Below, piece by piece: positions 1 through 64,000 of a stretch of DNA of 64,000 nucleotides. Numbering within the stretch: position 1 is the stretch's first letter; each line of letters starts with the position of its first letter. Under the pieces are notes generated by a model, which was not told the DNA's origin, did no database searches, and was given only the letters and a program-made list of their open reading frames with translations. The position numbers were made by a program, and so were the translations under genes. Source of the stretch: Podarcis muralis (taxonomy: Eukaryota). The stretch spans positions 78,182,001 to 78,246,000 of the forward strand of contig NC_135657.1 in the NCBI RefSeq assembly GCF_964188315.1. Reading direction: 5' to 3'.

Positions 1-995
1 CATGGGAAGTTGAGCAGACAAAGCACCTCAGCTCTGCTTCCTTTTGTACTTTGCATCCAGACTTGATGAGGCATGTGGACCCTCACCTGTTTGGAGCCTA
101 CTCCAGCTGAGAAATCACACACTTCCTCCCAGAGCTAGTGAGCCCCACCTGATCAGCTAGGGAGCTAGGTTGTGGGCCCAAGCCTGCCTTAGCCTCCTAG
201 AGCACCACTCCCACAGCTCCCTACACCTCATAGAATCACAGAATTGTAGAGTTGGAAGGAATGGTATACATGAGTCTATCTCTGATCTTCTATTACCATG
301 ATTTTAAATAATTTACAAGTGTCCTGAACAGATTTGACTCTCTTGACTCCTCCCTTCACCTTTCTTCTAACTAATCAATATGTTTTCAGAATATTCGAGG
401 TTTTGAAATTAAACAGGACCCTGTTGGGCTTTCTGGGTCATTTTCTATTTTCACGTATGTTGGATCTGACAGCTCTGAGACACCTCAATCACTGTTCCAA
501 AGCAGTTCAAACAACACACCACATCCTGAGCACTCTTCAGAATATAGCCCAAACTTTCCTCTTCCGCCACCTTCCCACCCCATCCCCGTACCCCACAAAT
601 TATCACCTCCTCTAAAACTCCATCATTTATTCTATCTAGAAATGATGTGTCTTTGTGATCAAACCCCAAAACTAATTTACTCAGTCAATGTGAGGGTAAT
701 TAATATACAGGGTACTATATAAAGCAGAATAAACAAATCACAGGAGCAATCTGGATTTCTATAGAGGGTGTGAAGAGAGACATAAAGGTATTATTATTAT
801 TAATTGAATTTATATCCTGCCCTATACCCGGAGGTCTCAGGGCGGTTCACAGAACAAAATCAAAATATAAAACCACAAAATATAAAATGAAAATAACAAC
901 CCAATTATAGCAATGCAATTATGCATAGTGAGGCTTGGCTTCTGAATTGGATGAGGATAAATAGGAGTTATTATGGGGGGGCACAGCAGCACTGT

Positions 996-1185
996 GGGTC
1001 ATAAATTCAGTAGCAGTGCATCTGCTTTGCATGCAGAAGATCTCAGGTTCAATCCCCAGCATCTCTAGGTAAGAATGGAAATGTCCCCTGCCTGAAACTC
1101 TGGAAAGCTGCTGCCAGTTTGGTTGACAATACTAAGTTAGATGGACCAGTGGTCTGATTTGATGGAAGGCAGATTCCTTTGTTCC
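996..1185 (+). mobile_element. tRNA-derived SINE with CR1-type 3' end
   Basis: tRNA-like head (gcatctgctttgcatgcagaag, GGTTCAATCCC), tail ggcagattcctttgttccc. Confidence 0.8.
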
Positions 1186-2215
1186 CTCTCGTATGTTCTC
1201 AAGTGCTTTGAACATTCTAAAGTGCTGCCTAAATGCTAGCATTAACATTAGTATTATTAGTATTATTTCAGAACCTCTGCACCACAGCAGGTGGAAAGCC
1301 TTGAGGGCTCAACCCCCTTTTTAAATTGTTTAAACAACACAAACGCCTAGGAGCACATTAACTCTCTAAACAACTGGAAATCATTTTCCAGGGCTGCCTG
1401 TTCAATGAGAGCCATTCAATTCCTTGAAATGCAAGCTATTTTCGAGTCATTTAGCGCAGCAAATGGGACAGGTCCCAATCTGTTTCTTCAAATTTCTGTA
1501 ATTTAAAAGGGACATAACTGCATTTTTTATTCTAATGATCATTGCAAACTCATGTAGAAAATGTAAATGCACAATTCAGAATGATCTTGCAGCGCAAGGC
1601 ATAGCCTCTATTAATGTGTTCCAATTTGTAATTCTTTACACAGTATGAGATTGGAAAGCTGTGATTAAAATTAATTAGGTTAAGTAAAGTTTATCCCCCC
1701 CTGAGCACTGCTGTTTGAAGAAAGAAATGGTACAACACTCGCTACATCTGGCGCTGCAGGAAGCAAAGGCATCAGGCAGGAGAGCGAGGCTGCTTAGCTA
1801 GACGTTCCATGCTGCTTATTTGGCACACCTTACGCACCATGTCCTCTCTTCCAAGAGCTAATTGAGACTAAAATACTTGCTGACACCTTGCAAAATTTTA
1901 ACTACTATCTGTGGATGTCGCAGAAACTGGTCACTGAAACAGTTATTTGGGGCAGGGTTGTTTCTTAAGAAAAAGTGAGAGAAGAAGCCCTGCCTTAGTG
2001 TATGTGGGGCTCCCTCCTTAAGTATCAAAGATATTGCACCTGTTCAAAAGAGTAAGAAAACATGCTGTCAGATTTTCATTGCAATATTCAGCTGATTAAA
2101 GCATTGGTAAAGCACACAGATCTCAGTTGCTACTAGGCATGGTACACTTTTTAAAAAGGAGATATATACAGTATACATATACTTATACTTATAAATATAC
2201 ATATAATTTGCACAT

Positions 2216-2625
2216 GCTGGCATGTTAGCATCACATTCTCCCATACCCTTTTGGAAAGGTGAGCCATTACTGTAGCTGCTTTGCCAATACAGTTGGTGGT
2301 TATGGTGGAACGCAGGTACACAGAATTGTCTACCACCTCAAGCATGTGGTCACCACTGCTGATGCGTGGAGTGCTGTCAGTCTCCTGACCCAGGATGTTG
2401 GTCTTCATCAGGCTGAACTCCCCACAGTCTTGGGCAAAGCGGTTGCTGAGTCTCTGTAGAGCTTCCACAGAGTGTGCTGTCAAAGCTGCATCATCTGTAA
2501 ACTGCATCTCTTGGAAAAGGACAGGCCACACCTTTGTCTTGGCACGGAGACTTGTGGAAGACCCCTGTTGCTCCTTGAATGAAAGTACACATCATCTTCA
2601 ATCGAGCTAAAGGCATATGAGAGCA
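2216..2625 (-). mobile_element. RTE-clade LINE reverse transcriptase fragment
   Basis: QFTDDAALTAHSVEALQRL...KTNILGQ...IGKAATVMAHLSKRVWEN (FADD motif region of RTE ORF). Confidence 0.85.
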
Positions 2626-3121
2626 TGAGGGAAAAGAATATGCCAGAAAGAGTTGAGGCGAGAACACAACCAATTAGTCACTGAAAAACTCAGCCCTGCT
2701 ATGAAAACCTAGAACATATTGTCCCTCCCAGGGTGGTGAACCTGAAGCCCTCTATATGTTGTTTAAGTCACATAAGGTTGAACCAGCAGAACTAGTTATC
2801 ACAGATGTTGACAGATATGCTGTGAAATATGTTAAATCCACTAACTTAATACAGAGCTTAATCCTGCTTTGAAGTATTGTTCAATATTTTAAACACTAGA
2901 TGGCAATAGACACATTGCTTTATTCAATGAGGTTGAAGAGACAATGTCCTAAAATCAGTTATGACAGTGAAAAGCATAACCTGGAATTTAAATTTCTTGT
3001 TCCCAAGCCCTGTTAATTATACCTACCTTGCTATATTTCTATCACAATTTTATATTGTCCATGATCTGTGCCCTGATGATTGTAATGTCAATTCTGCTGA
3101 AATTCTACCCCCTCTGGAATA

Positions 3122-3379
3122 CCGTATTTTTTGCTCTATAAGACTCATTTTTTTCCTCCTAAAAAGTAAGGGTGTGTGTGTGTGCATCTTATGGAGCGAA
3201 TGCAGGCTGCGCAGCTATCCCAGAAGCCAGAACAGCAAGAGGGATTGCTGCTTTCTCTGCACAGCTATCCCTCTTGCTGTGCTGGCTTCTGAGATTCAGA
3301 ATATTTTTTTCTTGTTTACCTCCTCCAAAAACTAGGTGCGTCTTGCAGTCTCGTGTGTCTTATAGAGCGAAAAATACGG
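3122..3379. mobile_element. Tc1/mariner-pogo MITE (second family)
   Basis: 23-bp TIR ccgtattttt(t/c)gctctataagac (22/23 match), TA TSD. Confidence 0.85.
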
Positions 3380-5355
3380 TATATGGGAAAGGTCTAGTGG
3401 ATTTCAGTGGGGCCAGGGTATTTTTCATTTTTAATCTTTCTTGGGAAACGTTGAAGGTGGGCAGAGGGCAGGGAGACATTTACTCCAGTGTAACACTTGT
3501 AGTTCAATGTTAACCATGCTTACTCAAAAGTAAGTTTCACTTATTTCCTCAGCACTTTATTTCAAGGAAGTACGTTTTGAATCTCCATTCATACAAAGAA
3601 ACCTGAACTCAAATGACAAAAGCAAGATGTTCCACCTAGGGAGAAAAAGTATAGTCTGTTGTAAAACATGCTCAGCATGCATCCCATGTTCAGTCCCTGG
3701 CATCTCCAGCTGAGAATCCAAAATAGCTTCCTTAAAGACATATGGCTGGAAAATACCTTCTGCCTAAAATCTCCAGGAGATGCTGTCTTTGAAACAGACT
3801 GTGAGTAGATCCACTTCATGCACTTAAAACACATTCAGTGCACATTTAAAGCACATGACTCGCCTCCCCCCAAAAAACAAATCATGGGAATGGTAGTTTC
3901 CTCCTAATGCAGCTACAATTCCCATCTCCTTAAACAAACTGCAGTTCCCAAGCCTCTTTGTGGGAGGTTTCTATAAATGTATAGTGTAATATAAGTCCAT
4001 ATAAAGTTGCCTCTTATGCTCAGCACATCACACAGTAACAACAGTGCAGCCTTCAGCTGTGAGGCATCTGTTCCTTCAATAGTTGGGCTGGAAGCAGACA
4101 TTTCATCAAATGCAGTTTGTCAGTTCACAATGACCCAACAGCAGCCTGACAGGCAGAAATTAAGCAGGGAGGGTGCTGTTAAAAACACTGCTGCAGCCCC
4201 ATAAACAGCAGTAGCCCTCCTGACATGACTACAATATTACCGGCACTGCTGCTTTGTTTACAAGGATGTTTCCCTTCCTTCCCCTAATAAGGGCTGCTTG
4301 CATCATGGAAGCTAAGCTCTGGGACGGCTTTGTGAAAAAGCTGGATGTCACATGCAGAACCCTCACCTGCAGGCGCTGTTTGGTTCGCCACAACTCAGTA
4401 TATGCTCTGCCAGGTAAGAATATAACTTTTTACTAATAAGCACTGTTTCCCAAACAATCTGGATAGAATATATCAAGGGGCTACTATTCCATATTGCATA
4501 GATGGGTCAGCTGCCAACTCTTTTTTTCTGGCACGGCTCCAGTGCCTTTAACAGGTGTGTGGCAAGCAGAAATTCAGGAGCTAACGCTCTCCCCATTACT
4601 TCATCACCTTCCTTCGCATGATGAATTTCTCCCAGGCATGAAACTCTTAGGGTAGGAGCCTTGCCAGATAAGGAACTGGCAACCCTTTTTTGAGGAGTGT
4701 TCAGGTCAGCAGATACAAAGGATTGTGTCTTGAATAATTTCTGCATCTTGAATGTCTGCTCTGACAGGCATGGCAAGTTCTACAAAGACTTCTGCACAAC
4801 CATGACTCTTCCTCTACATTTGGTCATGCTAACATCCATTAAGCATTTTGGATAACCAGAGTTTGTTTAATTAACATATCAGGGAACACCAAATCCTGCC
4901 AATTGTCAACACAGAAATACTTATGTTCGTTATTGAACTTACTTAGGATTCTCTAAAATATCTCTTTTGTAATATAAACATGGATGGCTTTGTTTGTATA
5001 TGTCTGTGTTTTGCCAGTTAATATAGTCTGTTATCTCTTAGGTGTGATTTCATAATTATTAAATGTTTCCAGTTCCTCAACTTGTTGCCAGGTGTTTCTC
5101 TATCTCTTATCATTTGCAAAATGTGATAACTTGAGCACAAAGTACTGTACAACACTATATTCCACAGCTGATTTTCCTGCCTACGAAGTCAGTTAAGGAC
5201 ACATATCGTCATGTTCTAGGAAAATGAGGCATAGTGAAATGCAGTTAATTCAAACAGCCAGAAAACAGTTTGGAAGTTTTGACTCAAGAGCTGTCTGTAT
5301 ATACTGGCATGTCATTTGCCCCCTCCCCCCAATTCCCTTTAAACTGGTTCTCTCT

Positions 5356-5356
<1 letters not shown>

Positions 5357-5430
<74 letters not shown>
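5357..5430. repeat. Compound (CT)n(CA)n microsatellite
   Basis: Direct reading. Confidence 0.98.
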
Positions 5431-5433
<3 letters not shown>

Positions 5434-5549
5434 TGTCCTGCAGGTGTAGCATTGTCCAGTGTTACCACAAGAATTACTTATTTGCTAAGTATCCATTGCT
5501 GGTGTGTGTGGTGGTAGGGGAGGGGTAGTAGTACCTCTGGTGGGGGATG

Positions 5550-5805
5550 TGTCGTGATTGTTCTGGGGTGGTTTGCCCACCTTTGGTCCCCACCCTGCTC
5601 TCACCTGTGGATTTTAGAAGCTGTCAGCTGTGGCCTCATCCTGAGAAAAGGCTATGACTGACCTGCTAAACCTGGTGAAGGTAGCTGATGTGTCTCAAAC
5701 CCTCAGTGAGTTTGGGGTTTCCCCTGCCTGTGAAGACGGGCTCCAGTGAATTGAGCGGTGGAGACCAATGGTGGGTCCAATGGTCAAGAAGAGTGGTGAC
5801 AAAAA
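5550..5805 (+). mobile_element. 5' part of an RTE-derived non-autonomous element (tentative)
   Basis: Recognised repeat text gtctcaaaccctcagtgag...gagaccaatggtgggtccaatggtcaagaag; family assignment from memory. Confidence 0.5.
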
Positions 5806-6141
5806 ATAAAATAAAAGCACAGTTGGCAACCATTGAAAATGGGCCGATGAAATATGGAAGTTATGAGTGAAAATACAGACTAACAAACAGAACATTGATT
5901 TAAGAGTTGTAGACAGTTCAGAAAAACAAAATAACAAACAAAGAAGTACCAGAAGGGCACCAAAAGAAGGGGAGGATTTGTGGCCAGCTCAAAGTTTCCT
6001 TGCTGGGGTATGCTTATTCTGATAAGTTTCAAATGGTCAAGATGCAGTTACAGATAGGTAGCCGTGTTGGTCTGCCATAGTCAAAACAAAAAAATTTTTT
6101 CCTTCCAGTAGCACCTTAAAGACCAACTAAGTTAGTTCTTG

Positions 6142-6179
6142 GTATGAGCTTTCGTGTGCATGCACACTTCTTCAGATAC
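6142..6179 (-). ncRNA. Minimal type I hammerhead ribozyme (inverted copy)
   Basis: Exact reverse complement of 6241-6278. Confidence 0.75.
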
Positions 6180-6240
6180 ACAGATGTATCTGTAGATACA
6201 TCTGTAGATGTATCTGAAGTATTCTTCAGATACTTCAGAT

Positions 6241-6278
6241 GTATCTGAAGAAGTGTGCATGCACACGAAAGCTCATAC
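6241..6278 (+). ncRNA. Minimal type I hammerhead ribozyme
   Basis: GTAT-CTGAAGA-A-GTGTGC/GCACAC-GAAA-GCTC-ATAC: core CUGANGA, stem II, GAAA, palindromic stem III AGCU, 4-bp stem I; predicted cleavage after C6274. Confidence 0.75.
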
Positions 6279-6797
6279 CAAGAACTAACTTAGTTGGTCT
6301 TTAAGGTGCTACTGGAAGGGGGAAAAAAATTGTTTTGACTATGGTCAAGATGGTGATGATAAAGTTCTTCTGACTTAATATACATTTTTTTAAAAAATTA
6401 CAGTTTGATATAAAGTCTGCTTAGAAGGGCCTGACTAGTCGTTGTTCGTGGTTGTGCCTTTCCTGTTAGTTTGTTGTGGTGGTTTTTCACCTACCATGCA
6501 AACCACTGTCAAGTGTTGCTGACACTGCTGTGGAATTAGATAATATTCTTTTCCCTCTTATAATCTCTCTAGTGGGGAGGGCGGTTGGCCATGCTTGCTT
6601 ATTTTAGTTTATTTTTTAAATTTTAATATAAAGATAAACTATAGAGGTATTTTTAAAAAATAAAAAGCATGACCTACTAATCACAGTATTGATATTCCAC
6701 TCCACACACACTCATACTGTGTGAACTGCAGAGCACACAAAATATAGGAGCATTTGAGAGAATTCTCATGATTTACTAAACCTTCTCAACAGACTCA

Positions 6798-7008
6798 GTG
6801 CAGATGTCCAATGTGTTGGACTTGGACCTGGAAGACCAGGGTTTAAATCCCCACCCAGCTATGAAGTAATTTTGAGTCAGTCACTGCACCTCAGCCTAGC
6901 TACTACACAAGGGTGTTATGGGGCTTAAATTAGGGTGGATGGGAAACCATGTATACCACCTTGAGCTCCCTGGAGAAAAAGGTGGGATATAAATGCAAAT
7001 AATAAAAA
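6798..7008 (+). mobile_element. CORE/MIR-like SINE (Squam3-like; family name tentative)
   Basis: B box GGTTTAAATCC, CORE-like cagtcactgcacctcagcct, ggtgggatataaat tail. Confidence 0.75.
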
Positions 7009-8589
7009 TGATGATGATGATGATGATGATGTCACAGCCAAACTATGCCCATTGGGAACAGTTGTCTCAAATGAAATAAACAAAGTCATATGTCCTATTG
7101 TGCTATAGTAAAGCAAGGGTGGAGAACCCAAGACACGGGGTCAAAACGCAGCCCTTGGGATTCTCCCTAAACCTCACTCCCTCCACACAGGCCACACTGC
7201 TCATTGGTGTCACGCCCAGCCCTGACCTACAGGCGAGACTGGAGGGAACCCAAATTAGAACCAGAATATATCCCTTAATTTAAGATACAGGGGTAGCTGG
7301 GTCAACATTTGGAAATGGGGAATGTTGGGGTGGAACCAAACTAGATAGCTGCTAAGGCTTCAGATATTGTTGAAAACAGCTTCCATATGTATAGTTCCAT
7401 GCCTTCTCTTGTCTAATGCCTCATACAAAAATCAACTCAAACCATAACGTTTTGTCTTTTCTCACCTTTCCTAAACAGTGACAGCTAAAATATGTGACAG
7501 GAATGCCTTAGCTCTTGTGGTTTGCAACAGAGAGCTAGATATAATATAGTTCTGTGCAAAGACATGCAAAGAGAGCAAAGGTTCTTGTGTAGTATGATAA
7601 CACACATATCTGGGGCCATAACTCAACAGGCCTCCAATTTGATTGCTTCTGGTAAGCATTAACTAACTCTGCACTTCTGGACTGTGTGCTTTGCAGCCTC
7701 CTTCCTCCTGTTCTGCTTCTGATACTTTCCAGTGACCCCTGTAATAATGTTTTGCATTATTGTAGCGATAAGACTTGGTGGCATAAGAGCTCAGCTTCCA
7801 ATCTGTGATGCATGTGATTATATTAGTCTTCCTTCAGTGGCTGCAAAGTCATAATAATAAATATATCCCTTCTGTAAATCTGCCCCATTGACGTCTGAGG
7901 AAGTTGGGTTTGTTATTGTTTCAGCAGAGAGCATTCTGCAACTTCATTGCTTTGATCCTTGGCCTTACGTGGCTTTTTAAAGCTTAGCAGAGAGGAAAGG
8001 AGGGTTACGAGACTTGTAAATGTTTCTGTTACATCAGATTGTCTTTCCTTGTACAATCTGCTTGTGTGACTCATACCTTTATGTATTAAAACTTGCACAT
8101 CTCACTCTCTGGAAGGCCCAAGGCCTTGTTCTAAAAGATTTCCAAACATTCATTTTTTTTTGTTATGTTTAGACATGATTTAGAAGTACGTAAGCGAGAA
8201 TAACTGTTAAGCAATTTCAGACATTATTGATATTAATAATAAATTATAGACTACAGGAGTCTGGAGAGGTGTGAAGCTGCTTCCACAAGATTTAAATCTG
8301 TTCTTCAAGAGCCTCCTCTCTGCCCACATAAAAGGGCAGAGTGGTGATAAACCTGTATAATTTTTCCTGCTGTTTTTCTTCTGCTGAGAAAAGCCTTCTG
8401 CGAGAGCAATACATAAATCGTTCAGCTGCTTAATGGTATCCGTTATGACTATGTTAGGACAGGGGGGGGAACTGCCTTTTATTGGAAGCCTAAGTAACAT
8501 TTTCAGGCAATGGTTTAAAACTGGGCATCAGAGGTCCTATTTCCTGTTGGCAACATTTGCCACTGGTTGAACTGTGTGCAGAAGCCACA

Positions 8590-8831
8590 GGATAGGTTAG
8601 GACTCGAACTAATGGCTTCAAGTTACAAGAAAAGAGATTCCAATTGAACAGCAGAAAGAACTTTCTGACAGTGGAGCGGTCTCCCTTGGGAGGTGGTGGT
8701 CTCTCCTTCCTTGGAGGTTTTAAAGCAGAGGTTGGGTGGCCATCTGTCATGGATGCTTTAGTTGAAATTCCTGCATTGCAGAGGGTTGAACTAGATGACC
8801 CTTGGGGTCCCTTCCAACTCTGAATCTATGA
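8590..8831 (+). mobile_element. CR1 LINE 3' end
   Basis: ctagatgacccttggggtcccttccaactc plus (ATTCTRTG)-type tail. Confidence 0.85.
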
Positions 8832-9742
8832 ATCCGGAAATCGGTTTGCTAGTTTGCTTCATCACCACACCAAGCTGCTGCGGGACCGGGGGCAGGGAGA
8901 AATGGTTTTTAAGTCGGATGTGACTGGAAGGAATCATTAGTGTGTTGCCATATTGACTGTGGCAATCTGCCCACTAAAAGAAATAAATGCCCACTTTGGC
9001 TTTCTCCTTTTTCTTTCAGCAAACCACCTTTGTAAGCCAGCCCCCCCCCCCCTAGTATTCTCTTATACTTCCAGGGTTATTTGGTGCTTCTTTTTAATGG
9101 CATCCATCAGAATCAATAAGTATGGAGACCTTCAGTAATATGCTTCAACAGAAGCGTATTAATAGTTGGGCTACAGAGGCCAAGTGCTCATTTATCATGT
9201 TGCATTTCCTACCGACCCAGAACGACACAAGGCCAGCAGTTCTGCTCACTGACATGAATAGGGACGTATCACATTTAGGAAAGTTTTGTTTGCCCCCAAT
9301 TAAGGGCACAGATGTTCCAGTAGTTTGCCAACCTGTTCAACTGCAGGCATTCTTTTTAAAATTAAAAATGCTGACCACATCAAATGCATAGAAGACTAAA
9401 GGTGGGAGGTATAAAACTAAAACCACTTAAGGTTTACCCTACCACAACCACAAATTAGACATCAGGTAAATGTTGACTTAAGAAGCTCTTCAGTGGCTTG
9501 GAAACTGGCCTCACATCCCAAGAATGTACAACTATCGTTTATAGCATAAAGGACCAAGTGTAGGTAATTATTTGCAATTGCAAGCACTGCACTAATACAA
9601 TTATGTAGACTGTTACGATTTATTGTAATATAAATCATGTAATAAGAACAGCTGTACTGAGTCAGTCCAGTAATCCAGCTCTGATTATGATCCAGATCTG
9701 AATGCTTAAATTGTATAATAACCTAGGAGGTTTACAGAGCAG

Positions 9743-9882
9743 CAGTGGTGAATCTGTGTCTCCCCAGATGCTGTTGGACCACAGCTCCTATCATCCCTAA
9801 CCATTGCCATGCTAGCTGAGTCCTGCAACAGGCAGCAGGCTGGGGAAGGCTGATCTGCAGGGCCACAAGTTCCCCACCCCTG
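9743..9882. mobile_element. Old hAT-type foldback MITE (related copies near 13416-13550, 34614-34746, 37150-37265, 48526-48656, 50667-50800, 54150-54250, 63440-63545)
   Basis: Shared ccagatgttgctggactacaactcccatcatcc motif and its inverse; related to the 29633 copy. Confidence 0.65.
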
Positions 9883-10091
9883 TGGTAGAACTTCTTTGAG
9901 ATTCCTCTCTTATCAATGGTTCACTGTGTAATGAAGAACTGAGGCAGAGCCATTTTTCATCATTGGCAAAAGAGCATCCAACACTGTTGAGTAAGCAGTC
10001 CCTCCTGGAAGGCAAGGGTTCCAGCTTGTCATTCCTCGCAAGCAGATCTGGTGCAGATGGGGAAGAGCCCCACATTTTAATGACCTAGCTG

Positions 10092-10443
10092 AGGTAGAAT
10101 CTGTCACACACATCCTTCTATTTTGCGAACTTTATAGTGAAGAACGAGTTCAACTTATTTTGCCGCTTTTATCAAAATTTATACCCTTACAACACTATTT
10201 GGAATCCTCTCCCGAATTCCTACGAAAATACCTTCTGGAAGATTCCTCAAGCTTAATATCATATGAGGTGGCCAAATTTTGCACTTTAGTAATCAGGAAG
10301 CGTAAATCGCTTCTGTTGAATGGCACACTGCGAAGTTCCCTTGTGTAATCCTTTTTTTTTCTGATGTTGTTGTTGATTTCTTTTTGTTTGATCTTGTGGT
10401 GTTTAGTGTTACTGGCCTTTGCCGCAATAAAACTTGAAACTTG
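10092..10443 (+). mobile_element. 5'-truncated LINE 3' end, clade unresolved
   Basis: 13-bp TSD AATGACCTAGCTG (10079-10091, 10444-10456); ORF2-like C-terminus YLLEDSSSLISYEVAKFC; AATAAA plus (CTTGAAA)n tail. Confidence 0.75.
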
Positions 10444-13400
10444 AATGACCTAGCTGCAAGGAAAGACTACGCAACTTACTCTGTGAAAAATGTGCATAGC
10501 AGCAAGAGCCCTTCCAACCAGGAAACACTAAAAAATCAGGATATTAAGTTTTCCCCAGAAGCACAGCCCTGTTCTGGAACACTGCTAGGATGAGATACAG
10601 GCTACACTAGCTGTGTGAGTGCATCTCCTTGCAACTTGGAATGTGTCTGGTACAAAGGAGGGGTGCATTGTACATGCATTTGTAGTGCCTTTTTGCAAAG
10701 ATGGGGAGGCTTCACTTTCTCACGGATACTATTTTGAGTACCTGAATAGGATCATGTTGGGAAAGTGTTAACTCTTTTTGTGAAACCAAATCCACCTGCA
10801 ATCACTATCCCTAAAGTACTGCTAAATAAAAAATGAAGCCTCAAGACCTCAATTTGAATCATTTGTAGCTAGAATAATAAAAAGCAGGCTCTGAAACAGA
10901 AATAACTTTATGAGGCAGGGATGTTGTTCCAATCTGTAAGTAATGCCATCTGGTTGTCTAACAATCTAGGCGGTTAACATGGTTCCCATCATCGTCACAG
11001 TTTGTGATTTTCCACATATGGCAGCGATTCTTCTACAATTTTGGTGCAAGTCCTAAAATTGTTCTGTGTACTGAAGTCTCTTGTAAATGTGATTTGGCTA
11101 TACCAAAACATAGCCTCATGTTAAAATTATTTTCACCAAAAGAGTTAAATTAATACTATGGTAAAAAGTTTTTATTCCATACTATATGTATGCCAATCTG
11201 TACATAAAATAAGGAAACTAATTTGGGTGTACCCACTTCCGCTGTGGTCTAGGACCAGGAATCTTCAGACACCAGAGTCTTCCAACAATAACTCCAAGGA
11301 TGAGCTGGATCCACTCCCCATTCCATCCCATGTGGGTCCATTGACCCTGCATCTCATCCCCTGCAACCCAGGTAGACCCTTCTACCACCAGCCTCCAATG
11401 ACTGGTCCACAGACTTCTTGGAGGGTCCCAAAAGGTGTAAAGAGCTTACCCCAAATAAGTTCCTGAAGCATGAAAATCTACTGTCTAGGGAGGAAAAAAG
11501 CAACCGCTGCAGGAAAAGGCACTGGTCCTTTTTCTGCTGATGCACAGCTCAGGGGGCAGAGCTTTCATCTGTAATACCGAGCCCAGACTATAAAGACCAG
11601 TTGCTCAAATATGCTGCTGAGGTCACTTGTATTTATTTGCTCTGGCTGCAGAACTGCTCTGCAGTTCTCAACACTAATCGACTTGACCTCCTCCCCTGTC
11701 TGTCCTCCCATCCCTCCCTCTGCCCCAGAGAGCATGTGAACTTCCAGGATTGGCTTCCTTTGCCTGGTGTTCCTGGAATGTCATTCTACAAGGATCTTGG
11801 TGTATGCTTGGGGGCTCAGTTTCATGTGCATTGGAGGTGGGGTGCTATTGGGTTGTTGTTCCAGGACTGAGCCTCACCATCGTGCTCCTGGCACGCCTGT
11901 TAAATGAGAAGCTGTTGTTACATTCCCAAGATGCGCTGAGCATTTATCGCACCACCAATCCTTTTCCTAGCACTTAATGTTAATTGCTAGCCTGGTGTTT
12001 GCATTAGACTGAAGGATCTGGGGACAATTAAGGCCTGTGTCACAAAAGCAAACATAGCCATCTCCTTCCAGAGAGTGAAATGCATAATGACTGGGTATAA
12101 AGGGGTTCTCAGAAATCCCAAGCTGAACATATTCCAGAACATGACTTTCTCTTTAATAGGCTCCCTGCCAGAATGACACATCGCTCTGGCTCACTGGAGT
12201 CGTTCATAAGCTGCCCTTTCTCACTCTGCTCCTTCCTGCAACATTCCCGCTTCCATGGACAGGCACCAGGGGATGGTGCTACCGGTGGCAAAATACTGTT
12301 ATATTATTTACACTAGCAAAGCTGTGGGAGGAAAGAAAGATTCTTTGCTCCTTGCTCAATCTGGTGGAAAAGAAAGGGGAGGAAAAGACCACAAAAAGTA
12401 CATAAAAATTGAGCAGCACAGAAGGAGTTGGATGCCCACCAAATGCTTAATTATTTGTGGCTGACTTGGGTTTTCCACTCAAAATCTCTAGATGGCTTTT
12501 GACGGTAAAGCAATATCGGAAAGCATCCTGTTCCTCTTCCTGCTTTCTTTGAGAGACCCTTGGTTCAGGGATATTGCGCCCTGAATATAAACTTGAGGTT
12601 GAACCAGAAGGCTGTGGGACTTGCAAAACAATGGCGAGGTCTGTCAAAGAGACCTAGTGATATGGAGTTGTTTGTTCTTTCCCCCTCCCTATGAGCCAAT
12701 GAACCCTCTGCCCACATAAAATGCCCCTCAGTGCAGTAAATAGGCACATCAGGGAGTGTGTTGTACATCACTGCGACCCCCCTGGAGAGCAGCAGGGTAA
12801 ATGCATTTTAAATGAATAAATAATTAACCACGTGCAGGGTGTTTGTTTTGTTTTTAAGGTAGTAGAGTATTCAAAAGCATGACTCTCTCCGAGTCCCATC
12901 TGCAGTCAAAAGATTTGTAGGCTGGGATTCTGCCACCTTGGGACTATTCATCATGCATAGCTCTACACATCATGCATCATGTGTAAAAAGCTCTAATTTG
13001 CACTTGCAGAAATATGAAAGAAGAGAACCAATAGGAGACAAATCCCTGGGAAGGTGCAGAATTGCAGACCTGATAAGATGGCTCACTCAAGACAGAGTTT
13101 CTTTTGTCTTTTGTGCACGTATTCCTATTTTCTCTTTCTCTGGCCAGGATGCTTGGTGAAACTTTGTCAAGGCTGTGGTTTTCTTTGAGCAAACTCATAT
13201 TCGTTCTATTACCATTTCTCCCACAATATTTGTGTCATTTTACAAATTAAGGCAGATAAAAAGTTTTCAGTTTAACATCAATCAAATAAAGGTTTATCAT
13301 TGCTATACGTTTAAAGCACTTTTCTGAGTTGAAGTGGGTAGCAGCCTTCTTAATGATAATACCTCAGTTTTGGAAGTCTATTCCCCCTCCCAATGCACAA

Positions 13401-14475
13401 TCTGTTCATCTAGAGCAGAGCTGGTAAACCTGTGGTCCTTCAGGCATTGGTAGACTCCAATTCCCATCATCCCCAACCAGCATGGTCACTAGTCAGGGAT
13501 GGTGTGAGCTGTAATCCAACAACATCTGGAAAGCCACAGGTTTCCCATCTGTGGAGGCCTTTCTGCTGATGTTTAAACTTTAATTGAAGACTTAATAGAG
13601 ACTAATTCTTCCATTTGGCTGCTGTTTTTTTCTTAAGTTTCATAGTTCATCTTAACCATTTCCTTTTTGTATTTTATCATGATAATGTTGCTTTCTGAAC
13701 TATACTTCTGGGTAGTGTATAACTATCTTAGAGAAAATGAAATAATAAGATGCATTGATTTGTGATGGGGTGATGTATGAAAGATAAATGAGGCTAGAAC
13801 TGATGTTCTTCTGTTCCCTTTCTGCTCTTTGATTCCATGATTTCATAGAGTGCCAAATCTGATTCTCATAATACTGCTTAAATCATATTTCCTAAGGCAG
13901 AGGGTGGGGAAGGGGAATTCAGCAGGTGCTACAAATACACCCAGATGCCTCAAGGTACAGGATCATTGGACGATCGGATAAGGAGGATTGAATCCAGGCA
14001 ATATGATTAGACACATTCCACAAGAAAAAAGGCACTTCCTTCAATGGGCAAATTATTCACTGTCAATTATTCATTTAGGTCGTCTTATATCCAGTGAATT
14101 ATTCATTCAGGTTTCCCTCTGAGCTACTCATGGTGATCAAATATGAGGTCAGAAAGCAATTTCACCAAGAACCTACTTGCAACGGTATATTTAGCAGAGT
14201 ATAGGGAGGACAGCGTCAAGTTTTTCAAACTGTTTTTTTCATACAAGGTTTTCTCAGGACGTTTAAGCTGTTAAAAATAAAAAACCACCCTTTATTATTC
14301 AGCTGAAGATATGTAAAAATAAAAGTTGATAGGCTAGTAACCTCATGAAAGCTGTTGCATAAGATGGGTGCCACAGCAGAGGAGGTCCTGCCTTATGCAC
14401 TGAGGTAGAAGGAATATAGGTTAGCCAGTTGGTGCACAGAATATTGATTTGCAAGACCCAAATAACTTTTAAAAT

Positions 14476-14477
<2 letters not shown>

Positions 14478-14514
<37 letters not shown>
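14478..14514. repeat. (CA)n microsatellite (others at about 15865, 35084, 48484, 63667)
   Basis: Direct reading. Confidence 0.98.
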
Positions 14515-14517
<3 letters not shown>

Positions 14518-16644
14518 ACTTATTTACTTCTTGCTTTGTTTATGGAAATTTTCCCCCAATCTTCTCCCCAAAGGAGCCCAGAGCAGCAAACAACAAAACA
14601 ATACAGAAAATTTTGAACATTGAAAATGTGTGGCTTGCCAGCATACATTAAGGACAGTACCGTAATGGCTTGGATCCTAAGATTAAGTTTTAAAAGTTTA
14701 TGGAAGGAAAGTTTCCCACTCCCCACTCTCTCCCAGCTGTGACCCCTCAAAATTCTCTCTGAACTGGGGTGTGGCACTCCTGAACAATGTTGCATGGGGG
14801 TGCTGGGGAGGAGGGGACCCCAAAACCAGTCTCAGAGCATAGGATAAGTTAACTTAAGAAAACCCATGGAAGAAAAGTTTCCCATCCCATTCTTCCCAAA
14901 GCAACTCCCAAGCCCTGTCCCACATTGTTCAAGAGGGGTCCCTCAAGCTGTGGTGAGGAGGGTGTGGGAAGTTTTCCTTCCATGAATGCCTTTAAGGTTA
15001 GTCTGATACACAGCTGTTTATATTTGTGGTTTTAATTCCATTTAAATGTAACTCGGGGGTTACTTTTGTGATGCAGGGCAACCTACAAAATATTTCAAAA
15101 TAAATAAAATCTATTCTAGAATCCAAGCCATTATCTACTGAAGGAAGATGCTCATCATAAATTACTAAAAGCTTCAAAACTTTAAAATAATGGCTCTGAT
15201 TCAATGTCTGTTTTGGGGGTGCTAACAGTTCATGGACACTTGGGTGGAATCTACACACATATAAAAAACACTGTGAAAATGCTTTTTAAAAAAGTTTTGA
15301 AAAATACATTGAATTTGGCATAGCTCGCTATCACCATCTAGTATCACATTTGCATATTGCCCTTTACAACGCAATTTAAACATTTTATTTGTAGCTGTAT
15401 AGCTGAGTCCTTGGACTTGATGAAAAGGCATTTCTGTTGCATAAGAGGAAGTTGGTAGTTGTCCATTCACTTCTTTGAAGGCCCCACTCCTGGGAAAGTG
15501 GCAGCAACATCTAGTAATGAACAATGGATACGGTTTGATATTTGTAGTAGAGTCTGCCTTACCGATGTTAATAAGCACTCTTTCAATCCCGTGTATGTTT
15601 ACTCATAGTAAGACGCACTTTGTCTGAGGGGATCTATTCCCAACTAAGTGTGTATATGACTGGAACTTGAGTTCCTTAACCTTTGCTCAAGTTTTGACTT
15701 CTTATTAAGGTAGAATAGGGATTTCCATGCTTAGATTGCAACATTTACTGTACACCAAGATGCATCAACACTGCAAGATACAAAAAGCAAGAACATGACA
15801 CAGATTAAAATATAGCTTCTGCATCTTCAATGAGGCAGCAGTTGAAGAAATTGAGCATTGATCGTGTGTGTGTGTGTGTGTGTGTGTTGTGTGTACAGTA
15901 AAAATTGCTCTGTTTTTTATAGTTTACCTTTGTCTGCTTTAAGAACAAATCCTGTACCCTCCTGCCCACTCACTCACCCACACTGCCACCAATTTCCATG
16001 TTCTACCAGACATGTCACCAGCACATTTTAAAACCTAAACAGGACTGTCAAAGCTGCCTATCTATTCACTGATCATCTGCTCTACCAGATTTTAAACAGA
16101 CAAGCAACAACAAGGTGAAACAAATGAAAGAAAAGTACAGGAAGCCTGTTTTAAGGTTTAAAAGTACCATGATTATGATGAACTGAAATGTGACTAAAAA
16201 CACACCAGGTGAATTTTGTGCATTTAACACTGTTTCGTTTCAATACACTCTTCTAGAGGCATTGTCAAAAACAGCATTTGTCTCAATTAAAAACGGAACA
16301 TGCGCATACATAGTGACTTTAGTAAGCAGAAAAATGTATGTGGCGTTGAAGGAACTTAGCATGTGGCCTGTCTTGCCAAAGGCAGTGGTATAGAGCAGCA
16401 TTTTTGTTACCTCAGCCTATGATTCTGTGATTGTGTAGATTAAACATAGGAAGTTTATCTTGATCCGGAGCCAATTGTAGAGGAGGAGAAGGGAGAGGAA
16501 AGGACATTATTTTAATGAATTGCTCATGGACAAAGAAATGAATATAAAAGAGAGGTTGTGAGCTCCTCTCTGGGAGACTGCCCTTGAGCATGTTCTAGCT
16601 AAACCATAGTTCAGCATACCATGTTGTGGGAATCGGGTCATTTT

Positions 16645-16990
16645 CTGTCTGTCTGTTTGTTAATGGGTCTCTATGCCACCATTTGAACTCCAAAACAGCA
16701 TTCAAGGTGGTTAACATCAGCAATCAAACCACAAAATGATATTAAGACATAACAGACAGGACTATAGAAAGCCAATGACAAATTCAACCTCAAGTGGCAG
16801 ACAAGGTGAAAGCTTGTTTAAATGACAGTCTTTAGCCGCCGTCAAAAGACAGAGAAAGGCAGCTGAATTGGTCTCTCAGAGAGAGGAAGTCCCACATTCT
16901 GGGTTACACAACCAATAAAACCCTTTCGACTTTTTCTACCATTCCTTCTTCCTTAGATAGTGGGGTGAAGGCCCACTGCTACTAGCCTCA
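16645..16990 (-). mobile_element. L2-like LINE 3' fragment
   Basis: Antisense L2-type tail (ttcaaggtggttaaca) and gtctttagccgccgtcaaaag block; similar tails near 790-900, 38440 and 63590. Confidence 0.5.
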
Positions 16991-18009
16991 GTGGATGAGA
17001 AAGTCTGAATAGGAGAGGATGGAATAATGCATTTGTCATTATGGTTTTAAGAATATATCATCTCGTGAGCAAACTCTGATGCATTTTCTTTTCCAACGTC
17101 ATTATTTTGTGAAGTGAAACAAATAAGGATAAAGATGTTGACGTGCACTGTATATATATAGAGTGAAAGAAACCTTTTCATTCTTACTGCGTCAGGGGAC
17201 GGTCTTAGCTGTGAGAAAACATGACCTATGTGAAGTTGGCAAGGTCAGCTACACCCAGAGTGATTTGCTGCGTAAGAGCTGGTGACACCAGCTAAGTTGC
17301 CTCGAGGCCATTTTACTTAGGTAGCCAAATGCAACAAGACATTGTTTCTGAAATCTGAGCAAACAGCTTTCTTAGTTCCTTAAAAAAAAAAAAAAGCACG
17401 ACGTTTATCCTAGAGCATATAAACAGACTAACTAGTATATTATTAGGGTTGGCGGGGTGTTAAGTGAAACTATCAGCAAAGATGCCAGTAATCCCATTAG
17501 CAAGGTGTTCCTATTCCGCATATTCACTGAATTTGGAAAGTGCAGGCTGCCTCTAATTCAAGGGAAGGGTGCTTCCAAACATAGACAATTTAACTGCACC
17601 CAAGTCTTTCCTGTTCTGCTTTAAGCAGTGGTGGGCCTTGGGGTCTCAAATTTCAGCACCGCCCTGTGTGATGCCAAAAATTGACACCCTGCGCCTCTTG
17701 CATTCCATTCGATGTACAATACCTCATAGTTCCAGAGACCCCTGAGGCAACCCTGAGGCTCCAAACCGGCTGCACTCCCCTAAATCCACCTCTGCTTTGA
17801 GCTGCAAATGTAATAGAAACTCTGCTTCCAAACTTCTAACAGTAAGGTAGGCAGGTCTCCCACCCCCACACCCCCTCTGTTTCTGGCCCATTCTGTCTTT
17901 ATACAGAGTGCTGATTGGCAAGACACCTCCCCCTTGACTCCACAGGGTGCTGATTGGTTGGCCTATATGGCTATTCCACCTTTCAAATGAAAGAAATACA
18001 AACTGTTTT

Positions 18010-18045
18010 CTTCTTCTTCTTCTTCTTCTTCTTCTTCTTCTTCTT
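18010..18045. repeat. (CTT)n microsatellite
   Basis: Direct reading. Confidence 0.98.
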
Positions 18046-18417
18046 CAGTCTCAGCCTGAAGAGGAACACTCCTGTCACGTATTTAGAATATATGGCAACA
18101 TTTTGTTAGAGATCCTATTGGTGTGTTCTTCTCCTGAACTAGTTCAAAAATGGTCCAGCCTAAAAGAGCTGTTATGTGAAAAGCATTGTAATACAATTTC
18201 TGGTAGATATAGGAAGGACTATTAGCATCGTAGATGAAGCAACCTATACTTAGGAATGCTCAACAGCTGAATGCACAACCACCCCAGTTTTTGTATGTGG
18301 GTCCATGGAGAAAATACAGATCAAAAGCAAATTTACTACTATGGTAAAATAAAATAAAAATACAGGGAGTGTTGCAGCTTTCTGAATAGCCCAGACTATG
18401 AAAGAGCAAATTGATAT

Positions 18418-19174
18418 TGTCAGGGGTTCAGGAGCAGAGGGACAGGAGAGGGAGGAAGTAGAGACCGAGGGAGAGGAATCTGAGGGAGAAGTCAGCGAGG
18501 GTAGCCATCCGAGGTCTCTAAGTCTCTCCAGTGAATCAGAGGATTCACAGAAAGGGGCCCCAGTGGTCAGAGCCAGGGGGTTGCCAGAGGGAACACCCCA
18601 GGAAGGAGGGGCCAGAGGGGATTCAGAGAGCAGCAGCTGGAAATCGGGACCAACTTTCCCACCGGAGAGCAGTAAGGGGGAGGAGTCCCAAACATCGGCA
18701 GCAGGCAGCCTTCCGTCAGCGGAAGGACATGAGTCAGGGTTAGCCACGCCTGCATCAGAGAGCGAGGTAACGGTCAAAAGGAAGGTCAGGGGCAGCGCGC
18801 GCGCGCCAAGTTCAAATGTACAGGAGGGGGGCGCAATGGGCAGTCCGGAGAGAGAGCCGGGTCCCAAAGCCCGCCGGAGAGAAGGGGAGGAGTCCGAAGG
18901 GTCCGCTTCCGAGGCATCCCGGAAAGAAGGCACCCAGGGGGGTAGTAGGACCCAGAGGAGGAAGGAGAAACGTAGAAGGTGGAGTAAGGCTAGAGTCTTA
19001 AGCTGGTGTACAGGGGGCGGAGACTCAGACGAGGCTTCGCTGGTCTAGGGTTTAGACGTACAGACGCACGCTAGTGTTTGGAAATGGAAACTAAATGCCA
19101 ATAAAGACTTCTGTACAGTTCTAATGGCTAGCGTTGGTCTTCTGTGAGCTGAGACCGGGAGGCAGTCTCTGACA
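18418..19174 (+). repeat. 5' LTR (757 bp)
   Basis: Begins tgtcagggg, ends ctctgaca; matches 24205-24961 except C18524/T24311 and C19061/G24848 (by eye, supported by near-identical ORF translations in several frames). Confidence 0.98.
18996..19037 (+). promoter_or_regulatory. Predicted LTR core promoter and start of R
   Basis: TCTTAAG (TATA-like) about 28 nt upstream of 19027, the start site required by the self-priming model. Confidence 0.55.
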
Positions 19175-19176
19175 GT

Positions 19177-19187
19177 AAGCCTCGTCT
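19177..19187 (+). promoter_or_regulatory. Self-priming primer-binding site (no tRNA PBS)
   Basis: AAGCCTCGTCT, 2 nt after the 5' LTR, is the exact reverse complement of AGACGAGGCTT (19027-19037) in the LTR; no TGG-type tRNA PBS is present. Confidence 0.85.
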
Positions 19188-19286
19188 CACGTTATCATCG
19201 GTTTTCTTCGCCTCAAGCATCGCTAAGGAAGCGAGGCAGGGAGGGTGGAAGACTGGTGCCTTGCGAGCTCACAAGAGTCAGGCAAG

Positions 19287-20363
19287 ATGACTACAGAACA
19301 GAAAATAGCTTCCCTGCAAGAAGCGGTGACGCTACTCAACGCTGAAATAATCGCATCCAGGAAGAGAGAGGAAGAAGCGGCAGCTGCATGCAGAGATCTT
19401 CAAGCCAGGTTGGAAGGGCTTGTAAAGCAGGGGATCCCAGCACCCAGGTCCGAGGGGATCGGTTTGGGGAAGAGAGGAGGCAGCATTGTATCTCATTTTG
19501 ATGGGAATTTGCAGCAGTACCCCAATTTCAGAGCAGATGTGCTGTTTGCGCTGCAGCTGCTGGAAAGAGACTTTAGAGATGAGCGGGAAAAAGTGGGGTT
19601 TATTTTGTCTCATTTGCATGGGGACGCGAAATCATGGCTGCGCAACCTGTGGAGAGATCAGGATCCAGCGCTCCAAAGCGCAGATGCGTTCATTAAGGCG
19701 ATGGACTCCTGTTTCTTATCCAAAATAGACCTGGACATTGCCCGGAGGGACATATTTGGGCTAAGACAAGGGAAAGCCAGCGTAAGGCAGTATCATTCCC
19801 GGTTTTTTGCATTGGTCAACGCGCTGAATTGGGATAAGGATTCTCCGCCGGTTAGAGACCTTTTTTGGGAGGGTCTGAATGCACAGATCAAGGATGAGAT
19901 GGCAAGGGGAGAGAGACCCACCACCACTCAGCAAGTGGTTGAAAGAGCGTTGTCTATTGGGGTGAGGCAGGAAGAACGTCCGTGGAGCAAAGAAGAAGGG
20001 CGTTGGGGACGTTCACCAGCGAGAGTGCCCTCCCTCTTGCCCAGAGAGGCAGCGCGTGCGCAGTCCACGCCTCCACAGGGAGGGGGCGAGGAGCAGATGG
20101 AGATTGGCGGTGCTAGGGCTCACTCAGCTACCAGAGCCTTAACGCCAGGAGCAGTAAAATCGAAGCTGCCTAGAAGGAACAGGAAGTGTTATATATGTGA
20201 GAGTGCAGAGCACATGGCGAAAGAGTGTCCCCAGAGGAGTTTCAAGCACACTGCAGCTTCAGTGACAGTATTGGAAACAACTCAGCAGAGAGCACCACAG
20301 CAGGGAAACGACCAGGTCTGGCTGGAAGAGGAGGCACTGGGGCCCAGCCAGACGAGTCAGTGA
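19287..20363 (+). CDS. gag: Gag (358 aa from first ATG): coiled coil, retrotransposon capsid domain, CCHC zinc knuckle
   Basis: ATG with A at -3 (gcaagATG); FDGN...KVGFILSHLHGDAKSW capsid signature of sushi/PEG10-like Gags; CYICESAEHMAKEC = CX2CX4HX4C. Confidence 0.95.
   Translation: MTTEQKIASLQEAVTLLNAEIIASRKREEEAAAACRDLQARLEGLVKQGIPAPRSEGIGLGKRGGSIVSHFDGNLQQYPNFRADVLFALQLLERDFRDEREKVGFILSHLHGDAKSWLRNLWRDQDPALQSADAFIKAMDSCFLSKIDLDIARRDIFGLRQGKASVRQYHSRFFALVNALNWDKDSPPVRDLFWEGLNAQIKDEMARGERPTTTQQVVERALSIGVRQEERPWSKEEGRWGRSPARVPSLLPREAARAQSTPPQGGGEEQMEIGGARAHSATRALTPGAVKSKLPRRNRKCYICESAEHMAKECPQRSFKHTAASVTVLETTQQRAPQQGNDQVWLEEEALGPSQTSQ
20303..20362 (+). promoter_or_regulatory. -1 programmed ribosomal frameshift signal (G GGA AAC plus H-type pseudoknot)
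   Basis: Slippery heptamer 20303-20309 in the correct gag phase; 6-nt spacer; stem 1 GTCTGGCTGG (20316-20325) / CCAGCCAGAC (20344-20353); stem 2 CACTG (20335-20339) / CAGTG (20358-20362). Confidence 0.9.
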
Positions 20364-23300
20364 GGAAGTCCCCAGAGATTTTGCAGCCCACAGACCCCCT
20401 CCCGCCCAAGCCAGTGGTGCAGCTAACCGCATCGCTTCAGCTGCCCAATGGACTCACCTTAGAAGTGCCTATTACAATTGACTCTGGCAGTAACGCAGAC
20501 TTTATAGGATTGGAGTTCATTCAACAACACAACGTAGCATTACTGCCAGCCACACTGCCCCTGAAGGTTGTCACGGTGGATGGCAGGGAACTGCTAGGGG
20601 GGCAGGTGGTGCAGCAGACGCCGCCTATGGTGATGCAAATTGGGAATCACCGGGAAGTTATCAGTTTCAATGTCACCCAGCTGTCCGACACGCCTATAGT
20701 ATTAGGCATGAGTTGGCTGCACAGGCACAGCCCAGCATTGGCGTGGTACCAGCGCCACCTGACTTTTGGCTCCTCCTACTGTGCAGAACACTGCATTATA
20801 CCCAGCCCGGAAGGGGAAGAGGAGGACCCGCAGTTGCAGTTGGGCACGCTGCAAGCAGTACCCCACAAGTATGCGGAGTTTTTGGAGGTATTCTGCGAGA
20901 AGGAGGCGGACAAGCTACCCCCTCACAGACCCTATGATTGCAAGATTGACCTCCTGCCGGGGGCGACGCTGCCAACTGGGAAACTGTACTCCATGTCTGA
21001 GGATGAACTGCAAGAACTCAGGGAGTTCATAGATCACAATTTGAAGCGTGGGTTCATCCGGGAGTCGAAAGCGGTGGGAGGCAGTCCCGTATTCTTTGTG
21101 AAGAAGCGGGATACGCCCCAAAAAAGACTGGTGGTGGACTTCAGAATCTTGAATTCGAAAACCAAGCCCTCAGCTTTCCCCATGCCCAAGATAGACGACC
21201 TGCTAGCGACGGTGCGGAAAGGACGCGTTTTCACCAAGCTGGATCTACGTGGCGCGTACAACCTGATTCGCATGCGCGACGGAGACGAGTGGAAGACGGC
21301 CATGTTCACGCCACTGGGCACCTACGAATACAGAGTTATGCCCTTCGGATTACAAAATGGCTCTCACACTTTCCAAGCCTTTATGCATCACGTGCTGGCG
21401 GGGCTCCTTTACAAGAAGTGCGTATGCTTCCTGGACGACATCCTGATTTTTTCAGAATCGCGAGAGGCGCACGAGAGGGATGTCAGGGAAGTTCTGCAGA
21501 GACTGAAGGAGCACAGGCTGTACGCCAAACTGGAGAAGTGCCAGTTCGACGTGACGGGGGTGGATTTCCTGGGCTACAAGTTGTCGGACAAGGGGCTCGC
21601 CATGGACAGCGCCAAGGTTCGCGCAGTTTTGGACTGGAAGAGCCCACGCAATCGGAAGGAAGTCCAGCGGTTTGTCGGCTTTGCCAACTTTTACCGCAAG
21701 TTCATCAAGGGATTTGCCATGCAGACAGCGGCCATCACCGACACGCTCAGCTCCAAGAAGAAGAAATTCATCTGGACGGAGCAAGCGGAGCAGTCCTTTC
21801 AGAAACTCAAGCGTCTCTTCGCGTCCGAAGAGCAGCTGCTGCATGTGAATCCCAGCAGACCCATGAGGGTGGAGACGGACGCCTCAGACAGAGCCGTGGG
21901 AGCTGTCCTGTTGCAACAAGACCAGCAGGGGGACTGGAGGCCGTGCGCCTTCTACTCGAGGAAGCTCAGCAAGTCGGAGCAGAATTACACTATCTGGGAC
22001 AGGGAGTTGCTAGCCATACATGCAGCATTCAAGGCATGGAGGCACTTCCTCATCGGAGCCACACATACAGTGCAGGTCCACACGGACCACAAGAATCTGG
22101 AGTACTGGCGCACGGCTAGGTTCCTCAACCAGAGACACATTAGATGGGCAGAGTTCTTCGCGGACTTCGACTTCAAGATAGAGTACATCCCAGGCGACAA
22201 CAACGTGATGGCGGATGCATTGTCCAGAAAGCCGCAATACCTGGAGGAGGCGGCACCGTCGGCGGCCAAGCACATTTTCGCACCGGAAGCGTGGGCATGC
22301 GCGTCGGCAACCGTGGACCTGGACGCCGTACGTCGCGCGCTGCGGGAAGACCCCTTCGCACGGGCCAAGATGGAGGAGGTGCACAGGGGCACAGCGAGGG
22401 CCGACGAGTTCCAGATTCGCGATGGGTTGCTCCTCCACAAGGGAGCACTCTACGTGCCGGGAGATGACCTCCGCGCAAGGGTCCTGCAGCAGCTACACGA
22501 CGCTCCCACCGCAGGGCACTTTGGCAAAGAAAAGACTGTCGAACTCGTAGCCAGAGACTTTTGGTGGCCCAAGATGCGGGGGGAAGTAGCGGATTACGTC
22601 TCGAGATGTGACACCTGCCAAAGGGCCAAGTCAGTTCACAGACCGCCGGCGGGATTGCTGGAACCGCTGCAGACACCGTCTGAACCGTGGGAGAGGGTGG
22701 CCCTGGACTTCGTCACGGATCTGCCCAGCTCGAGGGGAAAGACAGCAGTGCTAGTGGTGGTGGACATGTTTACTAAGATGGCACACTTCATTCCGTGTGC
22801 GAAGGTAGCCACGGCAGAGCAGACCGCCAAACTGTTCATAGACCACGTGTTCAAGGTCCACGGTCTGCCACGGTCTATTCTTTCCGACCGGGGGCGACAG
22901 TTCATCTCGAACTTCTGGCAGAAGCTGATGGGCATTCTGAACGTCAAAGTCAATTTGGCGTCGGCGAGACACCCGCAGACCAACGGACAAGCGGAGAGGG
23001 TCAACGCCGTCATGCAGCAGTACCTAAGATGCTACGCCAACCAGCAGCCCACGACATGGGTGGACTACCTGCCGCTCGCCGAGTTCGCTTACAACAATAC
23101 GAAGCACGTGTCGACGGGGGTGACGCCGTTCTTCGCCAACAACGGGAGGCATCCCAGAACCTTCCCGGGTTTAGAGAGAGTGGGGGAGGGGGAGCCACAG
23201 GCAGCGGAGGCCTTAGCGTCGGAGTTGCAGGAGGTCCACGAACAGCTCAGGAGGCAGTTAGAACTAGCTAAGCACGCATACAAGGTGCAGGCCGACAGAC

Positions 23301-24835
23301 ACAGAAGAGTTGGGGAAGACATACAGGTGGGTGACTGGGTCTGGCTAGCAGCGCAAGCAGTGCCGACCAGATCATTAGCTAAGAAGAAGCTAGGACATAA
23401 GCAGCTAGGACCTTACCAAGTCCAGGCGCAGGTCAATCCAGTGGCCTTCCGGTTGGCTCTTCCGGAGGGTTCCAGAATGCATCCGGTGTTCCATAGATCG
23501 GTGCTCACGCCCTACAAAGCACCTCATAGGTTTCAGGAGCCAGACACCGCACCTGACCAGAGCAGTGAAGGGCCCAGAGTGCGGGGGCCGCCTAGGAAGG
23601 GACACATCAATGAGGTCACAGAGATTTTGGACTCCAGATGGGGGGAAGAGGGAGTAGAATATTTCCTAGCCAGAGAGGGTACCCCGGCCAGTGCCAACAG
23701 CTGGGTACCGGACTATGCCTTGGAGGAACCGCTGCTCAAAGAGGAGTTTCATGCCCTCTTCCCGCACAGGCCCATGCCAGCAGAGTATTTCGATGACTGG
23801 CTTTTCACACCCACTCTTTCAGCCAGCACATTCCTGGGGTTCGACTCGGACGAGGAACAGGCACCAGTCCCCAGCTCTCAGGTGGGTTCGCCACCGGGGT
23901 CTGCCTCAGACCACTCGTATTGGTGGGACGATCAACCAGAGGAGCAGTGGCGCAGGAAGTGGCTGAGGGGTCCTTGGATGGGACCACCCGAAGAGGGGGA
24001 GAGGGGCGAGACGGACATGGACGTGTTGGGGGACAACGTGGGGTTCGAGCATGAAGACAGAGAGATGGAAGCAGAGGAGAGCGACGTTGACGAGTACATG
24101 GGGGATGAACTGTATCCGGCAAGCACCCCCGCGACGACGGAGCACCCAGTACCCGCACCGGAAGGAGGGGAGGGGGGAAGGGGGGGCTTCGAGGGGGGGA
24201 TGGATGTCAGGGGTTCAGGAGCAGAGGGACAGGAGAGGGAGGAAGTAGAGACCGAGGGAGAGGAATCTGAGGGAGAAGTCAGCGAGGGTAGCCATCCGAG
24301 GTCTCTAAGTTTCTCCAGTGAATCAGAGGATTCACAGAAAGGGGCCCCAGTGGTCAGAGCCAGGGGGTTGCCAGAGGGAACACCCCAGGAAGGAGGGGCC
24401 AGAGGGGATTCAGAGAGCAGCAGCTGGAAATCGGGACCAACTTTCCCACCGGAGAGCAGTAAGGGGGAGGAGTCCCAAACATCGGCAGCAGGCAGCCTTC
24501 CGTCAGCGGAAGGACATGAGTCAGGGTTAGCCACGCCTGCATCAGAGAGCGAGGTAACGGTCAAAAGGAAGGTCAGGGGCAGCGCGCGCGCGCCAAGTTC
24601 AAATGTACAGGAGGGGGGCGCAATGGGCAGTCCGGAGAGAGAGCCGGGTCCCAAAGCCCGCCGGAGAGAAGGGGAGGAGTCCGAAGGGTCCGCTTCCGAG
24701 GCATCCCGGAAAGAAGGCACCCAGGGGGGTAGTAGGACCCAGAGGAGGAAGGAGAAACGTAGAAGGTGGAGTAAGGCTAGAGTCTTAAGCTGGTGTACAG
24801 GGGGCGGAGACTCAGACGAGGCTTCGCTGGTCTAG
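20303..24835 (+). CDS. pol: Pol (protease, RT, RNase H, integrase, chromodomain, long C-terminal tail), expressed as a Gag-Pol fusion of about 1850 aa by -1 frameshift
   Basis: ORF 20225-24835 is stop-free. PR DSG 20480-20488; RT FLDD 21428-21439; RH TDAS about 21875; IN HHCC 22496-22618; D22706, D22886, E22994 (D,D35E); GPY 23408-23416; chromodomain about 23606-23764. Confidence 0.97.
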   Translation, partial: GKRPGLAGRGGTGAQPDESVRKSPEILQPTDPLPPKPVVQLTASLQLPNGLTLEVPITIDSGSNADFIGLEFIQQHNVALLPATLPLKVVTVDGRELLGGQVVQQTPPMVMQIGNHREVISFNVTQLSDTPIVLGMSWLHRHSPALAWYQRHLTFGSSYCAEHCIIPSPEGEEEDPQLQLGTLQAVPHKYAEFLEVFCEKEADKLPPHRPYDCKIDLLPGATLPTGKLYSMSEDELQELREFIDHNLKRGFIRESKAVGGSPVFFVKKRDTPQKRLVVDFRILNSKTKPSAFPMPKIDDLLATVRKGRVFTKLDLRGAYNLIRMRDGDEWKTAMFTPLGTYEYRVMPFGLQNGSHTFQAFMHHVLAGLLYKKCVCFLDDILIFSESREAHERDVREVLQRLKEHRLYAKLEKCQFDVTGVDFLGYKLSDKGLAMDSAKVRAVLDWKSPRNRKEVQRFVGFANFYRKFIKGFAMQTAAITDTLSSKKKKFIWTEQAEQSFQKLKRLFASEEQLLHVNPSRPMRVETDASDRAVGAVLLQQDQQGDWRPCAFYSRKLSKSEQNYTIWDRELLAIHAAFKAWRHFLIGATHTVQVHTDHKNLEYWRTARFLNQRHIRWAEFFADFDFKIEYIPGDNNVMADALSRKPQYLEEAAPSAAKHIFAPEAWACASATVDLDAVRRALREDPFARAKMEEVHRGTARADEFQIRDGLLLHKGALYVPGDDLRARVLQQLHDAPTAGHFGKEKTVELVARDFWWPKMRGEVADYVSRCDTCQRAKSVHRPPAGLLEPLQTPSEPWERVALDFVTDLPSSRGKTAVLVVVDMFTKMAHFIPCAKVATAEQTAKLFIDHVFKVHGLPRSILSDRGRQFISNFWQKLMGILNVKVNLASARHPQTNGQAERVNAVMQQYLRCYANQQPTTWVDYLPLAEFAYNNTKHVSTGVTPFFANNGRHPRTFPGLERVGEGEPQAAEALASELQEVHEQLRRQLELAKHAYKVQADRHRRVGEDIQVGDWVWLAAQAVPTRSLAKKKLGHKQLGPYQVQAQVNPVAFRLALPEGSRMHPVFHRSVLTPYKAPHRFQEPDTAPDQSSEGPRVRGPPRKGHINEVTEILDSRWGEEGVEYFLAREGTPASANSWVPDYALEEPLLKEEFHALFPHRPMPAEYFDDWLFTPTLSASTFLGFDSDEEQAPVPSSQVGSPPGSASDHSYWWDDQPEEQWRRKWLRGPWMGPPEEGERGETDMDVLGDNVGFEHEDREMEAEESDVDEYMGDELYPASTPATTEHPVPAPEGGEGGRGGFEGGMDVRGSGAEGQEREEVETEGEESEGEVSEGSHPRSLSFSSESEDSQKGAPVVRARGLPEGTPQEGGARGDSESSSWKSGPTFPPESSKGEESQTSAAGSLPSAEGHESGLATPASESEVTVKRKVRGSARAPSSNVQEGGAMGSPEREPGPKARRREGEESEGSASEASRKEGTQGGSRTQRRKEKRRRWSKARVLSWCTGGGDSDEASLV
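24161..24204 (+). promoter_or_regulatory. Polypurine tract, lying inside the pol ORF
   Basis: gaaggaggggaggggggaagggggggcttcgagggggggatgga abuts the 3' LTR. Confidence 0.85.
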
Positions 24836-24961
24836 GGTTTAGACGTAGAGACGCACGCTAGTGTTTGGAAATGGAAACTAAATGCCAATAAAGACTTCTG
24901 TACAGTTCTAATGGCTAGCGTTGGTCTTCTGTGAGCTGAGACCGGGAGGCAGTCTCTGACA
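24205..24961 (+). repeat. 3' LTR (757 bp)
   Basis: Direct repeat of 18418-19174 at offset 5787; preceded by a polypurine tract, followed by TSD GATAT. Confidence 0.98.
24887..24892 (+). terminator. LTR polyadenylation signal AATAAA (5' LTR copy at 19100-19105)
   Basis: Hexamer about 70 nt from the LTR end, downstream of the pol stop codon. Confidence 0.8.
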
Positions 24962-24980
24962 GATATGAACTTACAGAAGC

Positions 24981-25324
24981 CAGGGACGCGGACTTATAAA
25001 AAATATTGGGGGGGCCCGGGAAAGCTCATGAATAATAAATAAGCTCATGAATATGCAAATAAAGTGGCGCCGCCTCCTCGTGAGTGAATAGGGGAGAGCG
25101 CTGCGCCTATTAATCAGCTCCAAAGGAAATTGGGTGGAGCTTTTGCTCGGGAGGGAGGGCAGGAGGCATGCAGCCCGCCCCTCCCTGTGCATTTTGGGCT
25201 GGGAGAGGGGCGGCGATGGCGCTCTGCTGGAGGGGCGCCGGAGATTATTGGGGGGCGGAGCCCCCCCAAATGAATTTTTGAGGGGGCTCGGGCCCCCTCA
25301 AGCCCCATTGGGTCGGCGCCTATG
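24981..25324. mobile_element. hAT MITE (344 bp)
   Basis: Perfect 8-bp TSD ACAGAAGC (24973-24980, 25325-25332); imperfect TIR CAGGGACGCGGAC vs CATAGGCGCCGAC (9/13). Confidence 0.85.
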
Positions 25325-26884
25325 ACAGAAGCTATCAGCTGTGCTGCTTGTTCCATAAAGTTGTACTAATGTTTGAAGTGACTAAATGGGTCTGAGCCAT
25401 TACTCAGAAGCAACAGGATAATAGGGTATTGACAGCAGCATTCATTAATTTGATTTCTTACTGAACACTATGAGTGGACATGCTACAGTAGTTGGATCCT
25501 CATTTCAGATGCCTGTACATATTGATAGGAAATAAAGGGAAAATTACAGCACTGAGCATTGCCGCAATGCAGGAGATGAGCTAATGGAACATCACTGGGC
25601 AGGCATCTCAAGCAAGTTGATTGCAAAAGAAGAGAAGCCAGCTTGTTGTCAGCTCCAGAAGGGTGCAACCTCCCCCCCCCCCCCCCAGTGACTGTGATCA
25701 AGACAGTGACGAGCCACTTCACTGAAGCTTGAATGCTAAGACTTGGGTTTGCCCTCCCACACACTTTGGGTGGGCAGACAAACCACAGACTGTCATTTGC
25801 AGAGTCAAAAAGCACTGGGTACAGCATTTAATTACTGTGTTAACACTTGGGAATGCTTTCTGTGCCAAGAGCCAGTTGCGGAGGGTTGGTGGTACTCGGC
25901 TGTCCTTTCACTACAGCATAATAACAGGATAAACCTGCACCTGGGGTTGAAGCTATGCAAGTGAGAGTGCAGGGATGTGTTACCAAACGTCATTCCCTAT
26001 GACAAAGCAAAGGTGCAGGTTTTTTGCCTTACTTGTCCTATTGTTCCTTTGCTCTCCTTGGAAAAATGTTGTTCTTGGTAGTTCTGTGTGGCAACAGTAA
26101 AGGATTTTCACAGTCTGAGCTTGGGTGACCAGGCCTTCTGTTCTTTTTAACACTTCTGTGGAAGGGAATTTTATTACCCTTGTTGCTTCACAAACCTCAA
26201 ATCTCTCTTTTACACAACTCTGCTCATTAGAATGCCTGTAGGGCAGCCTCTTCTTGGCCACCAAGATATTATTTGGACTATATCTCCTTCATCTTTGACC
26301 ATTGACTATGCTGGTGATGATCTCAGGACTCAAGGTTGTGGGAGGCTGAAGGCTGCTGTAGGAGGCTTTGTAGCCTAAGGTGAAGGACAAGATGGCGCCC
26401 TTCACCAGTACACATACAGAAGCTGACTGGACTGGTAGATGAGACTCACTTTGACACAAGCATCCTTCCATACTTTAAGGGGTACAGTGCATGCTGTGAG
26501 GCACACACAGTTTTGTCTTCCTGCAGAGGGGAATGGCTGGAGCAACAGCCAGGAGAGCTGCCACTGCTGCCCTTCAACATCTGCCACCTGAGGTGGCTGC
26601 CTAATGATAGGGTGAGTCCAGTGTGGAGGTTTCCATGTATGGAGCTGTACATTTGGTAATGAACCCTACTATTGCAGCTGTATGAGCAACATGCATCCAT
26701 AGCTAATGTAATTTGTAGATAGTGCTTGCTCCCACCCCATCCTGCCCTGCAAACACACACCTAATCAGGCACATATCAAGTATTTGGAATGCTCAAAAAG
26801 GACTATTAGCACTAAATCATTTGGATACTTAAGTTCTCAGTAAGTATATTTTACATAGCAAATCTGGGGGTTTTCCCATTAGGA

Positions 26885-28109
26885 CAGTGTTTCCCAACCG
26901 GTGTTCCACGGCACACTAGTGTGCCGCGAGACGTTGCCTGGTGTGCCGTGGGAGGGAGGCGGGCGAGTCGGGCGGCGAGAGGCGGGGCGGCGAGGATCCG
27001 CGTCAAGCCAGGGGCGGCTCCGCGGTGGTGGTGCCGAGGTTTCTCTCTCCATTCTCCCCTCACACACACACACAGGAAATAACACAGGATCAGCTGACAG
27101 GACCCGGCCAATGGGGCGGCGGCGGGGCAGCGCGCGCAAAAGGGAGGAGCGCGAGGCGGCGGCGGCGCAGGGCGGGAGGGCGGCGCATTGCGCGTGCTCA
27201 AACCCGCCCTCCGAGGCGCAGAGGGGAGCTGTGCAAGCGCCTTCTTCAACCACGCGCTCATTTAAAGAGGCAGCGCCCGGGCGGAACAGAACTCTGTGCC
27301 TCTCGCCTAGGGATGAAGGCGGGCACCGGCTTAAGCCAGTAGTAGCCTAATAATGCATTAACTTCCGTGGGACTTCCAAGTAAACACAGTAGCCCAGCGC
27401 CTCCCTCCCCAAAAGGAGGGGGAATTACAGCAGCGCAGGCGACTCCTGCGTCTCCCCGATATTTAAGGCTGCCATCCCTCGTGCAGACTTACGCGGGAGC
27501 AAAACCCCGTGAACAAACTAGGGCTTACTCCAGAGTAAATACGGGTAGGATCTGGCTGCAGTTGTACAAGAAGAAGCAATTGATAACGTTTTCGCGCCTT
27601 CGGGATTGCCTTCACGCCTTCCTCCTCCCGGGTCCTTGAGAGCGCGGGAAGCGGCAGCGCGAAACCGGCGTTGAGCCTGGTAGGTATTGCGCTTGCCAAG
27701 GCAGTCATTTGGGAAATGAAAACTTGCAAAGCAAGCAACCAGTTCAATCTGAAGTACGTGTATGCTTAATATCCTGTATCTGAAACCTGTTCTGCCCCCT
27801 CCCCCACACTTGGTGCCATTTTCATCTACACATGCAGCAGAGTAAGTTGACCCAGAATAGTACCAATTCAGATGGGAGAATGACAGTGCTGAATGCTTTC
27901 CCATGTAGAACAGTCCCTGCAAATAAAAACCTAGCATATTTGGAAGAGGGATGCTAGCCTAACCATTACCTTCTATGCTGTTACTATTTTTTTATTATTT
28001 TTTTTACATAAGTAAAAAGTGACCTTTCCCCATCTGGCATGGTGGTGTGCCTCGAGATTTTTTTCATGAAACAAGTGTGCCTTTGCCCAAAAAAGGTTGG
28101 GAAACACTG
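26885..28109. mobile_element. Non-autonomous hAT DNA transposon (1225 bp) with GC-rich interior
   Basis: Perfect 15-bp TIR CAGTGTTTCCCAACC / GGTTGGGAAACACTG; perfect 8-bp TSD CATTAGGA (26877-26884, 28110-28117); GTGTGCC subterminal repeats; no transposase ORF. Confidence 0.92.
26920..27700 (+). promoter_or_regulatory. CpG-island / promoter-like segment inside the hAT element
   Basis: Dense CpG; CCAAT 27108-27112 followed by GGGGCGG; NRF1-like GCGCATTGCGC 27183-27193; TTTAAA 27261; donor-like CTG|GTAGGT at 27680. Confidence 0.55.
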
Positions 28110-29632
28110 CATTAGGAGACCTGCTAGTGACTGAAGGAAGGTTTCTAAAGCCAGAGACAGCTGCTGTGTTCCTGACTAAGCAAAATGGATGTACAATCAA
28201 CAATGAGCTTACTCCTGCATTTTTGAGTCAGACTTGCACTTTCCTTTATGTCATCTGAAACATGTACATAAAAGTAATTGGAATCTAACCTTTTGTCAGT
28301 GGTGGGAATAAAAAAATATGCAATTCAACAGCGTCTCTTCACTCAGCACTTCTTCTTGATTACCTTGCAGATGTTCCTGTCTGGTGTTGATGTGTGAGAG
28401 AGGCAGGGTAAGCAGTGTAAGCCACACACATAGGGTTCCTTGGTTGGATTATTTCTGCCATTTCCTTCCTGGCTAGGAAAACTGTATATACACGTAAACA
28501 CATAATTGCCAGGGAAGGGGTCGCTTTCCTGAGTTCTCCCTCTAAGCTACTAATCAATCACACACAGGAACCAAACCTGTTACCAGGCTTTGGTTACCAC
28601 CTGCCTGAGGGGCCACACCCAGCGATACTTGCTCACAGGATCAGTACTTCATGACAATAATATTCTCCTAGTTAAATTCCTGCCCTCTGACCACACAGTG
28701 CATATATGCCATTCTTCATCTTCTTTTGAATACACCAAGACATCACATTGAGAACAGCCATTTCTTCTTTCATTTTAAACTCTGCACAATGAAGGGGAAA
28801 ATGTGAGTGCTGATATAAATTATTTCACGCGGTTAGAATGTTCTTAGTTAGGCAGTCAGATAACATCATCATCAATATCATCATGTTTATGTTGCGTTTC
28901 CAAAGTATTCCACGTGGTGTGTGTTGTTTTTAAAATCTATGTTTATTTTTGTATTCCATCCCATAACATAAAGGTATTGGGGTGGCTTACAACAAATAAA
29001 TGAAATATAATTTTAATATAAATTAAAGATAAAACCATAAAATTAAACACTGCTTCTCACTTTCAGTCAAAAGTTACCTCAGTAAACCTTACCCTGCCCC
29101 CAAGAAAAACAACTTAAAACAACTTATGAGGTGAGCCACTATCATATCATACAGGAGTTTGGGTGGTGAGTAGGAACTTGAGAAGAAAGTGGCTTAATTA
29201 AGGCAGACACAGTAGCTTTGGGTACTTCAAGATGCACGGCTTGAACTCAAACAGGTCATTCAAATCTGGTGGGGGGGTTTTCATAGCATGTTTGGCACTT
29301 TAGCTTCCACGCATTCCTGCTTTCCCAGTCATTGATAATCATTGGTATTCAACTCACTCACCACCCATTCCATTGGAAAGAAGGGGCTTTGGTTGGGAGG
29401 AGGGGAGTTGTCCCTCCTTTCAGTCATGTCTCCTCCACTTGCCACCAAATTATTCCATTCAGGACATGCGTACAACTATCTCTGTGTGCACGCCTTAAAG
29501 TAATTTTAAAATCCTAGGATTTGTGAAAGGGCAAACGTTTACCCGCCTTACTTATCAGGTTTCACAATGGACAAAAATGGAAGCTTATGCTGTTTTGGTG
29601 CTGGGGTGGGCAGCATCCCTTTCCATTTAGAT

Positions 29633-29770
29633 CAGTGGTGACCAAACTCGGCCCTCTAGATGTTTTTTGAGACTACAATTCCCATCATCCCTAGCTAACA
29701 GAACCAGTGGTCAGGAATGATGGGACTTGTAGTCCCAAAACATCTGGAGGGCCGAGTTTGACCATCACTG
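29633..29770. mobile_element. hAT MITE (foldback, ctacaattcccatcatccc family)
   Basis: CAGTGGTG...CATCACTG ends, long internal inverted repeat, perfect 8-bp TSD ATTTAGAT. Confidence 0.9.
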
Positions 29771-31190
29771 ATTTAGATGATGTGTGCTTTTTTAAAATAG
29801 TGAGATCTTGTGCAAGAGTGATGTTTACCTGACTAAGGGATACACAAGAATGATTAAGACTTCTTGCACAATCACTCTGTATTAACTGATTCACTACCAA
29901 CTCTTAATAGCCACTATACCACACCTGAAGAATGTTTTGTAAATAATTAATCTAGCATCAAACAATAGAAACTCTCTCATCTCTCAATTTACCAGAAAGG
30001 GATTGCTTTCAGGCCCAACTTTACCATTAGGCAGAGTGTGGCAGCCATTTCCCGCAGCAGATTTTGGGAGTTCTGAAAGGGCAGTAAATTGTTACTTATT
30101 TAATTATGATTGTAAGCTATACTTCAGAGGGGAAACACTTGTGGGATTTTCTGCCTGGAGTGCCAAAGTAATTTGGCCAGCCTTGCATCCTGTACACCTT
30201 ACCTTGGGGGGAAATGGATGCTATTTGGTGCTATGCCTCAGAAGGAAACATGTCTTGGGTTTGGCCTGTTTTCTTTCCCTGGAAGTTATAAATACATTTT
30301 AGAGACTTCAGTGTCACTCCTTTCGTTTAAAACCTACATGCCTCACACTTCAGCTTCTCCAAAATGGTTGTGAAATTTATTCATGCATGAACCAGCAGCT
30401 GAATTTCTGTCATGTAATGTTCATGTATTCTATCATTTCCTTTACTTTCCTACAGAGGTTTCTTTTTCCCTGTCTCAGCTACAACTGTTAAAGCTACTTG
30501 CATTCTGCAGTGTTATTGGAACACCAGATTCTCTCTCTTTCATTTAAGGGCAAAGGAAGAGAAAAAAGCAAAGTGGGGAGTTTGTGTCCCTTGGTATTTT
30601 AGTCCGTACGCTAATAATTGTATCAGCAGGTTTATAAGCTGATGTTCTTTTAATTGTTTCACCCTCTCTCCTCATATGCATACGCTAATGGGCCCACTAC
30701 CTCTTATCCTTTCATATTTTTTTAATTGCTAATGGTTTATCCAGTAATATAAAATGACTGATGGCCACAGTCTGAAAAATATAGAAAAATCAATATGCAT
30801 CCAGACTCCATCTGTATAAGTAGAGAAGACAAGGAGCTGGCTTTGCAAGACAAAAGAAATCCTTTCATGGTTCTGCCGAAGTGTGCTAAAATACTGACCA
30901 ATTCCCACAGCTTAGAGAATGAAGGCATGGCAAAACAACATGGGCCGTGAGCACTCCCTTGTGCTCCAAGTAAGAGGCAAAGCCACTTCTTAGAGAGCAG
31001 GAGCAGAAGAGATCCATTTGCAATGATGCTCCTTGCCTTCTTATAGTCACCTGCTGGCCACCATGTGAAACAGGAATCTGGAGTAGATGGGCTTCTAGAT
31101 AGGGTCTGTTTATTTTCTTGTGTTTAAATCACACGGGCCTATGCAGGTCCACCCATATTTGCAATTCAACCTAATCAGCAAAATACGGTA

Positions 31191-31432
31191 CAGTGGTACT
31201 TCGGGTTAAGTACTTAATTCGTTCCGGAGGTCCGTTCTTAACCTGAAACTGTTCTTAACCTGAAGCACCACTTTAGCTAATGGGGCTTCCTGCTACCGCC
31301 GCGCTGCCGGAGCCCGATTTCTGTTCTTATCCTGAAGCAAAGTTCTTAACCTGAAGCACTATTTCTGGGTTAGCGGAGTATGTAACCTGAAGCGTATGCA
31401 ACCTGAAGCGTATGTAAACCGAGGTACCACTG
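31191..31432 (+). mobile_element. Tigger/pogo-type MITE
   Basis: CAGTGGTAC...GTACCACTG TIRs, TA TSD, internal taacctgaagc repeats. Confidence 0.92.
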
Positions 31433-33019
31433 TACTTCCTTTCACTAGGTTCTCTATTGTCCTTTCCTCTAGTCTGGTCCTGGGGTAAAATTGAGCCAGC
31501 AGCAATTTTAGACGTTTATGCCCATGCAGCAACAACCACAAGGTGTTAGGCGCATTTTGGAACATCAATAATCATGGAAGTTTCTGAAGTAAACTGTGTG
31601 AGTTTCTGGCTCACATTGCTCATGGGATGAGAAGGGGAGAGGAGGAGATAGTGAATTAAGAGGTGGAACTGGAAATGGGGCAACTCAAATGACATGGGGT
31701 TGTAATCTTTCAGGTGCCTCTAATGTCTAGAGCTCAGCAAGTAGTTCAAATTTGTAATGTAAGTATGTTTCTAAAATTCTAAGGCTGACTATATCCAGGC
31801 TTATTATAAAGACTTTTTTTTTTTTACTTCATCACACCTTTGAGTTATTTTTCAGCTGACTCTGCAGCTTGTTTTATTCTGTTTGGTTGTATGTTTTTAT
31901 TGCTATTTTAAGTCAGGGGGGTTATCATTGCTGTTGTTGTTAGTATTGTAAGCATTTTGTTAGTATTGCAAAGTATTTTGTTAGTATTGCAAACAAAATA
32001 AATAAATGATTCTACATTGACTATAGCTTAATAAAAATGTAACCCAAATAGGCTAGATCTGTTCTCCCAAAAAACAAAAGATCACGGTATCCTTAAATTA
32101 AAAAAGGTTTAATTTAAGCAGATAAAGCAGAGCAAGAGCTCATCCTCACTTCAACTTGTGCAGTGCCTATAAAACACTGTTCTGAGCAGTTTTCTGCTTG
32201 ACTCACACTTTTTAGGCTTGGATCCAAGCGGTTTACCACTTGCCCTACTCCTTCCCAGGGGAAAACCCACTCTTTAGCAATAGATTGGAAGAAATGGCAA
32301 TCCAAGGAAGACCTGAATTGCCATTTGCTCCAGTGGTTTTCCTCAGGTTGGGGGAGGGGCAGAGGGACGAGAGGAAGTCTGGATAAGTCCAACAAATTCA
32401 TTCTTTCCAAATTTAGCTATAGAAATGTGGGTCAAGTTACTTAATCTTCCTTGCAAGGTGGACAACCAGTGCCACTGTGGATCACCTTTTTGGGTTACAA
32501 CGACTGTGATGGTGCCACTCCCTTTCGCTGTTTGTTTTTATTGATATTTGGATGGGGGGATTGTGGGTGCTTCCTGGCGAGAGCAGGGAGCTTTGGGAGA
32601 CAGTAAAATTTTCTTACACCTTTTACCGTGACGTTTATGTTAGGGAGACAGCAGAAGTGAGAGTGCTGCTTCTACCTATAAATACATGCCTGTATATTTG
32701 GTGGGTGGGACTGTCTGCCTCTGCTGCATTTTTGTATTTTGGATCTGCTAGTAGTTATTGTTGGAATAGGCTACAGCCTTTAATTAACACCCACTGTCTT
32801 TAGAAGAAAAAGCTACTAAGGGTATAGTCCCCATATGTTAACTGTTTCAGTTTACACTGATGTTTAAGAGGGTATATTATTTAATTGTTATCTGTGCTGC
32901 TCTAAAAAGTGGACTTTTTACTTTACTTTTGTATTTGACTTTTAAAAGTAGCATTTTAGAATGCTGTAAATGGCTTAGAGATTTTCATTGAAATATGAAG
33001 CTATATATATACATTTTGG

Positions 33020-33503
33020 GCCGATGGGGCTGGTCAACCTGGGAAGGCTGTACTCATTTGTGAGAAAGGCTTTGGGGGTAAACCCCAAGCAAAATCTCTG
33101 TCCACTGCATTGTGGGACATCTTCGGGAGAAGAAAAGGCTAAGGAGTGAACACCACACAAATCTGGAGTGGAGTCCCTAGGACAGTTGGATGGCATCTTG
33201 TACGCCTCCTTCCAGTAGCCAAGGTGGTGCGAAATGTATTGCTCTGCTTTCCTTTGAACCAAAACCTGGGTGCAGGGATGTCTTATCATCTGGACAGCCC
33301 AGGACCTCCATGGACGCTGCCCAGTCTTGTGCCCTGGACAGGTCACTTTGGTGCAGCTGACACAGCAAAAACAACACAGGAGGGAGCAGTTATGAGTTAC
33401 CATTCCCTGCAGTCACAGTAGCTGCTGTGATTCTCCAGTGATTTGACTTCACTTGCGGAGGCACACTCCATTGTCTCTCAAGACAGATGGATGCCAACAA
33501 CAA
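33020..33503 (+). mobile_element. 3' part of an RTE-derived non-autonomous element (tentative)
   Basis: ggagtggagtccctag...ccattgtctctcaagacagatggatgccaacaac tail. Confidence 0.55.
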
Positions 33504-33829
33504 ACATATATATTTATTACCTAAATAAATAAAATATATTTTTTAAAACTTCTGGGCGGCACAGCTAGCTTGTACAGTCTGCTAGCTAAGGCTCTTGGGC
33601 TTCACCATCTGTCAGCCTCCAGGCCCCAGCATCATTGCAGCTTCCTGGGATGGGGAAGGCGGTGGAGAGGTCAGTGCTGGTGCAGTGGAGCCAATCCAGC
33701 ACTCTTGCTGATGCAACTGTGCAGTGCCAAACTTCTTGCCACTTCAACCCTCTCCCTTCCAGAAAGCCACTTCATCAGTCTTTCCCTGCCAGACACTTCT
33801 GTCCAATTTAAGGAAAATCGGCAGCAATG

Positions 33830-34180
33830 GGCAATCTCTGTCCCAGGAAGGCTTGTACACCTGATCCCTTTGTTGAGGCTTCTCTTCTAATTCCCGTCCC
33901 CCAGCTGGAAAGTCACAAACAGAGACACACAGAGAAAAGTCATAAGACCTATCTTGAAACATTTTTTTCTGTGAATTAATTTTTTTTGAAACTAGTTTCC
34001 TAGGCAATCTCTGTCCCAGGGAGGCTTGTACACCTGATCCCTTTGTTAAGGCTTCTCTTCTAATTCCCGTCCCCCAGCTGGAAAGTCACAGACAGAGACA
34101 CACAAAGAAGAGTCATAAGACCTATCTTGAAACATTTTTTTCTGTGAATTAATTTTTTTTGAAACTAGTTTCCTAGGCAA
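33830..34180. repeat. Tandem duplication, 173-bp unit x2
   Basis: 33830-34002 and 34003-34175, about 5 substitutions, GGCAA microhomology at the junctions. Confidence 0.95.
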
Positions 34181-34372
34181 CTTCTCTTCCACCCCTGTCT
34201 GCTGTAGTTCCCCTCCTTCTCCATCCAAGGATCTGTCCTTTTTCAGTCCTCGTCACCTTTAAACACCCAGCTCAACAAATTCTTACCCAAGTAAGAACTT
34301 TTTCCTCCTGGGAATCTCACTTGAAGAGTCCTTTCCCTGCTTGCACCACTTCATGATGAGAATGCATCAATA

Positions 34373-34611
34373 CAGTGGTACCTCAGGTTAAGTACTTAAT
34401 TCGTTCCGGAGGTCCGTACTTAACCTGAAACTGTTCTTAACCTGAAGCACCACTTTAGCTAATGGGGGCTGCTGCTGCTGCGCCGCCGGAGCACGATTTC
34501 TGTTCTCATCCTGAAGCAAAGTTCTTAACCTGAAGCACTATTTCTGGGTTAGCGGAGTCTGTAACCTGAAGCATATGTAACCTGAAGTGTCTGTAACCTG
34601 AGGTACCACTG
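34373..34611 (+). mobile_element. Tigger/pogo-type MITE (same family as 31191)
   Basis: CAGTGGTACCTCAGGTTA TIR, TA TSD, near-identical to the 31191 copy. Confidence 0.92.
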
Positions 34612-35081
34612 TACTGGGATGGGGAACTTCTGGCTCCAGATGTTGCTGGACTTTGGCTCCCATCATCCCTCACAATGAGCTGGGCCAGCTAGGACAATAG
34701 GGATTCATGTATGACTACATCTGGAGGGCCACACTAGTTCGCCATCTTTGCATTAAACATGATCATTTTTGTATTTTATTGTAAGCTACTCACAGCATAA
34801 TTATATGGACATGTTTATTCAGAAGGAAGCCACACCGTCCTCAATGTGGCTTACTCCCAAGTGGGTTTACATAGGATTGCAGCTGTAGACTGTATACACA
34901 CGTAGCATTTGAAATGCACAGGGGTCAGTTTTTTCACAGTACATAATAGTTTTCTTCATGCACTAACATCATCTAAAGTGCCAGCTAATATCCATGTTGT
35001 CTGTAGGTGGCCATGTTTTCAAATCAGTGTGCTATCTACTCCCTGTCCTTCAATTACTGTTTCCGCAGACCATTTTTTAAA

Positions 35082-35129
<48 letters not shown>

Positions 35130-36576
35130 CAAAGCCTTCAAAAGAGAGGGGCTGGAAACTGGTACATTGATATAATGATACACAGAGGATATATATCAAT
35201 ATAACTTACTATACTGCTTCCTTGTTTGCCTGTTTCATTCACAGGCAAGTTAAACATAGTGAGGGGGAGCGGCACAGTCCTGCAACATCATTATGTCTGC
35301 TCCAATAGGAAGTGACCTGAGAAAGCACTCTGTGTATAAACATGTAGACAGCAAGCGCTTCAGAAGTGCATTCTTGGTACAAAACAGATTATAGCCATTC
35401 CTGCAGAATTCACTTTAGATTGGCAAATAGTGTGGGACAGGAATGTCATGGGCATGACATCATATGCACAGCACCCAAAAAAGACATCTTCATCCAGCAC
35501 CAAATGCACATTATCATGCAGTGTGTACATGCGCTTAGTAGCAGCACATAATGTCTCTATAATAAGCTTGGAAGGAGCAACCTATATTGCTTTGTCCTTG
35601 CTGAACCAGCAATTCAACAACTATTTGCCCTTTCCGCTTGTCTAAATGCAAAACGGGGAACAGCAGTGAATCAACATTGCTGATCATGTGACACACAGGC
35701 TCAACATCTCCACAGAGGGTCTCTTTTTCTCTGCCTATCCTCTCACCTCACCCGTTTCTTTTGCTCACCTCTCAAAAACCCATAATCTCAGTTTGGTTCA
35801 GCAAGACCAAATTAACTGGCTAGTTAATGCTATGAAATGCTGCACAGAGCACAGAAATGTTTGCTGAAATTCTGTTGTGTATTAATGTTTTATAAGAATA
35901 AAACTTGCGAAAGAAAGAGGGGGGAAACACACCAACACCAGCTTTTAGTGGAAAAGAAAAATAAATGACATTTTGTACTCGGAATCTATAGTTCAAGGTC
36001 CAGCGTATGTTCATTACCAGAAATATAGGAAATTAAAAGCAGGTGTGGGGAGGTTTTTCTGAATGATGCCAGGGCTCAGCTCAGACCTTGGCTGGAAGGA
36101 AATAAGTGTTTGCACACACCAAATGACTGGTTTATTGCATAGTTGACGAGCTGCCACAAAGCTTCATCCATTAAAATCAGGCAAATATGCTCAAATTAAT
36201 TTAAAGTAAAGCCCTGCTTGATAACAGATGCCAGTCGGAGGAAGGGCTTGTTGGCATTCAGTAAACTTAACGAGGAGAGTCTGTGGGACTGTACCACAAC
36301 TTTTCTGGGTATCTTTTGGTTTTTTTTAATGGATATCAGAGACAGCCAGAGAAACCAAACTGTATGAAAGCTATTTTTGGTAAGCAGTGGCAACAGAAAA
36401 CAAACTCCATATTTTCACAAATGCTCTTTCTTAAAAAGATAAGAGCTGCATTGCTGGTAGAATTGCTAGCTGACCAGATTTAACAAAGAATTTAAAAAAT
36501 CCCGGCTCTTGTTCCTTATATCAACAGCTTGGTGTGCATAAATCAAAAGAAGTATTTTGGTGCATACAGATTAATA

Positions 36577-36801
36577 GGTAAAGGATCCCTGGATGGTTAA
36601 GTCCAGTCAAATTCGACTATGGGGTGCAACGCTCATCTCCACTTTCAGGCTGAGGGAGCCGGCGTTTGTCCACAGACAGCTTTTCTGGGTCATGTGATCA
36701 GCATGATTAAACCACTTCTGGCACACAGAACACTGACGAGTGCCAGAGCACACAGAAATGCTGTTTACCTTCCCTCTGAAGCAGTACCTATTTATCTACT
36801 C
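36577..36801 (-). mobile_element. Sauria SINE, 5'-truncated and diverged
   Basis: ggtaaagg tail and 3' body similar to the other copies. Confidence 0.8.
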
Positions 36802-38874
36802 TCATCAGTAGATGTCCGGGAAAATCCGGACACATGGCAAGCCATGCCAGCAGTGTCGTTTTTGCTGGTTTTCCTTAAAAATAGCTCAAAAACTGCAAGA
36901 ACTTTGCCAAAAACACTCAACAACTTTTGTGTCCAGATTTCCACTTTTTGAAATATGGCAACCCTAGTGTTGGAGGCAGTATGCCTTTGAATCACATGTG
37001 TTGTTGCACTCAGGTCCTGCTTCTGAGCTTGCATCTGATTAGCCACTGTGAGAATAGGATGCTGGACAAGACAAGCATTTGGTCTGATCCAGCAGGGCTC
37101 TTTTCATGTTCATACATGGTAGTTTGGTGCACCCAGGGATGCATGTCTGGAGCAATGGCTGGGAACATGTGGCCCTCCGGATGTTGCTGGGCTACAGTTC
37201 CAATCAACCCTTACCACTGGGAATGCAGTCTGGGGCTGATGGGATTGCAGTGTAACAACAGCTGAATGGCTTATCCCTGATCTGGAGGCTAGGAGCAGGT
37301 TCAGTGGATGTGGTCTTTCTCTATCAGTATAGATAAATACCTAGAGGAATGACTGAACAGAGCTAGTTAAGCTACTGGCTACACTACGTCTTGAATTCTG
37401 AATGTTTATTGCGCATTGTGTAAAATATATGCTTTCTTTTCCTGTCCTCGTTCACATGTTTGCAATGCTTCATCTGGGTTTCTTGGTCAGAGGGGAAGCT
37501 CGGTGGAAATCTAAGAACATGATCAATCCAAGAAAGATGCTGAAAGAGTCGTGGGAGGTGAAGGGACCCAGAGTAAAAGATAAACAGGTTCTGCGTTAGC
37601 TCCAAATAATTCTCAGTCTAGACTTCGGACAAAAAGTCTGCCTCTCTGTTTTTAATTCCTTCTGCTGGAAAGAAAAGTGCTGGAAATTGGTTCTTCCTCC
37701 TGCTGTATGTTGAACACTGACTCAGGAATGAATGCCCTTCAGCTATCCAGGAACTGCCAACTGAGGCCTTCAAAAGAGACTCACATGGCCAAGCTTGAAC
37801 AAGGGAATTTCAGTCTGAACTTGGCCCCACCGAATGCAGTGGTTGAAAGGCCCCCTGAGGTTGCAACAGTGCTGTAGTAATCCGAGTAAACAGGGACATT
37901 TTTCCCCCACCCCTAACTTTCCTCCAGTTAAACAGAACTCGCTTACGCATCCAGTCGTTTAGGCCCAGTCATGATTCTTTTCAAGCAGCTGCCAACAGTT
38001 TTTAGTCATCTTCTGGCAAAGTGTTTTTAACCACAAATGTTACATAGCTGCTGGATGAGTCATTGCTTTGAGTTATCTAATTCCTAGACCAGTGCATGCT
38101 TGCTTTTTCCTGCAGTTCAGGAAAATTCAAATATCGTAGAGGGTGCTGAGCAGAGCTCACTGCTTGGAAAGACAGGAGCGCTCGGAGTCACTCTTGTCTC
38201 CAAGACAGGGATCCTTGAGGAATTTGATCTTTGTGAAATGCACACCTCCTGATTGATTGTGTAGATTGAGACATTATCCTTTGGAATTCATACTTTTCTG
38301 AAATTTGTGATACGGTTCTCAGCTCAAAAGAATAGCAAAAAATAATCTTTTAGGATAAAATATATTTAGAAATGTTGCATTTTAAATACATATTTGAAAC
38401 ATTTTTATATTTTAATTTCCATCCATTTTTTAAATTACATATTTATTTTATTTAACAGGATTTATATAGCACTTAATCATCAATAACCTCTAAGCAGTTT
38501 ACATGGAATACACATTAATGTTGGAATGGACTTATAAATGGATACGTGAAACTGACATGAACCCGGTAATAGATTAACCCATCCATCTCAAGTTTGAGAA
38601 AACCTTGTTAAGATGTTTAAGACAAACAAGTAGCTCCAAGTCATGCTCCTGGACTGCAGACCTGCACAGTGCACATGGTTGGTTTGCTGCTAGTTACAGG
38701 CATCAATAATACCTTTAAGATGTTTCCAGACAATGCAGTGACTTGTGCATAGGCTCCTGTATCTGAAAAAGAGGCCCTGCTTTGTTCTCTGGGATTTTCT
38801 GTTTCTTGAGCACAAAGGCAAGCTGTGTATAGATTGACTAGTTGGGTTTATCAAGTGATAGTTTGCCACACTGT

Positions 38875-39471
38875 TGTCAGGGTGGGTGTCAGGAGCAGGT
38901 CAGCAATAACAACTCACATGGTGGCAGTGAAATTAACTCTCTTTATTCAAAGAAACAAGACAGCTCAGTAGGCCAGGCCAAGTGAACACAGTAACTGTTC
39001 CTGGTAGATCTTGTGCCAATGAGGCAGATGTGAGGACTGAAGGTCCTCACCTTCCCGCAGCTCTCTAAGTCCTTCCCAAGCAACCTGAGACGCCTTTGTC
39101 TTGCCTCTTTTTGTTCTGCCCGCTTCATACCTCTTTGGGTTCTGGGAGACCAGGATGGAGGGCAGCTGCCTGTTGCAGGAGGGGGAGGCAGCCTGATTTC
39201 CTCACCAGCCTGACCCATCTCTGCCACTTGACCCCCCTCTTCTCCAGCCTCCGCTTCTGTTTCTGATTCTGGACTGCTCTCTGCCGCAGCCTCTTCCTGT
39301 TCACTAAATCCTGTTGCCTCTTTAGTTCCTGACACCTCCTCCTACCAGACTTCTCCTTCTGACCATGCACCGTTGTCCCACCACTAATCCCTGGGCTCTG
39401 AGCCTTCTTCCCTTGGGGGTTCCCCAGCTGGTGCCTCCCACCACTCCTCTAAATCCAGCCAGACCATGACA
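38875..39471 (-). mobile_element. Solo LTR (597 bp) of a second Gypsy-like family
   Basis: TGTCA...TGACA termini; perfect 5-bp TSD ACTGT (38870-38874, 39472-39476); minus-strand AATAAA at 38942-38947; purine-rich U3 with a decayed acidic/basic ORF. Confidence 0.9.
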
Positions 39472-41243
39472 ACTGTGCATGTAACCAGCTGATTGGCTGG
39501 CCATCTATATCAGCCTGCCAAAACACTTCTGTATCAGAAATCTGGGAACCAGAGGAATAGTAGAATTCTCATCATTTGGCCAAATAATACAGGAGACTAG
39601 CTTATCACATGGTTACATGCTCAGTTGTGCAATGCATAACCACTTAGTAAATGGCTGTCTGTATTCACCCAGTGAGACTGAAAATTCCAAAAAGGAGAAA
39701 CACCCACAGAACCTGTTACTCTGATGCATCCATGCACTGTGATTTCACAACAGTCCTGAGCAGATGGTCATTGAATGCACAAATAAATAAGTGAGAGGTG
39801 AGACTGGTATCATGTCAATTGGCCCTGCTTTCAGTCTCCATGTTTTCAATGTGTCATTTGCACAGAAATGTGCCAGCATCACCATAGTGTATGTAGGTCC
39901 ATACACACAATTTGTCCCCTTCATTTTTTTCAGAGTACAGAGTGCACCTAGAGACCCTATACTCTAGAACATATACTCTTTGGGGAGTACTTGCATTTGC
40001 TGTCCATGTATATACAGTACAGGGGTTTCTCCACCCTCATGGAGAAGTATACTACCTTTTTTTTTAAGGGCAAACATTTGCACAGGCTACCTTGCCACCA
40101 AAATAGTACATTCAAACTAAACCTATACTGTATCTGTTTACAGGGATGTAAGTCCCACTGAGTTCCATCAAACACTTCCATTTAAGTTTCAGCCTAAAAC
40201 ATATCAGTTAGTCTGCTTAACCTTTTTGTGTTTGGCCTTCGAAAGTACTGTAGAATCAAAAGCAAAATATAAGATCAGCAGTGATGAGTGCATATATTAT
40301 GTTTTGCGGTATTTCAGTTTTATTTTGTGGCTTTCAGTTGTTAGAGTTCTTAGTTACAGAAGTATTACTTCTTTGGCTGTCTAGATCACAGTGGATGAGT
40401 AGTATGATTTAAAAAGTATAACATTGGGTTAGGTGACAGCTTTCACTCAACTCATATCTGTCAACCCATGGGTATGTAAATATAGAGTTATGTGTAACTC
40501 ACAAGCCTGCATTCGGGGCCCACCCAATATGTTTTGCTCCTGCCACCTCTGTGGGTGTGTCCTAACCTCTGCCATAGTTGTGCCATGCCACCACCGCCAT
40601 GGCTATGCCTTGGGCATGTCCCTTCCCCTTCCTACATTTTGACATGCTTATCTCATTCAGCCAGCTGATAAACAATCTACTAAACCAGGGTAGGTAACCT
40701 TCACCACATGGCCAGTCCTGGCCTGCCAGGAGTTCCAATTTTACCTGTGATGCCATTAAAAAAAACAACACCCACCTGACAATCAGGTGACATAACATCA
40801 ATGGACAGGTGATTTCAATTTGATGGGCAGGTTTGTGGGCATGGTGAAGTGAAGTTTGTGGGCATGGTGGTTCCCTGCACCCAGCAGAATTAAACATCCC
40901 CGCCTCCCATCAGCTGATGGACAGGGAGAGGGTCAATTCTGCTTGCTTCGACTTCACACACAGTCCTGTGGGGAATAGTCGATTCCTGCAGAAAGCAGTT
41001 CAGTTCTGCTTGGTTTGGCTGCGTGCACAGAGAATTTGCACATACAGTCAATCCCTTCACCTAGCAGGAATGACTTCATCCACCCATCCATTAGCTGATG
41101 GATAAAGAGTTCAATTCTGCTATCAATCTTGCCTACCTGTCAAAGTTGGCCCATGCAGGTGGCAGGTAAATAAAGATCTGGCCCATGGGGCCTAAAAAGT
41201 TCCCCATCCCTGTACTACAGTATACAGTCAGGATAACTGTAAG

Positions 41244-41436
41244 CACTGGCGGAGGAACAGGGGTGCAGGGGGAGCGCACCGCCCCTGGTGGCATGATCCC
41301 AGTGGGGTGCCATAGGGGCTGCCCCCCCGCACTGGGCGCTATGCCCCCGCAGGCAGTACACCACACCCCCTGGACGCGCGCCAGCCACACACCCGCCTGC
41401 TCTCCACCCCCGCCAGAGCTTGAAGCTCCACCACTG
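41244..41436. mobile_element. hAT MITE (GC-rich)
   Basis: CACTGGCGGAG...CTCCACCACTG ends; 8-bp TSD 7/8 (ACTGTAAG / AGTGTAAG). Confidence 0.75.
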
Positions 41437-41586
41437 AGTGTAAGAACTGCACAAGTTGTAATAATAATGAGATTTCCTGCCCGCCCTTCACCATGAGAAC
41501 CCAGGTTGAGTTGTAACAATTTAAAAATACAATATTAAAATCATGTAAAACTAAATGAGTAATAGTGCAATACTATGCATATATAA

Positions 41587-41948
41587 AGTAAAGGTAAAGG
41601 TACCCCTGCCCGTACGGGCCAGTCTTGACAGACTCTAGGGTTGTGCGCCCATCTCACTTAAGAGGCTGGGGGCCAGCGCTGTCCGGAGACACTTCCGGGT
41701 CACGTGGCCAGCGTGACAAAGCTGCATCTGGCGAGCCAGCGCAGCACACGGAAACACCGTTTACCTTCCCGCCAGTAAGCGGTCCCTATTTATCTACTTG
41801 CACCCGGGGGTGCTTTCAAACTGCTAGGTTGGCAGGCGCTGGGACCGAGCAACGGGAGCGCACCCCGCCGCGGGGATTCGAACCGCCGACCTTTCGATCG
41901 GCAAGCCCTAGGCGCTGAGGCTTTTACCCACAGCGCCACCCGCGTCCC
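41587..41948 (-). mobile_element. Sauria SINE, full length
   Basis: GGGACGCGGGTGGCGCTG 5' end, GGTTCGAATCC B box, (TTTACC)n tail; TSD TATGCATATATA. Confidence 0.92.
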
Positions 41949-42085
41949 ATATGCATATATACTCTGAAGTAAACTCTGAATTAATTTAAAATTAAATTCA
42001 GAGTATATATATGCATATATACTCTGAATTAAACCTCCCTGCGTTAAGCAGGGCTTACTCACTAGTGTGCTTAGGATTGCAATCT

Positions 42086-42318
42086 GTAGCATAATATGAT
42101 TAGAGTGTTGGACTATGACCTAGGAGACCAGGGTTCAAATCCCTGCTCAACCATGAAGTTCACTGGGTGACTTCGGGCCAGTCACCGTCTCGCAGCCTAA
42201 CCTACTTCACAGGGTTGTTGTGAGCATAAAATGGGGATGAGAACCATGCATACCACATTGAGCTCTGTGGAAGAAAAGGTGGTATATAAATGTAAGAAAT
42301 AAAATGAAGTAAATAAAA
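42086..42318 (+). mobile_element. CORE/MIR-like SINE (Squam3-like; family name tentative)
   Basis: GGTTCAAATCC B box, gtgacttcgggccagtca CORE, AT-rich tail; similar to the 6798 copy. Confidence 0.8.
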
Positions 42319-44282
42319 TGTAACGAAAGGTCTGCTTCAGTGTATAATATGCCAAATGCAAAGAGCTGAGGCAGTGTAGAGTACCAGAACCCAGCTTATC
42401 TGATTCTCTGCAATATCATGTTATGCTTTACTACTTGTTGTCTAAGCATGGATGGATGAGCTAGACACTCAACCACAGCAAAAAGAAATGCAGTATGAAG
42501 ATCCAAGCGGTGAGGTGATCAAAGGAAAGGGAAATAAATCAAAGGGGGGAAATGGTTGTGCCGAGTGCTTCAGCCATTTCTTCCTCTCCTTTCCCCCATC
42601 CCACCCCCAGCATTTTCTTTGCTAGATTCTTCAGTCTGCTAAGATTTCAAGATGTATAAAACATTACCATCTTCCCCCTCCCAAAAAAGGGGGGGCTTTT
42701 CCTGACCTTACTTTAGAGTTGTACGTATATTACATTCTAAAACTGTAGTGTGTGTGTGTGTGTGTTGAGGGACCCAAGGTGATTTGTTTCATCTCCACAC
42801 TGGCTATCCAAATAAATGCCTATTGGCCTTAAACACATAACTTTTCATTAGGACTGAGAGAGCTTGGTGGAGGGATTCTTTTGACTAGCAAGCTCTCTCT
42901 TTTCTTAGATCTTGCCAATGTCACAAAAATAGAGTCAGCTTAATTGCAATCAATGGATAATTCTCAGAGATTTTTTTTTCTTTTTTGCATGGTGTAATTA
43001 GCAGCTTTTTGCAGCTTTTTCTTATTCCTAAATTCGTCTGTTTTCTGCTTGGGCATATTTAGCTGTAGTAAACAAAATTCTGCACAACCTTTTGTGCTTA
43101 GGATTTCATTCCCCCTCAGTGAGCAAATGGCTACGACTATGGCTGTGTGCACATTGCCAGCTTAAAATGCAGCTTGCTCGTTCTTTTTCTCAATTCAGAT
43201 GGAAGCCACTTTGGAGGAAAAACGTATCAAAATGCAGAAACAACAGGATAGATTCGGAACAGATATGGAATGTCCATATATACATGTACAATGAATCCTA
43301 AATTTCTAGCAATAGGTATTCAGGTGTTCCAGATCAAAGCCGGTTTGCTGGTTCTTTGTCATTGTCCCTGCTGTTAATATAATTAATAATATCATACCAA
43401 ACTGGTAGAAACTTGTCTGCTTTATTCTGCCTCTTGCCCATCTCAAATTATAGGTTAACTCACCTATGTTTTATCTTGAATAATATGCAGGAATTCAGGC
43501 TTACAGTGTCTTTAAGGGAAAGAGTCAGATCTGTGCCAGTTCTCTTCTAAGAACCAAGTAGCATTAAACAGAGATATCAGAAACTGGAAAAGGAACAGCC
43601 ATTTTTTATCTAATCCATACTGTGATACAGTCCCCTAAGTTCCAGTAACATATTTAAAATGCAGCAAACAAGCAGTGAACTTCTGTGTAAACAAAGACAA
43701 AGGCATACTTTAAGTTGTTTTAAACTGTGTAATATTGTGTTTTTAATATCCATGTTGTGTTTTGATTGTTGTGACCCACTCACCGTGGGACCTTTGGGTG
43801 AACGGCAGGTAATACATTTTAATAATAATACTGCCCCCATTTTAATGTTGTAGATCAGGAGAGCAGGTGGGTGGAGGATAACAATCTGCTCAAAAGAGGC
43901 AATGGAGGTGAGGGATGGAGGTGATACCCAGCATGTAGGCTGAGTACCACAGACATGGGTGCCTTAGCACTTGCCACTTGCAGGAACCTAGAAAGGAAAA
44001 GTATAAAATGGGCAGGATCTTCTTTTGGGGTCCGGGCAGTTTGGCTTCCAAAAGGCGGGGGGGGGGCGGCATTTATGTGTGCATTCCAGAAAAACATGTT
44101 GCTTGCTTGGTCCTAATGGGAAAAGAGGGGTTTTTAATTTTTTTAGCTGATATAATATTTTGAAAGAGACCATATTTGAAAGAGACTGGCTTTCAGCACA
44201 GGCAAGACCTTTCACCTACTGCATTTCCACCTAAACATCTTACCATTCAAACACTCCTTGACTGGAATCTTGACCAGTCTGA

Positions 44283-44470
44283 GGGCCAGAGCTCAGTGGT
44301 AGAGCATCTGCTTTGCACACAGAAGATCCCAGGTTCAATCCTCAGCATCTCCAGAAGGACAAGAAGAGAGCCTTTTCTGAAACCCTGGAGAATGGCTGCC
44401 AGTCAGTGGGGACTATACTGAGCTAGAAGGACTAATGCTGTGCCTCAATATAATGCAGCTTCTTGGGTCC
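44283..44470 (+). mobile_element. tRNA-derived SINE (same family as 996)
   Basis: gggccagagctcagtggtagagcat A box, GGTTCAATCC B box, same body. Confidence 0.85.
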
Positions 44471-46499
44471 TGTGCTTTATTATGTGCATATAGATCTCCC
44501 TTGCTGGCTGGGTTGAGAAAAGAAAATTCATTGTGCTTCCCTGGATGTCTTTCTCTCCAAATTTGCTTTTACCTTGTTCCACTATAACCTGACTGAGAGG
44601 CAGGATGGAGAGCAGCTGATAAGCTTCCATCTTGGACATAAGTCATTTTTTTTTCCTTATGAAGAAGTGCATTGCAGATGGGGGGGGGGGGGAGATGAAG
44701 CCCTTCGTTACTTATATTATTTGTACTGTATTAAACTGGTGGGTGGAGGGGCAAAATAGCCAAAGAACCATCAGGAAGGGGTTTGTTTTCAAGATAGATA
44801 TATTCCTTAATCCTTCACTGCAGTACTCTCAACTGTAATGCAAAACTCATCTCTCATTAAATCTCTTGGTGCTAAAGAAGGTGACCCAAACTCCCGTTCC
44901 ATCCATTTGCATCTTGCTCTGGCAGCCACCGACTCGTTAATTTTTAATATGAAATATTTGATGGTACACGGAGCAGCTGAACCTTGCGTAATGTATTGTT
45001 GCTTTCACCCCGCATCTCTGAGCTATGAGAAGTTCCACTTTGTGACATCAGAACTGCATTACAGAAAGATATCTTCATATAAGACATTACAGATCTTTCC
45101 CATCTCTTGCGTTGCTGCAGTGCAAGCCATTTTTTCCTTGCCATCCGAAGGCACAGGCCCACAAAATCTCTGCTGTTATAATCTTTGCAAATTTACATTC
45201 TAGTGAATCTTAGATGTGACCAAACCACCTACTGTGGGAAAGCTGTTGGACTGATTCCTAAAAATCAATAGGTAGTCCAAAAAAGCACAAGCTCCCATCT
45301 ACAAACAGTGTAATGTCCTGGGCAGACTTTTTATCCAGGGTTTTCATGAAGCTCCAAAGCTTTCTTTTGCACAAAGCCTTTCAAGGCACTGCTGCAGGAA
45401 GATCTAAGGGACATCCTTCCAATCATATTGTCCCTCAAGGGCAAATGGTTTCCTTTTCTTTCTTCTGTTACCCTGACCAGTCAAATCCATTCCTTGGAAC
45501 TAACTATCCATCTGTCCAGTGGAACATTGTTCAAAACAAGCTGTCCTAGTCCATTCAAGTTGGCAGCAAGAAATTTCTATCCCTCTGCCTACCTTCCCAG
45601 TCCAAAATTAAGGCACCTCTCATCCCCCAGTTTCTTTAGCACTTTGAAACGCATAGGTTTCTGGCTTGCTCCCACTGCCAGAATTTGCCTCTGGAGTGCA
45701 GGAACTGCAGTCATCTGAAACTGCTGGAACCAGAATGTGTTGCTTCTCATTCCTCCATTCTGACTCAGTCACTTCAGCTCACAGTTCTTTTCTGTGTAAA
45801 CACAATCCCACTCTCACACCAGCGTTATTCTCACCCCGCTTCTCAAATGGTGAGGGGTGCAGGACTTACCCAAGTCTGGTTTTCTTTGGAAGAAAAGTCA
45901 CTGGAGGCGTATTGACATTTTATCATATTTTCTTTTGTTTACAATTATACAGGTTGAGCACAGGAGGAGGCACAGTTTAAACACCCCAACAGATAACCAA
46001 AGTCCCACGTCAGATCTCCAGGAAGACAGCTAGGATCCTAAGAGGAACCCAAACTCGGCTCTCTGTCCCTTCCTCTGTGTATATAAAGCACCTACACCTA
46101 CACAAAGGATCTTGGGAACAGTAGTTTGTTAAGGGTGTTGGGAATTCTAGCTGGATAAACTGAAGTTCCAATTATTTCTTTGTAGGGGTATTTTAAGTGT
46201 ATAGAGTGTATTCATGCCAACTGCAACATCCGCAGTGGGGGTTGAGGGGAGGTGAAATCTGCTTCCCTCCCCTTTCAAGTATTCAGAAGACTTAAGAGAA
46301 TTGGTCTAACAATTATTTCCATGGGAACACAACAACACTGGAATATTAACATCCTTCTATCCCTTCCAAGGCTCCATCCAGGTGTTGACTCGGGACAACA
46401 CACAGTGATAGGTCTGCTAGCCAAAATCTGATAGGGAACCAAGTAACAGTTTGTTCAAGGAAGCCCTCCAAAGTTGGAGTCAGCCAAAAGCCCTTCTGG

Positions 46500-46790
46500 A
46501 TCACCCCCAAAGCCCATCTAGCCCTGCACTCTGTCCTCACAGTGGTCATGCAAATGCCTATGGGATTTCCACAAGTAAGGTGTGAGAGCAACATCACATT
46601 CCCCAGTTGTGGTTCCCAGGAACTTGCATACCCTGGGAGGCATACCACGTCCAATACCAGAAGTGGTACATAGGCACCAGTGTTAGCAGCCATTGAATAG
46701 TCTTATCCTCCATGAATGTGTCTTAAACCCTTTTATTGCCATCCAAGTTTGGGGTCATTGCTACATACTGTGGTCATACGTTCTAGTCCC
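46500..46790 (-). mobile_element. CR1 LINE 3' region, decayed
   Basis: agccattgaatagtcttatcctccatgaat...ccatccaagtt matches the antisense CR1 3' end. Confidence 0.65.
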
Positions 46791-47894
46791 TGAGATACTT
46801 TGACAGATGCTTTCTATTCCCCCCCCCCTTTGTCTCTTGCTCTCTTCATCTTTCTTCTTTGAGCAGCTGTGCCGAGTTTCTCCTTTCATCTAATGTTATG
46901 AATCAACAGATCAGCAATTGAATTTCATCCCCTTTCTTATGTAAAGAGAAGATGCAGTTTTGCGTTGTTGTTTTTAAAGTGCCCTCTTTGCTGCAGGCAT
47001 TTTCATTTATTTATTTTTAATGCTAAATATTTTAAAATGCAGCTTGGAAGTATCTCCTCTTGTATGCCCGTTCACGGCTCCTGCATGGCTAAGTGGGCAT
47101 CTGAACCCACATTCCTCTGGTACTATACAGGTCCAACATACTCTGTGCTACACAATACGCAGACGCATTTAAAGAAAGCGATTCAATCACATGCATAATC
47201 AATGCACATATATTGCAGGCCTTCCTATATATGGAAAGGTGGGCTATACTATAAACAAACCAACTCACAGATAATGTCCATCTTTGCAGAGCCCCAGAGC
47301 TGCAGTAGCAGCTTTAGCAGCAAGAGAAATCACACCCAGAGTTAAACATGTGTTCCATGTAGTAAATACAGGCTTAGAAGACTTATCTCCTGGCTTAGGG
47401 CACATTTTTAGGAAGTACTGTAAATCTCTGTTTAAAATGATTCCCATGATGCAAGATTATGATTTGTTACCTGCGTACTTTGTCAGGGTAAACATACATT
47501 ATTGAGGTCATCATCTCACATAGCAGCTAAATGCACAATCAATAGGTTTATTGTAATAATACTCCTCTTTCTTCACTGGCGTGCCCTGCTGACAATTTTC
47601 ATAGTGTGTTTGCTTTCTTCTTGCTCAGGGCACTCTCCTGTCCTCAACAAACAGCCATCAATGCCTTATACATGTCCCATAGAGCTTGTGATGAAACAAA
47701 ATACTTTTATTAATCTCTTCACCACCACCCTCCCGCAAAGTGTGCTGGTTCCTACCTACAGTCTACCTCAGAGCTAAAGAAGTCAGATACAAGATGAACA
47801 GAAACAAGAGGAGCACATATTCTCTGTCTTGCATGTAAATTCTTTGGACTGCATCAAACACATGTTCAAACTATCCTCCCCCCCTTCTTTAGAC

Positions 47895-48217
47895 CAATGG
47901 TTCCCAAACTTTTTTGGCCATCTCCCCCTCGGTTCCATAAACACATCCTCTACCCTATCTTATAAAAAACATTACTGTATTCAGAATAGCAGTTTGCAGG
48001 ACACCATAAGGATAACACAATAAAATTCAGAACAGTCACAATTAATTGCACATTTATTCAAAACCCAATTAAAACTATTTATTAGTTTAACTAATTCAAC
48101 AAAATTGATGAAATGGATCCAGCGGCAACAGCTTTTTTACCTCCAGCACACCTTTGCTGCCACTTTGTCTCTTAGCACCCTGCTAGGTAATCCCACCGCT
48201 AACTTTGGGAACCACTG
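47895..48217. mobile_element. Degenerate hAT MITE
   Basis: CAATGGTTCCCAAA...TTTGGGAACCACTG TIRs; decayed nTCTAGAn-like TSD. Confidence 0.7.
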
Positions 48218-48478
48218 CTCTAGCAGCTCATTTAGTTACATCTTTATTAATAAGAATGGTAACAAAAACAACAAGATTCCAGAATGCAGACTTAGGACCA
48301 GGTTGAAATCTAATTATGGTTTGATTGTTTGAAAAGGGATCCAAACTATTTCAGGTCAGATTAGGAAATCTTTTTAAAGCCTGGTTAAAAAGTTACCAGG
48401 TTACTTGGGAAGATAGACTATAGCTTCCCAGCATCTGTATGCAATATGCATGTACTGTGAAAGATAAGTGTGCCCAAT

Positions 48479-48526
<48 letters not shown>

Positions 48527-48891
48527 AAGTGTGGGAAACCTTTAACCCTCCAGATGTTGCTGAGCTACAACTGTTGTTATCCTTGGGCCAAGCTTGCTGG
48601 GCAGATAGGATCTGCAGTTCAGCAACATCTGGAGGGTCAAAGGTTCCCTGCACCTGATCTAGAAAGAGGTTTCCTACTTTAAACATGTGGAAACCAGACA
48701 GATTTCCACATCCAGTGGAGGACTGCGATCACAGCAAGTGGCCCTAGTTCTTTGGTGTCCTTTCATTGAATGTCACAATTTTATCTGTGGACTCAGCTAT
48801 ACAGCTGCAAATAAAACATTGTGCAATGTACAATGTGACACTGGATGGCGATGGTGAGCCTAATGGAAAATTCAATGTATTTTTAAAAATA

Positions 48892-48942
48892 GTTTGTTTG
48901 TTTGTTTGTTTGTTTGTTTGTTTGTTTGTTTGTTTGTTTGTT
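48892..48942. repeat. (GTTT)n microsatellite
   Basis: Direct reading. Confidence 0.98.
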
Positions 48943-49162
48943 TTTAAGCATTTTCCGAACATTTTTTATATGTGTGTAGATTCCACCAGGGTCTACATTA
49001 ATCAAATGCAATGTGTATAGCCCAAATATTACGACCACCCTGCAACAAATGGTTTAGGAATGGCATGTGCAAGTTGGACTCCACACTTGTAAGCTCCCAT
49101 TAAAACATGACATCCAACACACATTGAAAGCGAAGTCTGCATGTATGAAGTGGCTCTGGGTC

Positions 49163-49345
49163 ATAGGAACATAGAGAGATGCCTTATTCTGCACTGAATC
49201 AGACCATTGGTCTATCTAGTTCACCACCGTTTAACACTGACTAACAGCAGCTCGCCAGGATTTTGGCAGGGATCGCTCAGCCCTAGCTGGAGATGCTCAG
49301 GGCTGAACCTGGGACTGCATGTTCTAACTCTGAGCTACAGCTGCT
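49163..49345 (-). mobile_element. tRNA-derived SINE (same family, diverged)
   Basis: cataggaacatag tail; reverse complement of the 996/44283 body. Confidence 0.7.
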
Positions 49346-51950
49346 CCCATATCCAGACCACAGCTAACTGAGAATTTGAACCCATGCACATACCGTAGTC
49401 TACAACAATCCAGGCTGATGGACCATTGTGGCCAAGTCATCATCTTATTTAACTTTTTGTAAACCATACTCATGAGGTTCATCTCTCATGAGGTACATCT
49501 AAAATGTTTTCCCCTGCCTCACTAACTTGCTCACTCTGTTTTCCTTAATCCAGCACAGCAATACTTCAATCTGCTCTGTGACGATATTATGGAATAAAGG
49601 GTGATTGTGAATGTATTTTGGGAAGAGTTCAGCAAATCAGGGCAGTGATTTCTTTATTGAAAAATGTGAACACTTTTAATCACATTAGCTGACATTACAG
49701 CAATTTATTTCTCTGCTCTCATAAAAGGAAGTAATGAAGCATGAAATTTCTTAAGGAAATTCTCAACATCAGCCTTCAAGTAATGTTCAACCACATGTGA
49801 ACATAGTGAGGCGGGGGGAGAGAACAGAATAACAGTTCAAGGAAAGTGTCTCTTGTCTTTTTTCAAGAAGAAGAAAGACCTTACTACGCCAGTATAATTT
49901 TGGGGGTAGGCTTCATTTTTAAAAAAATTGTATTAGCATTAAAGAAATTTTAGCAGATATACAAATTACAAGTTTTGAAAAAAGAAGGAAAAGGAAAGGA
50001 AATGGAGTAAAAAAGAAACAAAGAAGACTACAAAGATAATTATTTCATTTGGCTTTATTCATATACATTTATTCTTATTCATATATTATAGGAAAGAGTA
50101 CTATTTTCTTTAAAGAAATTATTGGATTGCCTTTTTCATCTGATCCTAAGGATATCTGTCAATTTCTTTGCTGAAAATGTGTTGTCTTTAATGACAAGTG
50201 GATAGTTAGATTTCCATTACTGAACCATTTTGATTTTATTTATTATTTATATACCACTTACTATCTAAATGATCTTGAAGTGGTTTCCAATAGGTAAATG
50301 CACACACAAACATACACATGCACAGTACGAACAAAGTACCATGACAAGATACATAAAAAGTAGCCATGTACATAAACCTAATATAGAATAGATAAAACCA
50401 GAAAGTATTGCAAAGGAGTATAATATAACATTTTGACAGATATGAACTCCAGATCCTTCCATAATTCTTCATTCATTTATTTATTTAAAAAAAGAAACAC
50501 CACATATGTTTGATAAACAACTGCCAGTTAAATGAACTGGCAAAATTTCTTTTGCATTTTAAGTAAATCATATTGGGGGAAAATGTTTTTTGTGTTTTTT
50601 TAATCATATAATGTGTCTTAGTTTCCAGCAAATTTCTTCCCTAGATTTGCACACCCAGCTTTTGAACAGGAGGGGAGTGTGTGGCTTTCTAGTTATTGTG
50701 GGCCTCTCCCATCAGACCTAGCCAGCATGGGCAAGGATCCGTGATTATGGGAGTTGTAGTCCAAAAACAAAGTTAGATGGCCACAGGTCCCTCACCTCCA
50801 TCTTCAAACAATTGTATTACTACTGAAATTTCTACTTTCTGCAGGAACTTAATCCAAATCAAAACCTGCAACAAGATCTAATCAACATACATACAGACTG
50901 TTTTCATTGTGTCCAAAGACACACATTTAGTATTTGATTGCAGTTTCAAATTAGCATTCGTAACTGTTGCCTGACACACTGGTTCCATCTATATGGCACT
51001 GTGGCAGCATCTATAACTACCTTTGTCACGATGAATAAATCCTCTCTGCAGCTTTGTTGACAAATAAGCTATTAAAGGATTAGTCATCATCAACACTGAG
51101 TGGCACTGCGAGTGCTGGGACAATATACAGAGCTGACATCTTCACTGCCTTGCACTTTATGCTGTGATTTATACACAACCCATTGGATTGTCTTGCTTGA
51201 CTCACTGAAAGATATAAACTGAAAAGCAGAGAAATCGCTTTTTCAAATGTAGCTTTTCATTGGAGGCTGAATCCTGATCCACCCGCCCACCCACTCAAAC
51301 CCTCCAATCCAACCCACTTAGTTCATCCCTGAGTACATTTAATTAATAGAGTGGCCGCTTACACATTGCCAAAAGGGAGGAAATGCAGGACAAAAGATGT
51401 CGCTGATATGCATAACATGTGCACATGCTAATTTGCATGTACAGATGCACATTTATACATGAATACTGTTATTTTAATAGAAATATAGCGCATCTCACCA
51501 TAACCGAGGGATTGGCCAGGTTTGCTGCTCATTCTCCTTAACGATGTTAAGGAGAATATAAAACATCAGGAGGGGTGGTTTGGGGATCTTTATTTATGGA
51601 AACACCTGAATCCCTATCAGCAGAGATCTGATTTACCTGCAACAAGTTATGTACATATATCTATCTATAATAATACGGGGAGGGGGATTTTGAGCAGAGA
51701 AGTGTCAGGGAGTGAGACGAGGTGTTTCCTCCCATTCTTTCCTCCTACTGTGTCATCAATGCTGCAGAAATGCAAAGGCATATCGGCTGCCTTTCAGACT
51801 TCACAGACTTATTCCACATTCAGTATTAGCCACAACACCTTGTGCATGAACCTTACGGGATCCAGTCCAATGGTTTCACTGGGGTTAGAAATACAAAATC
51901 AGACCAGTGCTTTCTTTCATTACAAGAACATTATCCTTCTCTTCCAACAG

Positions 51951-52312
51951 TAAAGGTAAAAGGACCCCTGACCATTAAGTCCAGTTGTGGACGACTCTGG
52001 GGTTGCGGCACTCATCTCGCTTTACTGACCAAGGGAGCCGGTGTTTGTCCGCAGACAGCTTCCGGGTCATGTGGCCAGCATGAATAAGCCGCTTCTGGCG
52101 AACCAGAGCAGCGCATGTAAATGCTGTTTACCTTCCCGCTGGAGCGGTATCTATCTTATCTACTTGCACTTTGACGTGCTTTTGAACTGCTAGGTTGGCA
52201 GGAGCTGGGACAGAGCAATGGGAGCTCACCCCGTCGCAGGGATTCGAACCACTGACCTTCTGATCGGCAAGCCCTAGGTTCTGTGGTTTAGACCACAGCG
52301 CCACCCGCATCT
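51951..52312 (-). mobile_element. Sauria SINE, full length
   Basis: Same body and tail as 41587; 9-bp TSD CTCTTCCAA (51939-51947, 52311-52319). Confidence 0.92.
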
Positions 52313-54404
52313 CTTCCAATACCCTCAGATTAATTCTTTCTGGGTATTTTCTTCCCTCCAGCAGCTTTTTGATTTATTAGCATCTTTCCCCCCCTATACA
52401 GTATTTAGAATGATCCAAACCCTCCCTCCATTTCTTTGTCCTTTTCCCTGCTTGACGTTTCTGCCATAAAAACAAACAGTATTTTGAATCTAACAAAAGA
52501 CACGCATACTCACAGGCACACACACACACATGATATGAAACAGATGGCAGAAATAAGGTAGGTGATGATGTGTCACTATAACAATAGGCAGAGCACAATA
52601 TTCTATAAACATTGCAAACAATCTGCTTCCTCTCATGGAATGCATATGAAAAGCTTTGTTTAAAGAAAGAGTACACTGTACTAACTAACACTTACCAGTG
52701 TTGTCATTAAGACTCCAGCTGGTAGAATGCTTGGGTGAAAATGAGCGGCAATGCCTCATGTTCAATCCATTTTGAAGTTAGTTTTCAAGTTAGTATTTGG
52801 AAGGAAATGAGGGAAGTCAACAAGCCAGGGGGTGGGAAAGGATAGCAAGAAGTTGCTCATAATTGATTTAGGGTGCTTGGGAACTATTCCTTTCTTTGTG
52901 CTGGTGGGGGGGGGGGGGGTGAGATTCAATGGCACACCGCCAGATCCAGGTTGTGCAATTAAAGTGGATCTGGTGCTCTTCCAAAAAGAGAGAGAGAGAG
53001 AACATTTCTGACCACAGGAAAATGCGCTGCAAAATGTGGGGTAGCAATTGCTTAATGTGGTGTCTGGGAGCCTCCCCAAAAGCAAATAAATAAGGATGCA
53101 TACAATCACATTTCTACATGGGTGTCCAGAGGATTTTCTCCAGCGGGCGGAGTGACCAAAGTAAAACACTGAAAGGGAGGAACAAGCTAGTTTCTCAATA
53201 AGAAGGATAGTGACTGCATATCTTGCCTCATTTCTCAGGTTCAATAATTCTTATTTTAATGAAAGTTGGGATTCTGGGGATTCTGGTAAATCCAAGGGAG
53301 CAAAGCCTCCCCCCTCCCTTGTTCCCCTCCCATATAGCCTCCCCTCAAACCTCGTGCAAACAAATCAGGATGAATGCTCAATAAACAGATGGTACAAAAA
53401 AAGGAAATTAATTCCTACAAACTGTAGGCTTGATAAAAAATAATTGGGATCCAAAAATTATTACAAACTAACAAAGACATAAGGCATATAAAAATAAGTT
53501 TATGAAATCTAATAACAATTGCAAATGATATATCTCTATTAATATCCAAAGTGAGAGAGTGCAAACATAATCCACATATACTGGTATAATTTTATGAAAT
53601 GTAATCACTTACAAACAAGCAATGTATATCTATTAATATCCTAAGCAAGAGAATGCAAACACTAACAGTGTGTACTGATGTTTTGTCAGTATTCAATGTT
53701 TATGTTTGCAATCTCTTGCTCTGGATATTAATATACATACTGTTTGTTTGCAATTGTTAATAGATTCCACAAAATTATTTTTATATGCCATATGTATTTA
53801 TGTTCATTTGTAATAATTTTCTATCCTATTTTTTTTATCGTGCTCAATAAACAAATCCTCTCAAAGTGACCTTACACCCAGTAGCGAATGATTTCAAAAC
53901 TTACTAACCTGCAGCTAAACACCTCACTCAAGGTGGTGTGCTTTCCTTTAGGTTCTCCTGGAGGGAAAGTGCTGAATTTGGGGTTGCTGCTGCCATGAGA
54001 GCAAACCTGAATTATATTCCTGACACTGTGCTACCTGGACTCTATTGACAGGGAGTCCAAGAATCTTGCTGACAGCCCCCTGTCTCTCCTGAGTCCTGAC
54101 CTGTCCAGAAATTTATCATGAACAAAATTTGAACCTTAAACTGTGGCTAGGCTAGAGTAGACTGTTACCTTCCAGATTTGTTAGACTCCATCTCCTTTCA
54201 GCCCCACATAGCATGACTAATAGTCAGGGATGCTGGAGGGCCACAGGTTAATTTAAGAGTGTCCCACAGAGTCCACATAATCTCATCCAATAATCAAAAT
54301 AATAAGAGAGAGGCAAAGCCATCTAGTTTATCTTTCTTTTGCTGCTGAGTACAACAATTATGAGTACAACATAATATGAGTACAACAAATATGAGTACAA
54401 CATA

Positions 54405-54749
54405 GATGCGGGTAGCGCTGTGGGTAAAACCTCAGCGCCTAGGATTTGCCAATCGCATGGTCGGTGGTTCGAATCCCCGCGGCGGGGTGAGCTCCCATCG
54501 TTCAGTCCCAGCTCCTGCCCACCTAGCAGTTCGAAAGCACCCTTAAGTGCAAGTAGATAAATAGGTACCGCTTTATAGCGGGAAGGTAAACGGTTGGTGC
54601 TGGCTCACCTGAGCAGCTTCATCACGCTGGCCACGTGACCCGGAAGTGTCTTTGGACAGCGCTGGCTCCCGGCCTCTAGAGTGAGATGAGCGCACAACCC
54701 TAGAGTCTGTCAAGACTGGCCCGTATGGGCAGGGGTACCTTTACCTTTT
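54405..54749 (+). mobile_element. Sauria SINE, full length
   Basis: gatgcgggtagcgctg start, GGTTCGAATCC B box, tttacctttt tail; TSD ACAACAATTA (54351-54360, 54751-54760). Confidence 0.92.
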
Positions 54750-57700
54750 TACAACAATTACAACAAGTCTGTTTGATTCACTCAGATAGGTGCATCTTCA
54801 AGAAAGGTACATGTGCAGCTCTCTTGACTCATTTCTCTTGCTCATTATGCTATAAAACTGAGGAACTTGTCTTTACATGAATGCTTAGCATTAAACTTTC
54901 TCTCTTTTTCCTCCAACCCTCTGTTGCTGTCCTAATAATATTTTCACAGGATGCAACAAAAGAAATTATTTCAATAAAGTTTCTTTCTCCCTTCAGGAAC
55001 ATAGGAAACAACTTGTTATGTAGCCTCTTAAAGAGTGACACATCCCTCTGACATCCTCCCAAATTCAGAGCTAATCAAAGGCCCGCATCATTAAGAGTTT
55101 TGCTTCTTCTAGTCTTTTATAACTAGCTTAGTTCTTATCAGTTCTGGAAAGGTTGTTAACATCTGGTGCATCACAGAGTGATTCATAGTTTTCATTCAAT
55201 TACCTCTGTGTTTACTTAGAATAATTTGTGCAATGCTTGCCTTTTTATTATCTCTAACAAGGTTGGCCAAGCTAAACGGTATCTCCTTTCTGGGAAGAGA
55301 TATCTTGTTACTTCAATTTGGTGCTAAACTTCAGTATGTAATTTCACCTTTGAACATCTTCTATTAGGATACATATTAACAGTCTAGTCCTTTTCCTGAC
55401 ATCAAGGGGCCTGGATTTCCAAAGCTGCAGCAATAGAAGAAGAAGAGCTGCTACTAAACAGCTGGAAATATTTAGTCTCACACCTTCCATTTATTTGTGC
55501 TGAACTCAAATGAATGATCTACCTAAAGATGCATTATTCACCAAATGCACAAGAAACTGATGGCCCGTTTTTATACAATAAGCCCACAACTTACATGAGG
55601 GTTCAGCTCCCAGGAACTGTGTGCAAACCCTAAAATGCATGAAGCCAGGAAGTCCTGTAAGAAGCCATTAAAAGGCATAAAAAACCTAGCACTTCCAGCC
55701 ACGGATGGCTGCTTTTTAGCTTCCCACCAGTTGAAGAGGAAGTGACCTTGTATTTGGGGGCCATGCTCTCAGACTGAACCTCTGCTTGCTCTCAAACCAC
55801 TTTCCCCTTGCAAAAAGTGGTTGAGTTTACAGCTGTGACTCTTCCCACCATGTGTATTTAGATGAGAAGGACATATTTAAATAACTTGAGGAGCAATCCT
55901 AATTAACTTGCGGTTTGAAAAGCACTCTCACCCTACCCAACATTAGATATGACCAAGAGATGACCAATAGGTGCTCTCGCTCTCTTTGTAATTTAATGAT
56001 GCTCTTTGATTATCATAATGAACTGGAAGGCCATCTAAACCCTTCCACCACACACACACAGGAGTACTGCTGGAAACTGAAAAGTGGCCAAGTATCTTCC
56101 TTGTGTTAGGGAAATCAGTTCTCAATAGCTGGTCTTCTCAATGGCTAAATTTCTGAAGGGTGGGGGCACACATCTTCCTTCATCCCAGCTAAGGATGATG
56201 TGACCTTCTCTAAAGAGTCTCCCATACCAGTCCAAGAACATCTTCTACCCACGTGATGTTATTACCTACTGATGTTATTACAATGGTCATTCTTCTTTTT
56301 CCTATGTTTTATAAGGAAGTCTTCTATAACCCTAAATGCATTACTCAAAAGTAAACCACAGGGTTATGAAATCAGTGGCAACCGCTTCCAAGTACTCTTC
56401 AGATCCACTGGTCCTAATTCTGTTTGCCTTTAGGTATCATCAGTCCAAAAGCAGCTCCTTCCCCCACCCCTCTCCCAAGTGGTATGGTACAGGCAGCTTT
56501 TTAGGTCCAAGCACAGAAAAGTAAAGACAATTAGTCTCTGTTGTCCGGCAGTGGACTTCATTCCATTTAATTTGGAGCTGCAGAGGAATCACCTGATGTC
56601 CCATGCACTTTCGTGGTTTGATATATTTATATGGATGATATGGATCCTAGAAAAGGTTCTGAATTACTAGTATTTCCCTGACAAATTAAAGGCAAGATGG
56701 GATGGGTAATGTAGGTGAAAGGAGCATGTAGTAACAAAGGCTGCATTGCTGTGCTGCTGCTTTGATGTAGCTCATCTTTGCCCTAAAGGGATTTCTTTCT
56801 TTCTTTCCTTTTTTTTTTTTCATCCTATGGTGAGCCAGCAATGAAAACAGTGCTCAGAAATCAAGCCTTTTAGGGAAGGATATCTTGACTTCCATAATAT
56901 AATGGATGAGTGTGACTGGAGTGCATTTCTATGGTTAGATAGTATCACTTTGAACATTGATCTTTAAAGATTAAATTAAAAGATATTGGCCTTCTTTGAC
57001 AAAATATTCCATTCAACTATCCTACCTGCCCATGTGCTATGTTGACCGTTTTGGAGGGTATGTTTTCCTTCACAATAAAGTCTTTCTTTTCTTTTCTTTT
57101 CTTTTCCTATCAGGCTGAATAGAATGTCAAAACCTAGCTCTGCAAAGAGTGCAGTGGGCCGCTCAGAACTATATTTAGAACAATGCTGCATCAGATTTAC
57201 ACACACATACACACATATACACAGTTGGGAGTGGGATGTACTTTACAGACTTTGGAGGCAAATAGCATTTTGCTGCATAATGATGATATGCTAACTGTTC
57301 TTTGTAATCAGGTGTTTTTGTTTTTTTTTAAATGCCACAGAGCAAATACCCAACACACATTTCACATTTTCAACTAAGGATGTTGTGTCCCTTAAAACTG
57401 ATTTTGCAAAGGAAGGAAGGAAGGAAGACATGCATTTGAAATATTTTGTATTTAATAAGTCCATTACTCAATGGGGCATTGTAATGTAGCAGACAGTCTC
57501 TTTGCCTATGTTGACTGTAAAAAGTAAAATTAAGAGACCTTCGGGAAATACAAAATCCAACTTTAAATGTGATGAAAAATTACATCAGAGAAATTGTGGG
57601 TTTTTTAGGATTGTTTCCCACATCAAACTTTCCCCCAGTTATATTTTCCCCATCTTATTTGTGGCATTTGCGCCACAAGAAAATTGGTTGGGACTCCAAG

Positions 57701-58109
57701 AGCTGCTTCACTTTATGCAATGAGTTAGCACTAGCTCAGTAGAATTTTTGGCTTACAAATAAGCCAAATAGTGATGTTGATGACAATGTTGTTGTTGTTG
57801 ATGATGATGATGATGCAGCTATCCTACAAGCTATATCATATATATATTTCATCCCCTAAATTTCAAAAGTGGTTTATGAAGAGACTGCTGCTGCTGATCC
57901 ACAGAGGAGAAGGGCATTTCTAGGTTTATAGAAAATGTTTTTCAGATTCTGGTCATTTAATTACAAATTCTGACCCTGCTGGTAGATGCAGTCCACTGCC
58001 ACCCAGCTTTATACATTTTAGATCTTTATTTGCCTAGATGAGAAAGATTCTAGAGTCTAGACCACTTACTAATAAACAGAAGGAACAGTTTACATATAGG
58101 ATAAACACA

Positions 58110-58305
58110 TAAGCATAGGGACAGAGGAAGCTGCCTAGTAACAAATCAGAAGGTGGATTCATCTAGCTCAGTGTTGCCTGCTGACTGGCACAGCTCTTCA
58201 GAATATCAGACAGGAATCTTTCCCAACTTTAACAGGAGATGCCAAGGTTTAAACCTAGGAATTTTGCATTCAAAGTGTGTGCACTATCACTTAGTTACAT
58301 GGTAG
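58110..58305 (-). mobile_element. tRNA-derived SINE (same family, diverged)
   Basis: ggaagctgcct...catctagctcagtgttg...ggagatgccaagg. Confidence 0.65.
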
Positions 58306-59762
58306 GAAATAGGTTGTCAATAGAGGCAGCTGACACCTTTAACCCGAACTTCTGCATTTGCAATCTGTTTTGCATGGTAAAGAATTAAAGAACAGAATAA
58401 GCAAGCTTCCAATTTATATTCTCTGGTTTAAATTCTTCCTTGCAGACAAATGATTTGCACAGGTTGCAGAGTTGTAAAATGTGCTTTATATGTATTTTAG
58501 GAACACTGTAGGGCAGGTATGAGCAGACATCTGGCTTGTCAGATCGACTTCTTTTGCTCTTGGAACCCCAAGAGCTACCAATCAGTGCCAGATGCAAAAG
58601 ATATATAGTTATAATTAAATAATAGGGTGTTTCTGAGCACATTCTGAGCCTAGGAATTTGTTTACAGAGCCTGAGCTGAGCTGAGCTTGCAGCCCTTCCA
58701 CTTAATTTCAGCAGCCTTAATTTCTTAATTTCAGCAGCCTAATTCAGATGAAAATATTGTAAGTTGCTTTGTTGTTGCTATTATTAAAGAATTGAGAGCC
58801 AGAAATACTTGCTGATCAGCTGCAAATTACCCAGAGATCGTTTAGTAGAGCCAAATCTACCATCTACCCACCCCTGCTGTAGGATACCATGTGTGCTAAT
58901 TACCATATCAATTAAAATAAGTCAAAAACAAAATTCCATCAAGTTATACCTCTTAAGTGATATGTCAGCTATGCATATGTTATTATTTATGAAACTCATT
59001 TCCAATAAATGATTCCGGATAGCACTCATTTACTTTAATGACTATCACACATTTAAAGAAGCTGTATAAGGCTGCAATCCTATACCCACTTAGCTGGTAG
59101 GAAGCCCCACTGAACTCAGTGGGACTTATTTCTGAGTAGATATGGCTTGGCTCATGCTATAAGGTAGAGCAGTCCAGCTTTTCATGTCAAGATTATTTTG
59201 ACATGAAACCTGTGAGCTACAAACTACCTTGTCGCACGGGGATGGGAAATAATGATTCTCCCTCCCCCCAGCCCTCATGATGCCTTCCCAAAACCAGCTA
59301 AGCAAGACACTGAGCTTTGAAAAGGAGGCATGAGGCTCTGGCATGATCCTAGAGTCCTCCCACCTGCTTCTCAAAGCTGGAAAAGTGATAACTGGGCTTT
59401 GGGAAGGCAATGTGAAGACTGGGGTGGGGCGTCAAATGTTGCCAAGGGCCACCAAAAAGGCATTGAGGGCTGCATGTGGCCCTTGGGCCAAGCATTGGAC
59501 CACCCTGCTGTAAAATATTAGTAACTACCCAAGTATCAATCACAAAGGGACTTTCCAGACTTTTATTGCCTGTGTGTCTCAGCATTTCAGTACTATTAAC
59601 TATGGTCATAATCACACCATGCGGTACTTTTAAAGCACTTGGATACAGTTCACAAATGATAACATTTATTTATTTATATATATGAAACAACGTGAAAGTA
59701 GTAGTTATACGCAATCAATTTCAATTAATATATTTTATCATATATATATATATATATATATA

Positions 59763-60069
59763 TGCAGGTTTTGGTGTCCTCGGGTGTCTTCCCGTGTAAA
59801 AGTTGGGGTGTCTAGGCGACGTTTCGACGAGGTCTCACTCGTCATCTTCAGGCTGGTGCTTTCGGCTTCTTGTTACTGGAACAGAGCAGGATCTCAGTGT
59901 TTGAGTTCCTATAAATACTGATGAGGAGGTGTGGTGTCTAGCCTCCAATGTTCTGGGCAGAGAGGAAGTTCCCAGGCTAGTGTGCCTTTTCTTCTTTTGT
60001 TCCTTAACCTGCATTCCTTCTTCTTTTGTTCCAAAACCTGCATTCCTGTACCCGTGAAAATCTACGAAA

Positions 60070-60071
<2 letters not shown>
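59763..60071 (-). mobile_element. Penelope-like element fragment (second family) inserted in (TA)n
   Basis: Inverted terminal TGCAGGTTTTGG / CCAAAACCTGCA; hammerhead core; (TA)n at 59741-59762 and 60072-60105. Confidence 0.75.
59818..59851 (-). ncRNA. Hammerhead-like core with weak stem I
   Basis: Minus strand CTGAAGA-T-GACGAG/CTCGTC-GAAA-CGTC; palindromic stem III ACGU, GUC cleavage triplet; only 2 contiguous stem I pairs. Confidence 0.6.
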
Positions 60072-60109
<38 letters not shown>

Positions 60110-61149
60110 CTACGATATCAAAACCTCTCATTTTCTGAATAAATAAACAAACAAATAACAAAGACCTGTCTTTTATAAAGTCCTTTCATTTTCATTCAGT
60201 TCAAGGTACAATGTTTACTTAAAATCCTTAATTAAAGTTAGGGGAGGTAGGCACCGAGGTAATAGGTTAATTGAAAACTGGATTTTGTTTATTGCTTACT
60301 GGAATTGCAGAATGCAAGTTACAGTAAATCCTTATATATTCTTTGGAGGTATGCAGATTTAAGAAACAGTGGGATTTGTATTCTATTAATTAATTCTTTT
60401 TTTGTGTGTGATGCCATTTCTTATACTGCAAGCGGCTCAGGTCCTCGAGGATTTTTCCAGCTCTGCAAACCCAAGATTGCCCTTTGGCTTCACTAGTTTG
60501 TTGTCTCACAACTTCTTCTGGTTATGCTTAGACAATCATTCTTTCTTCTTTCTCCCTCCTCCACCCATTGTGTTTCTTCTCTCTCTGATCTTGCAAATTC
60601 AAGTCCAGCCGTGCTGTGCCTGCTGGATTTCCTCTTTCCACTGACCTACATCATTTCTATTGGCTTTCACTCACTCAGCCTCATTACACCAATCTTCTTC
60701 CTCAACCTCATTAGTATTTTCATATCTTTGTGGCTTCACTTTTTATGCCATCTGCTATATCCTGCATGACTCATCACTAGAACAACAAGAATCCCTCCTC
60801 ATGCTAAAGCAACAGTAAGCTCAGCAAATTGTCTGCTCTCCTGTCAAAGTGTGGGAAGAACAAAGCAGAATACAAAGGTGGTGCTGAATTAAAATCTGAA
60901 TGGAAACATTTTTTAAAAAGATATAAAATCCCCTGCAGGTGCCTAACACCCGTTCAATTTTGCTTGATGTTAGCAAACTGAAAATTCTTCCTTTTTAGAT
61001 GTCTTGGTTTGAAGCTGTTACAGTCCTAAATCTGAACAAATCTGAAATCTTTTCTAGCACATTTTTACCGGTACACACCCCTGTAAACATTATTCAGTCT
61101 TAAAATCCATCTGAAAATGGTAAGAAGAAAAGGCAGTTGTGAGGGTTTC

Positions 61150-61830
61150 CGAAACAATTTCTTGAAACTGAGTGAATGGTCATTAAAATGGCAAATGCAA
61201 TGCAATGTGGGCAAGTGTAAAGTGATGCACATCGGAGCCAAAAATCCTAATTTCACATAAACACTAATAGGGACTGAACAGGCAGGGACTGACCAGGAAA
61301 AAGGTCATGAATTGTGATGAATAGATCAATGAAAATCAGCTATGAGTAAAGCAAATTTTATACTAGGGATAATTAGGGAAGGGACTTAAAATAAAACTGC
61401 CAATATCTTTATGCCATTATTCAAATCTATTGTGCAACCATGTTTGGAATACAGTGTTTGGTTCTGGCTGCTGCACCTCATAAAGGGTATTGTATGGTTG
61501 AAATAGGTTCAGTATTAAGCAACCAAATGATCAAGGGGCTGGAGTGACTATCCTATTAAAAAGGGTTCCAACATTTGCAGCTTTTTAGTTGGGAGTACAA
61601 GGGAAGGGGAAACATGATAGAGCTGTGTAAAATTATGCATAGTTTGGAGAAAGTGGATAGATAAAGGAATTTAATAAAGAGAGTTTTCTTCATCTCTTAG
61701 AATATTAGAATCTGGGGTCACCTAACGAAGCTGAATATTTGAAGATTCAGGACAGGTAAAGTACTTCTTCATACTGCACATTGGGAAACTGTAAAACTCA
61801 CTGGCTCTTGGATCACTTTATAAGGCTAGA
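61150..61830 (+). mobile_element. CR1 LINE ORF2 3' region, decayed
   Basis: Encodes fragments such as KWQMQCNVGKCKVMHIGAKNPN, typical of CR1 RT C-terminus; multiple stops. Confidence 0.8.
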
Positions 61831-62671
61831 CTTTGGTGCACTTGATGGACTTGGAGCCAGATCTAGCAGGTTCTTCTGTTTTTATCCTCAGAAATATGAA
61901 GCATGGTCCAAATTAAGTTATGGACATGTAGGTCTGATTAACTTTGATAGGTGAGATAATGCATTTGGGAATGTTTGATTTATGAAATAAACATTTAAAT
62001 ACAACCCACAGGGGGGAAAAATGTCAAAACAACAAGGCTGCTCCCTGTTCCATCAGTTACTCAGGGTTCAAATTCGTTTTCCTGGCTCAATGCTGCTTTT
62101 TAATGTGTGCATTATGAGGTTGTTTTCTGCTTGCTATCAATAAATCCCACATCCACTCTCCATTAAGAGGTGTTGGAGAGTTACTTTCCTGCATTTCACA
62201 GTATGTTGCGATAATGAGCACAATTAGTGATGGCTATTTTCATTTCATATATTTATTGCTTTGTTTGGCTAGGGTGAGATTCATATGCCAATATTGCAAT
62301 ATCTTGAAAGAAAGTTCAAGGAACATTAAAGAGATAAGTGAGAAATCAACAGATCAATGAATCAAGCATGAATGAGTGCTCTCTCTCATTGAATCACAGA
62401 GGGATAGTGTAATTAGTGTGTAGCAGCAAATACAATATTGCAACATTGTAAAGACTAAGAGGGATAATGTGCTTAAATGTATATAGATTAGGGTTCATCA
62501 AACACATGGAGTATTATCCTCAAGTTGGCAGACAGATATATGCATGTATCTCTTATATATATGTATGGTGTACACACAAACACATACAGATATACATACA
62601 CCTAGAGATGAAATGAAAAAGAGAAAAGAAAAGGTGTAGGTCATGAAATGTAGGAAGTCCACTGGCCAATA

Positions 62672-62913
62672 CAGTGGTACCTTGGGTTACATATGCTTCA
62701 GGTTACATACGCTTCAGGTTACAGACTCCGCTAACCCAGAAGTAGTACCTCGGGTTAAGAACTTTGCTTCAGGTTGAGAACAGAAATCGTGCTCCAGCGG
62801 CGCGGCAGCAGCAGAAGGCCCCATTAGCTAAAGTGGTGCTTCAGGTAAAGAACAGTTTCAGGTTAAGGACGGACCTCTAGAACGAATTAAGTATTTAACC
62901 CGAGATACCACTA
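62672..62913 (-). mobile_element. Tigger/pogo-type MITE (same family, opposite orientation)
   Basis: Reverse complement of the 31191 and 34373 copies; TA flanks. Confidence 0.9.
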
Positions 62914-63689
62914 TATGTGTTTGTTACCTTTCTATGTAAAGCTTACACAAATACAGCATAAGAAACGACCTATTCAAGACAGCGGCAATTGGTGCTGCTA
63001 TCTGGGTAGCAAACTATGGTCAGCTAATTTAACAGCTGCAGGGAGGCATTCCTTCTGCGGTGCATGGGTCACTTCTGATCTTACATGCTTTTGAACTTTG
63101 AATAGTAATAGCCTTTTGGTCTTATTCTTTTCATTCCTCCCTCCCTTATTCTACTTGTAAGCTGCCCGGAGGACTTTGCATTATGGTGCTGGGTTGTAGA
63201 GGCTGCCCTGGGGTGCCTTTGTGTCATACCTGGAAAACTTTGGCAAAAGCCCTTGCAATTATGGCAAAATGTGGAAAAGGAGGATGTCATTACACAGTGC
63301 AGGATGTAAAATACCTGGGCTTTTTGTTTTGTTTTGTTTTGTTTTTTTAAAAGGAGGGAAAGTTGAGGTATAAAGCCAGGACAATGGAAAGGCTTGCAAA
63401 AATAAAATCAAGCCAATACTAAGTTAAACAATTTACTGCCCCAGTGACCACCATGTAAGGTGTGGGGGCTGTAGTTGTTAGAACCTGGATCTCTCTCTCT
63501 GATGCCACCACAGCTCCAGAGGCAGCAGATGTATGTTCCTCCTGTTATCAATGCAGTATATTATTTATACCAATTTACTTGTTTATTTTATTTTTTATTA
63601 AGTTTATATACTTCCCTTCATCCCAAGATCACAGGGTGGTTTACAATATAAAAGCTATTTAATGTTACACACACACAAATACACACACA

Positions 63690-63724
<35 letters not shown>

Positions 63725-64000
63725 CTCTTTTTACAATGCAGCTTTAAAAAAATTAAAACACCTATCGATTTATCGCCCATTGATGCTTGTGTTGTCTTGG
63801 CCCATACTCTAAGCCCATTTATTATTCCACGAAAGCACTTCGTTTAGCACATATTGGTGATTACCACTTTATTATGTTAGGGCTTCGCGCTTGCCACGCT
63901 TTTATTAAACACGTTTCAGTTTATGATGGAGAAGGAGGTGGTATTCAGAATTCGCCTAATGCATCTCTCAGGAAGCAAGTCCTCGCCAGTCGTTCAGCAC

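Follow-up and report, generated by a model that had tools for sequence, protein, structure and literature searches.

A lizard Ty3/Gypsy element, probably a chromovirus, whose pol frame runs through the polypurine tract and U3: evidence for a selected, LTR-encoded tail on integrase

The window analysed here, a stretch of 64,000 nucleotides from the lacertid lizard Podarcis muralis, contains a retrotransposon at positions 18418-24961, all of whose features lie on the + strand. Alignment of its two LTRs (5' LTR, 18418-19174; 3' LTR, 24205-24961), which are 757 bp each and run from TGTCA to TGACA, showed 2 differences between them, and an identical 5-nt target-site duplication, GATAT, abuts the LTR ends on the left (18413-18417) and on the right (24962-24966). 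The gag ORF (19245-20363, first ATG at 19284) matches Retrotrans_gag, Ty3_capsid and zf-CCHC in Pfam, corresponding to a product with a capsid-like domain and a CCHC zinc knuckle. It overlaps the pol ORF (20225-24835), which is in the -1 frame and, according to both the ORF listing and the translation, extends over 1536 codons without a break. Pfam locates in pol a protease (20471-20773), RT (21098-21583) and RNase H (21773-22168), followed by the zinc finger (22463-22633), the core (22682-22975) and the SH3 domain (SH3_Tf2-1, 23330-23515) of integrase. A first-pass annotation of this DNA had placed a chromodomain at the integrase C-terminus; a match is indeed found there, at 23612-23752, but the domain is degenerate and scores below the Pfam cut-off (Chromo, E 0.0012, 19.2 bits against 25.1), with sibling families showing a PF00385 match at the same place. 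The TG..CA ends of the LTRs, the short target-site duplication and the order of gag followed by protease, RT, RNase H and, last, integrase are those of the Ty3/Gypsy elements (Metaviridae).

Replication of the element appears to be primed by its own transcript. At 24814-24824, which corresponds to LTR positions 610-620, lies the sequence AGACGAGGCTT; it pairs without a mismatch with AAGCCTCGTCT at 19177-19187, a primer-binding site (PBS) that starts 2 nt past the 5' LTR. On this 11/11 complementarity, the PBS looks to be of the self-priming Tf1/sushi type, in which pairing is with R of the element itself and not with a tRNA. The copy of the self-primer in the 5' LTR (19027-19037) would be the first 11 nt of the transcript, that is, the start of R, and the copy in the 3' LTR lies within the final codons of pol. 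The 11/11 complementarity is kept in 3 sequence variants among the copies of the family through compensatory changes, and two other families carry different self-primer sequences that are still 11/11 complementary. If the analogy with Tf1 holds, the boundary between U3 and R would be located at the self-primer, giving a U3 at 24205-24813 in the 3' LTR and an R from 24814, with AATAAA at 24887-24892. The element is probably an intact, recently inserted, self-priming Ty3/Gypsy chromovirus of the Tf1/sushi type.

The regulatory content of the LTR is less sharply defined. A TATA box had been predicted before the pol stop; no canonical TATA is present in the LTR, where the nearest thing to one is TCTTAAG, rich in T and A and located some 31 nt upstream of the primer. 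A promoter role of U3 is suggested by the anatomy of the LTR, and a bacterial-type promoter scan, a kind of scan irrelevant to a eukaryotic LTR, returned nothing. Invariant nucleotide blocks comprise TGGTGTAC and GGGGCGGAGA, together with a CAATAAAGAC block in the 3' LTR. Within the coding U3 only a few blocks are invariant, and in those that are fully so (for example, LTR positions 125-138 and 388-401) constraint on DNA and constraint on protein are inseparable.

LTR retrotransposons are usually drawn with a coding region that ends before the polypurine tract (PPT) and with a U3 that is purely regulatory. In the window element, the pol frame stays open for 356 codons after the chromodomain (23765-24832), 209 of which (24206-24832) are located within the 3' LTR; translation and LTR alignment agree on these figures, which had already been read in the first-pass annotation. 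The part of this tail that precedes the LTR (23765-24204, 147 codons) consists of a conserved aromatic/acidic block and a variable acidic stretch, and the PPT region at 24160-24204, a purine run adjoining the LTR, is translated as a Gly/Glu-rich stretch. The LTR-encoded part (24206-24832) is E/S/G-rich, with a near-invariant Ser/acidic cluster, and then carries basic clusters, so that the order proposed at first (aromatic/acidic block, E/S/G-rich middle, basic clusters) is the one seen in the translation. The frame is closed by a TAG at 24833-24835. This stop comes just past the self-primer and, as claimed, would fall in R, at a distance of 19 nt if R is taken to start at the primer, as in Tf1. 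In total, 83% of the LTR is protein-coding. The 209-codon frame is open in both LTRs, its copy in the 5' LTR being untranslated if the transcript begins at R. Across these 1068 nt, 6 and 14 stops interrupt the two remaining + frames, and the three frames of the - strand have 14, 2 and 7. The region is rich in purines and poor in T (G 39%, A 26%, C 22%, T 13%), and the probability of 356 open codons expected from this base composition is P ~ 3e-6; when the tail region was shuffled, 0/20000 sequences stayed open.

The LTR-encoded frame is intact, at 209-211 codons, in 11 of 16 LTR copies. Copy B2, which has 75% DNA identity to the window element and differs from it by one 39-nt indel, is open to the same stop, which also ends the pol of copy A. 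At the protein level, 17 distinct tails of 349-368 aa (that of the window element and 16 database proteins) run uninterrupted from the chromodomain to the last residue and share the same end, the database proteins being gene models picked for openness, so that the DNA copies provide the unbiased count. The layout extends to two other families: the ORF enters the LTR by about 100 codons in a sibling Podarcis family (L004/L005) and by 87 codons in an element of Rhineura floridana (L007). In all three families, the end of the ORF falls within R or close to it, irrespective of the length of U3. Profile-profile comparison of the window-family tails with those of the sibling family was not significant (probability 2.3%, over 28 C-terminal columns). 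L004 and L005 are almost identical, and dN/dS within the sibling family is therefore uninformative.

Evidence for selection on this frame came from the pattern of substitutions. Nei-Gojobori estimates of dN/dS were obtained in the pol frame between copies 75-94% identical, the whole tail being represented by 5 independent DNA copies only, some of them from one nested cluster. In the LTR-encoded tail, dN/dS was 0.19-0.25, whereas these alignments gave 0.7-2.0 when read in the two off frames. The corresponding values were 0.34-0.57 for the pre-LTR tail, 0.14-0.19 for gag and 0.05-0.08 for RT and IN. Synonymous divergence was normal, with dS of 0.47-0.92 in the LTR part matching that of RT/IN (0.47-0.99). 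Substitutions in the LTR part between the window and copy B2 were distributed over the codon positions as 33/49/89 (p 5e-7), and the third-position excess in diverged pairs had p values from 1e-5 to 5e-8. In these pairs, identity within the U3 codons is 80-88% at positions 1 and 2 and 55-72% at position 3, compared with 70-79% in the noncoding R-U5. Windowed dN/dS reached its minimum, 0.08, over the first 24 codons of the tail (23747-23818) and was 0.14-0.28 over 24611-24826, with a high pS in all low-dN/dS windows, and the weakest constraint was found in the pre-LTR linker at 23819-24142. Synonymous sites are unconstrained except at the PPT and the LTR terminus, where synonymous divergence drops to about 0.1 over the PPT and roughly 45 nt at the start of the LTR. 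An important conclusion of these results is that the tail is a genuine coding extension of pol, under purifying selection at the amino-acid level of about the strength seen in gag. The first-pass annotation had proposed comparing stop avoidance and dN/dS with the other U3 frames, and the comparison came out in favour of the pol frame; the outcome that it named as damaging, an ORF length due to purine-rich composition with dN/dS near 1, is contradicted by both the composition estimate and the dN/dS values.

The best-conserved parts of the tail are the aromatic/acidic block and the C-terminal basic clusters, and in the alignment the invariant and near-invariant residues concentrate in the basic C-terminal part and in a Ser/acidic cluster. 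The tail alone matched no family in Pfam, and a sequence search of the PDB gave no match up to E = 1. A phmmer search against 1.84 billion representatives recovered 5 matches, 3 of them named Podarcis proteins and 2 closely matching contigs from sequencing runs; no host gene that might have donated the tail was found there, and the protein searches gave no homologue outside these lizard elements. When the low-complexity middle was inspected for a tandem-repeat origin, only short G-rich repeats of the PPT were found. AlphaFold2, applied to the chromodomain and tail with 13 relatives, predicted a short helix at pol residues 1238-1247 and gave low confidence throughout, the mean pLDDT of 40.8 being too low for a comparison of folds. 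The alignment of 13 sequences is shallow and even the chromodomain was poorly modelled, and for these reasons the low pLDDT is weak evidence of disorder, although it fits an intrinsically disordered tail. Of the earlier proposal that U3 is at once promoter and coding sequence for a disordered integrase extension, the coding half is supported by dN/dS and the disorder agrees with a low-confidence model, while the promoter half is read from LTR anatomy.

Taken together, the observations are probably best explained by an intact self-priming chromovirus in which pol is translated through the PPT and U3 to give integrase a selected tail of 356 residues. The genomic RNA, which would also be the message for Gag-Pol, would extend from the R of the 5' LTR to the R of the 3' LTR and would therefore include the PPT and the 3' U3. 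After the usual -1 shift from gag, the ribosome would read across the PPT and the entire U3 of 609 nt to a point 19 nt into R, and the product would be an integrase with a C-terminal extension behind its degenerate chromodomain. U3 would in this way have a double role: its copy in the 5' LTR would be the promoter at the DNA level, and its copy in the 3' LTR would be coding sequence at the RNA level. The aromatic/acidic start and the C-terminal basic clusters of the tail may help to import the integration complex into the nucleus and/or to tether it, a role proposed by analogy with the integrase tails of other LTR retrotransposons, and the tail would perhaps make up for the degenerate chromodomain. 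A histone-chaperone-like function is a further candidate, put forward in the first-pass annotation.

A translated and selected tail could instead act as a separate accessory protein, released by the protease or expressed from an RNA that is spliced or subgenomic, in the manner of the accessory genes of retroviruses whose sequence overlaps U3. No part of integrase is similar to the tail, whose least-constrained segment, the linker at 23819-24142, could house a cleavage site, and gene callers have annotated the tail as a separate gene at two loci of P. lilfordi. Those loci, however, are copies with a broken pol; every open copy lacks a stop between chromodomain and tail, and the first 24 codons of the tail are continuous with the chromodomain and constrained like it (dN/dS 0.08-0.12). 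A separate protein is on these grounds rather unlikely, and detachment of the tail from integrase by the element's protease could still occur. Much less probable is that the frame is kept open for a reason at the RNA level, namely that a ribosome terminating close to the poly(A) site leaves a 3' UTR of about 60-80 nt instead of about 700 nt and the RNA escapes surveillance. The proximity of the stop to the poly(A) signal (24833 and 24887) and the ending of the ORF in or near R in three families, whatever the length of U3, agree with such an effect, but it predicts stop avoidance with dN/dS near 1, against the measured 0.19-0.25 with normal dS, and it may supplement selection on the protein but cannot replace it. 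That the frame has no function and is open through the purine-rich, T-poor make-up of the region, or through a stop lost recently, has a negligible probability: T makes up just 13% of the region and one antisense frame is nearly open (2 stops in the window, 0 in copy B2), but composition leaves the frame unexplained (P ~ 3e-6), the frame survives 25% DNA divergence with an indel that is a multiple of three, the third-position excess and low dN/dS are confined to the pol frame, and the layout is common to two other families. Hardly any weight, finally, can be given to the 262-codon ORF listed on the - strand at 23932-24720 as the selected gene of which the sense frame would be the mirror, since, for all that the matching - frame has a dN/dS of 0.34-0.39, the sense value is lower in every pair (0.25-0.28), the sense frame is continuous with pol and has no stops against 2 antisense stops in the window, and such co-phased mirroring is expected of a sense frame poor in the three codons whose complements are stops.

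A coding LTR of this kind has several consequences. A single LTR sequence would be the end used as integrase substrate, the presumed promoter, the primer of replication and a protein. Annotation pipelines will cut such a pol short or call its tail a "hypothetical protein", as seen in the annotation of P. lilfordi. Each of the 11 frame-keeping LTR copies is an open frame of 209-211 codons without a start, and solo LTRs like these can end up as contaminants in gene sets or supply exons. Dating by LTR divergence presumes neutrality and, for these LTRs, fails between lineages. A lineage-specific tail beside a decayed chromodomain is also a candidate determinant of insertion sites in lizard genomes. 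It is conceivable, though less likely than not, that the U3 of these lizard chromoviruses is a nursery of new protein sequence, in which LTR sequence turned into an integrase tail once the stop had come to lie beyond the PPT, the tail then growing with U3. The LTR codons of Rhineura (87), of the sibling Podarcis family (about 100) and of the window element (209), all ending at or near R, might then form a growth series, an arrangement that is possible but somewhat doubtful. If true, the tail would be a fast-evolving, family-specific module for targeting or import, whose DNA also serves as promoter and as the LTR end recognised by integrase, a natural superposition of promoter, att-site, primer and protein constraints on one sequence.

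An LTR-encoded integrase C-terminus as such is already known from plants. In the CRM group A chromoviruses, which are centromeric retrotransposons, the C-terminus of integrase, its putative targeting part, is encoded by the LTR and the polyprotein crosses the PPT, and some Bingo elements of Beta vulgaris likewise read into the 3' LTR (PMC3059260; PMC3605345; PMC5818461). What the LTR encodes in CRM is the CR motif, standing where other chromoviruses have the chromodomain, and the PBS matches tRNA-Met. The first-pass annotation had regarded LTR-overlapping coding as known only in the form of separate accessory ORFs, a view that these plant elements contradict. The lizard polyprotein resembles that of CRM group A in passing the PPT into the 3' LTR, by 209 codons, and is set apart from it, by description, in several respects: its weak chromodomain is encoded upstream of the PPT, the 209 further residues added by the LTR resembled nothing outside lizard elements in the phmmer search and do not appear to be a CR motif, the PBS looks to be of the self-priming type instead of matching tRNA-Met, and the ORF spans all of the inferred U3 and stops in R, in a vertebrate host, the plant coding being on a smaller scale. 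No report of a vertebrate element with an LTR-encoded integrase tail was found in the open-access literature, where absence is not proof.

Self-priming is known for the Tf1/sushi group (PMC6317226). With fission-yeast Tf1 and the vertebrate sushi-type elements, the lizard element shares the domain order, the SH3_Tf2-1 domain of integrase and, at the start of R, an 11-nt self-primer that pairs with the PBS; at the place of the chromodomain it has a match below the cut-off. The difference is in the length of pol, which in the retrieved, typical relatives continues for a median of 19 residues past the chromodomain, against 356 in the window family. Integrase tails with targeting functions are familiar from budding yeast, where Ty1 has a tail for nuclear localisation and Pol III tethering and Ty5 a targeting domain. 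Like the lizard tail, they are poorly conserved and probably disordered and carry short basic or targeting motifs; unlike it, they are encoded upstream of the PPT. No sequence similarity was found between the lizard tail and the yeast tails. Retroviral genes that overlap U3, such as nef and sag, resemble the lizard case in that U3 DNA doubles as coding sequence. Each of these genes is an ORF apart, having its own start and a spliced message, whereas the lizard frame is continuous with pol, with no intervening stop.

The integrase tail belongs to a complete LTR retrotransposon at 18418-24961. Its LTRs (18418-19174 and 24205-24961, + strand) are 757 bp each, have the ends TGTCA...TGACA and show 2 differences, and a 5-bp target-site duplication, GATAT, is present on both sides of the pair; the insertion is therefore young. 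No second copy was found across the 64-kb window. The gag ORF (19245-20363, + strand, first ATG at 19284) encodes a capsid-like domain and a CCHC knuckle, and the pol ORF (20225-24835, + strand, 1536 codons) lies in the -1 frame relative to it, with an overlap of 139 nt (20225-20363). Pol contains protease, reverse transcriptase (RT), RNase H, integrase zinc finger, integrase core and Tf2-type SH3 domains, followed by a chromodomain-like segment (23612-23752) that is sub-threshold in Pfam (E 0.0012). The nearest proteins are gene models from the two lizards P. muralis and P. lilfordi that bear the name "Gypsy retrotransposon integrase-like protein 1", at no more than 96% identity. Just 3′ of the element, the region 24990-25330 is unusual: the word 'GCTCATGAATA' recurs in it, alongside AATAAA motifs and runs rich in G/C, and it is possibly another repeat that received the insertion.

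The first-pass annotation had pol reading through the polypurine tract (PPT) and U3 as an extension of integrase, and this was confirmed. Beyond 23765, the frame remains open for 356 codons, which take in the G-rich PPT (24160-24204) and, inside the 3′ LTR, 209 codons; it ends at the TAG at 24833-24835. The annotation had also placed a predicted TATA box and a self-primer ahead of this stop. No canonical TATA was found in the LTR; the self-primer was borne out. The sequence AGACGAGGCTT, at LTR positions 610-620 (24814-24824 in the 3′ LTR, 19027-19037 in the 5′ LTR), is the exact complement of AAGCCTCGTCT at 19177-19187, 2 nt beyond the end of the 5′ LTR. Members of the Tf1/sushi group are known to self-prime (PMC6317226). 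In other family copies this LTR position reads AGACGGAGCTT or AGATGGAGCTT, and the primer-binding site (PBS) is changed to match exactly, so that complementarity is perfect in all three 11-nt variants of the family. The self-primers of a sibling Podarcis family and of an element from the amphisbaenian Rhineura floridana are unrelated 10-11-mers, also perfectly complementary to their PBS, and the PBS starts constantly 2 nt past the LTR (in the window, P. muralis locus L001, P. lilfordi loci L002 and L003, sibling-family loci L004 and L005, and Rhineura locus L007). This covariation strongly supports Tf1-type self-priming. Because the transcript begins with the primer in this type of priming, R would start at 24814 and U3 would correspond to 24205-24813, in which case pol spans the entire U3 and its stop lies 19 nt inside R. 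The poly(A) signal, at 24887-24892, is placed by an invariant CAATAAAGAC block.

Comparison of 10 LTR lineages revealed fully invariant nucleotide blocks at LTR positions 1-23, 125-138, 388-401, 587-594, 597-606 and 682-691, of which 587-594 and 597-606 lie just upstream of the primer. Within the coding U3, invariance extends to third codon positions at 24329-24342, 24592-24605 and 24791-24810, the last a pair of blocks directly 5′ of the putative transcription start that contains a GGGGCGG run. These internal blocks are candidate promoter elements within coding sequence, where protein and DNA constraint are inseparable.

Selection on the tail was analysed using the nest of copies at L001 together with L002 and L003, which yielded five further tail copies with 75-94% DNA identity to the window. 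Copy A (94%) is free of indels and ends at the stop seen in the window, copy B2 (75%) has one 39-nt indel and is open as far as that stop, and the remaining three are decayed to varying extent. In the pol frame, dN/dS was 0.19-0.25 for the LTR-encoded tail and 0.34-0.57 for the pre-LTR tail, compared with 0.09-0.19 for the linker and chromodomain, 0.05-0.08 for RT and integrase, and 0.14-0.19 for gag; read in the two off frames, these tail alignments gave 0.7-2.0. Substitutions are in excess at third codon positions, as in the LTR part of the window compared with that of B2, where positions 1/2/3 have 33/49/89 (p 5e-7). At synonymous sites the LTR part has diverged as much (0.47-0.92) as RT and integrase in the same pairs (0.47-0.99), which indicates that a blanket nucleotide-level constraint mimicking coding is absent. 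In diverged pairs, identity in R-U5 past the stop (70-79%) falls between that of U3 codon positions 1 and 2 (80-88%) and that of position 3 (55-72%). The full frame of 209-211 codons is kept in 11 of 16 LTR copies (5′, 3′ and solo), some just 73-82% identical to the window. In addition, 17 distinct tails of 349-368 residues (the window and 16 database proteins, which are gene models and hence biased to open frames) run unbroken from the chromodomain to the last residue. Neither frequent stops in young copies nor a dN/dS near 1, either of which the annotation had regarded as contrary to its reading, was found. Judged from these sequence comparisons, it is well supported that the tail is a selected coding extension, kept as protein.

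The constraint is unevenly distributed. Synonymous divergence falls to about 0.1 over the PPT and about 45 nt at the start of the LTR, as expected for the plus-strand primer and the LTR end recognised by integrase, and is 0.3-0.6 elsewhere in U3. Amino-acid constraint is tightest at the tail start (23747-23818, dN/dS 0.08), continuous with the chromodomain; the C-terminal basic part is also constrained (windowed dN/dS 0.14-0.28 over 24611-24826, with high pS), and the acidic linker ahead of the PPT and the surroundings of 24431-24538 are the loosest. Residues that are nearly invariant are gathered in a Ser/acidic cluster, in a short basic one and in the basic stretch that ends the tail.

The tail matched no Pfam family and no relative in PDB, and repeat analysis showed that it does not consist of tandem repeats. 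A search of 1.84 billion representative proteins gave just five relatives, three with Podarcis names and two close matches from sequencing-run contigs. AlphaFold2, with a shallow alignment of 13 relatives, gave a mean pLDDT of 40.8 and no more than two short helices in the tail (pol residues 1238-1247 and 1517-1524), which hints at a disordered tail. It follows from LTR-element biology that the 3′ end of the full-length RNA carries the PPT, U3 and R, and a later stop simply makes Pol longer. The tail would stay attached to integrase, where its basic and aromatic/acidic motifs may serve nuclear import and/or act as a chromatin tether, by analogy with the tails of yeast Ty integrases; it might compensate for the chromodomain now below the Pfam threshold. 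Release of the tail as a separate protein appears unlikely. That a short 3′ UTR, through some benefit at the RNA level, would by itself account for the late stop is contradicted by the dN/dS values and is very improbable. A compositional accident can practically be discarded, given that the other two + frames of the same stretch contain 6 and 14 stops, that the open-run probability from base composition is ~3e-6 and that none of 20000 shuffles was open. Hardly any credence is left for an antisense gene: the antisense frame over the tail is nearly open (2 stops in the window, 0 in B2), as expected when it mirrors a sense frame poor in T, and its constraint is weaker than that of the sense frame in every pair compared. 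An antisense ORF of 262 codons lies opposite the tail (23932-24720, - strand), with a dN/dS of 0.34-0.39 in its frame. At the other end of the element, an ATG in the host flank, 20 nt upstream of the 5′ LTR, starts a 216-codon ORF (18398-19048, + strand), which is the 5′ LTR copy of the pol tail and could be taken for a host gene by a gene caller.

Integrase relatives from a large protein collection end at a median of 19 residues past the chromodomain. In the sibling Podarcis family, whose integrase is ~55% identical, the tail has 166-194 residues; its pol crosses the PPT and the same GA|TGTCAGG junction, enters ~100 codons into the LTR and stops just past its own self-primer. The intact-looking Rhineura element (L007, 13593-19120; LTR of 573 bp, duplication CCCGA) has a pol that runs 87 codons into the LTR and stops ~60 nt before the self-primer, with a tail that is likewise Ser/acidic and then basic at the end. 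Because these elements also read into the LTR, the layout is common to lacertoid chromoviruses, with quick sequence turnover and an LTR-encoded length of 87-209 codons; homology of the three tails was not demonstrable. In the sibling families and the Rhineura element the chromodomain is still recognisable, and the family with the longest tail has the weakest one. Downstream of the Rhineura 3′ LTR (L007, 19121-22391) there is more pol-like similarity, and the element may lie within or beside an older copy. L001 (OZ076972.1, 29881387-29906735) is a 25-kb nest of at least four family copies and solo LTRs, one of the latter inserted in the chromodomain region of another copy, which suggests clustering or a preference for insertion into its own kind. 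In P. lilfordi, L002 11543-12667 and L003 13053-14294 are annotated as separate 'hypothetical predicted protein' genes of 374 and 413 aa beside a truncated pol; these calls are artefacts of annotation, produced by the LTR-encoded extension where a copy has a broken pol.

The first-pass annotation was wrong in its premise that coding sequence overlapping an LTR is known only in the form of separate accessory ORFs, as the integrase C-terminus of the plant CRM group A lies in the 3′ LTR (PMC3059260). This arrangement has likewise been noted in beet, for Beetle and some of the Bingo elements (PMC3605345), and in coffee (PMC5818461). No description of an LTR-encoded integrase tail in vertebrate elements was found in the searchable literature, which does not disprove that one exists elsewhere. 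The lizard tail is real, yet not a new category. It differs from the plant cases in that its host is a vertebrate, in that the element is of the self-priming Tf1/sushi type instead of tRNA-Met-primed, and in that the tail, unrelated in sequence, is added after the chromodomain and not in place of it. Moreover, it would span the whole of U3 into R, its 209 codons representing 83% of the LTR.

What the first reader, a model, noticed from the sequence alone, without database searches (positions are those of the whole stretch)
23786..23857. FLGFDSDEE: candidate LEDGF/TND-interacting motif (TIM/IBM mimic) in the integrase tail
Seen: YFDDWLF-TPTLSAST-FLGFDSDEE directly after the chromodomain. Established (recalled, not searched): proteins binding TFIIS N-terminal domains such as the LEDGF/HRP2 IBD use an aromatic helix, a linker and an acidic FxGF motif; MLL1/KMT2A has EQFLGFGSDEE, and PogZ, JPO2 and IWS1 carry similar motifs, often enhanced by CK2 phosphorylation (S-D-E-E is a CK2 consensus). 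The element matches MLL1 at 8 of 9 residues. Inference: this retrotransposon may tether integration complexes to transcription-elongation chromatin through host-motif mimicry, convergent with HIV's use of LEDGF by a different interface. I know of no description of this for a Gypsy element.
Basis: partly seen in the sequence, partly recalled or inferred. Interest (0 to 1): 0.85.

Follow-up and report, generated by a model that had tools for sequence, protein, structure and literature searches.

The report
Host-like LEDGF-binding motif in retrotransposon integrase
A young, intact lizard Gypsy-type retrotransposon carries, just after its integrase chromodomain, a short, strongly conserved peptide built like the motif that host proteins such as MLL1 use to dock onto the chromatin reader LEDGF, so it may choose its insertion sites by copying a host signal; actual binding is untested.

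Summary
Window 23786-23857 (+) encodes YFDDWLF-TPTLSAST-FLGF-DSDEE inside an intact 1536-aa pol ORF of a very young chromovirus (LTRs 2/757 different, TSD GATAT).

The peptide lies right after a chromodomain fold, in a region predicted to be disordered. It matches the MLL1 LEDGF-binding peptide (PDB 2MSR, FLGFGSDEE) at 8 of 9 residues.

- Seven diverged lineages of the same family keep F-x-G-F, the upstream FDDWLF, and S-x-E-E, while the x position varies freely (L/Q/H/R).
- dN/dS is about 0.07, the same as the chromodomain, against about 0.32 for the rest of the tail.
- Sister families at 30-45% identity carry the same grammar at the same place and spacing, with canonical acidic linkers (RFWEEQF-ATTDEEEED-FVGF). 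Some carry two copies in tandem.
- The motif marks one well-supported clade. None of 126 outgroup chromoviruses or 77 metagenome loci has it.
- The same clade has lost the chromodomain's aromatic methyl-lysine cage.

The most likely reading is a LEDGF/HRP2-type TND-interacting motif that tethers the integrase.

Weak points are that no binding was tested, this element's linker is Ser/Thr-rich rather than acidic, and the PDB profile hit is weak (E = 0.4). I found no published description of such a motif in a retrotransposon.

The parts
18413..18417 (+). Target-site duplication GATAT (left copy); right copy at 24962-24966
   Evidence: Flanks of the two LTRs read directly
18418..19174 (+). 5' LTR, 757 bp, TG...CA ends
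   Evidence: Direct repeat with 24205-24961; 2 mismatches in 757
19177..19187 (+). Candidate self-priming primer-binding site, an exact reverse complement of 19027-19037 in the LTR
   Evidence: no tRNA genes and no TGG-type PBS
19245..20363 (+). gag ORF (Retrotrans_gag, Ty3 capsid, CCHC knuckle); first ATG at 19287
20225..24835 (+). pol ORF, 1536 aa, in the -1 frame relative to gag: protease, RT, RNase H, integrase (H2C2, rve, SH3_Tf2-1), chromodomain and a long tail
23609..23773 (+). Chromodomain (aa 1129-1183) lacking all three aromatic-cage residues (N, R, T in place of Y, W, Y)
   Evidence: Pfam Chromo E = 4.7e-4; AF2 pLDDT 84-91; Foldseek hits to HP1/CBX chromodomains; cage comparison
23789..23806 (+). 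FDDWLF (aa 1189-1194), the hydrophobic/acidic PhixxPhiPhi element and candidate helix of the motif
   Evidence: Invariant in 7 family lineages; aligns with W-x-x-x-F of sister families at fixed spacing
23807..23830 (+). Linker TPTLSAST (aa 1195-1202): Ser/Thr-rich, no acidic residues
   Evidence: 6 of 8 positions invariant in the family; sister families have acidic linkers of the same length
23831..23842 (+). FLGF (aa 1203-1206), the FxGF core
   Evidence: F, G and F invariant while x = L/Q/H/R; invariant across families
23843..23857 (+). DSDEE (aa 1207-1211), an acidic flank with a CK2-type S-x-x-E site
   Evidence: S1208, E1210 and E1211 invariant; same register as the GSDEE of MLL1 in 2msr_A
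23915..23977 (+). Second conserved block SYWWDDQPEEQWRRKWLRGPW (aa 1231-1251), possibly the remnant helix of a second motif copy
   Evidence: Conservation 0.81; dN/dS about 0.17; AF2 helix; aligns with the second motif of family B
24191..24204 (+). Polypurine tract GAGGGGGGGATGGA, lying inside the pol ORF
24205..24961 (+). 3' LTR; its first 631 nt encode the last 210 aa of the pol tail
24734..24796 (+). Basic patch plus LSWC near the C-terminus of the tail (aa 1504-1524), conserved across families; possibly a nuclear localisation signal
   Evidence: Seen in the tails of the window, P0007, P0008 and P0009

Best explanation
The segment is a functional short linear motif in the disordered C-terminal tail of the integrase of an active lizard chromovirus. 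It is built on the grammar of host TND-interacting motifs of the LEDGF/HRP2-binding subclass (IBMs): a short hydrophobic helix (FDDWLF), an 8-9 residue linker, FxGF, and an acidic flank that CK2 could phosphorylate.

Proposed mechanism (inferred, not shown): after reverse transcription, the integrase tail docks into the two hydrophobic pockets and the basic patch of the TFIIS-N-terminal-type domain (IBD) of the host H3K36me2/3 readers PSIP1/LEDGF and/or HDGFL2/HRP2. This tethers the intasome to transcribed chromatin.

In this family the linker serines and threonines (S1199 and S1201 at positions -4 and -2, where MLL1 has Glu) and S1208 would need phosphorylation to supply the negative charge. 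That would make binding depend on a kinase.

The clade that acquired the motif also lost the chromodomain's methyl-lysine cage, which fits a switch of tether.

Shown here: the motif's presence, its conservation, protein-level selection, predicted disorder, restriction to one clade, and loss of the cage. Inferred: the binding partner and the effect on integration.
For: - Exact motif and coordinates.
- Known grammar from the literature: helix, then a linker of 8-16 residues rich in D/E and phosphorylatable S/T, then FxGF. FxGF is essential for all known LEDGF/HRP2 partners, and proteins may carry several TIMs in series (PMC9987994). An upstream helix with a conserved Phe and phospho-regulation are also described (PMC10854676).
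- MLL1 S153, two residues after FxGF, is phosphorylated by CK2 (PMC7220354).
- The FxGF-to-LEDGF-domain interaction is conserved from flies (JIL-1, DFxGFDE) to humans (PMC6877644).
- A profile of the retroelement motifs has a single hit at E <= 10 in the whole PDB: the MLL1 peptide of the LEDGF IBD complex, 2msr_A.
- Family conservation: aa 1186-1211 have 19 of 26 invariant columns, and the variation falls at x of FxGF.
- dN/dS is 0.07 with 10 synonymous-only codon changes, against 0.32 for the rest of the tail and 0.73 for the adjacent 18 codons.
- Sister families: RFWEEQF-ATTDEEEED-FVGF, RWEAVF-ESTDDDSSS-FRGF, QWKTVF-ESDENEDTD-FLGF and RFWEEEF-GTTDDKED-FVGF, at the same spacing, with two tandem copies in P0009 and P0159.
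- Each lineage keeps at least one intact copy.
- One clade with SH-aLRT 100; 0 of 126 outgroup proteins and 0 of 77 metagenome loci have the motif.
- AF2 predicts disorder over the motif.
- The cage residues are Y/F/W, W and Y/F in nearly all outgroups and are lost in the clade.
- The element is intact and young, so the motif belongs to a working copy.
Against: - No binding, structural or integration-site data exist.
- The linker of this element (TPTLSAST) has no acidic residue, whereas described TIM linkers are acidic, so the unphosphorylated peptide may bind weakly or not at all.
- The PDB hit is not significant on its own (E = 0.4) and rests mostly on FLGFxSDEE.
- A profile of the sister family alone did not retrieve any known IBM, and the single peptide retrieved only a chance hit.
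- AF2 predicts only a three-residue helical turn at the candidate helix, at moderate confidence.
- All named relatives come from lacertid lizards, so motif gain and cage loss together amount to one evolutionary event, not a replicated correlation.
- The E/D-x-E-x-FxGF consensus is from my memory. Only MLL1 and JIL-1 were verified through tools.
Confidence: 0.5

Rival explanations
1. The segment is a conserved short linear motif, but its partner is not a TFIIS-N-terminal-type domain. The PhixxPhiPhi element plus acidic residues and FxGF could act as a generic acidic activation-domain-like or other docking motif (coactivator, Mediator or TFIIH-type pockets, or nuclear import or export factors). 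It could also mark a processing site where the element's protease releases the acidic tail.
For: - F-D-D-W-L-F fits the generic PhixxPhiPhi pattern of acidic activation motifs (established knowledge, not tested).
- The linker of this family is not acidic.
- There is no significant database link to known IBMs.
- The tail contains further conserved blocks of unknown role.
Against: - The three-part arrangement with fixed 8-9 residue spacing and invariant F-x-G-F is specific to the TIM/IBM grammar (PMC9987994).
- Sister families carry acidic linkers with E/D at positions -4 and -2, as MLL1 does.
- Tandem duplication is typical of TIMs and unexpected for a protease site.
- The free x position (L/Q/H/R) would lie at or next to the scissile bond, which argues against a cleavage site.
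Confidence: 0.3
2. The segment has an intramolecular or structural role. It could be a C-terminal extension that packs on the cage-less chromodomain or on the integrase (for example occupying the former histone-peptide groove, or regulating multimerisation), rather than recruiting a host protein.
For: - It follows the chromodomain directly and is as conserved as the chromodomain.
- AF2 gives intermediate confidence (about 67) to AEYFDDWL next to the domain.
- The cage is lost, so the groove is free for another ligand.
Against: - FxGF and the linker are predicted to be disordered (pLDDT below 50).
- In P0008 the intact motif lies about 50 residues away from the chromodomain, and in family B a second copy lies about 45 residues further on. 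Adjacency to the domain is therefore not required.
Confidence: 0.12
3. The resemblance is chance, or the conservation reflects a nucleotide-level element or simply recent common ancestry. On this view there is no protein-level function.
For: - The tail is acidic and low in complexity, so an acidic run after any FxGF is not rare.
- FxGF alone occurs in 2.2% of shuffled tails.
- The match to MLL1 was noticed after the fact.
Against: - Synonymous sites across the motif are saturated (dS about 2, 10 synonymous-only codon changes) while the residues are kept (dN/dS 0.07).
- The grammar persists in families that are only 30-45% identical and have different residues.
- The grammar appears in 1 of 200,000 shuffles and in 0 of 203 outgroup tails.
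Confidence: 0.03

Closest known systems
Host TND-interacting motifs of the LEDGF/HRP2 subclass (IBMs) in KMT2A/MLL1, JPO2, POGZ, IWS1, MED1, ASK and Drosophila JIL-1
   Same: - The same three-part grammar (short hydrophobic helix, 8-9 residue linker, FxGF) with an acidic, CK2-type flank.
- 8 of 9 identity with the MLL1 core (2msr_A).
- Located in a disordered region.
- Tandem copies in sister families, as in JPO2 and IWS1 (PMC9987994).
   Different: - It is encoded by a retrotransposon integrase tail, not a host transcription factor.
- In this element the linker is Ser/Thr/Pro-rich with no Asp or Glu.
- Binding has not been tested.
MLV integrase C-terminal tail peptide binding the ET domain of BET proteins
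   Same: A short peptide in the disordered C-terminal tail of an integrase that engages a host chromatin-reader adaptor and directs integration (PMC4027182, PMC6974304). This is the closest precedent for the mechanism.
   Different: The host domain (ET) and the motif are different. MLV is an infectious gammaretrovirus. The MLV interaction is shown experimentally, whereas the one proposed here is inferred.
HIV-1/lentiviral integrase binding to the LEDGF/p75 IBD
   Same: The same proposed host tether, and the same expected outcome: integration into transcribed, H3K36me-marked chromatin.
   Different: HIV uses a pre-structured interface on the dimer of the integrase catalytic core, not a linear FxGF motif (PMC10854676). 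The element here would use the cellular-partner mode.
Chromoviruses with canonical (group I) or group II chromodomains, such as MAGGY, Tf1/sushi and plant Tekay/Reina
   Same: - Domain order protease-RT-RNase H-integrase-chromodomain.
- A candidate self-priming PBS as in Tf1/sushi.
- A pol ORF that reaches into the 3' LTR, as reported for CRM elements (PMC3605345).
   Different: - The Y-W-Y cage is lost: fully in this family, and group II-like in the sister family. PMC3605345 says group II chromodomains were until then found only in plants.
- The usual basic (GRGRPRRR-type) tail is replaced by a long acidic tail carrying the FxGF motif.

Membership tests
TND-interacting motif, LEDGF/HRP2-binding subclass (IBM) | An F-x-G-F core | tested here: met
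   FLGF at aa 1203-1206. F, G and F are invariant in 7 family lineages and in all sister-family copies, and x is variable.
TND-interacting motif, LEDGF/HRP2-binding subclass (IBM) | An upstream short alpha-helix with conserved Phe or aliphatic residues | tested here: inconclusive
   FDDWLF is invariant and aligns with W-x-x-x-F in sister families. AF2 gives only a three-residue helical turn at pLDDT about 67. Folding on binding cannot be assessed here.
TND-interacting motif, LEDGF/HRP2-binding subclass (IBM) | A linker 8-16 residues long | tested here: met
   8 residues (TPTLSAST) between FDDWLF and FLGF, or 9 in the register shared with sister families.
TND-interacting motif, LEDGF/HRP2-binding subclass (IBM) | A linker enriched in Asp/Glu (acidic) | tested here: not met
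   TPTLSAST contains no D or E. The feature is met in sister families (ATTDEEEED, ESDENEDTD, GTTDDKED). In this element the negative charge would have to come from phosphorylated Ser/Thr.
TND-interacting motif, LEDGF/HRP2-binding subclass (IBM) | Lies in an intrinsically disordered region | tested here: met
   AF2 pLDDT is below 50 over aa ~1194-1230, next to a confident chromodomain.
TND-interacting motif, LEDGF/HRP2-binding subclass (IBM) | Ser/Thr sites phosphorylated by CK2 that tune affinity | not testable with these tools
   The S1208-x-x-E1211 consensus is present and invariant, in the register of MLL1 S153 (PMC7220354). Phosphorylation itself cannot be tested.
TND-interacting motif, LEDGF/HRP2-binding subclass (IBM) | Direct binding to a TFIIS N-terminal domain (LEDGF IBD or HRP2 TND) | not testable with these tools
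Chromovirus (Ty3/Gypsy with a chromodomain integrase) | LTRs and gag, with pol in the order PR-RT-RNase H-IN | tested here: met
Chromovirus (Ty3/Gypsy with a chromodomain integrase) | A chromodomain fold at the integrase C-terminus | tested here: met
   Pfam Chromo is below its cut-off (20.5 against 25.1 bits), but the AF2 model matches HP1 and CBX chromodomains (TM up to 0.87).
Group I (canonical) chromodomain | A Y-W-Y aromatic cage for methyl-lysine | tested here: not met
   N, R and T at the three positions in this element. Outgroups have Y/F/W, W and Y/F in about 95-98% of 126 sequences.
Tf1/sushi-type self-priming elements | A PBS complementary to the 5' end of the element's own transcript | tested here: inconclusive
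   An 11-nt exact complement between 19177-19187 and 19027-19037. The transcription start site is unknown.

The most novel reading that the evidence does not exclude
A lineage of vertebrate chromoviruses abandoned heterochromatin targeting: it lost the chromodomain methyl-lysine cage and replaced the basic tail. It then retargeted integration to transcribed chromatin by evolving, in its integrase tail, a copy of the host FxGF-type TIM that docks on the LEDGF/HRP2 TND. In the family seen here, binding would be gated by Ser/Thr phosphorylation. That would be the first natural retrotransposon shown to use the cellular-partner interface of LEDGF. It would be convergent with lentiviruses in its target and with MLV in its strategy.
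Probability: 0.4. Interest if true: 0.85.

Novelty: new variant of a known kind. Interest (0 to 1): 0.72.

Why it matters
How LTR retrotransposons of vertebrates choose their integration sites is largely unknown. Well-understood tethers come from yeast elements and from retroviruses.

If this motif binds LEDGF/HRP2, three things follow:
- LEDGF has been exploited independently by a retrotransposon, through the cellular-partner (SLiM) interface rather than the lentiviral one.
- There would be a natural example of a tether switch within one TE lineage, from a methyl-lysine reader to host-motif mimicry.
- There would be a compact, portable peptide for studying or redirecting integration toward H3K36me-marked chromatin.

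The element is intact and young, and sister families offer natural variants: an acidic versus a Ser/Thr linker, and one versus two copies. The hypothesis can therefore be tested directly.

Tried and rejected
- The single motif peptide searched against PDB sequences gave only a chance hit to citrate synthase (E = 0.18).
- A profile of the sister family (A3) against the PDB gave only a chance HGPRT hit and no IBM. The A1 profile hit to MLL1 is therefore driven largely by FLGFxSDEE.
- The key primary papers (Sharma 2018, Cermakova 2021, Tesina 2015) are not held. The E/D-x-E-x-FxGF consensus could not be quoted and is marked as recalled.
- A literal search for FLGF was swamped by flagellar flgF and filaggrin papers.
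- A search for relatives of P0008 returned only P0008 itself. The viral-contig scan found nothing. The metagenome scan found only distant chromodomain-only relatives, which I used as negative controls.
- The organisms behind the ENA and Logan contigs L001-L003 could not be identified from their accessions.
- Genomic context of the insertion: neighbouring ORFs have no Pfam match, and there are no Rfam or tRNA hits. Whether this copy sits in a gene body could not be judged.
- FFAT, LIR and AP2 WxxF readings of EYFDDWLF were considered from memory and dropped, because the sister-family sequences do not fit them.
- The nucleotide-level cis-element reading was rejected by the codon analysis.
Full report
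**1. What is in the sequence**

Window 20225-24835 (+) is one uninterrupted 1536-aa ORF. Pfam finds protease, RT, RNase H, integrase zinc finger, integrase core and the Tf2-1-type SH3 domain. Upstream lies a gag ORF with a capsid domain and a CCHC knuckle, and pol is in the -1 frame relative to it.

The element is bounded by 757-bp LTRs at 18418-19174 and 24205-24961. They differ at 2 positions, end in TG...CA, and are flanked by a 5-bp duplication, GATAT. It is the only copy in the window. It is GC-rich (55%) within 41% GC host DNA. This is therefore an intact, very recently inserted Ty3/Gypsy element.

Residues 1188-1211 read YFDDWLFTPTLSASTFLGFDSDEE and map exactly to 23786-23857.

**2. Is it directly after the chromodomain?**

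Yes. Pfam Chromo matches aa ~1129-1176 only below its threshold (E = 4.7e-4). However, an AlphaFold2 model built on an alignment of relatives is confident for this stretch (pLDDT 84-91, three strands and a helix). Foldseek places it on HP1, CBX and CDYL chromodomains (1KNA: TM 0.87, rmsd 0.9 A).

The motif starts five residues after the chromodomain helix, and pLDDT drops below 50 across the linker and FxGF. The motif therefore lies in a predicted disordered tail.

**3. Chance**

I verified the recalled MLL1 sequence with a tool. The KMT2A 21-mer in PDB 2MSR aligns as EDEQFLGFGSDEE, giving 8 of 9 identity.
- In the six-frame translation of all 64 kb, no other nine-mer reaches even 6 of 9.
- FxGF alone would occur in 2.2% of shuffled tails.
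- The full grammar, which I defined after seeing the data, occurs in 1 of 200,000 shuffles.

**4.

A word-indexed search with the tail found five clusters of Podarcis muralis 'Gypsy retrotransposon integrase-like' proteins, 65-80% identical over the tail. An exhaustive HMMER search of 1.84 billion representatives added more.

In the seven lineages of this family the segment reads [ED][YF]FDDWLFTPT[LC]S[AG]STF[LQHR]GF[DAS]S[DA]EE. Of 26 columns, 19 are invariant, the same level as the chromodomain, and conservation then drops at once. The free x between invariant F, G and F is what an FxGF motif predicts.

At the codon level I compared the window with an independent contig (L003). The motif has 10 synonymous-only and 5 non-synonymous codon differences:

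| Segment | dN/dS |
|---|---|
| Motif (aa 1186-1211) | about 0.07 (dS saturated) |
| Chromodomain | 0.07 |
| Next 18 codons | 0.73 |
| Rest of the tail | 0.32 |

The constraint therefore acts on the protein, not on the DNA or RNA. A decayed Podarcis lilfordi copy (L004) carries the same sequence, broken by frameshifts.

**5. More distant relatives carry a more canonical version**

These are proteins only 30-45% identical in this region, and the motifs sit at the same position and spacing.

| Protein | Source | Motif(s) |
|---|---|---|
| P0009 | Logan contig | RFWEEQF-ATTDEEEED-FVGF, then a second copy RWEAVF-ESTDDDSSS-FRGF |
| P0159 | P. muralis | two intact copies |
| P0158 | P. muralis | first copy degenerate (FEEF), second intact |
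| P0047 | P. muralis | RFWEEEF-GTTDDKED-FVGF |
| P0008 | ENA contig | QWKTVF-ESDENEDTD-FLGF |

These versions have acidic linkers, with E/D at positions -4 and -2 as in MLL1's E-D-E-Q-FLGF. Every lineage retains at least one intact copy.

In the window's family a second conserved, helix-forming block (SYWWDDQPEEQWRRKWL, 23915-23977) aligns with the helix of the second copy. It may be the remnant of that copy.

**6. Distribution**

On a tree of the SH3 plus chromodomain region (141 sequences), all motif-bearing proteins form one clade with SH-aLRT 100 on a long stem. The clade also holds one frameshifted copy and four decayed Zootoca copies.

None of the other 126 proteins has the grammar. Many have basic GRGRPRRR-type tails instead. 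None of 77 distant chromovirus loci from metagenomes has FxGF in its tail.

**7. An unexpected correlate**

The three aromatic-cage positions of the chromodomain are Y/F/W, W and Y/F in about 95-98% of the 126 outgroup sequences. In the motif clade the first is N or H, the third is E or T, and the central W is kept only in the sister families. The window's family has N, R/K/E and T.

The literature defines group I chromoviral chromodomains by the Y-W-Y cage that reads H3K9me. Group II chromodomains lack the first and third residues and had until then been seen only in plants (PMC3605345).

This vertebrate clade has thus very probably lost methyl-lysine reading on the same branch that gained the FxGF tail. 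That is one evolutionary event, so it is suggestive rather than statistical.

**8. Comparison with what is known**

- According to the TND review (PMC9987994), TIMs consist of an obligate short helix, a flexible linker of 8-16 residues rich in D/E and phosphorylatable S/T, and an optional FxGF.
- FxGF is present in, and essential for, every known partner of the LEDGF and HRP2 TNDs. CK2 phosphorylation raises affinity, and several proteins carry TIMs in series.
- PMC10854676 describes the same architecture.
- PMC7220354 places the MLL1 IBM at aa 125-155 with CK2 sites that include S153. That is the Ser two residues after FxGF, the register of the invariant S1208 here.
- PMC6877644 shows that the FxGF-to-LEDGF-domain pair works in Drosophila, so a lizard orthologue is a reasonable target.

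The element meets the FxGF, order, spacing, disorder and CK2-consensus criteria. It fails the 'acidic linker' criterion in this family, though the sister families meet it. Binding is untestable here.

A profile of the retroelement motifs has the MLL1 peptide of the LEDGF complex as its only PDB hit, but at E = 0.4. A sister-family-only profile and the single peptide found nothing relevant.

**9. Mechanism and rivals**

The best-supported reading (confidence about 0.5) is that the integrase tail mimics a host IBM and tethers the intasome to PSIP1/LEDGF or HDGFL2/HRP2, and so to H3K36me-marked transcribed chromatin. In this family, Ser/Thr phosphorylation would supply the linker charge.

The closest precedent for the mechanism is the MLV integrase tail peptide binding the BET ET domain (PMC4027182, PMC6974304). 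The target would be the one HIV uses, but reached through the cellular-partner interface.

Rivals:
- The same motif docks on another host pocket or marks a processing site (about 0.3).
- It has an intramolecular role next to the cage-less chromodomain (about 0.12).
- It is chance or a nucleotide-level constraint (about 0.03; the codon data contradict this).

**10. Novelty**

Full-text searches combined retrotransposon, chromovirus or transposon terms with LEDGF, IBM, TND and TIM terms. They returned no description of such a motif in any transposable element.

Tethering through an integrase tail is a known kind of system, but this tether would be new. I rate it a new variant of a known kind, of high interest but unproven.

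**11. Limits**

- All named relatives are lacertid, and database coverage of reptile TE proteins is thin.
- The organisms behind three contigs are unknown.
- No complex modelling or insertion-site analysis was possible.
- The E/D-x-E-x-FxGF consensus is recalled, not quoted.

Noticed in passing
window 19177-19187 and 19027-19037: The 11 nt that start 2 nt after the 5' LTR (AAGCCTCGTCT) are the exact reverse complement of a site inside the LTR. There is no tRNA-type TGG primer-binding site. This looks like the self-priming arrangement of Tf1/sushi elements and would place the start of R near 19027.
   Followed up: partly
window 24191-24835: The pol ORF reads through the polypurine tract and 631 nt into the 3' LTR, so the 5' LTR carries the same ORF (18398-19048). 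The in-frame LTR start (VDVR/MDVR) is kept in distant relatives (P0008, P0009, P0159, Zootoca P0156), so this arrangement is ancestral to the clade.
   Followed up: partly
window 23609-23773: The chromodomain has lost all three aromatic-cage residues (N, R, T). Sister families keep only the central W, a group II-like state that PMC3605345 says had until then been found only in plants. Nearly all of the 126 outgroup chromoviruses have the full cage.
   Followed up: yes
window 23915-23977: A second conserved Trp-rich block, SYWWDDQPEEQWRRKWLRGPW, is predicted helical and has dN/dS about 0.17. It aligns with the helix of the second FxGF motif of the sister family. A degenerate NVGFEH follows at 24035-24052.
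   Followed up: partly
window 24734-24796: A basic patch followed by L-S-W-C near the C-terminus of the tail (RTQRRKEKRRRWSKARVLSWC) recurs in P0007, P0008 and P0009 (LLCWKR, LLNWCR). It may be a nuclear localisation signal or some other terminal motif, and it is encoded inside the LTR.
   Followed up: no
L004:8600-9900 (Podarcis lilfordi, GCA_947686815.1): A decayed copy of the same family has two frameshifts inside the motif region, so the annotated protein P0006 ends in out-of-frame sequence. The DNA still spells FDDWLFTPTLSASTF.GFDSDEE across three frames.
   Followed up: yes
proteins P0015 and P0155-P0157 (Zootoca vivipara): These are decayed members of the same clade, annotated as 'uncharacterized protein LOC...'. 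They have a degraded chromodomain and an acidic tail ending in EEEDLSGF, a possible degenerate PhixGF.
   Followed up: partly
window 26000-28000: A GC-rich stretch (51.5% against about 41% around it) has overlapping ORFs of 130-150 aa on both strands and no Pfam match. It could be a CpG island, an exon or another repeat.
   Followed up: no
window 33830-34180: A tandem duplication with a 173-bp unit, two copies, 97% identical.
   Followed up: no

What the first reader, a model, noticed from the sequence alone, without database searches (positions are those of the whole stretch)
38875..39471. Unrelated solo LTR keeps the same U3 coding logic in the same phase
Seen: reading the minus strand from the LTR's second base (T|GTC, the same phase as GAT|GTC at the intact element's PPT/LTR junction) gives 176 codons with only two TAG stops: VMVWLDLEEWWEAP...D*WWDNGAWSEGEVW*EEVSGTKEATGFSEQEE...(E-rich)...SPRTQRGMKRAEQKEARQRRLRLLGK. 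This parallels the intact tail's YWWDDQPEEQW, acidic tract and SRTQRRKEKRRRWSKARVL, although I see no obvious nucleotide similarity between the LTRs. The WW block is inside this LTR but upstream of the PPT in the intact element, so the LTR boundary appears to have shifted relative to the tail. Inference: independent support that the U3-encoded tail is a selected, family-spanning feature.
Basis: partly seen in the sequence, partly recalled or inferred. Interest (0 to 1): 0.75.

Follow-up and report, generated by a model that had tools for sequence, protein, structure and literature searches.

The report
Solo LTR with possible pol-tail relic
A leftover end of a jumping gene (a solo LTR) in a lizard genome reads in one frame like the acidic-then-basic protein tail that other jumping genes here encode inside their LTRs. 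The likeness is only in composition and layout, so it is weak, not independent, evidence.

Summary
The sequence facts hold. Positions 38875-39471 (minus strand) are a true solo LTR: 597 bp, TGTCA...TGACA ends, 5-bp target duplication ACAGT, AATAAA 67 nt from the end.

The statistics are marginal:
- Stop depletion p~0.09.
- 132-codon open run p~0.015.
- 3-base periodicity p~0.09.

The claimed parallels (WW block, RTQR-basic) are not above chance by BLASTP, profile-profile comparison, or motif HMMs scanned across the window. Only the layout matches: acidic first, basic at the end, and only in this phase.

Six short ORFs from other lizard DNA (two are Podarcis lilfordi gene models sharing one exon) match the same frame. 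The second TAG aligns with a Glu there. Three of these copies shift frame, and none bridges into pol.

A second Podarcis family (P0011/P0012) supports the "family-spanning" idea better than this LTR does. The scan had already noted pol-into-U3 elsewhere in this genome.

The parts
38875..39471 (-). Solo LTR, 597 bp, TGTCA...TGACA terminal inverted repeat (called family C here)
   Evidence: Read directly and checked by script. It is the only copy in the window.
39472..39476 (-). Target-site duplication ACAGT, upstream copy
   Evidence: the upstream flank ends ...ACAGT.
38870..38874 (-). Target-site duplication ACAGT, downstream copy
   Evidence: the downstream flank starts ACAGT...
38946..39470 (-). 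The 175-codon frame that starts at LTR base 2, the same phase as pol at the intact element's PPT/LTR junction. It is broken by two TAGs.
   Evidence: Translation. Stop statistics. Periodicity.
39384..39386 (-). In-frame TAG, codon 29 (D*WWDN)
   Evidence: No homologous copy covers this position.
39342..39344 (-). In-frame TAG, codon 43 (VW*EE)
   Evidence: It aligns with Glu in the Podarcis lilfordi ORF P0005.
39376..39445 (-). W-rich block. The two copies of the 10-mer AGTGGTGGGA (39436-39445 and 39376-39385) give both WW pairs.
   Evidence: The YWWD-block HMM scores it 1.0 bit, which is background level.
39198..39341 (-). Acidic core (codons 44-91, EEVSG...QAGEE). This is the part shared in the same frame with the ORFs from other lizards.
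   Evidence: Net charge is -4 to -7 per 20 residues, and only in this phase. Periodicity of the acidic-plus-basic block (codons 44-143) is p=0.04.
39072..39149 (-). Basic cluster SPRTQRGMKR...RQRRLRLLGK (codons 108-133)
   Evidence: It is conserved as PRTRRG.KR...RLLG in P0001 and P0002. Both of those ORFs stop about 10 codons later.
38942..38947 (-). AATAAA polyadenylation signal, 67 nt before the LTR end. It holds the frame's TAA.
   Evidence: The intact LTR has AATAAA 69 nt before its end.
18418..24961 (+). Comparator: intact Ty3/Gypsy element (family A). LTRs lie at 18418-19174 and 24205-24961 with 2 mismatches, the TSD is GATAT, and pol 20225-24835 runs 210 codons into the 3' LTR.

Best explanation
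This is an old solo LTR of a lizard LTR-retrotransposon family (family C). Family C is distinct at nucleotide level from the intact Gypsy element 14 kb away. The solo LTR was left when the two LTRs of an inserted copy recombined.

Its U3 is purine-rich with GAR codons held in one phase. Most likely it is the decayed remnant of a pol (integrase) C-terminal tail that, in the active ancestor, was read through the polypurine tract into the 3' LTR. Families A and B of the same genus do this. That tail would have had a W/acidic start, a long acidic run, a basic patch (PRTQRG.KR...RLLG) and a stop before the poly(A) signal.

In this copy nothing is expressed as protein. There is no upstream pol, and two TAGs break the frame.

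Shown: the solo-LTR anatomy, the phase, the near-open frame, the charge layout, and homologous open frames in other lizards. Inferred: that pol of this family entered the LTR in this frame.
For: - Solo-LTR anatomy with a TSD.
- It shares several features with the intact element, whose pol does enter the LTR: the same 5-nt termini, a 5-bp TSD, similar AATAAA spacing, and the same phase.
- The 132-codon open run has p=0.015 in the pre-set frame.
- Codon periodicity is p=0.02-0.04 in the W block and the acidic/basic block. The truly coding family A LTR tail itself reaches only p=0.014.
- The acidic-then-basic charge profile appears only in this phase and mirrors families A and B.
- The all-library HMMER search and the profile word search found six ORFs called in this same frame on other lizard DNA, 55-79% identical. 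These are P0001, P0002, P0004 and P0063, plus the P. lilfordi models P0005 and P0062, which share one exon.
- The second TAG aligns with Glu in P0005.
- P0001 and P0002 stop at the same place after RLLG.
- A and B tails, both read from intact pols, are also not alignable with each other. Missing homology therefore does not speak against coding.
- Earlier scan notes report several pol-into-U3 families in this genome.
Against: - Stop depletion is weak (p=0.09), and the other sense frames have nearly as few stops.
- Purine-rich LTRs keep long frames open by composition alone. The family A LTR has a 262-aa antisense ORF.
- There is no sequence or motif similarity to A/B tails above background. After bias correction the proposed phase scores lowest against the A+B tail HMM.
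- P0001, P0004 and P0005 change frame relative to the solo LTR at about LTR positions 140, 346 and 274.
- The homologous ORFs were found because they are ORFs in this frame, which is ascertainment bias. No control search of the other frames was possible.
- No long pol protein among 1.84 billion cluster representatives carries this tail. No ORF bridges the LTR's 5' edge.
Confidence: 0.55

Rival explanations
1. The open frame is a by-product of composition. The U3 is a purine-rich, GA-repeat-like promoter/enhancer region that never encoded protein. The phase match, the E-rich reading and the basic patch are coincidences picked out after the fact.
For: - Stops p=0.09, with the other sense frames at 4-5 stops over the same span.
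- Whole-frame periodicity p=0.09.
- The motif HMMs and hhalign are at background level.
- The WW pairs arise from one repeated 10-mer, as enhancer repeats would.
- Frameshifts occur among the copies.
- A long antisense ORF in the family A LTR shows that such DNA stays open by chance.
Against: - The 132-codon run has p=0.015 in a frame fixed beforehand by the intact element.
- GAR codons stay in phase over about 50 codons, with in-frame indels only, in P0002 and over long stretches of the other ORFs.
- The charge layout matches two families that do encode such tails.
- The prior is high in this genome.
Confidence: 0.35
2. The frame is a separate LTR-borne accessory gene (a 'U3 protein' starting at the ATG at LTR bases 5-7), not a pol tail.
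For: - An ATG is the second codon of the frame.
- The gene callers gave the related ORFs their own starts.
Against: - U3 is transcribed only as the 3' end of the element's RNA. A separate gene would need its own message or reinitiation.
- The called starts differ between copies and fall inside the acidic run.
- An earlier scan note on another family resolved a similar 'U3 protein' as the end of gag-pol (not tested here).
Confidence: 0.04
3. The LTR fragment has been taken up as a host exon, and its frame is kept for a host protein.
For: Two P. lilfordi gene models (P0005, P0062) share an exon made of this LTR region, each with a different first exon.
Against: - Both are unnamed 'hypothetical predicted' models of about 100 aa with no Pfam domain.
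- Their frame leaves the solo LTR's frame after 59 codons.
- The window copy has two stops and a TSD, like a plain insertion.
Confidence: 0.03

Closest known systems
Family A: the intact Ty3/Gypsy element in this window (18418-24961) and its Podarcis muralis relatives P0006-P0010
   Same: - TGTCA...TGACA LTR ends and a 5-bp TSD.
- AATAAA 67-69 nt before the LTR end.
- A frame starting at LTR base 2.
- An acidic run followed by a basic patch before the stop.
   Different: - No nucleotide or protein similarity.
- The LTR is 597 bp against 757 bp.
- The frame is broken here by two TAGs.
- No linked pol is known for this family.
Family B: Podarcis muralis chromodomain Gypsy pols P0011/P0012
   Same: Pol reads through a PPT-like GGGEGGPGG and a DVR start into a 116-aa acidic-then-basic tail. 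Its tail is likewise not alignable with family A's.
   Different: - Only the protein is available, so its LTR boundary is inferred from the peptide.
- It has no similarity to the solo LTR's reading.
Plant CRM (centromeric retrotransposon) group A chromoviruses
   Same: [quoted passage not shown] 2011, PMC3059260, read).
   Different: - These are plant elements with TGATG/CATCA-type ends.
- The LTR-encoded part is a defined motif and is shorter.
- No relation to the lizard tails was tested or is claimed.

Membership tests
Solo LTR of an LTR retrotransposon | TG...CA ends forming a short terminal inverted repeat | tested here: met
   TGTCA...TGACA
Solo LTR of an LTR retrotransposon | Direct target-site duplication flanking a single LTR, with no internal region nearby | tested here: met
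   ACAGT on both sides. There is no second copy and no other Gypsy pol fragment in the window.
Solo LTR of an LTR retrotransposon | Poly(A) signal near the 3' part (R/U5) | tested here: met
   AATAAA at 38942-38947, 67 nt before the end
Solo LTR of an LTR retrotransposon | Dispersed related copies elsewhere | tested here: met
   Six ORFs from other lizard DNA match it, 55-79% identical, including P. lilfordi CAI5775004.1. This was seen at protein level only.
Lizard Gypsy families whose pol tail is encoded in U3 (families A and B) | Pol ORF continuous through the PPT into the 3' LTR of a full-length member | not testable with these tools
Lizard Gypsy families whose pol tail is encoded in U3 (families A and B) | Frame begins at LTR base 2 (xxT|GTC) | tested here: met
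Lizard Gypsy families whose pol tail is encoded in U3 (families A and B) | Frame open from the LTR start to a stop upstream of AATAAA | tested here: not met
   Two in-frame TAGs, and the frame then runs into AATAAA itself. Relatives P0001 and P0002 stop about 95 nt earlier.
Lizard Gypsy families whose pol tail is encoded in U3 (families A and B) | Sequence or motif similarity of the tail (FxGF, YWWD, RR..RRR.S...L.W) | tested here: not met
   Families A and B also fail this test against each other over most of the tail.
Lizard Gypsy families whose pol tail is encoded in U3 (families A and B) | Acidic N-terminal part and basic patch near the C-terminus | tested here: met
   Charge profiles, seen in phase 1 only
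Lizard Gypsy families whose pol tail is encoded in U3 (families A and B) | Purifying selection on the frame (codon-position bias in divergence) | not testable with these tools
   No DNA of other family C copies was available. The periodicity test is only marginal.
Plant CRM group A chromoviruses | CR motif encoded in the 3' LTR, with RT phylogeny inside the CRM clade | not tested
   This is an analogy from the literature only. No pol is known for family C.

The most novel reading that the evidence does not exclude
Several lacertid Gypsy-type families whose LTRs share no detectable sequence each keep U3 as dual-use DNA: a promoter that is also read, in the same phase from LTR base 2, as an acidic, W-bearing integrase tail ending in a basic patch. 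On this reading the layout, not the sequence, is what selection holds, and this solo LTR is a fossil of a third such family.
Probability: 0.35. Interest if true: 0.6.

Novelty: new member of a known kind. Interest (0 to 1): 0.3.

Why it matters
If family C really encoded a pol tail in U3, there would be three LTR families with unalignable LTRs that share one coding layout. That would argue that the integrase tail has a function, such as targeting, nuclear import or chromatin binding. It would also argue that promoter and coding constraints can coexist in U3 of animal elements, something documented so far mainly for plant centromeric retrotransposons. As it stands, this LTR is an ordinary decayed solo LTR and adds only weak weight. 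The intact families A and B are the better material for that question.

Tried and rejected
- **Nucleotide search of the solo LTR.** Searched against the window and the whole intact element; only the LTR's self-match came back.
- **BLASTP of the frame's pieces against the family A tail.** Best E-values were 0.44 and 7.4.
- **hhalign of the family C alignment against the A+B LTR-coded tails.** The result is no better than column shuffles.
- **HMMs of the FxGF, YWWD and basic-end blocks over six frames of the window.** The solo LTR scores at background level.
- **A+B tail HMM against all frames of the LTR.** No signal in the proposed phase.
- **R/U5 global alignment with the family A LTR.** p=0.21.
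- **Pfam scan of the frame and of the related ORFs.** Nothing found.
- **ESM Atlas.** No hit. The genuine family A tail is equally unrecognised, so this test has no power.
- **Scans of metagenome, viral and prokaryote genome contigs for family C.** All empty.
- So read laying was not used, and no DNA of other copies could be read.
- **P0003, a tandem-repeat protein hit.** Judged irrelevant.
- **The 'shifted LTR boundary' idea.** Rejected as unsupported, because the WW match it rests on is not above chance.

Full report
**What is there**

On the minus strand, 39471->38875 is a 597-bp LTR. It starts TGTCATGG, ends CCCTGACA, and is flanked on both sides by ACAGT. The window holds no second copy of it and no Gypsy pol fragment outside the intact element. 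It is therefore a true solo LTR with a 5-bp target duplication. AATAAA lies at 38942-38947, 67 nt before the LTR end.

**The comparator**

- The intact element spans 18418-24961. Its 757-bp LTRs differ at 2 positions, and its TSD is GATAT.
- It encodes gag and a 1536-codon pol with protease, RT, RNase H, integrase and Tf2-type SH3 domains.
- Pol runs through the polypurine tract and 210 codons into the 3' LTR.
- The LTR's first T (24205) is the third base of a GAT codon, so a codon starts at LTR base 2.
- Its LTR also begins TGTCA, ends TGACA, and has AATAAA 69 nt before its end.

**The observation**

TAG falls at codons 29 and 43, and TAA, inside AATAAA, falls at codon 176. No nucleotide similarity links the solo LTR to the intact LTR or to any other part of that element. 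These statements are confirmed.

**Is it more than chance?**

| Test (dinucleotide-preserving shuffles) | Result |
|---|---|
| Stops in the pre-set frame | 3 observed, 6.4 expected, p=0.09 |
| Stops in the other two sense frames, same span | 5 and 4 |
| 132-codon open run, pre-set frame | p=0.015 |
| 132-codon open run, any sense frame | p=0.04 |
| 3-base periodicity, whole frame | p=0.09 |
| 3-base periodicity, W block / acidic+basic block | p=0.02 / 0.04 |
| 3-base periodicity, family A LTR tail (truly coding) | p=0.014 |

The periodicity test is weak, because even the truly coding family A tail reaches only p=0.014. Composition alone can keep such DNA open: the family A LTR carries a 262-codon antisense ORF.

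**The claimed parallels**

- BLASTP of the pieces against the 356-aa family A tail gives E=0.44 at best.
- I built alignments of the tails of families A and B and of the solo LTR's relatives. hhalign scores 11.9, against 10.9+-1.9 for column-shuffled controls.
- I ran HMMs of the FxGF, YWWD and basic-end blocks over all six frames of the window. The solo LTR's WWDN scores 1.0 bit, fifth of about 410 hits. Its GFSE and RTQR sites do not reach the top twelve for their blocks.
- Against an HMM of the A+B tails, the proposed phase scores lowest after bias correction.
- Both WW pairs come from one 10-mer repeated 60 nt apart.

The WW and RTQR matches are therefore not evidence of homology, and the 'shifted LTR boundary' idea has nothing to stand on. 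What does match is layout. In this phase alone the reading is acidic (-4 to -7 per 20 residues) for about 90 codons and then basic (+3 to +6). Families A and B show the same pattern.

**Relatives of the solo LTR**

- An all-library HMMER search with the 132-codon open piece found four short ORFs, 55-62% identical. It found no long pol protein.
- A profile search added two more ORFs.
- Two of the six are Podarcis lilfordi gene models sharing one LTR-derived exon. The others sit on ENA contigs of 3-4 kb and on a 1-kb Logan contig.
- All six match the same frame over the acidic core.
- The solo LTR's second TAG aligns with a Glu in P0005. P0001 and P0002 keep PRTRRG.KR...RLLG and both stop about ten codons later.
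- Against this, P0001, P0004 and P0005 change frame relative to the solo LTR near LTR positions 140, 346 and 274.
- None of the six extends upstream into pol.
- These ORFs could only be found because they are open in this frame. I had no search left for a control with the other frames.

**A better witness for 'family-spanning'**

A search with the intact integrase region found Podarcis muralis pols of the same family (P0006-P0010, 82-95% identical). It also found a second family (P0011/P0012, about 50% identical, with a Pfam Chromo domain).

- Family B reads GGGEGGPGG-EVDVRE..., which is a PPT followed by a TGTCAGG-type LTR start. It continues for 116 residues, acidic and then basic, ending RRESRRRVSVKELLCW next to family A's KEKRRRWSKARVLSWC.
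- Apart from that short end, the A and B LTR-coded tails are not alignable by BLASTP. Lack of homology therefore cannot be held against the solo LTR.
- Within family A, P0007 is 68% identical to the intact copy over the LTR-coded tail. It has no indel and the same end, which fits a maintained frame.
- Earlier notes of this scan had already reported pol-into-U3 for this element and for others in this genome. I confirmed it for this window. The other notes I used only as leads.

**Reading**

The most likely account (about 0.55) is this. The solo LTR is a fossil of a third family whose pol tail was encoded in U3. It has since decayed and is not expressed, since there is no pol upstream and two TAGs break the frame. 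The main rival (about 0.35) is that a purine-rich U3 reads this way by chance.

**What could not be done**

- That step is referred.

**Known precedent and scores**

This finding is a new member of a known kind. As independent evidence it is weak, and I score its interest at 0.3.

Noticed in passing
window 23932-24720 (-), and 18250-18933 (-) in the 5' LTR: The intact element's LTR carries an antisense ORF of 262 aa (227 aa in the 5' copy), as long as the sense pol tail. Composition alone can keep long frames open in these LTRs, or the LTR may be read on both strands.
   Followed up: no
P0011 and P0012 (Podarcis muralis proteins; no locus available): A second Gypsy family with a Pfam Chromo domain whose pol reads through a PPT-like GGGEGGPGG and a DVR LTR-type start into a 116-aa acidic-then-basic tail. 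Its end, RRESRRRVSVKELLCW, resembles family A's RRRWSKARVLSWC.
   Followed up: partly
P0005 and P0062 (Podarcis lilfordi, CAI5775004.1 and an isoform): Two predicted gene models share an exon made of a family C LTR fragment, each with a different first exon. This is either exonisation or an annotation artefact.
   Followed up: partly
window 38964-39023 (-), the R region of the solo LTR: The reading ...RSTRNSYCVHLAWPTE... weakly matches a 372-aa protein built of six 65-aa tandem units (P0003, source unknown), at about 23% identity. This is probably chance, or possibly an LTR-derived satellite elsewhere.
   Followed up: partly
window 39376-39385 and 39436-39445 (-): The 10-mer AGTGGTGGGA occurs twice, 60 nt apart, in U3. 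The 8-mer TGGTGGGA also occurs in the intact tail at 23921, at 28300 (+), and at 55722 and 55843 (-). It could be a repeated regulatory site.
   Followed up: no
window 33830-34175; 31189-31436, 34370-34617 and 62666-62916: A 173-bp tandem duplication, and a dispersed repeat of about 250 bp in direct and inverted copies (89-91% identical). These are probably SINE-like or MITE-like elements.
   Followed up: no
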